DNA of 64,000 nt, taken from Macrostomum hystrix. Lineage: Eukaryota; Animalia; Platyhelminthes. The notes beneath the pieces were generated by a model, which worked only from the letters and a program-made list of their open reading frames with translations, was not told where the DNA came from and did not search any database. Made by a program: the position numbers and the translations under genes. Shown here in pieces: positions 1-64,000 of this stretch. The stretch lies in assembly GCA_950097015.1 (NCBI GenBank), contig CATNEN010000002.1, positions 8,246,001 through 8,310,000 of the forward strand, in the 5' to 3' direction. The first letter of the stretch is position 1. Each line of letters starts with the position of its first letter.

Positions 1-348
1 TAACCTCTCCAAATGTACATAGCCTAAACTATTCTAACCCCCGCTCACTCCTTAACCTCTCTAAATGTGCATAGCCTAAACTATTCTAACCCCCTCTCAC
101 TCCTAACCTCTCCAAATGTACATAGCCTAAACTATTCTAACCCCCTCTCACTCCTAACCTCTCCAAATGTACATAGCCTAAACTATTCTAACCCCCGCTC
201 ACTCCTAACCTCTCCAAATGTACATAGCCTAAACTATTCTAACCCCCGCTCACTCCTAACCTCTCCAAATGTACATAGCCTAAACTATTCTAACCCCCGC
301 TCACTCCTAACCTCTCCAAATGTAACATAGCCGATACTATTCTAACCC
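1..348. repeat. Minisatellite, 51-bp unit, about 7 copies (Tbx20 intron)
   Basis: Unit TAACCTCTCCAAATGTACATAGCCTAAACTATTCTAACCCCCGCTCACTCC. Confidence 0.95.
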
Positions 349-461
349 TTCGCTCACTCCTGACCCCTGAATATACTTAAAAACCCTTCTGACCATTTAA
401 GGCTCATTAAAGATCTAATTTTATTCCAAATCCTTTGCAAATGGCTCCTGCCATTCCGCAG

Positions 462-3400
462 ATAGTGCTGAACTCCATGCACAAGTACCAGCCGCGCATC
501 CACCTGCTGCGAGTCGGCCAGGCCACCGGCGCCGGCCTGAATCCGGGCTCCGGGCACGTCAGCAACTTTGCCGCGCTGCAGAGTCTAGATCAGAAGAAGT
601 TCCTGTTTCCTGAGACAGTGTTCATTGCAGTCACGGCCTACCAGAATCAGCTGGTGAGTTAGCAATGAGTGCGCGGAGGCCACGAGAGTTCTCGGGAACT
701 AGAGGCCACTAATTGAATATCGCCTTATCGAGTCAATGAGTCGATGCGAGGAATTGAAGGCTGAGCTGCACCCTCCCATAATCTCTGTTCGCATCTCCGC
801 GGGCCGGCCCTCTAAACTCCGCATTTCCTATCAATCACGCGAGAACTATGCAGAAAATGGCAGGGGGAGTCGAGACAGCCTCGACCAGCGCCTTTCACGA
901 ATCGGTAGCGGCAACTTGTTGCGGGAGGCGGGGCAGAGGGGGCCATCAGTTAGCGCGCGCTCTTAATTGGGCTAATCAAGTGAGGATTAATTTGATTCCG
1001 CACGTCTCTTCTATAGAAATCTCACGCCGTGGCACCCGCTGGGGCAACTCCCGTGACGGGATATCGCAGAAAAAATCCCCGAGACGGGATAAATGGGAGG
1101 CTGGGGCGGGTGGCGAGAAACTTTCTTTCCCAAGTCCTCACTTTGACGGGGGGGCCGGCGGTGCTAATCTACTGGGGCACGGACTGGGGGCAATGGCAGA
1201 TCCTGGAGGATTAGCTAGGATTTGTTGAGCATTTCTCAGAATCTCAAATTTCTTTCCGCTGTCCGAGGCGAGATTAACAATGCTCTGCCGCCCCGTTGCA
1301 GATCACCAAGCTGAAAATCGACAGGAACCCGTTCGCCAAAGGGTTCAGGGACTCGTCTAGACTAACCGACTACGAGAGGTGAGCTGAGCACACTTTTTAG
1401 AGGCGGTGCGCGCATTCCCGCTTTTTCAATCATTAAAGAAGAACCGGCAGTCCGCGTTCTAATTAGGACTAAAAAGAGCGATAAAAAACTGATATGTCTC
1501 ATTCCCGCTCTACCTGTCTTCATTCCCGCTCTACCTGTCTTCATTCCCGCTATACCTGTCTTCATTTCCGCTCTACCTGTCTTCATTCCCGCTCTACCTG
1601 TCTTCATTCCCACTCTACCTGTCTTCATTCCCGCTCTACCTGTCTTCATTCCCACTCTACCTGTCTTCATTCCCGCTCTACCTGTCTTCATTCCCGCTCT
1701 ACCTGTCTTCATTCCCACTCTACCTGTCTTCATTCCCGCTCTACCTGTCTTCATTCCCGCTCTACCTGTCTTCATTCCCGCTCTACCTGTCTTCATTCCC
1801 GCTCTACCTGTCTTCATTCCCGCTCTACCTGTCTTCATTCCCACTCTACCTGTCTTCATTCCCGCTCTACCTGTCTTCATTCCCACTCTACCTGTCTTCA
1901 TTCCCGCTCTCTCCAGATTAAGATAATTTGGATTCATGTGAAGAAGTGAGGCAGCAGGTGGTTCGATTATTTACTTCAGAAATTCTGCGATCCGCAGACA
2001 CTAAAAGGCACTTAGCATCAAAAGGTCCAATATGCAAGACGGTGCCCGCCTTGGGATAAAAGCTGAACAGCCAGCTGGACGCCCCACTCATCCCCAGCAA
2101 AAAATCCCTTAAACTATCCACCTGCGGGAGTGGGGCGGCAGGTCATCGTAAAATAGCTCTGGGTCCACGAGGGAGGGAAGCTGTTTTCGATGATCAAGGT
2201 CGAGGAATTGACATGCAACGCGATACGGGGATTATCTTAATAGATGCCTCATATTGGCGTTCCAGCCACTCCCCTGCAGAAGCGGTAACTTGTCGCTTGT
2301 CTGTGCTTGAATACAGTTCCCTACACAGGCCTCAAGCTCAAGTGTTTTTGGGATCTGAATTGAACCGATGAATCAAGCACTTCCACTATCGATAGTATAA
2401 GCATCACATTCCCGGTGCGGGGAAGTCCCTGCTCTCGCGCTGCGGCCCCAGATTTCCTAAATCATCTGGAAAGCGGGCCGGTTGGCCTGTGTTTATTTAC
2501 GCAAATCCTCAAGAGCTGAAGAGGGCCGCGCGGGAAATGCGAAAGACTTGTAAAAAGTTGAAGCGCTCTGGTAGCGGGGTGGGCGCGGGCTCGACACTGT
2601 CAGGATTATCGGCGGCAGCCGCCACAATCACAACAATAATGCCGCTATTAATGTCAATATGAATTGCTGATTGTCAAGCCGCGGTATATAAGCGGGCCAT
2701 TGTTTAACACTGCGGCCTGCCCACCATGGCAGTCAAGTGGCCCTCAGCCCCGCCCCCCGGAGACTGCCGCAATGTCCGTGGCGTCATGTATCATTGCCCG
2801 TCTCAGCCTCCCCTTCACAATGCGCTGCAATTCTAAACAGTCAGCGAATCTGAAATTCCCCACTCCCCTTCACAGTGCGCTGGGGATCTTGAATTGCATT
2901 GCGCCCCATGAAGTGGCACCTTCAATATACGGAGATTGCAGGGCCTTGTGTAAACTTTCGGGCCGAGTAACAAGCCGTTTAACTTGAACACTCGGCTGCA
3001 GTGAAGATTTGTTTTTTCAGCCCATCCGACAAAAAATCCTATAGGCCATGAAGCAGCAAAAAGATAATGATAACCTGCCATTCGATAAGAAACTATTAAC
3101 ATGCTTTTTCATTCCCGAAATGTGAAAGTTGATTTCTAAAATAAGCACAAACGATAACTAGCTATTTGCGCAATGATAAAGCGGTTATCGAAGCAGATGT
3201 CGCCCGTGTTTAACAAAACTTTTTTACAAGAGATTTTAAAGCCAGATTGCAGTAATGATGAAATTGCTTCAGCGCCAAATGCGTTGTCTGGAGAAAGACA
3301 GAATAACATCAGTTTATTGAAACCGGTTTTCAAGGTTGTTTTTTCGCTAAAAATTAAAATGAATTTTTCACATTCGGTCTGGAGCTTGTGTGTGTGTCTG

Positions 3401-4081
3401 CTGATGGTCAGTGAGTTGTGCTCTATGATTGAAGCGAGATATAGCATTTGGATACACACAGCAGTGAATTTGTGACGCAAAACTTTATTTAAACGTTATA
3501 AACTAGAGACCAGATAGAAACCAAGCTTGAGCTCAGACTGAGATTTTAATGGCCAGTGAAAATCACGAATCTCAGCTTCACACCTTGCAACTGATTCCAG
3601 GGAAAGCATGGAGCAGCTGCTCGCTCACTCGACAGTCAGCGCCGTGTTTCACCAGCACCAGCAGCACCTTCACCAGCACCAGCAGCTGCAGCACCAGCCG
3701 CCGCACCTGCCCTATCACCGGTCCGTCTCGCCGGCCACCGCAGACGAGAAATCCGCCGCCAAGGCTGGCGTTCCGCCAAGATTCTGGGCGGCCGCTGCCG
3801 CGGCAGCCGCAGCAGCCGCCGCTGTGTCCTCGGCTTCATCGAAGCATCACCAGCAGCAACAGCAGTCATCGCCCCATCAGCACCAGCAGCCGCCGCCGAC
3901 TCATCCTCTGGGACTGCCAGCCCTGCCGCCGCCAGGTGGCTGGGGAAAACTGCCCCCTCTTCTACCACTGTTCATGCAGCCTCCACGACTGCCGCTAGCC
4001 GCAGCCGCTGCGGCCGCCTTCTTACAGCAGCAGCAGCAGCAGCAGCAGGGACACACAAGCGAGCACAGGGGCAATATGTGA
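462..4081 (+). CDS. tbx20: T-box transcription factor, Tbx20/H15/midline subfamily (3' part; 5' exons upstream of window)
   Basis: Exons 462-653, 1302-1378 and 3601-4081 have canonical AG/GT and matching phases (750 nt). Spliced product: [15 protein letters not shown]...[16 protein letters not shown]|[26 protein letters not shown]|ESMEQLL. The post-T-box [13 protein letters not shown] motif is typical of Tbx20. His/Gln/Ala-rich C-terminus. Confidence 0.92.
1497..1910. repeat. Minisatellite, 21-bp pyrimidine-rich unit (Tbx20 intron)
   Basis: Unit CTCTACCTGTCTTCATTCCCG. Confidence 0.95.
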
Positions 4082-4684
4082 CATGCTGTGATCTAGTGAC
4101 CCGGTTGCTTGCTTTGCCCAGTCGGCCCATTTTTTCTTCCCACTATTTCCATCGCATGCCACAATGGGAAGCATTAAAGCAACAATTATTGAATTTCATT
4201 GTTCACAATTTGTACAAAGCCTTTGTGGTCTGATGGCATGCTAAATTTTCAGTGTCGCCTGTACTGCAATGACACTCGAGTGTTTTTAACTCAAGCTCAT
4301 ATTTATTTATTAACTGTGAAAATGCAATATGCTAGCTGTCATAATTCATTTTTGGTTTGATTTGTCAACTCTTCTTTCCTTTAAAATAATTTGCTTTTCT
4401 AATCGGAATTGAATCGCTCCAGCTTGACAATTTGCTGCTAATTGCTTTGCCTTTCGTTGGATTCTCAATAGCTGCTGCTGCTGCTGCTGTTATTATAATA
4501 ACGGTTATGCTGACTGCATGCGAATACGAATTTAAAGTCGGTATTTTATAGAAGTACAAATACACGGTCAGGTCAGCGGTATTATATAAACATATAAATT
4601 GCCCACTATTGCTGGACATGCGAATTGTAAGCTGCTAATTAAAACTAAACTTTTGTTATAGTCTTCCTTTTTTTGATGAAATCT

Positions 4685-5333
4685 GACACACAATTGCTGA
4701 CACCGGCTGACACTGACACACAATTGCTGACACCTGCTGAAACTGACACACAATTGCTGACACCTGCTGAAACTGACACACAGTTGCTGACACTTGCTGA
4801 AACTGACACACAATTGCTGACACCTGCTGACACTGACACACAATTGCTGACACCTGCTGAAACTGACACACAGTTGCTGACACTTGCTGACACTGACACA
4901 CAATTGCTGACACCTGCTGAAACTGACACTTCCAGACACCTGCTGACACTGACACAATTGCTGACACCTGCTGACACTGACACACAATCGCTGACACCTG
5001 CTGACATTGACACAATTGTTGACACCTGCTGACACTGACACACAATCGCTGACACCTGCTGAAACTGACACACAATCGCTGACACCTGCTGACACTGACA
5101 CAATTGCTGACACCTGCTGACACTGACACAATTGCTGACACCTGCTGAAACTGACACACAATTGCTGACACCTGCTGACACTGACACACAATTGCTGACA
5201 CCTGCTGAAACTGACACACAGTTGCTGACACTTGCTGAAACTGACACACAGTTGCTGACACTTGCTGAAACTGACACACAGTTGCTGACACTTGCTGAAA
5301 CTGACACACAGTTGCTGACACTTGCTGAAACTG
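4685..5333. repeat. Minisatellite, about 30-bp unit with length variants
   Basis: Unit GCTGACACCTGCTGAAACTGACACACAATT. Confidence 0.95.
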
Positions 5334-6125
5334 TTACATTTGCAGAAACTGCAGTCAGCTAGCACATCGTTGCAGTGTCTTGCATTTAGCTTCTCGAGAA
5401 ACCGCAACATCTTTCAAGTCCGCAGCATCAGTAACGGAGAGTCCTCAAATGAAGAAGACTTTTATTTAGTCACCGATGGTTGCGATGGCGCAGGCTTACA
5501 GCTCGGGGGGAGGCTGAAATCAGCCCTCAGCTGCGGCAGATAGCAGCCACATAAGAGCATGGCCATGTCCCAAGTGACTCAGCTGTGACAAATTGACTGT
5601 CGTTCTTGGCGACGAAGCGAGTCCGTCGCTAGAGGCACCGCGCTGCGCTTTATCAGTCAGCGGAGTCGGGTTAATCACATCCCGGGCCAGCGACGGCTCA
5701 ATCTCGCTCCCAGGCTCCCGAATCGGCCCCATCTGCGGGGTGGCGAGCCGTAAAATATCTTTCCGAGCTGACGCTCAGATAGCGATCTGATTGGCAGCGC
5801 GGGGCGGAGCTCCGGAGATCGGTTCGGGAAGACAACACGAACGTGTCCGAGCCAGCGGGACGTAGCAATTTTTTTAGCTATATTTAAATGGAGAACTCAC
5901 TGAACCAACATCAATTTATTCTGCCTCACCCAACATAGCCATGCTGCTGCTGCTGCTTCTGCTGCCTGACGGATGGCTAAGGCTGGACCAAAAATGAACA
6001 GCCAGCAATCTTTCACCCGTTTAAGAAACTGGACTGGACCAAAACACGGCTTCGCAATGCGATGACTTGAGCATACCTAACTTAAACGGCGACTCACTTG
6101 CTTCCTAATTACCTAATTCACACAT

Positions 6126-6372
6126 CTGAGCACTCCAGACCGTGTATTTGAGCACTCCTAGATTGTGAATCTGAGCACTCTTAGATTTTGTATCTGAGCA
6201 CTCCTAGATTGTGTATCTGAGCACTCCTAGATTGTGTATCTGAGCACTCCTAGATTGTGTATCTGAGCACTCCTAGATTCAATATCTGAGCACTCCTAGA
6301 CCAAATAGCTCGTATCTGAGCATTTCTAGATTAAATATCGGAGCACTCCTAGATTAAATATATGAGCACCTT
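6126..6372. repeat. Minisatellite, 23-bp unit
   Basis: Unit TGAGCACTCCTAGATTGTGTATC. Confidence 0.9.
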
Positions 6373-7018
6373 AGATAGGATAACTAGGCACTCAAATTAG
6401 TTTTCTCGGTTGCGGAAATAAATAATAGCAGATTAAAAAGCATTTAAACGGATCAACAGGTTTTAAATTAACAGACCGACGACAAGAAAACAAAAAGAAA
6501 AAAACAGGTAAGTGACTGGAAAAATAAATTTGCATTTTATTTGCACTGTTTTCGTAGGCTGTGACGGTCGGACAACAGACTCTAGAGTACACGTTTAACA
6601 AAATAGATCCAGGAATAAATAGTTTTACATAATAAATATAAAAATTGACTGATTATATTAAGCTTAAAGTGTCCAGACTTGGTAGACAAAAAATAACTAA
6701 ATACAGTTTTCTCTACTAAAAAAATCAATTCCATCTGATTTTACCTGCCTCCGACCAGTCTGGATATTTAATGAGTAGCATCATCTTAAGAGCCTTTGCA
6801 ATTAAAGTAATAAAAAACTATCATATTATAACAGAAAAAACACTTTTATATTAAATGGTTTGCACACACAATACTTGACTGAGTATGCTTAAGAGGTAAC
6901 TAAATCACGCCAGTAAAAACTACAACACACACACACTTAGAATTTTAATAGAAACCACAGGAGCACAATGGCACAGGATTTAGATAAAAAATTCTCAGCA
7001 AAAAAACAAAGCAAAAAT

Positions 7019-7588
7019 GGGGTGCAGGAGTGTGGGGTGGGTTCAGTAGTGTGGGGTGGGGTGCAGGAGTGTGGGGTGGGTGCAGTAATGTGGGGTGGGT
7101 GCAGGAGTGTGGGGTGGGTGCAGGAGTGTGGGGTGGGTGCAGGAGTGTGGGGTGGGTGCAGGAGTGTGGGGTGGGTGCAGGAGTGTGGAGTGGGTGCAGG
7201 AGTGTGGGGTGGGTGCAGGAGTGTGGGGTTGGGTGCAGGAGTGTGGGGTGGGTGCAGGAGTGTGGGGTGGGTGCAGGAGTGTGGGGTGGGTGCAGGAGTG
7301 TGGGGTTGGGTGCAGTAGTGTGGGGTTGGGTGCAGTAGTGTGGGGTGGGTGCAGGAGTATGGGGTGGGTGCAGTAATGTAGGGTGGGGTGCAGGAGTGTG
7401 GAGTGGGTGCAGGAGTGTAGGGTGGGGTGGAGGAGTGTGGGGTGGGGTGCAGGAGTGTGGGGTTGGGTGCAGAAGTGTGGGGTGGGTGCAGGAGTGTAGA
7501 GTGGGGTGCAGGAGTGTGGGGTGGGGGCAGGAGTATAGGGTGGGGTGGAGGAGTGTGGGGTTGGGTGCAGGAGTGTGGGGTGGGTGCA
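7019..7588. repeat. G-rich minisatellite, 19-20-bp unit
   Basis: Unit GGGTGGGTGCAGGAGTGTG. Confidence 0.95.
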
Positions 7589-8741
7589 CAGTCCCATCAA
7601 TTAATTGATAATCAGCGGCAGAAGTTTAAAAAAATATTGAAACTACTGCTCAACTTTGCAGGCAAACCGCAACTAGGTTGCAAAAGCTGAGCAAAGGAAA
7701 AACACAATTTCCGCCTTATGCTACTGATCAGTCAGTAGAATCAAAGCAAAACACGATAGAGAGAAGCAATCTTCTGTACAACAGCTGCAGCCGAAAGATG
7801 CTTAACGAGGCAGGAGTGAATGCATTGAGACGTTGAAAAATGGCTGACAGGTCAGGTAAAACTGTAGACGTCAGTGAAGGGCTAAGCAAACAATGGAACA
7901 GATCGACTGCAGCTGGATTAGGCGAAAACAGAGCGGTTTGGAAAAATAGCAATATATTAAGAAGCACGCTGCAAAAAACACTTACTCACTACTCGCGAGT
8001 AGGTCAGTAAGCAGAAAAGCAAAAATAAGTCGACAAAGTTTGCGCCAAAAATGGAGTGAAAAAGATTGCGAAAATAGTTAGAAATCTAAAATTAATTGGG
8101 AAGCTTGGGCGCACTGGGACAGAAGACTTTCATGAAGGATAAATATTGCTGCGGTAGAATGAAAACAATTAATAGCCCAGCCCTATAAAGTCACACAGCC
8201 TGTCTAACAGGTGACAGTGCTTGAAACGTAAGCAGAATGATGAGAAGTGCACAATACACACTGTGCTACTCATAGTAAACAATACGCCCATTGTTATAGA
8301 TTGTAAGTTAACCATGGAAAAGTGTTTTACCGATTAACAAAAATAGGAATTTACTATACGACAAAATCTTCAATAAAGAAGCAGGATTGCTGTGACTTGA
8401 TTAACAAAAAGAATGCATTTAAATTATAACAGAATATTAAATACACTGTTCAACATTTACAAAACAAACTAAACAGCTGACGATATAGAAAGAAAAAAGA
8501 GCAAATTTGAAATCTTTAATTTGATAATCCGAGGCAAAAAACACGCAGTGCAAATTGCATTTTGTTTTACAGGTAGAAAAATAGGCAGAAATTCTCTAAA
8601 CTCAAATTACCTGCGCGTGGCAAAAGCAACTTTGAAAATCAATAAAATCACTTGTGGCTAAGCGTCCTCGAAATCTCACTTAGTTGAGAAAATTCCTTAA
8701 AATCCCACTATTAGTTATGAAAAATCCTAAAATCTCATCCT

Positions 8742-9023
8742 TACTTAAGCATCCTAAAATCCCATCCTTAGTTAAGCATCCTAAAATCCCATCCTTAGTT
8801 AAGCATCCTAAAATCCCATCCTTAGTTAAGCATCCTAAAATCCCATCCTTAGTTAAGCATCCTAAAATCCCATCCTTAGTTAAGCATCCTAAACTCCCAT
8901 CCTTAGTTAAGCATCCTAAAATCCCATCCTTAGTTAAGCATCCTAAAATCCCATCCTTAGTTAAGCATCCTAAAATCCCATCCTTAGTTAAGCATCCTAA
9001 AATCCCATCCTTAGTTAAGCATC
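8742..9023. repeat. Minisatellite, 27-bp unit, just 3' of Scm stop
   Basis: Unit TAAGCATCCTAAAATCCCATCCTTAGT. Confidence 0.95.
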
Positions 9024-9141
9024 ATAGAAATTTTAAGTTAAAAATCTCATACTATGAGTAGTCTGTATGGAGTTATACAATTAGTAATAGTGCTCAAACC
9101 GTTCGCCGCACAGTAAATGCTTTGAGCACATGCTCACAGAC

Positions 9142-15342
<6,201 letters not shown>

Positions 15343-18300
15343 TCAGGATTTTTATAACTATTAACCCAAGACTGACAAAGCTGGCACACAATGCTTGACA
15401 GGCTGGCCTATGGCATGGCAGTTGATTTCTTGTTTGTGCTGCAACATAATACATAATAGAGGATGAGAGTATAGCTAACTGTACAGTATATGCCAAAAAA
15501 TTAACAAAATTACCTGCTTACTATTCCATTCCAGCATTACTAGCTAACTGAACATGAGTTCAAAAATAAAAGCATTCACTATTGGTTAGGTTATTGGATT
15601 TGTCAATGATTATAACAAAATGCCGTGTGTTAACTGTTAGGGCATACTAGTACGTTAATGGCTCTAGCCATTCAAATTGAATTGAATTCAAACATCCAAT
15701 TGAGTTCCTGACTTATTAGGTATACAGTTAAAACCAGATGAAGTTAATTAGTAATGTACTGTCTTGCCAAGGCCATTGCCATGGATGGCCTGCTATATTG
15801 AAGGGGCCAATACTATGCAGAAGATGAATACCATGCATTTTATCAAGATAGTCATTTAGGTATTTTATTTGTATTCTTCAATTGTGATATGTATACACAT
15901 TGTTCATTAGCTTTTTTGCTTTTTTATTCTGCAAATAAAATTCTTAAATTAACATAAGGTCTACTTTAACTTACTACAGTTTCTAGTTAACAGACTATAT
16001 TTTATTGTATTATGTGGCAGCCACTCTCTCCAGCGCCCTGCATGGTGCTAGGGAGGCCACCCCAACCTTGACTAGCACTTGTGCTGGGCCGGGGCAGTGT
16101 GCATAAGGCTTAAGCTCATGTACACACGCTGGCCTATAAATCACTATCTTTTGGAACATGCGGCACTTAACCTATTGTCTGCCAAATAAAATGAAACATT
16201 TTGTGGCTGCATGTAAAGCTAGTGTCAAAGCTACACTTTGTCCATTTAATTTAGGAATTGTATCTGCAACTGCATTAGATTTTAAGCAACTAAGTATTGA
16301 CATAAGTCAAATACAATATCATAATGTGCCAATGGCATGGCAAGGGACATGCCTGGACATAGCAGGATGCTTCATGTGGTAGAAGTTCAAGAAGTCGGCC
16401 TAGCTGTGGCATATTGTGCAGATGAAGGCACAAGGCTGTTCTGCTAGAAACTAATGGCCCTGATATACCTACCAGCTCATCATAGCTATAGATAATACCT
16501 TTGGTGTAACTGCAGACACTGCTATGAACAAGTGCTTAGTGCAATTGTGCCAGTATGTTGACAACACTTGGCTGTCAAGTAGCATCTAGTTACTCTGCAA
16601 GCTTTCTATCTATCAGCAGCTAGAGTGTATCAACAACTCAGTCAAGGGTTGGCATGTAGTATTGAATCACTAAGTAAAGCCAAAAAGGCAACCTAGGACT
16701 GTACATCCTTGTTAAACTTCTGGCAATACAACCAATGCTTGCTGTTTGGAATGCATGTCAGTTGGGTGCCTCACTGGAGAATGCACAATATGAGCAATGA
16801 ATTAATTTACTATTTATCACTGCTGCAATAACAAAAATGACATTTTAGACTTACTTCACAGTTAAATTGCTTATTTTAGTTTGGCTTCAAAAAGCCTAGT
16901 TATAAACCTTTCTTTATTGAAATAGTCAGATAGCCAGTCACATATTCACATAATCTGCATCAAATTATAATGATAAAATTATATTCTAGGACTATGTTTA
17001 AACATGTAGAAATGCTTATTATATTAGGCCCATTGTATTATTGTAGACAAATTTATGCTAATTTCTTAGAAAAAAATAAATTAAATTAAATATTCCATGT
17101 TTTAATAATGCTTTTTTGTTTAACTTATCTTGGCATATCCAACCTTAAACACAATATATTCCAAATTATTTTTGTTTTGAAAAGTCAACTTGCTCTCTCA
17201 AAATTAAAAAAAAACTGTTCAAGCAAATAAACAGTGTTCATGTTCATGAATTAATAATTTATTTATTGACTAGGCCTACAAGCTGGAAATTGTGTCAGAA
17301 GCAAAGAATTTCTTTTGAAAGATAAGATACAGAGATACAAATGGGTGGATCAAATTTAAATACTATGACCAGAAGGGGATTGAATATGAATATAGCAAAC
17401 TAGTAAAACTATGAACTTATATATGAAATAACTAATAAAAAAGAGAGAGAAATTGTGTGCATATGTAGTAAGATAGTCTCCTAGGGACCAAGCCATGGAG
17501 GCACAAAGCTGCAGTCCATCCCAATTGGCAAACAAAAAATATGTGGTGCCCTTGTAATTAACTTCCTTCAAAACTATTTAGCATAGGCCTACCTTCAGAT
17601 CACTTATCAGAGTGCTTTGGCCACTATAAAGAAAACAGAAAGCTTAGCCCTTTAAACAGTCTAGCCCTGTTCCAGGTGGAGGATGAGGCACAAGCTGAGC
17701 CAAGGCCCTAGCCCTGTCATTGCTTTGGGGATGGGGGATGAAAGAGAAAGAGCATGCAGCAAAGAGGTGGAGTGGCTATGATTACATATTAGTTCATTAA
17801 AAATGAACAAAGAAAATAATATATTTTCATCAATAGAATATTTTTATGACAACAATAGAAAATAGATTAAATTAATGTCGTAGGCCTACTTCTTAACTCC
17901 CACTGCTTTCACCAATTTGTTGTAGGTCTCTTTACTTATCTTACAGCTGCCACTAAGTTGTCATAGACCCTTCTCTTTTCTTTATTATTATTTAAAACTT
18001 GCTCTCTTTACAACCCTTCTCAGTCCTTACAATTTCACTTATTAAATTTCCTTTTAATTCATATGCATATATTGCTTTAAGCTTAACCAGATAGGCTGCT
18101 TTCTTTTCCCAATATGGTAGCGTTCTCGATAGTGTCCGAGCGGCAAGACACTTTCTTTCTCCCGTTACTTTCTCCCGTTACTCTCAATTATCTGGCTTTC
18201 TGGTTTCCCAGTCTTCAAGGCTTCCAATGGACTGGAGTTGTCCAACTTTGCACACAGTGCCAGTCACCAATCTGGGAGTTTACCCTCTGTTCCTTTGGTT

Positions 18301-19192
18301 TTAACACTATTCTGCTTTTGATCAATATCTCCTTCTTTATTCCTTTGAATATTCCTGGCTTGTGTATGAACACGGACCTGCTTTTCCTCTCTCTCTCTAA
18401 ATAAGAACTCTTTGAACACTTTGAAACTTTACTCTCCTTTATTCAGCTTAGAACTGGGCGCGAAGCACCGGTTAAGTTTTCGAGGGCTAAAATGCGCTTG
18501 TATTTATACTAAGAATTGAGGTGGATGACAAAGCATAGTAAAACAAAGACAAAAAGATCGAGGAAAACATTTGGCGGTAATTCAAGTTAGCAATATACGA
18601 TAAATTTGGGCCTGCCTCATTAACAACCTTGACAAGAATTTTTTTTTGCTTTGCCTTTTAACTTTTTAAAATTACCATGGCAGTTGTGAAGTCCCCTTTA
18701 ACTGAAAATAGTGATCTTTTGGTAAAGATCAGTTTTGATGGCCAAACTATATTAGTGCCCCCCCTAAACAATGGCACACCATAGAAGTGCAGCCCCCCAA
18801 AGAAAAATCCTGGCAATGCCACTTTACCCTCTTATACACAGGTAGCTTTACATTGGGACTGGAGATTTAAGACTGTGTCAGGAATATAGCTAGCACAAAG
18901 TATTAGCATATATATAGGATATAGTATACTTAAGTTATTCATTTTAATTTTTAGTTTAAGTTAAGAATCGTGTTTTACTGCTTTGATGCTCTAATGCTGC
19001 CATAAGAGTAAATAAGTACTTAAAATAGATTTAAGTGTTTTACCGTTTAGAAAAATTAGCAGGAGTTTAAGTTAAAATTAAGAGCCCAACAACACAGATG
19101 TAATTGAAATGACTTTATTGGCAAAATGGAACTAAAGAATTTAGATATTGTACAAACAAAAAATCTAACCAGAAAATATAGCTAGCTACTTG

Positions 19193-19484
19193 CAGTGGCG
19201 GCGCAGGACCTCCAGCTGGGGGGGCAGTGGTTGGGTGGTCACCCCCTGGCTGGGTGGTCACCCCCAGAAAAAATTCTTAAAAAAAATCAAAATATAATCA
19301 AAATTAAAATATCAAAAAAAGGTCTCAGGTGACCACCCCCATGAGTGGCCATGACCCATGGGGTGACCACACCTTAGAAAAAATATGGTAAAGTACCAAT
19401 TTTTTTAAGTGGGTGGTCACCCCCTGAGGGTGGTGAGGGGTGTTCACCCAGGGGCAGCCCGACCCCCCCCCTGCGCCGCCACTG
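19193..19484. mobile_element. hAT-family MITE (292 bp)
   Basis: Perfect 15-bp TIR CAGTGGCGGCGCAGG / CCTGCGCCGCCACTG; 8-bp TSD GCTACTTG at 19185-19192 and 19485-19492. Confidence 0.92.
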
Positions 19485-20608
19485 GCTACTTGCTACTTGC
19501 TAGCCGGCTGGCCTAGCTACCTAGTTGTAGTCTAGCCAGTAAGCCAGGCTAGGTTAAATTAAATAGCTAAACGTCGACTGGTTAGCAAACATCTGCTAGT
19601 CAGCTCGAAAATGTTAACAACATTTGTGCTTGTTAGTAATAATTAATAACAAACAAATTTGTAGCATAAGGCCTAGATAGTAACGAAATTACCTTATGAT
19701 CAGAAAAGTATGAGTGTGCGCGCGCACATCGACGCCTGTTTAATACCGGGAAAATATTGTTGACATGACATTTTACAAATAAAAATATATATTTATTGAC
19801 TAATGATAAAAATTATAATCATTAAGCAAAAACAAACAAAAACTCTGTTTTTCATCAAACTTTGTTTTATTAATTAAATAATTAATACAAATGTCAACTA
19901 ATACAAGAAATATATTTCTTAATGATTTGTAATCATGTCTCTACATCAGATCAGATCAGCATTTTACCAACATTTGTCGTATCGCGACAAATTAATTTCT
20001 CGTATCACTTCAAGTTAATAAAGTAACGAACATTTAACAAACATTTTTGTTACATATTTAAATTTTTTTTACAAAATCATAAATTTGGATTGCTAGAGCA
20101 TAAGTCTTCAGTGTGACAGTGGCAAAATTACAAAACATTTGTATCTTTAATATTTAAGAGGAGTTGTTTTATTAGTAAATAAAATGTCATTAAATTCAAA
20201 GAGAAATCCATTTTAGCTTAGCTTGAATTATAACTGTTGGGCTTTTTCGTATGCAGAAAGCCTTTCCAAATATAGAAATAATAACTTAATGCACTTATTA
20301 TCTTGGATATATACAAACATTCTGGCCAATATTTTAGGCCTAACAATTAATAGTTAGACACGCCACACATACATACATAGTTACCATAGTTGCCAAAAAA
20401 ACTTTCTCTAATATGGAATAATATGAATCATTGGCCAAGTAGTAATTTAAAAAATCTGCAATGAAATATCACCAATATTCTACTTCCATTCGTTATATTA
20501 TTATTTGTTTGCAAATGACAGATAACGACAAAAAACAAGTTTAATGGTAACAAAAAGTCAGTAGTTTGGTCACACAGTTCTGAAAAGTCTTGGTCAGTCT
20601 TTCTTCTT

Positions 20609-20770
20609 TCAAACCAGGTAATAGTGCCTAATCCAATAGAGGAGGGCACTGAAGCTATTCTTGGGGTATAGACGGCGCCATAAGAATTCTTCGAGGTGGC
20701 TTTCGAATAGCGCAGCACTCATGCCATGCATTTGATGCAGCTTGGCCTTCGCAAAATCTTCAGCTGCAGA
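20609..20770 (-). pseudogene. Merlin/IS1595-like transposase C-terminal remnant
   Basis: A minus frame not listed in the ORF track reads AKAKLHQMHGMSAALFESHLEEFLWRRLY..FSALLYWIRHYY, matching the K..K....HG.....F.SYL.EF.WR end of Merlin transposases. Confidence 0.6.
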
Positions 20771-21590
20771 ATTTCTGTGCTTTAGCTTCCTATTCCCCCA
20801 TATTTGCCAGATTTTGCCATAGACATAGATCCAAGTGTCAAGTCACGGCAAAGCCACGTCAGCGCAACTTTTTAAAACTCAGAATCCACGTGTGGCACAA
20901 ATACAAACGAAAAAATAATATAATGACCAGAAGTAGAACATTGCCATAATATCTATATCTTAGCTATGTAATAGAATCTATAATATAAATTGATTAATCT
21001 TTATATTATTATTGTGGCTTATACTTAAGAGAAGCTTGTGAGCAAAGTGACTGATTTCTTTTCAAAAACATTTGTTTAACTAATTTCACTTAACTAGCTT
21101 TACTAATATAATGAACAGATACAAACAGACTAAAATTTCACAGAGGACAGTATACTGAGTAATCACATTATTTGTAGTTAATATGTGAATGCAAGCTTTT
21201 GCATTCATTGTGTATAGTTCATGACATGAAAAACCACTCTTCTAGTGAGAAAGGATCCAAGTCACTTGTAAACTGCTATTTTTGTGAGGCCAAATTAATA
21301 AATTTGTAGATATAGCCATAGACAAAGCTTAGGGCTTGTTAGCAAATTTTCTATGTTGAGAGCTAAGGTCTCACTGAGAGGCATGGTGAGAGTGTACTCA
21401 AGCTGTCACTGAAAAAAACTGATGTAACACCCCTGTGTGTGTGTCCAAGTGTATGTACACAAACTGTGCTTGTGCATTGAGGATTCAGTGGAATGTGTAG
21501 CATTGCCTCTCGCTTTCTGTGTGTCTAATGTCCCCAAAAATGTAATAGTAATCAGTTCTTCTCTATCGTCAATTATTTGCACTTTTGCAG

Positions 21591-24433
21591 CAGCAGCCTT
21601 CAGAGCAGACATCTGCTGGTGGCAGCAGTAGCAGCCCCGGACCCCTGTTGTACATCGGCAACATTCCCTCTCGCTATCGGGCAAGTGACCTGCGCCGCTT
21701 CTTCGCACCATCGGTTGAATCTGGCGCCTTCGATTGCTTCCACTTCCGCCACAGGCCGCAGAGGATTGCCACCGCGTCTTCTGCTGCTTCAGCTTCGATA
21801 TCAAAGTCTGCAGCCGTCGAGTCAGGAAAGAAAGCAGCGGACAGAAAGAAGACTCGACTTTTGTGTTGCTATGCACGAGCCAGCTCTCGCCAAGCAGCTG
21901 AAGAAGTGAGGACCCTATATTTATAGTTATGATAACGAATTTCATGCCTATTCTAAAGTAGTATGCGGGCTTTAAAATCTAAAGAAAAAAAATTTAGGTA
22001 ATCCGTTTGCACAATGGCATCCCGTGGCGCCTGTTTGACAAGCGCTCCGGCCGGGAGCTTCCGCTGGGACTTCGCTGCCTGGTGACATTGTTCAGCAGCT
22101 CAGCTGACTCGGCTGCTAGCGGCGGCTCGTTTGTTCCCGCGGCTGTTACCGCAGAGCTGCGCAGCCTCAGCGGGCCTCAGCTTGCTAAGGCTATGAAGAG
22201 GCACGGCTTGCAGGTGAGTCTTTGTGATAAGAATCGATGTTTGCAGGAGGGCTGCGGGCAGTGGCACACCATTTGGTGACACTATTGACCCACAGCCAGC
22301 GAGGAGGCAATTCTGCCAGCGTCACTAACTCCAGGGCACACACCAGACAGCTACTGTACACAAGCACACGTTCCGAAAGGTGTGTATATCTCCCCTGACT
22401 TTCTCATCGTCAGGCAGTGTACACATTCACTGTGCTTTGGAGCTTGGTCCTTAAGGGCGTAAATTGCACGACAAGCCCTCAAAGCCTTCTTTCCGGGGCT
22501 GCGCCCTAAATGTTAGTGGCCTCGCCGCTCAATTAAGCTTAGGTACCATGGTGCCAGAGGCAAACGCGTTAGCCGCTCTGCCACTCATTCCGCTCTGGGA
22601 TTTTAATCCTCAATTTTACAATCCCACCAGATCGGAGCGCACGGCCGCCCTCAGCCTGTGGAGCTGTGTCCCCCAGCCTGCATGCCCCACGGCAATGTCG
22701 GGACGCCCACGCGCCACTTCCTTGTCCAGGTTGAGCGCTGCCAACTACCCGCCGGCCTCATCGCCAGCCTCGGCCTGGACCTGCGGGCCGCCGGCAAAAG
22801 GCGCGGCAAATTTTCCGCGGTGCCCTTTGACTACGGAGGCGGCCGGAGCCGCCCGACTGCGGCTGCGGATGCGGATTTGCCGACAGAGCTGGAGGAAGCT
22901 GACAATGGCGGACAGGTGACGATGTCTTGGCCTTTGTTACATTTTTTCTACACATATCGGCTTAGCGATCCAATCTTTTGAACCAATGTACTTTTTACAA
23001 ACTGCAGATGGAGATTCAACAGGAAGCTGTCGACGACTCGGAGGTGGCCATCGGGCGGGCTCGCCCACACTCAGACGATGAGGGGGCGATGTCAGGAGAC
23101 CTGGCAGCTCAGGACGAAGGGGAGAAGCCAGAGGAGGAGGATGATGACGAGCCGGCGGAGGACTGGGAGCGATTCGAGGCTCTGCACGACGATCCGCACA
23201 ATGTGGACCACTGGAAGGAGCGAAAGTGAGGCATTTTTAATACTTAGTTGCTTAGGAATAAAACGCGGCTTGCACTACTAATGTCTGCTAGATCAGTAGT
23301 TTCGGAAGAGTTTTTTTCTATTTCTGTATATCTCCAATGCCGCGAATTCTCCAGATACGAGGAGCCGCTGGAAATTGTGTGGGAGAAGGGCGGCCCCGGC
23401 CTGGTCTGGTACACCGACGAGCAGTTCTGGCGCCAGGGCGAGAAACTCGAACTCTTTGACGATCCGACCAACTACGATTGGGACCTGGACATGTCCGCCT
23501 ACGAAGCCGCGGGCGACCCGACTGCCGGCGATGCCGATGCCCGAGACCTGCTCGACATGCGGCGCTTTGCCGCCTTTGAAAAGCACAACCGCGGCTTCGG
23601 CTCCGACCTGCTGCGGCGACAGGTGAGGCCATTGTGACGGAATAGATGTCTCTATGTGGATAGAGTAAGCGGCGCTAGGGAGTTGACAGTAGATACCGAG
23701 AGTTAGACTGTAGATATTGAGAAGTAGACTGTGGAAACTGAGAAGTGGACTGTAGATACTGAGAAGTGGACTGTAGATACTGAGAAGTGGACTGTTGATA
23801 CTGAGTAGTATACAGTAGATAATGAGAAGTAGAGAGTAGATATAAATAAGTAGACATGATATACCCAGGAATAGACAGTAGATGCTGATAGTAGGCTGTA
23901 GATACTGAAAAGTAGACATTAGCTATTGAGAATTAGACGGTAGATACTGAGAAGTAGACAGTACGCTAGTTGACACAGGGAACTGCACCCACCTCCATAC
24001 GCAGGGCTGGGCTGGCCCCGGCTCCGCAGTTGGTGGCAGCGGCAGCGGGGGAGCCGGTCTGACGGAGCCGCTGTCTGCTGACCCGCGGCCGGCATTGCGC
24101 GCTGGCTTCGGTTATCGCGGCGTTCCGCTGCTTCCCGATCGAGAGAGACGACGACGTTGGGCAGCCGCCGGCGTCGCAGCTGACGGTGAGAGCTCGCTGA
24201 CGCGCAAGGAGGCTGCGCTGGTGGCGCGGGCGCGGGCCACTGGTGTGTACTTGGCGTCCGTGCACGACCGGCCGGCGGTGCGGGACGCTGTGGACCCACC
24301 TGACAGCCTGCTGGTGCGAACCAACCCGCAGAAGCTCAAATACCTACCCGTTAGTGGCTTTCGGAGCGCCCGTGCCAGTCAGACTACTCAAAGTAATAGT
24401 ATTAGCAACAAGAAGCAGCTAAGTACCCTGTAA
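21591..24433 (+). CDS. GPATCH3: G-patch domain-containing protein 3
   Basis: Exons 21591-21905, 21998-22213, 22631-22915, 23008-23225, 23355-23622 and 24005-24433 (1731 nt, in frame). Family motifs: YIGNIP..DLRRFF..FDCFHFRHRP, MPHGNVGTP, DWERFEALH, EIVWEKGGPGLVWYTD, and G-patch FEKHNRGFGSDLLRRQ|GW...GFGYRG. The start is probably an upstream exon; candidate ATG|gtgaga at 21383-21385. Confidence 0.88.
22335..22520 (-). mobile_element. SINE family A copy in GPATCH3 intron
   Basis: Reverse-complement similarity to about 40310-40450. Confidence 0.75.
23685..23960. repeat. Minisatellite, 21-bp unit (GPATCH3 intron)
   Basis: Unit GTAGATACTGAGAAGTGGACT. Confidence 0.85.
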
Positions 24434-24649
24434 TTAAGAGCACAGGCCCTTCTGTTGCTTTAAAAACTTCAAGGTGTGCTCTCTGTAAATAAATAAACAA
24501 GCAAGACTTTGAGTCAAAGCAGTTTCAAGCTCAGTCTGTTTTCTATTTCAATTATGGAAAGTTAGTTTCATCAAAGTTTTTTTTTGTCTTCGACTGACTC
24601 GAATAGGTGTTGTCTACTCGATACGGACCATCATTTGTACATAATCAAT

Positions 24650-24850
24650 TCTTTCATTGGTACATCATCGAGTCTCTCATTATTACATCATCGGGTCTCT
24701 CATTGGTACATCATCGGGTCTCTCATTGGTACATAAGAGCCATATTGGTACTTCAGGTCCATCATTGGTACGTCAGGTCCATGATTGGTACGTCAGGTCA
24801 ATCATTGGTACGTCAGGTCCATCATTGGTACGTCAGGTCCATCATTTATA
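24650..24850. repeat. Minisatellite, 20-bp unit
   Basis: Unit ATCATTGGTACGTCAGGTCC. Confidence 0.85.
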
Positions 24851-25192
24851 CGTCAAGCCTCACTGGCTGCTCAATCCTCCACCGTCTTAAGTTCTTCGTC
24901 GAGCGAAGCCCCCGAACCCCCGGCTTGTCTGTCGCTCCTGCCGTATTCCGCGGCTGCATCCGGCCTCGGCCCGAGTCGGCTGGCCGCTGGTCTTCAACCA
25001 GACTTCTATACGATCGTCGTTATTCAAAGTAGATCAAAGTATCCACACTTCTCTACTATGTTGGTCTATTGGTGTTCGTATATTTGCACCGGCCGCATCT
25101 GTCTAACTTATGGGAATCCAGAAGATCCGAGTCTGTCTAACTTGTGGGAATCCAGAAGATCCGAGTCTGTCACTGACGGGAATCCAGAAGAT

Positions 25193-26040
25193 TTCCTTCA
25201 CCTTCACACGAAATTTTTAAATAACAATAATTGGGGATAGCGTTCAGCGAAAACAAAACAAGTGGAAAACGAGCAGTTAGAGAATTAGTATAGCAGAATG
25301 GCACGAAATTTTGCTTAGCTTAGGACGCGTTGATTACAGTCGGACCGCTTTTGAGCACCCTGGCGACACGAGAGAATGAGACAGCCGGTCACCCGATCCA
25401 CCGAGAACGAGACGTGACTACGGATCCGAGAACCTTACTGCTGCTGACGAGAGAGTTGACCAGTAGACCAGAGAACTCCGAAATCGGGGCGACGAATCTG
25501 AGTCCTAGTGCGAGCAGAATTCTAACGAAGCAACCAGCTCAAGTGAAAACGGGTTCACTGAAGATAGGCTGGCATATACTAGATACGAGTCGAAACTGAC
25601 GCTAATGATATTCGAGACACTAGCGCCAACGAGTCCGATATGGCGAAAGACGAATGCGACTAACACAGTCGATATGCACGTAAAATTCACAAGGGTTCAA
25701 TTTCATCGGGCGCCATGTTAAGAAAATGAGGTTAACTAATGGTGTTGATTTGAACGGGCTAGAAAAGTGAACGACCGACAAAGGCCTTGCCCCGGGCCTC
25801 TAGCTATATTATATTTCGATATGCAAGGAAGGAATTGGGGCCGACAGTGAGGAGAGACAAAAGAGGGTACGTAACCCTGGGTGGATGTACATTGGGGTTA
25901 ACATACAATAACGTGCGTAGAGGGAGAGAAAACAAGGTGGGTGCAGAAGCTAGACTGGAGGGGGGGTCAGTATGGAAAGGGACACGGGAAAAAATCGATA
26001 ATAGATAGATAACAGTTTAACAATAATGATTTCCGCGACA
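25193..26040 (-). mobile_element. Truncated LTR retrotransposon (5' LTR, PBS and leader), probably Gypsy-like
   Basis: On the minus strand, TGTCGCGG (26040) to TTAACA (25716) is followed immediately by TGGCGCCCGA (25715-25706), a tRNA-Lys-type PBS start. It interrupts a 32-bp minisatellite. Confidence 0.6.
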
Positions 26041-26480
26041 GTCACTGACAGGAATCCAGAAGATCCGAGTCTGTCACTGACGGGAATCCAGAAGATCCGA
26101 GTCTGTCACTGACGGGAATCCAGAAGATCCGAGTCTGTCACTGACGGGAATCCAGAAGATCCGAGTCTGTCTAACTTGTGGGAATCCAGAAGATCCGAGT
26201 CTGTCACTGACGGGAATCCAGAAGATCCGAGTCTGTCACTGACGGGAATCCAGAAGATCCGAGTCTGTCACTGACGCGAATCCAGAAGATCCGAGACTGT
26301 CACTGATGGGAATCCAGAAGATCCGAGTCTGTCTAACTTGTGGGAATCCAGAAGATCCGAGTCTGTCACTGACGGGAATTCAGGGGATCCGAGTCTGTCA
26401 TTGATGGTAATTCACGAGATCCGAGTCTGTCACTGATGGTAATTCAGGAGATCCGAGTCTGTCACTGATGGTAATTCATC
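26041..26480. repeat. Minisatellite, 32-bp unit (three more units at about 25105-25192)
   Basis: Unit GTCTGTCACTGACGGGAATCCAGAAGATCCGA. Confidence 0.93.
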
Positions 26481-26594
26481 AGAAACTTACAGTTTTTAGC
26501 AGATAGTAGATGGGAAATTTTCCTCCCAGTGCATGAACTAACTTTCAAAGCCGTCCGACGTCAGCATCGCAGAGATATTCAGCGATTCTTGTCG

Positions 26595-27431
26595 AAGAAC
26601 CTGAAGGATTGGGTGAATAACACTGAAGGATTGCGTGAATGACACAGAAGGATTGGGTGAATAACACAGGAGGATTGGGTGAATGACAGAAGGATTGGGT
26701 GAATGACACAGAAGGATTGGGTGAATGACACACAGAAGGATTGGGTGAATGACACACTGAAGGATTGGGTGAATGACACACAGAAGGATTGGGTGAACAA
26801 CACACAGAAGGATTAGGTGAATGACACACAGAAGGATTAGGTGAATAACACTGAAGGATTGGGTGAATGACACAGAAGGATTGGGTGAATAACACAGAAG
26901 GATTGGGTGAATGACAGAAGGATTGGGTGAATGACACAGAAGGATTGGGTGAATGACACACAGAAGGATTGGGTGAATGAGATACTGAAGGATTGGGTGA
27001 ATGACACACTGAAGGATTGGGTGAATGACACTGAAGGATTGGGTGAATGACACTGAAGGATTGGGTGGATGACACACTGAAGAATTTGGTGAACAACACA
27101 CAGAAGGATTGGGTGAACAACACACAGAAGGATTGGGTGAACAACACACAGAAGGATTGGGTGAATGAGACACAGAAGGATTGGGTGAATGACACACTGA
27201 AGGATTAGGTGAATGACACACAGAAGGATTGGGTAAATGACACACAGAAGGATTAGGTGAATGATACACAGAAGGATTGGGTGAATAACACACAGAAGGA
27301 TTGGGTGAATGACACAGAAGGATTGGGTGAACAACACACAGAAGGATTGGGTGAATGAGACACAGAAGGATTAGGTGAATGACACCCAGAAGGATTGGGT
27401 GAATAACACACAGAAGGATTGGGTGAATAAC
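26595..27431. repeat. Minisatellite, 23-27-bp unit
   Basis: Core GAAGGATTGGGTGAATGACACACA. Confidence 0.95.
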
Positions 27432-27898
27432 AATGGGTGATGTATGACTTAAATATGGCGCTTCTGCTGATATTTTGAACTATATTTTGGTCTCAAAAAC
27501 ATGACAAACGCCTTCACACATCACTGCACCGGAAAGCAACAGCTGCAAGCAGCCGACTAGACCAAGACCTTTTTAGGATTTTTTCAATTTGGTTTCAGCA
27601 AATATCCAATGAACAAGTCGACTGGCTGAGTTATTTCACTCAGAAATTCACCTGAAGATAACATTCCCACTGCTTTTAGTTGCTGCCCTAGAGCTCTTGA
27701 TCAGTCTCGGCCTAGAGCCGATAAGAGCCAGCCGAAGTCTATGTGAAAGTTAGACTTCGCACAATGCTGCTTCAAGCGCTGGCTGGCAGTGGTCTGATGT
27801 CCAACAGCGTTTTTCCGTTGTTGATTTCTTTGCAGCCCGAACACTTGCTGTATCTTATCAGCTGTTGCGCTATTTATCAGCTTAAAAGGCTGCCTGGT

Positions 27899-27904
27899 TA
27901 TAAA
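27899..27904 (+). promoter_or_regulatory. Candidate TATA box of the secreted-protein gene
   Basis: TATAAA about 80 bp upstream of ATG 27984; positional inference only. Confidence 0.3.
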
Positions 27905-27983
27905 TTAAAGGGCCGTGTAGAACATTTTAAGCGGAAAACGTCTCTCTTAAACTAGAACTTTTTTCCGTCTAGAAGCCTATCCA

Positions 27984-28747
27984 ATGCTGAACCACACTGC
28001 ACTGAGCGTCCTGGCCGTGGTCCTGCTGGCGGCTGTGGCCTTCGGGCCCAGCGGCGCGGCCGGATTCCGCCTGTTTAAGCGTCAGATCGAAGTGTCGAAC
28101 AAAACCGGCAACGCTCGCATGGTGCGTTTTCTGGTTCGAACCGTCGATAATCCGGATCCGTACTACAGGTAAGTGCAGAGTGCCGGGCCTTACTCGTCCT
28201 GTGCATACGTGATAAGAAAACTTCGAACAAAATCCTCAATTCGATATTTATCCCAAACAGGAGTGCGATGTTCAACGTGCCTTCAGAGCTGAACTACATG
28301 CTGGACAACCAGCTGTACCGCAACTTCACCAGAGCCATGGCGCACCACTGCAACTTTAGCGCTGTAAACGTCACTCTGATTGTGCGCAACGACCTGCAGG
28401 TGCTCCGCGACGACTACGACATCTGGACCCTGAAGGACAACGACCGTATCGAGATCTGGACCAAGAACAGCGGCCCACCCACTCGGGCTGAAACAGCTGC
28501 GGCCAAGGCGGCTTCGGCCAAGGGCGCCTGCCGTCCGATGCGCCCGAGCCCGCCGATCCGCCCGCCTGGCGGTCGCCCCGGTGGTCGCCCCGGTGGTCGC
28601 CCCGGTGGTCGCCCCGGTGGTCGTCCTGGCGGACGCCCCGGCAGTGATCGCCCGGTGACTGCTGGCGAAGATGGCACGGTTGAAATTACTCCGGAGATCG
28701 GCGAGGAGCCGATTGTTGTCCCCGACTGGAGCGAGATGGACGGTTGA
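27984..28747 (+). CDS. Uncharacterised secreted protein (223 aa): signal peptide, KR site, globular domain, (PGGR)6 repeat, acidic tail
   Basis: Two exons, 27984-28168 and 28261-28747, with a 92-bp GT-AG intron in matching phase. Hydrophobic N-terminus MLNHTALSVLAVVLLAAVAFG; four N-glycosylation sequons (NKT, NFT, NFS, NVT); GC-rich codon usage like neighbouring genes. Confidence 0.8.
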
Positions 28748-29150
28748 GCTGAAGGCCACAGACAATTTCACTGAACTCGTTTGAGTTGCGCTCACTGAGA
28801 ATTTTCGAAACCACTCGAACGGTTTCTCTTAATTATACTACATATAGTACTCTGAGTCGCAACGCAAGAATAAAAAGCTTACTTTCAAACTGAAACTACA
28901 ATGAGCGCACTTGATGCTCATAGCTTTAAATGTTTCAAATTTGAACAAGTTGGCCTCCTGCAAACAATTGATGAATATTTTATAAAACGAAAACGAATCG
29001 CTTTTTTTGATACACTCGATAAGTAGCAACTGTAAAATTGATGGCATTGTGGTCCATTACATAAAGCTTCTAAGCTTTCGTGTGTAGCGACCTAATAAAT
29101 TGTAGAGGCACTCGCAGCACAGCATTGCCGCATTCGCAGCGGCTAGTAGG

Positions 29151-32100
29151 TGTTCTCTTCAGCGAGAAAGACATAAGAGTTTTAAAAAAAAGGTCTTTGA
29201 TCTCTCTTTCTTTATCTTTGGCTCCCGTCTGGGCCACAATATATTTTTCTTAGCTGAGCGAGCCGGACGATGAAAAATACTCAAACCAAAAAACCTTCAC
29301 AAAAACTCATACGCGCACACAGAAAACTCTTATAACAATGCCAGTCGCGGAGTGGGGCGGACGGACAAGGGGGTAAGAAAAACCACGCACGAAACATCAA
29401 CCCCTCGCCAAACACTGGCCTACACCTCTCATCACAACATCCCCCCCTTCCTGACAGGACATGTCAGTCACAAAGACAAGCAACAGGAAAACCGCCGGAA
29501 GAGAAGGGGTGCAAAAACAGAAACAAACTATAACTTTACCCACCACCACGAAAATAGAAAAACGCGAAAATGACAAAACAATGCGCGAGAACACGAAATA
29601 TGTTGTACTGAACGTTACGCAATCGACCCCAAAAAACAGGAAACCAAACAAAAGAAGAATGAAAATCAAAGGAATGAAAATTCGAACCAACCAAAATGTT
29701 GTTGCACTAAGAGCAGGCGATAGCGTCGCAAAGCCACTCCACGAGTAATAGTCAATAGACACAAAGGCTCGTCGTAATGTCAGTGGAAGCGAAATTTAGA
29801 AAACTACGTCTTGCAAACTTGGTGATTAATTTGAAGTTATTATGAAAAAGGTGAATCAAACAAATCTCAAACTTTATGGCAAAAGTAGACCAAATAACTT
29901 AATATGAAAAAAACTAACATCGCTATCCAAGCCGAAAGTCGACATCAATTGTCAAAAGCAAAACTACGGTCTAACTGACCTACGCACGCAATCATTACCC
30001 CTCAATGAGGCATAACTTGCTCACAGGCCGCACAAGCTGTGTTTCACCAACTTGGACCTGGGCAACCCGGACTCGGCCGTCTCGTCCCGGGTAGACTCGC
30101 AGTACTCGCCCCAGTGGCCAGTGTCCACGGGGTGTGTCTGCTTTTACAACAAGCACGACATCGTCGAGCCGCACATCGCGTTGTGGTGCCATCCACTTAG
30201 TTCGCGGTTGGAGTCCCGGCAGCCACTCGCGCATCCAGCGTCGCCAAACGTGTCGCACCAGCTCTTGGACGCGCCGCCAACGCCGCCTCGGATCAACTGC
30301 GACGTCGCTTGGAACTTCAGGTGCAAACTGGCCGCCCGCTTGTCCGATCAGAAAGTGGTTTGGCGTCAGAGGCTCCTCGTCTCTAGGGTTGGCCGATTGA
30401 TAGGTGATTGGGCGCGAGTTGATCAGCGCCTCGGCTCCGGTGATGGCTGACTGCAGTTCTTCATCGTTGACATCAGCGTTGCCCAGGATCGCGTGCAGCG
30501 CCCGCTTCGCCGCACGAATCATCACTTCGTGTGCGCCGCCAAAATGCGGCGCTGCCGGTGGCTGGAATCGCCAACTGATGTGATGACGCACAGTCTCGCG
30601 GCTGACTCTCGCCTTGTCCAGCTCTTCAAGCAGCCGCAGCTCTTCTGCACCTTTGACAAAGTTGCCGCCATTGTCCGAATGCACAGTCTTGGGCAAGCCT
30701 CGCCGGTTCACCATTCGATAGAATGCATTTAAGAATGCGTCCGCGTCAAGACTGTATGTCATTTCAAGATGAACCGCGCGAGTCTCTAGACAGGTAAACA
30801 GAGCCAAGTAACGCTTCTGCCTCTTTTTGAATCGTCCTTGAACGGTGATGAAGGGTCCGCCCATGTCGACGGCTACGTTCGTGAAGGCCTTCAAGGAGCC
30901 TTCCAGCCGTGCATCAGGCAACGGGGCCATCTGTTGCGAAATGGGACGGGCCTTTTCTCTTCTACAAGCAGCACATTCCACTTCCCATTCACGGATGGCT
31001 TCCCTGGCACTAATGACCCAAAACTTTGCTGAAAGTGCAGCCAGCACTTGATTGGTACCGCCATGACGCTGATCCTCATGATGCTGCTTAATGATGAGCT
31101 TAGTCAGCCAATGCTTCCTTGGCAAGATGGCCGGGTGCCTAGCAGCAAACGGTAACTGTTGCCTGAACTTCAAGCGACCGTCCACTCGTAGGATCCCTGT
31201 TGCGTCGACAATAGGTTGCAAGCAGGTCAGCCTCTTGTCACTCAACGCATCAGCCTTGAACTCTTCCTTCTGAGCCATTCTAATCAACCGCTCTTCTACT
31301 TCATTCAGCTCATCCACCGAGAGGTCTCCACCGCTGCGGTGCGCCTGGGTCTTCTGGCAGTTACGGATGAATCGCAGGACCCAAGCCGTGATGCGTTGTA
31401 GTCTGTAAAAACTGGAGAATCGGTCCGGCTTAAGCCGCCAGTCTGCCTCATCGGTCAACTCTGCAGAAGCCACAAACACCGCGTGGGCTTGATGCTCCTG
31501 GTCGCTGGCTGATTCTATTCGTCGAGTGCTCATCTCCCGCATTTCTGGAGCTATTGGGATCGGTGTCTCCGGCCAACTGTTTGAGTCTAGCATCAAGAAC
31601 GCCGGTCCGCACCACCAAAGCTCGCCTTCTATCAACTCTTGCACTCTGCAGCCGCGCGACGCCACATCCGCTGGGTTCAAACCCGTCGGCACATACCGCC
31701 ATTGTCTAGGACGCACCTGCTGCTGGATGAAAGCGACGCGGTTAGCCACGAACGGCTTAAATGATCGGCTCTGCCTACGAATCCACCACAAGACATTGTG
31801 GCTGTCACTCCAAAACACTCCAGTCTCCAGTCCAACCTCCAATGCTTCAGCCACTGCTCTCGCTAACCGCAGTCCTAAGACCGCCGCCATCAGTTCCAGT
31901 CGCGGAATGCTAACTGCCTGCAGGGGTGCCACCTTCGCCTTTGCTGCCACAAATCGGACCGAAACATCCATCGCGCTTACACTTCGCAGATAAACAACGG
32001 CACCGTAGGCCTCCTGAGACGCGTCCACGAACGTGTGCAATTCTGTTGAACCATTTTCAGGTCGAAGACAGCGGGGCACGGATATTTCTCCAGCCTTTGA

Positions 32101-35100
32101 CAATTGCCTCGTCCACATTGATGCTTGCTCGGCCAACTCTGGTTCCAACGCTTCATCCCAGCCGACGCCTTGCTGCCACGCCAGCTGCAACATTAGCTTC
32201 CCTTTAATCACCACCGGGGCAAGGAAGCCGCAGGGATCGAACACTTCGGCGACCCGCCGCAGAAGCAGCCTCTTTGTCATTGTCTGGTTGACAATGCTCG
32301 CCTCGCTGATTGAGACTCCTAGAACATCCTCCTTGGCATTCCAATTCACTCCGAGCGCCTTCGTGGTGCGAGCCTCGCCCTTCAACAGCAACTCTGCACG
32401 TTCAGCGCGATCTTCTAACGGAATCTGACGGAGCACTTCGGCCGAGTTTGACATCCACTTGCAAGCACGCATGCCGGCCTTGCTCCAGAGTTCCACCAGT
32501 TGTTCGTACAGCTTCACCGCTTGACCAACATCCGCCACGGAATCGAGACTATCATCCATATAAGTAGAGCTAAGCACGGTGGCAGCCGCTAGCGGTAGTT
32601 GCTCCTGATGGTCTCTCGCATTCTCCTGTGCCACAAACTGAGCCAAAAACGGCGAGCAGTTGACTCCGAACACGACACTGCAGAACTCGTATCGCTTTGG
32701 ATCTTTTTTCAAGTCCAACTCTCGCCAAAGGAAGCGAAAGAATCTCCTGTCGGCAGGCGCAAGTCGAACTCTAAGGAACATTTCTTCAATGTCACAGGCT
32801 AGTGCGATGGGATGCTTTCGGAACCTGAGGAGCACCTTCAACAGGTCCTGCTGCAACTTCGGTCCAGGGTGAATGGTGTCATTCAGACAGACTCCTCCGC
32901 ATCGCGCAGATGCATCGAAAACAATTCGCACCTTTGTTGTTTCCTTGTCAACTCGAACAACAGCAAAGTGCGGCAAAAACCACTCACTCGACGGATGTTG
33001 TTCGTTGCTATCAACCTCACGAATGTAACCCTTAGCCAGATGTTTGTCAATGACGGACTGATACGACTTGGCCAGTTCTTGATCCTTCAAAAGGCGTTTC
33101 TCAGTGCTCATCAGGCGCTGCTCTGCGGCTTGTCTATTCCTCGGTAGGTCTTCAGGGTTTGTCTTCCAGGGGATGGACACCTGGAAACGGCCTCCCTCCA
33201 CCTTCAAGGTCGCGCGTGTCATCTCGACAACTTTCTGCTCTTCGGTTGTCATTCTGGCCTGGACTCCGCCTTCTGGAACCTCGTCAACCTCCCAGAGCTT
33301 CCGTATCAGGGACGAAGCCTCACTCTCCGCTGCCAACGCAAAGAACGCCTGCTGGTGCGCCTCTCCGATTGTTTCGACTCGATCTACTGGCCCCACACAG
33401 GTCCATCCGATTGGCGTCAGTCTGGCAATTGGCTCTCCAGGTTGGCCACCTACCTCCCGACAGGCAAAGTGTAGATCCGCATGGTCAACGCCGATCAGCA
33501 TGTCGATCGTCTGCTTCCCCTCGATTTTGTCAAAGGGCACCCCGCGCAGGTGGGCCCAGCGTTTCGAAAGCAGACTCCAATCTACCGCTTGCATCCCGCC
33601 CGTCACCTTTTCAGTCGTGTGCGCCGTCACTCTTGTTCGGAAGGCTCCGTCTAGACTGCGAATGTCAACTTCAACCGGAATCGTCTGAAAGGTGCTCACT
33701 TGTCCATTCAGAACCTTAACAGTCATGGATTCGAACTTGCCGTCAAGACCGAGTTCCGCTGCTACATCTGAATTCAAATACGAGCGGGTGCTCGCGTCGT
33801 CCAGGAGGGCGTTCACTCGGACCTCCCGTTCTCCGTTGGCTAGAATGATCGGCACTGTCCGCAACGCAATCGATGACGAGTTTCTGGCGAGTAGGGTGCA
33901 CGACTCCTGCGAACCGTTTCTTTTCACATTCTGCTCTTGGACAGCCATCGGCTTCTCGATCGTCTTTGGCGACCCCCCTTCGTGGTGGTACGCTGCTGAC
34001 TTCACCTGCACTCGTGGGTGCAGCAGTCGATGATGCTTCGCCTTGCAGCCCTCTACATTGCAGGATGCCACTCGCTTGCACTCTCCTAGGCGATGGTTAG
34101 CTCCTAAACAGCAGAAGCACAGTCGCTTGTCTCGGACAGCCGCCCACCTAGCTTCTGGCTCCATTCGTTGAAACCTCGAGCAAGCCCACACACCATGTGG
34201 TGCTCCACAGAAGCTACAGCCTTTGCGCTCCACCACTCGCTCACCACTCTGGCTACTCAAACTTTCCAGTTTTCCGAAATGCGTTCGCGCTGCGGGCTCT
34301 CCTCGATACACACTCAGTCGCACCTTTGCTCCACTGTCCCTCCCTACATCGCCTGATGAAGCCACGCCTCTCACGGCCTCACACGCCACCGTCAGATACT
34401 CCGCTTCCTTCAGAAGCCATTGATGCAGCACAATGAGTGAGTCTTCGCGCCTAGATTCTCCTACCCACCGATGAAAACGAGTCAATGTTTCTGCTGGCAG
34501 CTTCTTCTGAACTCTTAAGTACATCAGTCCGTTGTTGTTCAATTCACTCTCTCGCCCTGCCGCCCTCAGATTAACTACCGTCACATCCAGTAAATCTGCA
34601 AGTTTCTTTAGTTGCACCGCGTTCTCTGACTGAATTGGTCGGAAGTTGTCTAAATCTTCCAGTGCGAGCATCAACCTGCGCCGCTCCCCGCCGTACTCTC
34701 GCTCAAGCCGTTCAAGCGCCGCTCTGTACGCAAATTCTGAGTAGCCTAGATTGGCTATAAGTCTTAAGGCCTCACCCTGCAGTGACTGGCGCAATTGCAA
34801 TAGTTTGTAAGCATTAGAGGAGGGTGCCGCGTCAACACAGGCATAAAATGCGGCTCTCCAACCCTCATACTGCCTTTTGTCACCGCTAAACACTGGAATG
34901 GCCACTCGCTGTAGCTGCCGCCACATATCTTGCCCTACGGCCTCAGCCGGCCCTTGACTGTACATTCCAGTCCGTTGGTATGATTGGCCAGCCTGCCACT
35001 CCATTTGAGGTTGGTGTTCAACCCTCTCAGCGCCTATTGCAGACTTCCACCCACTCACTTTGTCTCCACGGACATTGTACACTTCTCCGGTTTGAGTAGG

Positions 35101-36090
35101 CTGCTTCACGGCACTCTCGCTAGGCCTCATTCCCTTGCCTCCAACTCTCGACTCAAAATCTGCTCTTCTAGCTGCGCTGACATCAACATTATTGCTGTTC
35201 TCCGACCAATCGGCTCCAATCGCAAGGCTCTGTTCATTAGCAACCATTGCCAGTCTTTCCATCTCATTCTCCATCTCCCGAAGTCTAGCTTCATAGTCTT
35301 CTTTCATCCTTCGCTGACGTTCTCCTATTTCCGCCCTCCGACTCAGTGCCGCTTCCACCTCCTTCCGCCGCATCCCTCTCTCTTCATAATTCACACTCTC
35401 TGATTCAGTTTGCCACGTCTTCTTTCTCAAATCAGCAATCAAGCTCACTACCTCACCAAACTCGCTTTCTAGTGTCTCCAGCTCCTTGATCGTACGTCGG
35501 CGTAGCGGCAGATTGTCTTCGGCGAGTTCCAGCAGCTTCTCCAACTCCGCAGTGGCACTCTCGAAAAGCTTCTCCAGCAGAATCATTTGTTGTTGTACTT
35601 CGGCGATCTCCTGGCGTCCGATGGCGATCTGCTGCACCAATTGATTTCTCGCCTTGGTAAAGGCAGTCTTGGCTTTCGTCTTAGCGGCCTTCACGACCAT
35701 AATTTGCTCCTCCTGAGCATCGACCTCGTCCTCCTGCTTGTCCACGTCGTTTCCGTCTCTAGACATTGTTGGTTGTTTAACCACGCTCTGCTACCAGTTT
35801 ATGTTCTCTTCAGCGAGAAAGACATAAGAGTTTTAAAAAAAAGGTCTTTGATCTCTCTTTCTTTATCTTTGGCTCCCGTCTGGGCCACAATATATTTTTC
35901 TTAGCTGAGCGAGCCGGACGATGAAAAATACTCAAACCAAAAAACCTTCACAAAAACTCATACGCGCACACAGAAAACTCTTATAACAATGCCAGTCGCG
36001 GAGTGGGGCGGACGGACAAGGGGGTAAGAAAAACCACGCACGAAACATCAACCCCTCGCCAAACACTGGCCTACACCTCTCATCACAACA
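29151..36090 (-). mobile_element. Full-length BEL/Pao LTR retrotransposon
   Basis: 289-bp LTRs at 29151-29439 and 35802-36090 (TGTT...AACA) with no differences seen by eye. 5-bp TSD GTAGG at 29146-29150 and 36091-36095. PBS TGGTAGCAGAGCGTGGTT (35796-35779) resembles the complement of an initiator tRNA-Met 3' end. PPT GGAAGGGGGGGA at 29451-29440. Confidence 0.97.
29995..35766 (-). CDS. BEL/Pao gag-pol polyprotein (about 1920 aa)
   Basis: Uninterrupted ORF, first ATG at 35766. Contains a DUF1759-like gag, three Cys/His knuckles (CSFCGAPHGVWAC; CFCCLGANHRLGEC; CNVEGCKAKHH), protease LLDDAS, RT YMDD, Pao RNase H FVDAS..KAKVAP..IPRLEL, and integrase (zinc finger, VDMGGP, SDNGGNF, GGAHE). Confidence 0.97.
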   Translation of the reverse strand: MSRDGNDVDKQEDEVDAQEEQIMVVKAAKTKAKTAFTKARNQLVQQIAIGRQEIAEVQQQMILLEKLFESATAELEKLLELAEDNLPLRRRTIKELETLESEFGEVVSLIADLRKKTWQTESESVNYEERGMRRKEVEAALSRRAEIGERQRRMKEDYEARLREMENEMERLAMVANEQSLAIGADWSENSNNVDVSAARRADFESRVGGKGMRPSESAVKQPTQTGEVYNVRGDKVSGWKSAIGAERVEHQPQMEWQAGQSYQRTGMYSQGPAEAVGQDMWRQLQRVAIPVFSGDKRQYEGWRAAFYACVDAAPSSNAYKLLQLRQSLQGEALRLIANLGYSEFAYRAALERLEREYGGERRRLMLALEDLDNFRPIQSENAVQLKKLADLLDVTVVNLRAAGRESELNNNGLMYLRVQKKLPAETLTRFHRWVGESRREDSLIVLHQWLLKEAEYLTVACEAVRGVASSGDVGRDSGAKVRLSVYRGEPAARTHFGKLESLSSQSGERVVERKGCSFCGAPHGVWACSRFQRMEPEARWAAVRDKRLCFCCLGANHRLGECKRVASCNVEGCKAKHHRLLHPRVQVKSAAYHHEGGSPKTIEKPMAVQEQNVKRNGSQESCTLLARNSSSIALRTVPIILANGEREVRVNALLDDASTRSYLNSDVAAELGLDGKFESMTVKVLNGQVSTFQTIPVEVDIRSLDGAFRTRVTAHTTEKVTGGMQAVDWSLLSKRWAHLRGVPFDKIEGKQTIDMLIGVDHADLHFACREVGGQPGEPIARLTPIGWTCVGPVDRVETIGEAHQQAFFALAAESEASSLIRKLWEVDEVPEGGVQARMTTEEQKVVEMTRATLKVEGGRFQVSIPWKTNPEDLPRNRQAAEQRLMSTEKRLLKDQELAKSYQSVIDKHLAKGYIREVDSNEQHPSSEWFLPHFAVVRVDKETTKVRIVFDASARCGGVCLNDTIHPGPKLQQDLLKVLLRFRKHPIALACDIEEMFLRVRLAPADRRFFRFLWRELDLKKDPKRYEFCSVVFGVNCSPFLAQFVAQENARDHQEQLPLAAATVLSSTYMDDSLDSVADVGQAVKLYEQLVELWSKAGMRACKWMSNSAEVLRQIPLEDRAERAELLLKGEARTTKALGVNWNAKEDVLGVSISEASIVNQTMTKRLLLRRVAEVFDPCGFLAPVVIKGKLMLQLAWQQGVGWDEALEPELAEQASMWTRQLSKAGEISVPRCLRPENGSTELHTFVDASQEAYGAVVYLRSVSAMDVSVRFVAAKAKVAPLQAVSIPRLELMAAVLGLRLARAVAEALEVGLETGVFWSDSHNVLWWIRRQSRSFKPFVANRVAFIQQQVRPRQWRYVPTGLNPADVASRGCRVQELIEGELWWCGPAFLMLDSNSWPETPIPIAPEMREMSTRRIESASDQEHQAHAVFVASAELTDEADWRLKPDRFSSFYRLQRITAWVLRFIRNCQKTQAHRSGGDLSVDELNEVEERLIRMAQKEEFKADALSDKRLTCLQPIVDATGILRVDGRLKFRQQLPFAARHPAILPRKHWLTKLIIKQHHEDQRHGGTNQVLAALSAKFWVISAREAIREWEVECAACRREKARPISQQMAPLPDARLEGSLKAFTNVAVDMGGPFITVQGRFKKRQKRYLALFTCLETRAVHLEMTYSLDADAFLNAFYRMVNRRGLPKTVHSDNGGNFVKGAEELRLLEELDKARVSRETVRHHISWRFQPPAAPHFGGAHEVMIRAAKRALHAILGNADVNDEELQSAITGAEALINSRPITYQSANPRDEEPLTPNHFLIGQAGGQFAPEVPSDVAVDPRRRWRRVQELVRHVWRRWMREWLPGLQPRTKWMAPQRDVRLDDVVLVVKADTPRGHWPLGRVLRVYPGRDGRVRVAQVQVGETQLVRPVSKLCLIEG

Positions 36091-36095
36091 GTAGG

Positions 36096-36650
36096 AAGCA
36101 GGCCTGTCCTGCCAGCCTTCTCTGCGAACCAGGCTAGCAGAGCGGTCGGTCATATCATTCCCCAGGATGTCGCAGTGCGCCGGGACCCAGACCAACTCGG
36201 CAGCTCTGTAGGAATGCGATCAGGGTGGACCACCCATAGCTGCCGTCGGTTGTGTTGGTCACAGGAGCCGTGATCCTTTTGTTTTCGACCTGAAGTTTTC
36301 AACTGAGGGCAGTCAGTGCCGCAGCGAGGTGTCATGGCGGATCGAGGTGTCATTGTGCGTCGTCAGCTGCCTGATGTATTCCAGGGCAGCCCGAATGACG
36401 CATATTTCCGCCTCGAAGGAGCAGACGACCTTCTCGGCAGAAGCTGCGATTGTAGAGCTACAAGGGCGGGTGGTAATGACGGCAGCGCCCCAGGCATCCG
36501 AGGTGCCGTCCCGGACGGATCCATCAGTCCAGAAGTCAATGTCAGTAGCTGGGAGATCGGCGAGGAAGCTCAGCACCCGGCTTCGCTCGTCGGGAGGCTT
36601 TCGGCGAACGCTCGCGATGGTGAGGACGAAAAGCATCGGTGGTGAGATTC
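36096..36650 (-). pseudogene. Decayed RNase H domain of a non-LTR retrotransposon (LINE)
   Basis: FWTDGSV, SFEAEICVI, (frameshifted) TDC, WVPAHCDILGND: the D-E-D-H-D RNase H signature, broken by stops and frameshifts and cut by the Pao LTR. Confidence 0.75.
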
Positions 36651-36932
36651 GTCTTACCGCACCATTGGGAGGAGGAAACATAACATAATTATTGTTCGCT
36701 TTCACTATTGTTGACACTTCATGGGAAATAAGCACAGCTGTTTCATGACATTGACCTGTTTCATGAAGGGCTCACTACCACTGAAGTGTTTCTACTTTCT
36801 AGTGAAACCTCCTCTATGGCGACTAGGCTGCAACCTATAATCTCATTAGACTGCTTGCATTCGACTAGTGGGTTTTCTCACACAGTAAAACTCTACTCTT
36901 CACTTCTAGATTTAATTGAATCTAGGTAACTA

Positions 36933-38578
36933 TGTAACACGCGGTGTTTGGCGGTGTGAAACCAGATTCTACGAAGGCCCCGTGAGGCCGTGCTTGTTGT
37001 ATTTATTTCAGTTGCGATTACTAATCAGCGATGTACAGTAAATGAACGATGTTAAACGAACGAACAGTAAATACGATAGGATGATTCAGCAAATTATTAG
37101 AAATATTCCTACAATGTTACCATTCAAAAACTGCCTCAAAGGCCAGGAATAAAAACCATTACAACTAGGTCCCCTTTAAGAAATGTACTACTTCAAAATA
37201 GAGCTCTATATATCTGAACTGAAAGTTTACTTACTTCTGTCTTTCCGCGAAGGAGGCCTTGAAACGAATTCGGATTTCACTGAGCGCTCGATTAGAAGTC
37301 TTCTCGATTCGGCCGATATGGGTTGCGCTGCGAATAGAATAAACGACGATTGGAGTCTCAGATAGACCCAAATACTCAATTGAAATTATCTTAGTCCTGC
37401 ACTTGCAGCGGCTTACTGCCACGCGCGGTTATCTCAATATAACTACTTCCCGACGCGCGATTGTTCCCCGTGAACAATTATTCGGCCTTCGGTCTCCGAA
37501 ATTAATTCACGAGGACCGGGTAACCTCCGAGTTCCTCCGAGGTTAGTAGAGCAGACACTTAGTAGAGCAGGCTTTACTAAATGTGCCTACAATTATAATA
37601 ACTAACTCAACACAAAAGGGGTCCTTATATATTTATTTCCTGTAGGCCGGGACAGACGACTTACGTGAGGTCGAAGACTCTTCTTGTAGGACTGGTCGCT
37701 GAAGATGCCGGTTGGACCCGCCGATCTGGATCTGAATTTCCGTGACTCCAGCGCATGTGTATTTATAGTCTTTCAAAAGTTGCTACATTGTATGGTGCAA
37801 TCACGTGATGGATCCATGCTGGTTCTGGTTGACCTACTGACAGTTTGACATTTTCTACTAAGGAAGCGGAAGCTGGAGGGGTGGCTACTTGACGGATTAA
37901 CTAAAGGTGTGATATTATTATTGAGTCATTCTATTTCCGTCTTTCTATTTTTGGTTCTTACCGTAATGGGTTTGTTGCGCATGCTTGTGTATAGCGTTGC
38001 TAAGATACCGTGTCTATCGTCGCAAGCGTTTTACCGTATTCGCATTGACGATGTTCTACTTTCTACTATTGAAACGCGAGTAGTAGTGAAGTATGTATAT
38101 GAATTTGCAATATTCAAAAATCGCATGAATTTTACTTTTACTGTTAGCGTTGACTAGTCTACACATTGAGTATTTCTGTGTATCTCCCTAAATATTTAAC
38201 CAATTGCCACGAAAATCCTAAAGAGGGGCAGAAATTTTCCGCTCTATTCGAAGAAACAACTTCCAGAATCACAATTACAACATCGACATCGTAAATATAT
38301 ATCCATAGATTCTCGTCGAGGTGTCTGGTGGCAGAAATTGGTTCAAGAATACTTGTATAATATGGATTTGCCACAAGGCTTTGTACTGAACTATGCTAGT
38401 TCTCCTTGTCGGTCAGGAAAATCGGTCATTCGTTTTGGGTGTGAAGTAGGCCGTGGTTATTTGCAATATCCCTGCGGTCCTTCACAAAGGCGGGGTATTT
38501 CTACTCGTACCGTAAAAACTTTCACTAGCTGAGAATGGTCTCACACGAGTGGCTGCTGTGTTTGGCACTTCCGTTACA
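36933..38578 (-). mobile_element. Possible long solo LTR (about 1.65 kb)
   Basis: TGTAAC...GTTACA inverted termini; imperfect flanks AACTA/AAGTA; minus-strand TATAAAT near 37765 and AATAAA near 37635; no coding capacity. Confidence 0.4.
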
Positions 38579-39096
38579 AAGTAACTTGCAAATGGTAACG
38601 CAAGTTACTTTCCTATTTTGGTAACGGAGAAACGGTAAGTTACGCCGCCTCTCACATTTTTAGCATTTGTCATTCTTAAATTCAAAATTAAGTGAATAGT
38701 ATCGTTTGGTATTGTGCTGTAATAAAACTAGAAATACTTGAAACATGTTTTCACTTTGTTTATTTCGGTAAAATATTTTCGTTTATCGTTTTAAAGTTGA
38801 TCAAAATAGTTTGTATAGTTCTATTTATATACTGTTCTATTTATTTTAGTTTACATAAATTTTTTATGTTCGCTCATTTTATCATTTACAATTTTAATTA
38901 TTGATTGCCATTGCCCAACTGCAATGTAGACAAGCAGAAAATTTTGTTAACAACATGGGTAACGGTAGGGAGTAATGGATGGTAATGGACCGGGTTTTTT
39001 ATAAAGGAACTAGGCTTACGTAAGCTACTTTTAAATAAGTAGTAACTTAAGTTACAGTAACGCAAGTTACTTTTTAGAGTAACTTGCCCAACACTG
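38579..39096. mobile_element. Non-autonomous DNA-transposon-like element with GTAAC/GTTAC subterminal palindromes
   Basis: Right end GAGTAACTTGCCCAACACTG (39077-39096); repeated GTAACGCAAGTTAC at both ends; left terminus degenerate or overlapping the putative LTR. Confidence 0.45.
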
Positions 39097-39177
39097 GAGG
39101 CTGCTGTAGTGTCGGCATATTTATTACATAATGCATATATTTCTACTTGTAGTAACTTATTCGCGCACGTAAATATT

Positions 39178-39833
39178 CACCCAACTCAATCAGTCAGTCC
39201 TGACCCAACTCAACCAGTCAGTCCTGACCCAACTCAATCAGTCAGTCCTGACCCAACTCAATCAGTCAGTCCTGACCCAACTCAATCAGTCAGTCCTGAC
39301 CCAACTCAATCAGTCAGTCCTGACCCAACTCAATCAGTCAGTCCTGACACAACTCAATCAGTCAGTCCTGACACAACTCAATCATTCAGTCCTGACCCAA
39401 CTCAATCAGTCAGTCCTGACCCAACTCAATCAGTCAGTCCTGACCCAAATCAATCAGTCAGTCCTGACACAACTCAATCATTCAGTCCTGACCCAACTCA
39501 ATCATTCAGTCCTGACCCAACTCAATCAGTCAGTCCTGACCCAACTCAATCAGTCAGTCATTTTTAGCAATGACTGACCCAAATCGATCAGGACCCAAAT
39601 CAATCATGACCCAAATCAATCATGACCCAAATCAATCAGGACCCAAATCAATCAGGACCCAAACAATCAGGACCCAAATCAATCATGACCCAAATCAATC
39701 ATGACCCAAATCAATCAGGACCCAAATCAATCATGACCCAAATCAATCATGAGACAGGACCCAAATCAATCAGGACCCAAATCAATCAGGACCCAAATCA
39801 ATCATGACCCAAATCAATCAGGACCCAAATCAA
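39178..39833. repeat. Compound minisatellite: 24-bp unit (39178-39560) then 16-bp unit (39575-39833)
   Basis: Units CCCAACTCAATCAGTCAGTCCTGA and GACCCAAATCAATCA(G/T). Confidence 0.93.
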
Positions 39834-40239
39834 AAGAAAAATCTAATTTAACCAAATAAATCTCGTCCCAATTTAGTTCTGACCCTCCTACATCCTAACC
39901 TATTAAGCAGCAGAGAAGAAAAAACACTATTGTCTGTCACCAAGAAAACCGTCATTTTGTTCTTCCTTTTGCACTTCCGAGTTAATTAATTGCCTGAAGA
40001 ACTTTAGAGAACTGCAAATCAAATTATTTGACGAGATGAAGTATTTGGAAGTAAATATATAACACTAGGCTTTTTCAGGCTAGAAGCACTATAAATTATA
40101 TATTCTGTAAACAAAATACTTTGTACACTCGTACAGGCTTTAAGTGCTTGTATTGAGTACGTGTATCACCTTCTGATAAATTGGAAAGTCAATAATTGTC
40201 AAGACTTCTTGTAATTTCTGTGTCTGTAACCATGTAACT

Positions 40240-40560
40240 GGGGGGTCGGTGGCAGAGAGGTTTTCGCGTTTGACTCTCGCAACAAGGTCCCTGAGTTCGA
40301 TTCCACGGCCAGGCCACATTTATTTGGGGCGCAGCCGCGGAGAGAAGGCTTGGGGGCTTGTCGTGCAATTTACGCCCTTGAGGGCCAACCTCCAAGGCAC
40401 AGTGAAATGTACACTGCCTGACGATGAGAAAGTCAGGGGCAGATGTACACACCTGTGTGAGCGTACAGTATCTGTGTGCGTGTGTGCTCAGGAGTCAGCG
40501 AAATGGGCAGAATTGCCTCCTTGCTGGCTGCGGGTCTGGTGTCACTAAATGATGTGCCAC
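40240..40560 (+). mobile_element. tRNA-derived SINE family A (most complete copy)
   Basis: A-box TGGCAGAGAGG (40250) and B-box GAGTTCGATTCC (40293). The body (GGGGCGCAGCCGCGGAGAGAAGGCTT..CTGACGATGAGAAAGTCAGGGG) recurs at 22335-22520 (-), 62087-62224 (+) and 63880-64000 (-). Confidence 0.8.
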
Positions 40561-42275
40561 TGCCCGCAGCCCTCCTGCAATTATTATTACGTAACTTGCT
40601 GCTTCTAATTTATTGTCCGCTTTTTTCCGCTCATTCGATGAAACAAATTCCAGAATCGTAAAACATCGGCATCGTCGAGATAGTCAACAATTCTCGTCGG
40701 GTTTCTGGTGGCAAGAACCAACTATTTGTTAATAACTTTTCTGCTCAAAACGAATGAAAACAAAAAGCTGAAGAAATAACAAAGGCAAAAGACCACGATT
40801 AGACTCATTTTGTGAGTCTTCGAAACATGCATTTCGCATTTCTTTTTCCAAATATAAAATGTACAATGGGATGGGAAGGTTGTTGCATATCTGTTGACTT
40901 TGTTGAGCACAAATGAGATGTGGCCAATGACAGTGAAGTATGTCACATAGAAATGTGTCAGCAACAGTGGCTGATTTGTGACATCCTTCAGTTGCTATTG
41001 GTACATCAGCATTTAAACCATTGATATGGAAGCGAGTGGGAAAGTGCAACTGGATGTCATGCATTTATGAACAAATGAAAATGTGTTAATTAAAATACTC
41101 TACGTAAAAACTATGTACTGCACAATTTTGCCTAAAATCCAAAATTTCAAAAAAATAACTATCGAGTCCCCACTAAAACAGATTAAAACTAAATCTCAAT
41201 AGTTTAAGTTGCAATTAAGTTTGGCAGTCGTTAGCTTTCATTTGTGAGTAGTTGAGTACAATAAATAGATGTAAATGCTGTACGGTATATGTCATGGTGG
41301 ATTGAAATTGTTGTCCCTAGTCCCTAACCCAATTTTGCCCATATTGTTCTCTTCCTCACACTCGCTCGGTCTCCTCATTTAAACCTCCATGGCAATGGAT
41401 GGAAGGGGGGGGACGTCATCCGACAGTCACAATATGCGGCGGTACTGCGGCCCGTGAACCCCAAACACGGTGAAACACCCGCCGAAACACTCAGAGAGAT
41501 CGTTGAGAATGACACACGAGGGCGCATTGACAGCGTCTCTTCTGCGAGATTCGACGGAACTTTGCCCACCATCGCGCGCCACAGTGGGTGAAATGGGGGA
41601 AGAGGAGGGAGGGAGAGAACAACACCTGTAAATTATCTAGTCTATTGGCCCTAATCTTTAATCTGAAGCTAATCAATTTTGACCAATTTTGTACAGTTTT
41701 ATACGCAAAGGGCGAAATCAACTAGCTATTCTATTCGCGAATGCATGCCAATGCAAAATACAGAAATGTATCGTAATTATAGGCTAAATATTCTATAGAA
41801 GTACAGTAAATTAAGCGTCCAGTATATACAAAATAGGTGCGTTTGATTCGTGTAAGATTTTGTTATAATTTCTAGAATTACTTCAAGTATTTGAGTTCTA
41901 GAATTCAAAACCTAGCAATCAAAACAACTTTTTTTGGCTTTTTTGATAGTTTTTTAGTTTTTTGGATTTTAAAATGCTTTTAAAGTTTTTTTGTTTTTTT
42001 CTAAATGATATAAATGAAAGCTAATGACAGTCCTTTAAAATCCGATCTAAGCATTCCGTCAACACTGCTCACTTTTTCTTGTTCTGTGTCCAATTCACTA
42101 ACTGGTTTCACTTCTTTTAAGCTATTCTACTTTCAGTAGGCAATAAATTTCATTGCTGCTAATAATTTTCAGTCAGACATCTGCTTTGGCTAGACAAGAA
42201 CCGTTACGGCGTCCTAGAATAACATCCCTAAGTTACTAAATAAAAGTACTCACTGAACCAACTCACCATCGAAGC

Positions 42276-43238
42276 CTAATCAAGGCGATCTTTCTCTCGA
42301 ACGAAAAAATCCGGAGGAAGCACGAAAAATAAGGCGTTCTCCGCTTCAAGCTGCCTCTCCGCCAAGATCTCGGGCTCTTCGGAAATGGATTCCAGTCGGC
42401 AGCCAACCTCAGGCTTCGATCGGACTCTAAACCATACTCTAGGCTTTGCTGCTGCTCTTGCAAGCAACTCTTTGTCTGGTTGTTCATGAATGGATTTGAA
42501 GATGCAATCTGGCCCCGAGCAGACTGGCTTCGCACTGGACACTTCGCTCTTCGCGGCATCATCCGGTTCCTCCTTTAAAGACGCCAGCTTCCAAGCCTGT
42601 TGGCGTCCTCTTGCTCTGGCCTTCGCCCTGGGTCTCGCTTTCGACCTGGCTAGCTTTGTTTTCAATTTTCTAATCTCGACGACAAGTGTTTGCTGGAGCC
42701 GTTTCGAATCCACAGTCTGCACTACGGGTCTGTAGTTGTACAGGTTTTCTGGAACCTGTCTGCATCGTAAAGCATCAATGTCTGGCTTCTCAGCGCGATC
42801 AGAAACTTTCAGCCGCTCAATTGGCGTCTTCGCTTCAGGCTCTTTGTTAGTCGCCAGCTCGTCTTCATCCTGCCAGACCATTGTGCTGATACCCGCCTGA
42901 TCTTTTGGCAAGGTCAACTTCAGCTTCCAAAACACTCGGCGCGCTCTAGATGTTTCATCTGTCCCTGCTGTTGCGCTGGATCTCGCACTCGCCATCGCTA
43001 TCTTCTTTATCTCCGCAGCAATCAATTCTTGGACCCTGGCAGTCGACTGCTTCGCTTGCTCCGTGATGATACTTTCCGCATGCACACTGCGCATGTAAAG
43101 CTCCCTAATGGCACGCTCATTGGCTTCGTAATCCAATCGCTGCGGTCCCAACGGCACTTGCACTTCCAGAGCTTTTGTCTTTCGTCGACTCCACCTTCTG
43201 GCCAGCGCGTTGATGATGCCTCGAAAGCAATTAGCCAT
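42276..43238 (-). CDS. Orphan single-exon protein (about 320 aa; basic, helical/coiled-coil-like)
   Basis: Stop-free non-repetitive ORF of about 1 kb; first ATG at 43238 (MANCFRG). No family motif recognised. Confidence 0.55.
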   Translation of the reverse strand: MANCFRGIINALARRWSRRKTKALEVQVPLGPQRLDYEANERAIRELYMRSVHAESIITEQAKQSTARVQELIAAEIKKIAMASARSSATAGTDETSRARRVFWKLKLTLPKDQAGISTMVWQDEDELATNKEPEAKTPIERLKVSDRAEKPDIDALRCRQVPENLYNYRPVVQTVDSKRLQQTLVVEIRKLKTKLARSKARPRAKARARGRQQAWKLASLKEEPDDAAKSEVSSAKPVCSGPDCIFKSIHEQPDKELLARAAAKPRVWFRVRSKPEVGCRLESISEEPEILAERQLEAENALFFVLPPDFFVREKDRLD

Positions 43239-43496
43239 CTTTGTTGCTAAATTTGTAGCTTGAGAATTGTTTAAGAATCCGATTAGAATGTGGGGGGGAG
43301 GGGCCACTTGGGCTGCGGCTCGGCCGCAGTTTTATTCGGACCCGCAACCCGTACGGCGGGGTTTTAGCCCTAGACAACTTTCTCTAGGGAGCTGCCTAAG
43401 ACATAGACTTTTAAAAAATCTAAGTTTTAGTGACAACATGTATTTACTCACAGTCAGCAAAATGAGAGTGAGAATCGTTCGTTCGTTGATGATGCT

Positions 43497-44400
43497 GTAG
43501 TGTCGGCATTTCTATTATCTAATGCATATATTTCTACTTGAAGTAACCTATTCACACAGTCAATATTAATGAATTATGAGCTATTATAATGTATGTTATA
43601 GGTTAGTTGCCAGTGCATGCGCGCCCCAGCCAGGCCTACGCACGCGACCGGCCGGTCACCCTGGGCGGGCAGTTATGGTACATATAATTGATTATTGCGC
43701 TGTGAAGGCCCCTTTATCTTCCTTTTCTTTTCCGTGTTGTATAGATATATATATATATATATATATATATAGATACATAGCAACAGTTACCGAGACAGGT
43801 AACCGGTCCAACCAGCTAGTTGGAGAAAACCCCACACTCAATCCCACATCAGTAAGTATCTTGAGCTGAGCTCGGCACGTCTGGCCAACTGCTGACGGAG
43901 TGTTAGACAGGGATTGGTAAGTACATATGTACTCTCCATATCGCCGACAATCATCGGTCGGACGCCGTCGAATTGACTTTTGGTGTTCGACGATAGAACT
44001 ATTGACGATAGAACTATCGTTGTGCCATAGTGCGGAAGTGCTTGCTGGTCGCCTCGGTTTCAGACTAGGACTTTGGGTTAGGTTTTCGTGTTATTGGGCC
44101 TCGTTGTTTGTCTTGTTTTGTTTTTGGGACTATCTGGTTTTTGTCCAGGAGTTTTTTGTGTTAATCGTCATGTTATTTTCGTGAGTTCTTATTATCGTCC
44201 AGAGCATTATCGAGTTGAGATCGAGTTAGCGTGATTTCGTTATTATCGAGTAGAGTTCGCGTTGTTGTTCTTGTGTTGAGGTTATTGAGATTTTTTGAAG
44301 TAAATTAACAGTGCGAATTGTGAATTGAATATTGAATTTAATTAAGTACAGTACCTGGCAGTGGACGGACAGACCGCTGCCAGGGCAATTAATCAGTCAT
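43497..44400 (+). mobile_element. LTR-like repeat starting TGTAGTGTCGGCAT; second partial copy at about 39105-39180
   Basis: About 75 bp shared between 39105 and 43497; TG start; internal (TA)n at about 43745-43770. Right boundary uncertain. Confidence 0.35.
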
Positions 44401-45808
44401 AGCCCTTCTCTTATTAGCTAATTAACACTAAAATATCAGCTGTTTAGCTTCGACTTTTGAATCGTCTTGTCTTTGTTATTTTCGAGTTACGGCAATAGAA
44501 TCTCTCGCAAAGAGTAGGACACCGCTCACGAGAGCAGAAGTTGCCAGTTTTTTTCTGGAAAAACTACTTTTCAAAAGTAGGTATTGTACATTTTAAACCA
44601 TGGCTTTCACGACCCAAAGTCATCTGCAAGAGGCTCTGGGTCTCAAACGTAGCGTAAATCAGATTTATGACTGCTGTCGGACGCAGTTTGTTTTTATAAA
44701 CGCTTCAAAATCGACTCTTTTGAAAATTAGCCAAATTAATTTGCGATGAGTTTATCAACAGATTGCAGATTACTAAAAAACCGCAGCAATGCTTTACATG
44801 CGACACAAATGAATTTGAACCGTCCTTTGAGCTCACTAAAAATAGGACTTGCCTCACGCAGACGGAATTTCTGTAGCAGGCCCTGTGCGGGAGACACCAG
44901 CGAAAGTTTCTGGTACAGAACTGCTCAGGCGAGAAGAGACTAGATAAGGCTGTCTTGCTAAATCTAAAAAAAAACAGAAGACACAATCAATTAAAGTGCA
45001 AGAAAACAGTAAAATAGGCATTATTTTTATGAGAGCAGACGAAAAGAAGAGCAGAAGTGAGACTGAGTGCAAGAAGGTCAGTTTGTTCATTTTAGTAGAC
45101 TGCTATAGAGACAAATGCAATATGCAATAAATTGTGGATACCATCACAATGGTCCTGGTTCAAAGGCAGGTGTGCGCTCAGTTGAGCCGAGTTTGCGACA
45201 GACAATGGCGTAGTGGGTCTGTCGCAACAGGTTTGACTGGGTTCGGCAAAGTGGCGGACTTTTCGACAGGCTTATTAGCGAGGGGAGGAGCAGGGGCTGA
45301 CGGGGCCGCGTCCGTCAAAATGCGGCTTCAATTTTCTCTGCTCCTAACCTGGGCTCCAGCATCAGCCGGAGAGCGGCACTTTGAGGGTCGCGCACCGAGC
45401 TGGAACTCGTCCAGCCGATTGTTCTCTCTCTCATTTTTTATGCTGTTAGCTGGATGCTCTAGGCTTCGATTTTGCCTTTTCCAGAAGCTAGGAAAATAAA
45501 GAAACTAAGAGAGAGAGAGGAGTGAGAGAGAAAACGCGTTCAAGCACAGAGCCGCTGTAGAAAGCACGCTATAGCGGCCTGCCTTCTCCAGTCTTACCCT
45601 TGAACTGCCACCCTGCCCTGGTCATGTCAATATCTCACGGGGGGCCGCTCCACCTCCACCTCGATAAAAAGGCAGACAGAGTGTCTTAAGCAGTGACGTT
45701 TTGAATAACCAGACATAAGGCAGCTCGTTTCTGAAGCTTTACTAGAGCGTTTAGAAACGAGAAAATCCTAGAGCAGAGGACGAGACGTCAAGCAATTTAG
45801 CAGCCGAC

Positions 45809-48800
45809 ATGAGCAGCCTGTGGCTCGCCTACCCTACAGTGGCGAAGCTCCACGCACTGCTTGACGACGGTGCTAGCGCTGACAGCCGCCAGGGCGGTCA
45901 GACGCTGCTGCACCGAGCTGCGGCCGACAACAATATCGAAGTCATCCGCCTGCTGCACGAGCGCGGCGCCAATCTCAACGTCCTGGACACTGGAGGAAAG
46001 TCGGCGCTCAATGTGAGCATGGAAAAGCGCCATTTTGAGGCGGCTGCTGAACTACTCGAGTTGGGAGCGGATCCCAACAATGCCACATTGAACACGGAGT
46101 CCACTCTTCACCAGGCGGCCGCTCTCAAGGACTCACGCTTCATCCAGCGCCTGCTCGCGCACGGAGCCAAGTGCGACACCGCTGACCGACTGAACGACTG
46201 GCCAATCCACCGAGCAGTGCTGGAGGAGTACTTGGACACTGTCGGCATCATCCTACACAGCAGCCCAGAGCACATTAATACCAATGGAAACAGAGGCCTA
46301 ACGCCGCTGCACATCGCGGCCACCAATGGAAACGCAGAGCTGTTTGCCATTCTTATCGAGCACGGAGCGGACGTTGGGGTAAAGGACTTGCGTGGCCGAA
46401 CACCGCTTGATATAATTATCAAAAACCAGGACAGTCCGATTCTTGATACCTACGGATATCTTCTGGCGAACAAGGTCGTCAAGTGTCCCGAGGCCAAAGG
46501 CTTCAGCACAGTGTTTACCACGCAAGCTGCCAAGGATTTTCTGGACACTTTGACAAAGATCGACAATGAGTACAGGCGCACCTTTGTTGAAAATGATTCT
46601 GGTGTTGAGTACTTCCAGAACCGCCTCGACGAGACTACAAACGAAATGCTTCTGAAGTACATCGAGTCCGATGAAAGAATCGACATAAACGAGTTTGTGC
46701 AGATTATAATTCGCGCTGTGAGAAACGGACTGGTGGATGAGATCATCTCAAAGAAACTGGTGCCGAAAATAGCAGAGAGCATTTTTCGACACGTGCTAGT
46801 ATCTGAAAACGAGACTCTACTTCAGGAGATAATGAATCTCGGAGTTCTCTGGGGCAAAATCGTTCATTACCTTGAACATAACATTGTCAGAGCTTACGAA
46901 AAGACTCTGGTGGCCAAGCAGGTCGGAATTCGAGGCCTAGTCTGGCGAGAATGCCTAAAAGACGAGGATGACGAAGTTGAACGCGAGGAGGAGAAGCAAA
47001 CGAGCATTCACGAGTCTAATGATGAAGTAATACGCGAGCAGCCCATGCGGGTTTCCTACGACAAGTTGCACTTGCTCGTGTCCAAGACCACCAAGTTGTG
47101 GCAGCTGAGGCACACCGACTTTGTAGACGAGCGGACCGACCACTGCGACATGCACACGCCGGTCGAGGTGATGAAGGACCCGGTCCAGACGTTGGCCATG
47201 TGGAGTGTACTCACTGGTCGGTTTAAGCTAACACCGCATCTGCTGCGTCAGGAACCGTACGACCTGATCCCGCAGGCGCTTCTCATGGCCAAACTGTTGC
47301 GCTCTCTAAGTATACTCAGAGGCATTGAAGATGTCTGCAGAAATAAGGCAATCAACATGGCGAACACTTGCGAGAATGTCGCTATTCAAGCCTTAAGACG
47401 AGTCAAAGAGTTCGACACGTCGCAGAACAACATTCTGACCATGGAGTACTTGAGGCTGCCTCTGCGATCCTACGGTGACTATGATGCGATCGACTTAGCC
47501 GCCCGGGGCGAGTCCAGCAACTTTGTCACAATAGACGTTGTGCAGGATACGCTGGACATGTTCTGGTACTCGGACTTCTTCTTCGTCCGCAGCAACTTCT
47601 GGAAGATGGAGGGCGCCATCATTCTGGGCTTTCTGCCTCCATTTATGCTGCTGCTGCCGCTGATCATGGAGAGCTTCCGGAAGGAGTCGCCAACCTTCAA
47701 GAATCCCGAGCTCTTGCAAGACAGCAAATTCGTGCAGGTGAAGAGCGCCCTGCACAGCCATGATGAACAGCACGGACACGGGCATGGACACGGGCAAAGG
47801 CATGGTTCATCGGCCGACCAGCAGCACGAGATGACAGGCGTGGCCGAACGGCTTCTGCCGCAGAGGGCGGAGGTTGAAGTGATCCCCAGCAAGCCATCGT
47901 ACATTCGACGCGTCGTAAAGGAGTTGAACGCCTTCTATGACATACCCTGCGTGAAGTTCCGCTTCCACGTAACAGCTCACGTTCTCTTTGTTCTGCTTCT
48001 ATCCTTTGTCGTGATGCGCCTGTTCGGCAAGCGGATCAACACCTGGGAGGTCATCTGCTACTTGTGCCTCTTCGGCTTCCTAGTTGAGGAGATCAACGAG
48101 ATCATAAAGAGTAGAAAAGACGAGTCGCTGGCGTCCTACTTCTCGGACGGGTGGAACCTGATTGACCTGACTGCCATTCTATGCGGCATCACTAGCTTCC
48201 TCTTGAGGCTGGACGACGAGGCGGTCGGCAATTCCGAGAACGTTCGATACTGGGCCCTTGTGCTGCTGTCAACAACCTGCCTGGTCTACTGGATTCGCCT
48301 GCTGTTTGTGTCCGTTATTCTGCAGAGCCTCGGTCCAAAGCTGAAGATGATGGCGCTAATGGTCAAGAAAGACTTCCTGCCGTTCCTATACATACTGTTC
48401 ATCCTGATGATTGGCTTCGGAGTGGTATTCCAGGCGCTGCTGTATCCGCCCACGAATTTCGGCCCCTCCTCAAACAGCCCCGGCGATTCGGACAACGACA
48501 CGTCCATAGAGGCACAAGAGATCGCCGTGCGGATGTTCCAGACGACCTTCTTCATGATCGTTGGCGAGTATGGCCTGGGAGACAAGGAGCCGTGCCCGGA
48601 TGACAAGTCAGCCGCCGCCAAGGAGGACTGCGTGCACAAGACAGGCTCCCTGCTGGTCACTAACCTCTTCATGGTCATCTACATCGTGATTGTGCAGATC
48701 CTCTTGCTGAACGTCATCGTGGCCATGTTCAGCGAGACGATTGACGCAGTGAACCGAGAGTCTACGGCCATGTGGCAGTTTGAGAAGTACGACCTGACGC

Positions 48801-49201
48801 AGGAGTTCTTCATGCGCTCCAAGCTGCCGCCCCCGTTCAATGTGCTGCTGGAGATCCGGCGGCTCATTGCTTACATCATCAGGCGCAGCCGGCGGGGCAA
48901 GAACAGCGGCGACAAGAAGGTCGCCCTGCGCAGCAACGAGAAGAGCGAGGTGGAAGTGTTCCTGTACTACCTGTACTACCAGGCTATCAGCTGCCGCGGC
49001 CAGCGCTCTACATTCAGGGGTGTGGTAATTGATGAAGAGGACTTGGACGAGGGCAACAAGATAGTCTACGAGCAGATCAAGGACATCCAGAAGGAGCTGA
49101 AGCGACTGCGCAAGCTGGAAACAATGGTGCAGAAAATGAACGCTGGAAGCCGGCCGCAGCAGCCGCAGCGCCTTCCACCCCTGGCTAACCAAGAGTACTG
49201 A
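45809..49201 (+). CDS. Intronless TRP cation channel: N-terminal ankyrin repeats plus TRPM-type MHR4, S1-S6, TRP box and coiled coil (1130 aa)
   Basis: About 5-6 ankyrin repeats (QTLLHRAA, TLHQAA, PIHRAV, TPLHIAA, TPLD) in aa ~10-205. TRPM-like DPVQTLAMWSVL..ALLMAKLLRSL (aa ~457), FYDIPCVKF, LGPKLKMM..D, pore FFMIVGE, S6 LLLNVIVAMFS, TRP box MWQFEKY..LPPPF (aa ~988). Confidence 0.93.
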   Translation: MSSLWLAYPTVAKLHALLDDGASADSRQGGQTLLHRAAADNNIEVIRLLHERGANLNVLDTGGKSALNVSMEKRHFEAAAELLELGADPNNATLNTESTLHQAAALKDSRFIQRLLAHGAKCDTADRLNDWPIHRAVLEEYLDTVGIILHSSPEHINTNGNRGLTPLHIAATNGNAELFAILIEHGADVGVKDLRGRTPLDIIIKNQDSPILDTYGYLLANKVVKCPEAKGFSTVFTTQAAKDFLDTLTKIDNEYRRTFVENDSGVEYFQNRLDETTNEMLLKYIESDERIDINEFVQIIIRAVRNGLVDEIISKKLVPKIAESIFRHVLVSENETLLQEIMNLGVLWGKIVHYLEHNIVRAYEKTLVAKQVGIRGLVWRECLKDEDDEVEREEEKQTSIHESNDEVIREQPMRVSYDKLHLLVSKTTKLWQLRHTDFVDERTDHCDMHTPVEVMKDPVQTLAMWSVLTGRFKLTPHLLRQEPYDLIPQALLMAKLLRSLSILRGIEDVCRNKAINMANTCENVAIQALRRVKEFDTSQNNILTMEYLRLPLRSYGDYDAIDLAARGESSNFVTIDVVQDTLDMFWYSDFFFVRSNFWKMEGAIILGFLPPFMLLLPLIMESFRKESPTFKNPELLQDSKFVQVKSALHSHDEQHGHGHGHGQRHGSSADQQHEMTGVAERLLPQRAEVEVIPSKPSYIRRVVKELNAFYDIPCVKFRFHVTAHVLFVLLLSFVVMRLFGKRINTWEVICYLCLFGFLVEEINEIIKSRKDESLASYFSDGWNLIDLTAILCGITSFLLRLDDEAVGNSENVRYWALVLLSTTCLVYWIRLLFVSVILQSLGPKLKMMALMVKKDFLPFLYILFILMIGFGVVFQALLYPPTNFGPSSNSPGDSDNDTSIEAQEIAVRMFQTTFFMIVGEYGLGDKEPCPDDKSAAAKEDCVHKTGSLLVTNLFMVIYIVIVQILLLNVIVAMFSETIDAVNRESTAMWQFEKYDLTQEFFMRSKLPPPFNVLLEIRRLIAYIIRRSRRGKNSGDKKVALRSNEKSEVEVFLYYLYYQAISCRGQRSTFRGVVIDEEDLDEGNKIVYEQIKDIQKELKRLRKLETMVQKMNAGSRPQQPQRLPPLANQEY

Positions 49202-49765
49202 CGGATCGGACTTTCATGCTGGCGTCTACTTCAACGCGAGTCATCACTTCTGTTGTTGCGATTTTCAGCCAACATTCTATTGGCTAGATTCTATATCGCC
49301 AACATAACTGGCTAGACTAGACAAATATTTATTTAGTAGGGAAAATGAGAGACTTTTAGTTGACGATTTTTAACACACTCACCCAGATGTTTCGCATAGT
49401 TTTTAATTGTTTACTCCATCAGCTCGTTAGTAACAATCGACTCGACATAAAAAAACAACAGAAATCAATCTTGTTAGCCATAATAAGCTAGTTCCATCTG
49501 ATGTTTGACTCAACTTCGGTCGGAACTCCAAGGATTTGCAAAGCTTCGCCATGCTTCCGGAGTGGCCCAAAAGTACATGCCCTGCTCAGCCATTCTTCTC
49601 ATTCCGCAGTTTTCCGGCCCGCAAGCCGGGTTTTTCTGTTATTTGCGTCAAATATTTTTGTTCTCATTTTTTAGTAGACAATTATTATTATTTAAATATA
49701 CAAATCCAGAAGGCTTTATTAAAACTTTTAAACTATGACTATGATTAAATATGTAGAAGAATATA

Positions 49766-50062
49766 GGCAGAGAGTAGACATTGAGGTAGGCAGAGGGTAG
49801 ACATTGAGGTAGGCAGAGAGTAGACATTGAGGTAGGCAGAGGGTAGACATGGAGGTAGGCAGAGGGTACACATGGAGGTAGGCAGAGAGTAGACATCGAG
49901 GTAGGCATAGGGTAGACACTGAGGTAGGCAAAGAGTAGACATTGAGGTAGGCAGAGGGTAGACATGGAGGTAGGCAGAGGGTAGACATGGAGGTAGGCAT
50001 AGAGTAGACATTGAGGTAGGCATAGGGTAGACATGGAGGTAGGCAGAGGGTAGAAATGGAGG
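49766..50062. repeat. Minisatellite, 23-bp unit
   Basis: Unit GTAGACATTGAGGTAGGCAGAGG. Confidence 0.93.
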
Positions 50063-50391
50063 TACTGGTGAAGGAGGTAAAAATAAATCACAAACAGAAG
50101 TCGCTTCAAGACATTTTAAAAATTACTGCAGACGAAAATCTTATTGCGAGGCTGCGAACCAAATGTTTTATTTTGGCACAGCGGCAGCCATGATTTTGCG
50201 CTTGGGGCTGAATCAGACTGAAAAATACTGGGCATTGCTTCCAGATGGAAGATGGTAATGTCACAGTCATTGAAAAAAATCATTTAGTAGCAGAAAAGAA
50301 GAACAAATTGAACAGGCCTTAGTACAGGCCTGTTAATACAAGTTAATACAAGAGTTCAAATATAAGATACTCGTAATTATTCTCGACCAGC

Positions 50392-51123
50392 TGATTCCAG
50401 CACCCACCACCCCACAGCTCAGTCCAGCACCCACCACCCACCACCCCATAGCTCAGTCCAGCACCCACCACCCCATAGCTCAGTCCAGCACCCACCACCC
50501 CATAGCTCAGTCCAGCACCCACCACCCCACACCTCAGTCCAGCACCCACCACCCCATAGCTCAGTCCAGCACCCACCACCCCATAGCTCAGTCCAGCACC
50601 CACCACCCCATAGCTCAGTCCAGCACCCACCACCCCATAGCTCAGTCCAGCACCCACCACCCCACACCTCAGTCCAGCCCCCACCACCCCCGCAGCTCAG
50701 TCCAGCACCCACCACCCCCGCAGCTCAGTCCAGCACCCACCACCCCATAGCTCAGTCCAGCACCCACCACCCCATAGCTCAGTCCAGCACCCACCACCCA
50801 CCACCCCGCAGCTCAGTCCAGCACCCACCACCCCGCAGCTCAGTCCAGCACCCACCACCCCATAGCTCAGTCCAGCACCCACCACCCCATAGCTCAGTCC
50901 AGCACCCACCACCCCATAGCTCAGTCCAGCACCCACCACCCCATAGCTCAGTCCAGCACCCACCACCCCACACCTCAGTCCAGCCCCCACCACCCCCGCA
51001 GCTCAGTCCAGCACCCACCACCCCCGCAGCTCAGTCCAGCACCCACCACCCCACAGCTCAGTCCAGCACCCACCACCCCCGCAGCTCAGTCCAGCACCCA
51101 CCACCCCGCAGCTCAGTCCAGCA
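50392..51123. repeat. Minisatellite, 27-bp unit, abutting the SNX stop codon
   Basis: Unit CTCAGTCCAGCACCCACCACCCCATAG. Confidence 0.95.
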
Positions 51124-54100
51124 GCCGCAGGGCCAGCAGGCAGTCGATGGCGCAGGCGGAAACAAGTCGCCGATTGGCCGCAGCCGAGCCGAGGACCCGG
51201 CGCGCTTCGCTCGCGACTCGGTCCGGCCACCGGCTTGGCAGCAGGCGGAATATCGATGGCGGCTCTAACTGCAGCTGCTGAGTGTCTTCGCCGACCTGAA
51301 ACTCCGGGCGGATGATCATGGTGAGACGGTCCAGCAAGCGAGTGAGGCGCAGTGGAGTCAGCAGTCGATGGCTCACTAGGTGGATGGCCCTGAAGGACAA
51401 TGGGATCAAATTTAAGGATTCGAATAAGGGATCTATAAGGTAGGCTTCGCAGTAGCGATTGCACCAGGGATGACATAAATAACTACACTAGAGACTAAAT
51501 TAGGGATTACACCTGGCAATAGCAATTGGGAAGGGGTTGCATTAAAGATTGGACAATGGATCGCATTAAGGATTTTATTACGGATTTTATCAGGGATCAC
51601 AAAAGGAATTCCATTAAAGATTGCATCAGGTGTTGCATTGGAATTGCATTGCGTGGCATTGGGACTGCATCAGGGAATGGATTATGGATCGTTTTAGGGA
51701 TTGCATTAGGGATTGTATAACTGATTGGATTACGGAATGCATACAGGGTTGCAGTAAAGATTGAATTAGGGATGGTATAAGGAATCTAATTATCAATTGC
51801 ATTAGGGACTGAATTACAGATTGAATTAGGGATTGAATTAGGGATTGCATTAGGGATTGCATTAGGGATTGCATTAAGGGTTCTATTAGGGATTGCATTA
51901 GGGATTGCATTAAAGATTGATTAAGGGTTGTATTAGGGATTGCAATAAAGATTGATAAAAGGTTCTATCAGGGATTGCATTAGGGATTGCATTAAGGGTT
52001 CTATTAGGGATTGCATTAGGGATTGCATTAGGGATTGCATTAAGGGTTGTATTAGGGATTGCATTAAAGATCGATTAAAGGTTGTATTAGGGATTGCATT
52101 CTGGGTTGCTATGAATGCTCATCGACTCAAAGAGACCCAGACTGGGTGTCACAACAGCTGACCACAATGGGGGACTAGCAAGCGTTTGAGTTCATTCGCT
52201 CAAAAGAATGAATTGAGCAGTTAAAAATAACAGAAGCAAACAAGTGCAACAGAAGCAGTTAGAAGTGGAAACCCTTAAAATAACAGACGCTGAAGTGGCT
52301 CGTCACAAAGCCCGAGCTGCGGCAGACAGCGGTTTAAAAAGTTCTTTCAACTGTTGATGACAGATTCAGCAGCCTAACAAACTGACTGAGACTGGCAGTG
52401 CGATTTGAGTTCAACGAGTTTACTGCCTGAGTTTACTGTCTGGTTACAATCAGACGAAAAGTAATTTCAATAGCCACACTCATCGGTAAGCTAGTCACAC
52501 TCATGGGTAATCTAGTCACACTCATGGGTAAGCTAGTCACACTCATGGGTGGGTGAGTCACACTCATGGGTAAGCTAGTCACACTCATGGGTGGGTGAGT
52601 CACACTCATGGGTAAGTTAGTCACACTCATGGGTAAGCTAGTCACACTCATGGGTGGGTGAGTCACACTCATGGGTAAGTTAGTCACACTCATGGGTAAG
52701 CTAGTCACACTCATGGGTAAGCTAGTCACACTCATGGGTAAGCTAGTCACACTCATGGGTAAGCTAGTCACACTCATGGGTAAGCTAGTCACACTCATGG
52801 GTAAGCTAGTCACACTCATGGGTAAGCTAGTCACACTCATGGGTAAGCTAGTCACACTCATGGGTAAGCTAGTCACACTCATGGGTAAGCTAGTCACACT
52901 CATGGGTAGGCTAGTCACACTCATGGGTAAGCTAGTCACACTCATGGGTAGGCTAGTCACACTCATGGGTAAGCTAGTCACACTCATGGGTAGGCTAGTC
53001 ACACTCATGGGTAAGCTAGTCACACTCATGGGTAGGCTAGTCACACTCATGGGTAAGCTAGTCACACTCATGGGTAAGCTAGTCACACTCATGGGTAAGT
53101 TAGTCACACTCATGGGTAGGCTAGTCACACTCATGGGTAGGCTAGTCACACTCATGGGTAAGCTAGTCACACTCATGGGTAAGCTAGTCACACTCATGGG
53201 TAAGCTAGTCACACTCATGGGTAGGCTAGTCACACTCATGGGTAAGCTAGTCACACTCATGGGTAGGCTAGTCACACTCATGGGTAAGCTAGTCACACTC
53301 ATGGGTAAGTTAGTCACACTCATGGGTAAGCTAGTCACACTCATGGGTAAGTTAGTCACACTCATGGGTAAGCTAGTCACACTCATGGGTAAGCTAGTCA
53401 CACTATGGGTAAGCTAGTCACACTCATGGGTGGGTGAGTCACACTATGGGTCGGTGAGTCACACTATGGGTGGGTGAGTCACACTATGGGTCGGTGAGTC
53501 ACACTATGGGTCGGTGAGTCACACTATGGGCCGGTGAGTTACACTATGGGTGGGTGAGTCACACTATGGGTTGGTGAGTCACACTATGGTTTGGTGAGGC
53601 ACACTATGGGTTGGTGAGTCACACTATGGGTTGGTGAGTCACTCATGGGTGGGTGAGTCACACTATGGGTGGGTGAGTCACACTATGGGTGGGTGAGTCA
53701 CACTATGGGTGGGTGAGTCACACTATGGGTGGGTGAGTCACACTATGGGTGGGTGAGTCACACTATGGGTTGGTGAGTCACACTATGGGTTGGTGAGTCA
53801 CACTATGGGTGGGTGAGTCACACTATGGGTGGGTGAGTCACACTATGGGTGGGTGAGTCACACTATGGGTGGGTGAGTCACACTATGGGTGGGTGAGTCA
53901 CACTATGGGTGGGTGAGTCACACTATGGGTGGGTGAGTCACACTATGGGTGGGTGAGTCACACTATGTGGGTGAGTCACACTATGGTTGGGTGAGTCAGT
54001 GCAGGTGACTAAAGTTGGGGTTAGTAAATCAGGCAGTTTGCAGGTAGAGTGGTGAATCTCTATAAGCTAATTACCTGGCAGCCAGCAGAGCGCTGAGCTG

Positions 54101-57100
54101 GCACAGCGGAGTCAGCAGGAGCGGCCATCGCAGACAGTCTGGGCAGTACTGGCCGGCCAGCAGCTGGGTCAGCCGGTAGGCAGTCAACTCAATGTCGCGA
54201 AGCGTCTCAACTGACGAGTCGGACGGCTGGCGCTGGGGCACCGGCCGAAAACTGGGCGGAGAGCCTGCGGGAGAGCGGTAGGTCGGATGATCAGGTTTAC
54301 AATAATATAAATAATAACTGCAGGAGGGCTGCGGGCAATGGCACATCATGTGGTGACAATAGACCAGCAGCCAGCAAAGAGGCAATTGTTTTGTTTGAGG
54401 CAAAACTGTGAAATTGTTTTAGGGGCGCTTAAGTTTAGGTTCGAAAGATGGGTCAAGAAATCCTTCGGAAAGGGATTGTTCAAAGGATTATTTCGAGAGA
54501 TGGATCAGGGGATTTTTCGAGAAATTGGTCATGGGATTCTTTCGAGGGATGTGTTCCAAGGATGGGTCAAGGGATCCTTTGCAAAGGAATGGGTCATGGG
54601 ATTCTTTCGAGGGATGTGTTCCAAGGATGGGTCAAGGGATCCTTTGCAAAGGAATGGGTCATGGGATTCTTTCGAGAGATGTGTTCCAAGGATGGGTCAA
54701 GGGATCCTTTGCAAAGGAATGGGTCATGGGATTCTTTCGAGAGATGTGTTCCAAGGATGGGTCAAGGGATCCTTTGCAAAGGAATGGGTCATGGGATTCT
54801 TTCGAGGGATGTGTTCCAAGGATGGGTCAAGGGATCCTTTGCAAAGGAATGGGTCATGGGATTCTTTCGAGAGATGTGTTCCAAGGATGGGTCAAGGGAT
54901 CCTTTGCAAAGGAATGGGTCATGGTATTCTTTCGAGGGATGTGTTCCAAGGATGGGTCAAGGGATCCTTTGCAAAGGAATGGGTCATGGGATTCTTTCGA
55001 GAGATGTGTTCCAAGGATGGGTCAAGGGATCCTTTGCAAAGGAATGGGTCATGGGATTCTTTCGAGAGATGTGTTCCAAGGATGGGTCAAGGGATCCTTT
55101 GCAAAGGAATGGGTCATGGTATTCTTTCGAGGGATGTGTTCCAAGGATGGGTCAAGGGATCCTTTGCAAAGGAATGGGTCATGGTATTCTTTCGAGGGAT
55201 GTGTTCCAAGGATGGGTCAAGGGATCCTTTGCAAAGGAATGGGTCATGGGATTCTTTCGAGAGATGTGTTCCAAGGATGGGTCAAGGGATCCTTTGCAAA
55301 GGAATGGGTCATGGTATTCTTTCGAGGGATGTGTTCCAAGGATGGGTCAAGGGATCCTTTGCAAAGGAATGGGTCATGGGATTCTTTCGAGGGAAGTGTT
55401 TCAAGGATGGGTCAAGGGATCCTTTGCAAAGGAATGGGTCATGGTATTCTTTCGAGGGATGTGTTCCAAGGATGGGTCAAGGGATCCTTTGCAAAGGAAT
55501 GGGTCATGGTATTCTTTCGAGGGATGTGTTCCAAGGATGGGTCAAGGGATCCTTTGCAAAGGAATGGGTCATGGTATTCTTTCGAGGGATGTGTTCCAAG
55601 GATGGGTCAAGGGATCCTTTGCAAAGGAATGGGTCATGGGATTCTTTCGAGTGATAGTTCTGGCGATAGTATAATATTCGATTACATGAACGGATCTGCT
55701 TAAAATGTGGACTGAAATATTAGGTTCGAAATTTCTAACAATGAAATTAAAAGCAGCAGCAGCCACAGACTTACAGTTGCCTCTGTCCTCAGCGAGCTTC
55801 TCTAGCGTTATCTTCTCAGCTCCGATCAGCTCTGACGCGTAGGGAATCTAAAAGAGCAAAGTCAACAAAAAGTTTAACGATTAAATAGACAAAACTATTT
55901 TTAATACTGAATGCCGTGAGTTAAAGAAAGAAAGCAACGAAACAAATACAAAATGAATGAATTTCCAAGAAAAAAGTTTTTTAATTAAACTGTAGCGACA
56001 TTTATAAAATTTTTACGATAAAAAACTAACGTTGTACAGATTTAGGTGACGCTAAAACTATTGGTGGAAGACAATTTATTATGAATGACTAGCCATGCCT
56101 ATGGGTTAGAGGGTGTTCACCTGAACAGAGAACTCAAACTCCAGCTGAGGCTGAGCAGTATGCTCATCGCGAGCCTCCGAGCTGCTCTCGCCGGCTGCTG
56201 CCTGGGACTCGTCAAACGCGGTTGCGAAAGGGACTGCGCTTGAAGAAGCCGACGAAGTTGAGGTTGCTGAGAAAAACTTTGGCAGAAGATCGGCCACGTC
56301 AGACAGCACCTGGACAATAGACATTGGATTGAGGATTATCGCGATGCAACAATGCCCAACAGCCAGTAGGAATTCGTCGCTACTCACCCGCTCCAGTTTT
56401 GGCTTGATCCCGCCCGGCAAGTCGCCGCCGACATCGACTCCAGGTCCTCCTGGCTGAGCGCCGCTGCTGCCGCAGTCACTGTAGTCCAAGAAGGCCTTCA
56501 GCTCGGCAGAGGCGCAAACCTCGGCAATGTCAATCAGAGCCTTGACGGCGCAGCGGTGCAAGAGGGAGAACATTAGCATACTACTCACAGTACGATAAGT
56601 AGAAAGCTGAATAGAAAGCTGAATAAGATTATTTGTCCATTCACTGCTAAAGAAATTCGTGCATTTAGTTCCAGCCACCAATGGTTAGAAGTTCAGAATT
56701 CGGACTGAGAGGTCAGGAGTTCGAATCTCAGCACGGTGGAAACAATTTCTGTTCCCAATTCACCCAGCTGTAAAACGGGTGCTGGCATTAGCTTCGGCGG
56801 TGCCACTGGCTGTGCATCTTGCCAAACTGAGCAGTAAGTCTACTTTTAGTAGTTTTCATCTCTTCGTGGAAAAAGATTAAGTATAGTCAGCACGCCACTC
56901 AGTGAATGCGTACTGCAGGTGACATTTAAGTTAAGTAGTCACGTTACCGAAGTAATTTGTATTAGTGGTGACAATTATTCAATTGACGAACGGAATGTTA
57001 ATAAGTGGTAAAAAAGAGTCACGGATATAGTCAATATAGCGAATATAGTCACGTGACCAAACGTAGTCACGTGACCAAACGTAGTCACGTGACCAAACGT

Positions 57101-59986
57101 AGTCACGTGACCAAACGTAGTCACGTGACCAAACGTAGTCACGTGACCAAACGTAGTCACGTGACCAAACGTAGTCACGTGACCAAACGTAGTCACGTGA
57201 CCAAACGTAGTCACGTGACCAAACGTAGTCACGTGACAAAACGTAGTCACGTGACCAAATGTAGTCACGTGACCAAACGTAGTCACGTGACCGATCGTAG
57301 CCACGTTACCCTGTGGATGCGAATTAGAGGCAAAAACTAAGTAGTCACGTGACCCAGGTATCGTGTTGTTACCTGCAGGAAGTCGCTGAGCAGCTCGATG
57401 CGCCGGGCGATGCGGGCCTCGTGCATCTCGCCAACCACCAGGCGCGACTTGAAGTCAGGGCCGCGCACCGACTGCAGGCGAGCCCGGTGCCGCCGGCTGG
57501 CACACAGGTCTTTGTACAGGCTTGCGAATTGCTTGTAGCGCCGTTTCACCACGCGCTGGCGGCAGACCACTGTCCGATCCGCTGAGTTTGAGTACCACGC
57601 GAGGTACTGCGGGAGCAGAGATGGAGTCAGCTGATGAATCGATGACTCAAATACCAGGGCCGCATGCACTTTATCTCACCTTCACAATGTACAGAGTGTA
57701 GGCCTTGCCCTTCCTGTCAATCACTTTCTCCGTGCCCAGAATGACAATGTTCTCGAATGGCCGCTGTTGTAAGGCGGCGGCGCCTGCTGCTGCCTCCTCG
57801 GAGGCGGTGATGTTGCCTACAGAGGCGCCTAGATACAGCACAGCAATAACAGTGATTGGGTACATGGATTTTTGTCCTCACAACTATCCCTTATCACAGT
57901 TCTGATTATCCCATTCCCTTCACACAGCTCTGATTATCCCACTCCCTTCCCTCAGTTTTCATATTCCTACGAACTCCCAGGAGCAACTCACTAGCGGCTG
58001 TCCTGAGGGCTCTGGACCCATCGCCTCGCGTTGATCCCGTAGGTTCGGCAGCTGTAACGCCGCTGCTATTGGACGATTTAGTCCTTCTTCTGGACAATGG
58101 CAGCGCGCGCTTTGATCTTCTGAAGTCACCGACTCCGCTGACACCCTCGTGAGCTTCTTCAGCGCCACCAACATCGAAGGTGCCGCTGTCTTCCAGCATT
58201 TCAAGGCCGGGAATGCTGCCTCGGACGCGCAGCTTCAGGAATGCCACCCTGGCCGCCTGGATAATTGTAGAAGACGACTGAGTCAGTTGTCACAGTAGCT
58301 TGAATTCTTGAGTAGATGGAAGCTGATTGAACTGCTGTTTAAAGAATCCTTCCTGAAGCCTACGGAGACAGCCATCCTGAAGCCTACGGAGACATCCTCC
58401 TGAGTCTACGGAGACATCCATCCTGAAGTCTACGGAGACATCCTTCCTGAAGTCTACGGAGACATCCATCCTGAAGTCTACGGAGACATCCATCCTGAAG
58501 TCTACGGAGACATCCATCCTGAAGTCTACGGAGACATCCTTCCTGAAGCCTACGGAGACATCCATCCTGAAGCCTACGGAGACATCCATCCTGAAGTCTA
58601 CGGAGACATCCATCCTGAAGCCTACGGAGACATCCATCCTGAAGTCTACGGAGACATCCATCCTGAAGCCTACGGAGACATCCATCCTGAAGTCTACGGA
58701 GACATCCATCCTGAAGTCTACGGAGACATCCATCCTGAAGCCTACGGAGACATCCATCCTGAAGTCTACGGAGACATCCATCCTGAAGTCTACGGAGACA
58801 TCCATCCTGAAGTCTACGGAGACATCCATCCTGAAGTCTACGGAGACATCCATCCTGAAGTCTACGGAGACATCCTTCCTGAAGCCTACGGATTAGAAGC
58901 CTTCTTATAGCTCTTTCCTGAGGTTTTAGGAAAATCCTTTCTGAAGAAAATTCTTAAGTAAAGCCATGAGCAAAGAAACCTTTTGGTCAGTCTCCGTTTC
59001 CTCGGCGTCATCGTCTCCATCAGCTGCCAGATCGGCCTCATCAGCAGCGGTGTCATCATCAGCCAAGCCAAACAGAGCGACTCGGCCGTCGGAAGCCTCA
59101 CCGGCCGACAGCAACCAGTGCGGCAGGAGGAGCTCAGCTAGGTGCTGGGGCTCAGCCAGGTATGTCACAGCAGGTTTGCACAGCCTGTCACGCAGGGAGT
59201 GCAGCAGCAGCTGGCGCAGCGGGGAGCACGCGAACTCCTGCGCTGGCAGCAGGCGCGAAAGCGCCGAGTTTAGAGAGCCTGAATTGAGCAGGAGGTGAGC
59301 AGTCTCATACTCGTGTATGGCTACTAACAAAAGCAGTCATCTCTAGCTAGCACATGCTCATACAGCTCATAAAGCTACTCAATCTGTCCACCAGAACCTG
59401 TCAGAACTGCCTCGGACGCATTCGACCCGAAGTCCGGCCAGTCGACGATGTCCCGAGTCTCGCCATCTTTCAGTTCGGCGAATCGAGCCGCCAGAAAGTC
59501 GTGCGCCAGGCGGAGCAGGCGGGCGGCCATCGCCGGCCTGTCGCAGGCCTCCGCTCGAGTCAGCAGGCCGGCCGCCATGGCGTCTGCGGCCCGGCCGGCC
59601 TCGGCCAGCGTCAGAGCCACCTCCGGACTGTCCAGCTGATCGGCGACAAGGCGGGTCAACCAGGAGGTCAGGCAGAAGTCCATCACCGCCGACTTCAGCC
59701 TGGCCACGGACTGGCGCAGTTCGACTTCCTGTTGTCGTCGAATCACCGAGGGCGCGTCATCGATTTCGTCGAAAATATCGCCGATGCCGAAGTCGAATCC
59801 GACGACAAGGAGGCAGCGAAGCAGGCGCTCCAGGAATTGGCTGGAGTTGTCGGCCAAGGCGAAAGCCAGGGCGGCGAGGACAAGGGCGATGGCGGCGAGC
59901 AGGGGGGTCGAGCCCTGCCACAGCAGCCTCAGCGCGGAGATCAGCACGCAAGCCGTCAGGACCGAGGAGGCCGCCTTGCAGGTCAT
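51113..59986 (-). CDS. PXA-PX-PXC sorting nexin lacking RGS (SNX19-like; SNX13/14/19/25 family)
   Basis: Exons 59986-59398, 59323-58980, 58256-57992, 57828-57680, 57606-57373, 56540-56121, 55847-55775, 54264-54075 and 51389-51113 (2541 nt, 846 aa, in frame). N-terminal TM hairpin; PXA-like LLPAQEFACSPLRQLL..YLAEPQHL; PX YTLYIVK..VKRRYKQFASLY..RRIELLSDFLQ; Nexin_C-like ANRRLV..IDCLL. Confidence 0.78.
51560..52100. repeat. Degenerate 12-bp repeat containing TTAGGG
   Basis: Unit ATTGCATTAGGG. Confidence 0.85.
52477..53995. repeat. Minisatellite, 21-bp unit grading into a 20-bp unit
   Basis: GTCACACTCATGGGTAAGCTA shifts to GTCACACTATGGGTGGGTGA at about 53420. Confidence 0.96.
54527..55650. repeat. 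Minisatellite, 65-bp unit, about 17 copies
   Basis: Unit GATGTGTTCCAAGGATGGGTCAAGGGATCCTTTGCAAAGGAATGGGTCATGGGATTCTTTCGAGG. Confidence 0.96.
56680..56830 (+). mobile_element. Degenerate SINE family B-like copy in SNX intron
   Basis: GGAGTTCGAATCTC B-box then CACCCAGCTGTAAAACGGG. Confidence 0.55.
57046..57295. repeat. Minisatellite, 18-bp unit, each carrying the palindrome GTCACGTGAC
   Basis: Unit GTAGTCACGTGACCAAAC; 14 copies from 57048 to 57291, plus one isolated copy at 57344-57353. Confidence 0.96.
58352..58889. repeat. Minisatellite, 24-bp unit (SNX intron)
   Basis: Unit CTACGGAGACATCCATCCTGAAGT. Confidence 0.95.
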
Positions 59987-60830
59987 GTCGGATAGGCCAG
60001 CCCTGTCGAGTAGGTCGCAGCTGGTCGCACTGACGCGGGCTGCAAGCACATGTCAGTGTGTCAGTTGACAGTCGCGCCATTCAGCCTCTGTTTTGTCTGA
60101 GTCTACTCAAAACTCACAAGCGAATAAAACAATTCACAGACCGGATTTCTCATTGTACCCCCACGGAGAAGGCAAACTGACTGCATACGCAAGGTAAAAA
60201 CAAAATGATCATTGTATTTAATTAGCACGAATACTGCCAGCAAGATCCTTACAAAGAACAATTAGTCCTGGGTAGATCACAATCAGAAAATAGAGAAGGG
60301 AGAGTTGAAACACAGTTAAATCTGTAGAGTAATCTAACATCAGGATCAACTAACAGTTCACTAGCCTTGAATAATGAGTAATAGCTAAATTGCAAACAGG
60401 AAACCGATCTTTTGTGCAGATGAGAATTTTTCTATTGACAAATTGAATATGCAATTAACATTCAGAGTTCGGAATCAAACAAAAAAATTATCGAGCGAAG
60501 TAATAATAAAAGAATTAAAACATTCGAATTTGATAATAATAAAACACGAACCCTGACCGCTCCTTTCCCGTGTGCTTCTACGTGTGGCGGCTCTTAAATG
60601 GGCCGTTTTAGTGATTTCATGTTTTTGTATGTGTTTTTTTGCGCAAGTGTGGCGACTTATCTAAAAGTAATACGATTGATAAAAGCTGACCCAGAATGCA
60701 CTGGGCAGCGACTATCGCAAAATAAAGCGCGTGCTCACAGCCCTGCATAATATTGTTTCCAAGGGCCTAAAATATTAATAAAACAGAAAAAGCATTCAGA
60801 CAGGCACATACTACTGCTGTGCGGCTGAGG

Positions 60831-63778
60831 TCAGTAGCACATGCCGGCGCAGGCGGGACAGTCGGAGGTCGGCACCGCGGAGGCCTCGCTGCCAAGCCGG
60901 CATTCAGCGTGGAAATAGTGGCCGCAGCCGAACAGCAGCAGGTGCGCCTCGGTGCCGTCCACCTGCGACTCGCCGCCCCGCCTGGCAACCAGCAAGGGCG
61001 CCCGGCAACGAACGCACAGGTCGGTAGACGGCGCCACGCAGAGGGCGCGGCGGGCGGATGCGATCTGGAGACAGGGGAGTCATGACGTGAGTCAGCCCAT
61101 CTCACTCCAGATGTCACTGAAGATTCCCACTTAGGATCTCACAGTCCATCTCATCCCAGATCTCACAGTCCATCTCATCCCAGATCTCACAGTCCATCTC
61201 ATCCCAGATCTCACAGCCCATCTCATCCCAGATCTCACAGTCCATCTCATCCCAGATCTCACAGTCCATCTCATCCCAGATCTCACAGTCCATCTCATCC
61301 CAGATCTCACAGTTCATCTCATCCCAGATCTCACAGCCCATCTCATCCCAGATCCCAGTCCACCCACCTGTTTGTGAATGAGGTTCTGGCAGTCCTGAGA
61401 CTGAATGGTTGCGCAGCCCTGGGTCAGGGCGGTGCCCACTCTGTAGTCGCTGAGCAGTTTGACAATGCTGTTGCGGAGTCCCGGCACCTGCATGCCGCGC
61501 TGAATCTTGTGAATGAGAATGGACGGGTCGACCTCGCTGCCAGAGTTCTGCAGCAGGACGGTGATGAGCTCCGGTCGGGTGCTGGCAGCATCGGCGGCGG
61601 CCATCCAGAGCTCCGGATCGGCCTCCTCGCGGCAGAACTGCACCACCCTGTCGAACTGGCGCTCGTCCAGCAGCAGTTGAAGTGCTTCCTTGCGTCGGCC
61701 CATCCTGGCCAGGATGTAGACAGACTCGGCGGTAAACTGCCGCTCTCCGCACAGCGCCAAAGCCAGCTCGTATTTGAAACCGGTGGAGGAGCGCAGAAAC
61801 GGCAGCAGCTTGTGCCTGGCGTTGTCGGCGTAAAGCTCCACCATCTTGTCTGCGTGCTTCTCCACTCGGCTTGGGTCTTTAGTGTGGACAGCGTCCAGAT
61901 AGTCGCAGAGCAGCGGTGACTGGTGGGATAGTTCCGCGATGATGGCGCTGATTGAAAAGCCGGACTGTTGGGATTGGTGAGAATGAGGGAACTATATAAC
62001 AAATAACAGGATACACTCGGTCAATTTTAGTACATTGGGTTCTAATTTTTAGTATATTCGACTAGCAAAACCCAGCCCCAAATCCAGGGGGTCAGTGGCA
62101 GAGCGGTTAACACGTTAGCCTCTCGCGCCAAGGTCCCTAAGCTCTATATTCTGCCGCGAGGCCACATTCATTTGGGGCGCAGCCGCGGAGAGAAGGCTTG
62201 GGGGCTTGACGTGCAATTCACGCCAACAACAAGGCCAACAAGTAGCTGCAATTCTTCAAACATCTCACTATCTGATTCAGCCGCCTACAAAATATATAAT
62301 AATAAGTTTATCGGATCAAGATCACACCTGCTCATCTAGCAGCATCTGCAGCGTGCGGTCCTTGTCAATGCTGAACAGCAGGGGCAGCTTGTCAACAACA
62401 TGGGCATGCAGCCGGTGCCGTTGGATCAATACAAAAGCGTCGCAGCTGCTCAATCTGAGCAGTATACTCAAAGTCTTCTCGTGCTCGCCAGCTAACTCGT
62501 AGAGTCTGGCCAGGCAGCGATTCAACGTGGGCTCGCTCGGCTGACGACTGAGGGCATCCACTACGACCTGGGCAGCAGGAGTGGAGCAATCTGTACATGC
62601 CGATCCTACTATTGATTTCTGCATTAGTTTAACGATCGACTTACCTGAGTTAAAGCTCGAACAGTAAATAGATCGCTGGGCCAACTATTGATGAGCTCAA
62701 GGAACTGATTCTGGTCAGAGTGAAACACTTCATTCAGCACCAAATCGTAGATGCACTTATCCAGTCGTGGCTTCTCCTTTGGCAAGTGTCTGCATTTCAT
62801 AGTTAATAGGAAGAGAAGTGAGATCCGGATATACAGTACAGAAATAGCGCAAACCAAATATGCATACCTGGACAGTGACCTGGCGCTGTTGGCTGAATGA
62901 AATCGATAGGCCATTGCCTCCCACTCCTCCTTGCCGGTCAGCACAGTGCAGCAGAGCTCGGCCGCCTCGCTGAACTGGCCAGCGTTGAGCAGGTGCTCAA
63001 TGTATTTGCGGCCAACGCTGGTCACAGTGAATTCGCCAGCTGGGCCGCCGCTTTTCACCTCGTCCAGGGCCTGGCTGAATTTTCTATACGACAGCAGCCA
63101 CTTCAAATGGTCAATGCGGTCCCGCTGCTGGGCGCAGATTATGTCCTTCGGGCAGACAATAAAGTACATACCCTCGGAGCGCAGGTGCTCGAATCGATAG
63201 TTCACAGGTGTGTAGCGCTCGAATCCACGCACCTTAGGAAAAGGAATAGGCCGATCTTTCAATGAAGAGATCGTTTCTAAAAAGACAGTTTTTGGCTTCT
63301 GATGATCAAATGAAAATGTAGTTCAAGGAGCGGATCAGCCTCATTCTAGGTAAAACATTCCGTGGTCTTGTGAGGCCGCCTCAACCACCCAAATTTCTAT
63401 CTGAACTGAATCATTGAGGACGTTGGTGAAGAGGGTGAACAGTCCGAATCCCTGATCACCGGGCAACATCCCTCAAGTTTCACGAGTGCACTCGAAAGTC
63501 AATCGTGGCCTCGCAGGCCTCACCTTCAGCTCCTCGATGGCCAGCTCAACGTAGGTGTCTATGCCAGGTTCTAGCAGGTGCAGCTGCGGCTTCTCCCGGT
63601 CTCGCTGACTGAGCAGCAGAAGCTCCCGACCGAAGCAGCAAATGCCGCACACGGTTAGGGGAAAGTTAAAGCTGGCCACAATCTGGCCAACCCGGCGGCC
63701 GCTGGCCCGATCAGGCACAATGCGACACACGTAGACATGGCGACGGAAAGCGGCGATAAAGTTTGCTTCGTCCGAGGC
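60831..63778 (-). CDS. VPS41: HOPS subunit VPS41 (3' part; 5' exons beyond window end)
   Basis: Exons 63778-63524, 63232-62868, 62789-62645, 62567-62328, 61964-61368 and 61064-60831 (1836 nt, in frame). YFIVCPKDII..RDRIDHLKWLL; clathrin-repeat VELYADNARHKLLPFLRSS..VYILARMG..DPELW; C-terminal RING-H2 CVRC..FGCGHYFHAEC..CPAC. Confidence 0.92.
61134..61355. repeat. Minisatellite, 24-bp unit (last VPS41 intron)
   Basis: Unit CATCTCATCCCAGATCTCACAGTC. Confidence 0.95.
62087..62224 (+). mobile_element. SINE family A 5' copy in VPS41 intron
   Basis: Matches about 40240-40375. Confidence 0.75.
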
Positions 63779-63879
63779 CTAGGAAACAGGTTGCAGGTGT
63801 TAATTATGGCTTATCTAGGATTATTTATAATAATGATTGCACGAGGGCTGCAGCTAACGGTACATTATTTGGTGAAGTC

Positions 63880-64000
63880 AATTCCTGCCAATTTCCCTGA
63901 CTCCTGAGCACACTCGCACACGGGTTCAGAACGCAGGCACACGCTCACAAAAGTGTGTACCTCTGCCCTAAATTTCTCATCGGCAGGCAGCATCTCACCC
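63880..64000 (-). mobile_element. SINE family A 3' copy in VPS41 intron
   Basis: Reverse complement matches about 40410-40520 (GATGAGAAA..GTACACAC..GTGTGCTCAGGAGTCAG). Confidence 0.7.

Follow-up and report, generated by a model that had tools for sequence, protein, structure and literature searches.

The gene at 45809-49201 of the window (the whole 64,000-nt stretch of Macrostomum hystrix DNA analysed here) is a free-living member of the known TRPM-MCLZ channel family. With a probability of roughly 85%, we consider the encoded channel subunit to belong to a branch of the TRPMs that is specific to flatworms and also holds TRPM-MCLZ. In this branch the SLOG region (MHR1/2) would be absent and a short canonical ankyrin array joined to a retained but diverged MHR3/MHR4 scaffold, which is followed by the TRPM-type six-helix channel, the TRP helix and the C-terminal coiled coil. 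The meclonazepam-activated schistosome TRPM-MCLZ would belong to the same branch, and the window gene to a Macrostomum-specific expansion sister to it.

The ankyrin and channel halves apparently lie on one unspliced mRNA

The open reading frame is uninterrupted and encodes 1130 aa, exactly as a first-pass annotation of this DNA had it, and all of the motifs quoted there are present in the translation. The encoded protein (hereafter the window protein) begins with six or seven ankyrin repeats; these lead through a helical region and MHR4 to six TM helices, behind which come a TRP helix resembling that of TRPMs and, at the C-terminus, a coiled coil. The parts are arranged as follows.

45693..49714 (+): transcript-like unit of about 4.02 kb, no intron (contigs from public runs)
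45809..49201 (+): single-exon CDS, 1130 aa, TRPM-MCLZ-type ('TRPM-like') channel subunit
45809..46444 (+): ankyrin domain, aa 1-212, six canonical repeats plus capping helices (Pfam, AF2); modelled by AF2 as seven helix pairs, pLDDT ~80-90
46445..47173 (+): connector, aa 213-273 (partly disordered), and putative MHR3-like helical domain, aa ~274-455 (AF2 fold search)
47174..47683 (+): MHR4, aa 456-625 (phmmer, PF25508, AF2); phmmer matches in 73 of 155 TRPM-like proteins, pLDDT ~85-92
47702..47890 (+): disordered His/Gly/Gln-rich loop ahead of pre-S1, aa 632-694 (pLDDT <50), of differing length between paralogues
47900..48319 (+): pre-S1 helix and S1-S4 voltage-sensor-like domain, aa 698-837 (AF2 helices, residue mapping), with the TRPM-type motif E761/E764 (S2) and N783/D786 (S3)
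48332..48727 (+): S4-S5 linker, S5, pore helix (VGEY filter-like motif) and S6, aa 842-973 (Ion_trans, AF2, column conservation)
48740..48895 (+): TRP helix (WQFEKY box) and post-TRP LPPPF segment, aa 978-1029 (translation, AF2, column conservation)
48935..49147 (+): C-terminal helices, aa 1043-1061 and 1076-1113, the latter long and coiled-coil-like (AF2), with a weak SlyX coiled-coil match (Pfam)

The coding sequence is flanked in the transcript-like unit by a 5' UTR of ~116 nt and a 3' UTR of ~511 nt. The contig from run X5 (4020 nt) equals 45693-49712 and that from run X6 equals 45710-49714, each with 0 mismatches and 0 gaps, and depth was zero outside 45693..49714 in all four runs; transcription is deduced from these contig boundaries and the absent flank coverage, as the runs are not on record as RNA. 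A ATAAAAAG-like box lies ~25 nt 5' of where the contigs begin, and the 3' end common to both directly follows an A/T-rich stretch. Because the contigs span 45693-49714 without gap or mismatch, both halves are apparently carried by one mRNA, in agreement with the first-pass annotation, and this mRNA is unspliced.

Repeats are abundant across the window, and a BEL/Pao retrotransposon is located 10 kb upstream of the channel gene. An intron-less gene in such surroundings might be suspected of being a mis-joined assembly, two adjacent genes or a functionless retrocopy. We consider this very improbable, since the frame is open throughout, two independent contigs match end to end, the M. lignano counterpart gene is a single exon too, and over 29 proteins of Macrostomorpha, Trematoda and Cestoda have their domains in the same order. 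In addition, dN/dS between the window gene and its M. lignano counterpart is 0.08 overall (0.16 in the ankyrin part and 0.026 in MHR4), and every domain is, by this comparison, under purifying selection. We reject misassembly, gene fusion and a pseudogene on the strength of the contigs, the single exon in M. lignano and dN/dS.

The channel core is of the TRPM type

Pfam ankyrin families match over aa ~13-212 (Ank_2 5.5e-25, Ank 3e-19, also Ank_3, Ank_4 and Ank_5) and Ion_trans over aa 725-984 (1.7e-18), confirming the two parts annotated earlier. The TRPM2-like MHR domain PF25508 scored 26.4 bits at aa 383-573 of the window protein, against a curated cut-off of 27, and exceeds the cut-off in paralogues. 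The absence of SLOG, NUDT9H and kinase noted at first pass stands: the Pfam scan found no SLOG/LSDAT, NUDIX/NUDT9H or alpha-kinase domain in the window protein, and a SLOG query (phmmer) that matched 67 other homologue hits gave no match there.

When aa 440-1070 were compared with PDB sequences, all 60 of the matches listed were TRPM1-8 (E 2e-32 to 2e-23), which bears out the earlier assignment of the core to TRPM rather than to TRPC, TRPA or TRPV. A full-length fold search matched TRPM2/3/4/5/8, plus NOMPC at rank 3, and the best clusters in an ESM feature search were TRPM (0.92-0.95), with TRPC-like clusters at 0.87-0.91. The motif FYDIPCVKF, previously labelled S1, is placed by the AF2 helices at the pre-S1/S1 junction, and LGPKL..M..D, previously labelled S5, in the S4-S5 linker.

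The ~250-aa linker that follows the ankyrin repeats gave no match when aa 209-459 alone were compared with PDB sequences. An AF2 model of aa 205-625 aligned with MHR3/4 of twelve TRPM structures at Z 12.6-15.1 (e.g., TRPM5 9p3n, 219 residues aligned, rmsd 3.0, model 113-383), compared with Z 8.0 for NOMPC and 7.2-7.3 for TRPC, and the PF25508 match extends back to aa 383. These results, which derive from a predicted model that includes MHR4 as well, indicate that most of the linker (aa ~274-455), far from being 'unrecognised', has a diverged MHR3-like fold. Since the linker is predicted to fold like MHR3, the ankyrin repeats would replace MHR1/2 only; the proposal that they take the place of MHR1-3/SLOG thus holds for SLOG/MHR1-2 and fails for MHR3, which appears to be kept in diverged form.

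The order of short ankyrin array, helical linker domain, TM region, TRP box, LPPPF-type segment and coiled coil is shared with TRPC, and the protein could on that account be read as a TRPC, TRPN or TRPA member with a superficial TRPM resemblance in its core. Although the third rank of NOMPC in the fold search and the TRPC-like ESM clusters fit such a reading, we give it scarcely any credence. The TRPC marks (the TRP_2 domain, an EWKFAR TRP box and a TRPC-type linker helical domain) were not found in the window protein, whereas PF25508 is matched; sequence and fold similarity to TRPC is far weaker than to TRPM, as seen in the 60 PDB matches, the Z scores and the best ESM clusters; the six or seven repeats do not match a TRPN/TRPA-type long array (about 29 or 14-17 repeats); and two TRPN-like proteins (P0007/P0008) are set apart by a 100/100 branch in the tree described below.

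The MHR3/MHR4 scaffold, the TRPM-type TM core and the TRP box that mark TRPM channels are all present in the window protein. Canonical TRPMs (best matches TRPM3 and Nematostella/choanoflagellate TRPM2) share with it the MHR3/MHR4 fold, the pre-S1 P..KF motif, the VSLD Ca2+-site motif, the S4-S5 GPKL..M..D motif, a WKFQRY-like TRP box and the C-terminal coiled coil. In contrast to them, the window protein has canonical ankyrin repeats at its N-terminus and lacks NUDT9H, kinase and the N-terminal SLOG (MHR1/2) of TRPM in the strict sense. Neither of the TRPS (soromelastatin) marks, SLOG and Nudix, was found in it by Pfam.

The window gene groups with TRPM-MCLZ

The schistosome meclonazepam target TRPM-MCLZ (Smp_333650) is TRPM-like, lacks MHR1/2-SLOG, carries N-terminal ankyrin repeats and is reported from all parasitic flatworms (PMC10788528, PMC11731825, PMC12861061); together with its orthologues in trematodes, monogeneans and cestodes, it makes up the clade that Rohr et al. 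2026 call 'TRPM-like'. The architecture that the first-pass annotation took for a new subfamily, possibly a new sensory channel type, had therefore already been described, and TRP classification is unchanged by our finding. TRPM-MCLZ and the window protein both have ankyrin repeats for MHR1/2-SLOG, MHR4, TRPM-type S1-S6 with a TRP helix, C-terminal helices and no NUDT9H, and the genes have few or no introns (three exons published for Sm.TRPM-MCLZ, one in the window gene). Nevertheless, full-length identity is only ~21% and the window protein is about 250 aa shorter.

A word-index homology search with aa 210-1060 returned only Macrostomum paralogues and a few weak matches. An exhaustive HMMER search gave 1419 matches, the top ~30 of which have ankyrin repeats, MHR4 and the TM region without SLOG and are followed by SLOG-bearing TRPMs. 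A maximum likelihood (ML) tree unites the window protein, along with ten paralogues from Macrostomum, with bona fide TRPM-MCLZ orthologues, and SLOG-bearing TRPMs adjoin this group. This ankyrin clade (31 rows, UFboot 99 / SH-aLRT 93) excludes the SLOG-bearing TRPMs and includes a cluster with S. mansoni XP_018647895.1 as well as P0186, which is CAH8438365.1 of S. turkestanicum, named as a TRPM-MCLZ orthologue (PMC10788528). Within it, the Macrostomum sub-clade (100/99) is sister to parasite TRPM-MCLZ, and the window gene belongs to a multi-gene expansion of a free-living flatworm, in contrast to the single parasite orthologue. On this phylogeny, the window gene and TRPM-MCLZ are related at the level of paralogue clades rather than as 1:1 orthologues. 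All named family members are flatworms (Macrostomum, trematodes, cestodes and one monogenean), a count that stands apart from further relatives from Logan runs DRR639838 and SRR33002330 (P0015, P0017, P0197) and from MetaClust (P0023, P0032, P0033).

In the outgroup-rooted ML tree, the 48 SLOG-type TRPMs sampled, choanoflagellate P0039 among them, together form the sister group of the ankyrin clade (96/87), and Himmel et al. infer ankyrin loss before the TRPM-TRPS split. Both points would suit an ancient independent TRP lineage that predates the TRPM radiation and kept ancestral ankyrins, in place of a flatworm TRPM with a swapped N-terminus. We regard such an origin as improbable, because a pre-choanoflagellate lineage whose named members are all flatworms needs losses in all other animals. 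Moreover, the tree, which contains no named TRPS, TRPC, TRPA or TRPV, is rooted on the two TRPN-like proteins (both from amphioxus), a single kind of outgroup on a 4.85-substitution branch that invites long-branch attraction. The AU test did not reject a tree in which the ankyrin clade joins the clade of SLOG TRPMs that is rich in flatworms (delta lnL 5.8, p 0.227), so the position of the window protein outside the sampled SLOG-TRPMs is not significant, and a clade robustly outside all TRPMs receives no support from this test.

Conservation of the drug pocket and predicted function

Pocket residues were mapped through S. rodhaini TRPM-MCLZ, giving H720, H724, F757, E761, R830 and F833 as the counterparts in the window protein. 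H827, H831, E868 and R943 of the S. mansoni pocket are conserved as H720, H724, E761 and R830, and the S3 WN..D motif is also shared. In contrast, Sm Y864 (S2) and Y1117 (TRP) correspond to Phe in the window protein, as in most Macrostomum paralogues, and the sensitivity-conferring S4 His (Sm H946) is replaced by F833, the state of cestode sequences. The Echinococcus granulosus orthologue, with F952 at the S4 position, is meclonazepam-insensitive (PMC12861061); this residue marks drug sensitivity rather than clade membership. Because of its S4 Phe, as in the insensitive cestode channel, the window protein is probably not meclonazepam-sensitive. Other differences from TRPM-MCLZ lie in the S2 motif (E..E vs E..Q), the TRP box (WQFEKY vs WLAGRY/WLADRY in parasites) and the pore motif (VGEY with a 3-residue insertion vs FEVS in parasites); since the latter two differ, channel properties may differ as well.

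By homology, the window protein would form a tetramer that conducts cations including Ca2+. The S1-S4 cavity is likely to take part in gating, because the TRPM Ca2+-site motif (E/E in S2, N/D in S3) is conserved, as is the His-His-Glu-Arg core of the MCLZ pocket. Since SLOG and NUDT9H are lacking, ADP-ribose or other nucleotides are unlikely to control the channel. The ankyrin array is probably a platform for protein interactions or assembly.

As a target of antischistosomal benzodiazepines, TRPM-MCLZ is a validated candidate, and published work on it is limited to parasites. The occurrence of the family in a free-living macrostomid, its expansion to more than 10 lineages and the intron-free state of the window gene and its M. 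lignano counterpart are possibly new. Macrostomum is a free-living flatworm in which transgenesis is established; as the family is expanded there and under apparent purifying selection, this genus offers a tractable system for the role of SLOG-less, ankyrin-bearing TRPM-like channels. The exchange of ankyrin for SLOG would predate the divergence of Macrostomorpha and the lineage that gave rise to the parasitic flatworms (Neodermata).

How the exchange came about can be sketched only speculatively. In a scenario that we hold possible but rather unlikely, it took place in steps among early flatworms: a complete SLOG-bearing TRPM first gained an ankyrin array in front, and SLOG was lost later, giving a TRPM-MCLZ-type lineage that is single-copy in parasites and comprises more than 10 intron-poor genes, possibly sensory receptors, in free-living macrostomids. 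If so, a series of natural variants of an anthelmintic target family would be at hand in a free-living model with transgenesis. A Macrostomum lignano protein, P0029 (gene model Mlig003066), combines Ank_2, SLOG, MHR and channel, and may be a surviving intermediate with both ankyrin repeats and SLOG.

A single unspliced gene carries ankyrin repeats and a TRPM-type channel

Translation of the plus strand at 45809-49201 gave an uninterrupted ORF of 1130 amino acids containing all the motifs quoted in the first-pass annotation. The combination of ankyrin repeats and a TRPM-type core noted there was confirmed by Pfam domains and by a search of aa 440-1070 against PDB sequences, in which the 60 matches listed were all TRPM1-8 (E 2e-32 to 2e-23, with TRPM3 and Nematostella TRPM2 at 2e-32). 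The Pfam scan found no SLOG/LSDAT, NUDIX or alpha-kinase domain in the protein, in agreement with the reported lack of a NUDT9H or kinase tail.

The ankyrin and channel parts are covered together, with no mismatch or gap, by contigs from two public sequencing runs, as expected if they lie on one transcript: a 4020-nt contig from run X5 on 45693-49712 and a contig from run X6 on 45710-49714. Read depth beyond 45693-49714 was zero in all four runs aligned to the window. A ATAAAAAG-like box lies ~25 nt upstream of the contig starts, and the common 3' end is preceded by an A/T-rich stretch, with the next tandem array 50 nt further on. The contig pattern of runs X5 and X6, whose type is not on record, fits RNA; their contigs total only ~40-47 Mb each. 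Given the gapless contigs, the zero flanking depth, the end signals and the RNA-like runs, we conclude that the gene is a single unspliced unit of ~4.0 kb spanning both parts.

Among public proteins the nearest is M. lignano Mlig022043g1 (P0001), which shares 83% identity across the full length and is likewise encoded by one exon, of 3363 nt. dN/dS between the two genes (Nei-Gojobori) was 0.08 overall; by domain, the ankyrins gave 0.16, MHR4 gave 0.03, and the linker/MHR3 and the TM and TRP region each gave 0.07. These values are approximate because dS is saturated (~1.4). Every domain of the gene is under purifying selection. In the M. lignano contig (NIVC01001761.1), a PX-domain gene lies on the opposite strand at 14876-15363, ~5.5 kb downstream of the counterpart.

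The ankyrin array replaces MHR1/2 only

A full-length AlphaFold2 model was built from a 29-sequence family alignment (mean pLDDT 74, pTM 0.69).

Segments of the protein encoded at 45809-49201 (+), from AlphaFold2 unless marked Pfam
aa 2-224, seven ankyrin-type helix pairs
aa ~13-212, ankyrin families (Pfam Ank_2 5.5e-25; Ank 3e-19)
to aa ~273, connector, partly disordered
aa 275-428, helical domain
aa 383-573, TRPM2-like MHR domain PF25508 (Pfam 26.4 bits; curated cut-off 27)
aa 462-626, MHR4
aa 632-694, His-rich disordered loop
aa 698-710, pre-S1
aa 713-738, S1
aa 725-984, Ion_trans (Pfam 1.7e-18)
aa 745-771, S2
aa 781-806, S3
aa 810-837, S4
aa 842-851, S4-S5 linker
aa 856-878, S5
aa 902-918, pore helix
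aa 944-973, S6
aa 978-1002, TRP helix
aa 1043-1061 and 1076-1113, C-terminal helices

In a PDB fold search this model matched TRPM2, 3, 4, 5 and 8 best, and NOMPC ranked third. The region after the ankyrins had been described as an unrecognised linker and, taken alone, it has no match in a PDB sequence search, although a fold search with a separate predicted model of aa 205-625 (pLDDT 77.8) identified it as MHR3-like. In twelve TRPM structures that model matched the MHR3/MHR4 region, with alignments of 219-270 residues and Z scores of 12.6-15.1 (for example human TRPM4 residues 399-711 and TRPM5 9p3n, rmsd 3.0 over model residues 113-383). The matches ranked after these were much weaker (TRPY1, Z 10.4; NOMPC, 8.0; TRPC, 7.2-7.3). 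Judged from these models, MHR3 is kept in a diverged form, and the ankyrin array therefore stands for MHR1/2 (SLOG) only, rather than for MHR1-3 as first proposed.

The gene belongs to a published flatworm family

The suggestion of an undescribed TRP subfamily did not hold, since the same architecture is that of a described clade, TRPM-MCLZ. Park et al. (J Biol Chem 2023/24) identified S. mansoni Smp_333650 as TRPM-MCLZ (PMC10788528), which lacks NH2-terminal MHR1/2 or SLOG and has ankyrin-repeat modules instead (review PMC11731825). Rohr et al. (2026) analysed a set of 63 trematode, monogenean and cestode orthologues, saw N-terminal ankyrin repeats in them and proposed the name "TRPM-like" because the group clusters beside other TRPMs (PMC12861061). 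Himmel et al. (2020) and a 2026 MBE TRPM survey describe TRPM/TRPS as lacking canonical ankyrin repeats.

An exhaustive HMMER search with aa 209-1070 returned 1419 proteins at E <= 1e-3, the best 150 of which were scanned for ankyrin, linker, MHR4, TM and SLOG segments, with key cases checked by Pfam. Among these 150, the top ~30 combined ankyrins, MHR4 and a channel without SLOG, and SLOG-bearing TRPMs began at about rank 30. All ankyrin-group members with a species name were flatworms.

Named members of the ankyrin group
Free-living: many M. lignano loci
Trematodes: Dicrocoelium, Schistosoma spp., Fasciola, Opisthorchis, Paragonimus, Calicophoron, Trichobilharzia
Cestodes: Schistocephalus, Sparganum, Taenia, Echinococcus, Mesocestoides, Anoplocephala, Hymenolepis
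Monogenean: Protopolystoma

One relative, P0186, is CAH8438365.1, the S. turkestanicum accession given as a TRPM-MCLZ orthologue in PMC10788528, and the cluster neighbouring it includes S. mansoni XP_018647895.1. The window gene is a real gene and a further member of the TRPM-MCLZ-type family.

Neither free-living flatworms nor Macrostomum are mentioned in PMC10788528, PMC11731825 or PMC12861061, and a full-text literature search returned no paper treating TRPM-MCLZ together with either. Macrostomum is likewise not mentioned by Himmel et al. (2020), who name acoel flatworms only, or in the 2026 MBE survey, whose text makes no mention of flatworms. Relative to this literature, what may be new is the presence of the family in free-living Macrostomorpha, its expansion there (eleven distinct Macrostomum lineages in the tree described below, with more among fragments) and the intron-less state of the window gene and its M. 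lignano counterpart.

Several gene models have unusual layouts. The 1781-aa M. lignano TRPM model P0029 (PAA85706.1, Mlig003066g1) has Ank_2 at aa 133-219 (32.9 bits, above cut-off), LSDAT_euk at 279-539, the TRPM2-like domain and Ion_trans in that order; with its near-identical copies P0176 and P0177, ankyrins and SLOG thus occur within one model in three gene copies of equal length. P0029 could be an intermediate towards the SLOG-less layout or a fused gene model. Two complete MHR4 and TM cores each are present in the M. lignano UniRef models P0169 and P0170 (2903 and 3003 aa) and in P0013 (Opisthorchis) and P0181 (Paragonimus), which suggests tandem duplicate Ank-TRPM-like genes merged in annotation. 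For the trematode double cores, the source may instead be the exon duplication that Rohr et al. (2026; PMC12861061) describe.

Phylogenetic position

A tree of 81 rows and 384 columns from pre-S1 to the TRP helix (IQ-TREE, LG+C20+F+G4 PMSF) was rooted on two TRPN-like amphioxus proteins; its rows include no named TRPS, TRPC, TRPA or TRPV. Eleven Macrostomum ankyrin proteins formed one clade (UFboot/SH-aLRT 100/99), in which the window protein paired first with P0001 and then with P0002 and P0003. Fourteen TRPM-MCLZ orthologues and six relatives (P0015, P0017, P0023, P0033, P0180 and P0197) formed another (100/96), and the two were joined at 99/93. The sister of this joint clade was the SLOG-bearing TRPMs (96/87). 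Since a choanoflagellate sequence lies within that sister group, a literal reading would place the origin of the flatworm clade before animals, which is implausible. An AU test did not reject grouping the ankyrin clade with the flatworm-rich clade of SLOG TRPMs (delta lnL 5.8, p 0.227). A rate or long-branch effect may well account for the sister position, and a flatworm-specific exchange of the N terminus would be a more economical reading than the literal tree.

Pocket residues and expected function

S. mansoni residue numbers were mapped via S. rodhaini TRPM-MCLZ, whose sequence agrees with the published residues at all eight positions.

Published positions in S. mansoni TRPM-MCLZ and their counterparts in the window protein
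H827 (S1), H720
H831 (S1), H724
Y864 (S2), F757
E868 (S2), E761
R943 (S4), R830
H946 (S4, sets meclonazepam potency), F833
Y1038 (pore), F915
Y1117 (TRP helix), F1000

Cestode sequences have Phe at the H946 equivalent, like F833 here. The S2 motif is E..Q in the parasite sequences and E..E in Macrostomum. The spacing of this E..E/Q motif and of WN..D in S3 would match that of the Ca2+ site of TRPM2/4/5/8. The E. granulosus orthologue, with F952 at the H946 equivalent, is reported to be meclonazepam-insensitive (PMC12861061). From the comparison of pocket residues and S2/S3 motifs, we would expect the protein to assemble as a tetramer and to form a non-selective cation channel that is permeable to Ca2+ and gated via the S1-S4 cavity, possibly with Ca2+ modulation. 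Judged by its sequence, the channel is probably neither meclonazepam-sensitive nor nucleotide-gated, and the ankyrin array probably serves as an interaction or assembly module.

Other elements in the window

Additional features
29995-35784, minus strand, BEL/Pao-type LTR retrotransposon with an uninterrupted 1929-aa ORF (DUF1759, aspartyl protease, RVT_1, Peptidase_A17, integrase zinc-binding and core, DUF5641)
49764-50064, tandem array, 23 bp x 13
50388-51123, tandem array, 27 bp x 27, with a 306-bp higher-order period
51532-52100, tandem array, 12 bp x 48

The three arrays lie directly downstream of the 3' end of the channel gene and are the source of repetitive minus-strand pseudo-ORFs. Both strands of 52433-55703 carry overlapping ORFs, 250-440 aa long, whose Pfam matches are limited to scattered hits of low complexity (FNIP repeat, TENA fragments); these ORFs probably represent translated repeats and not genes.
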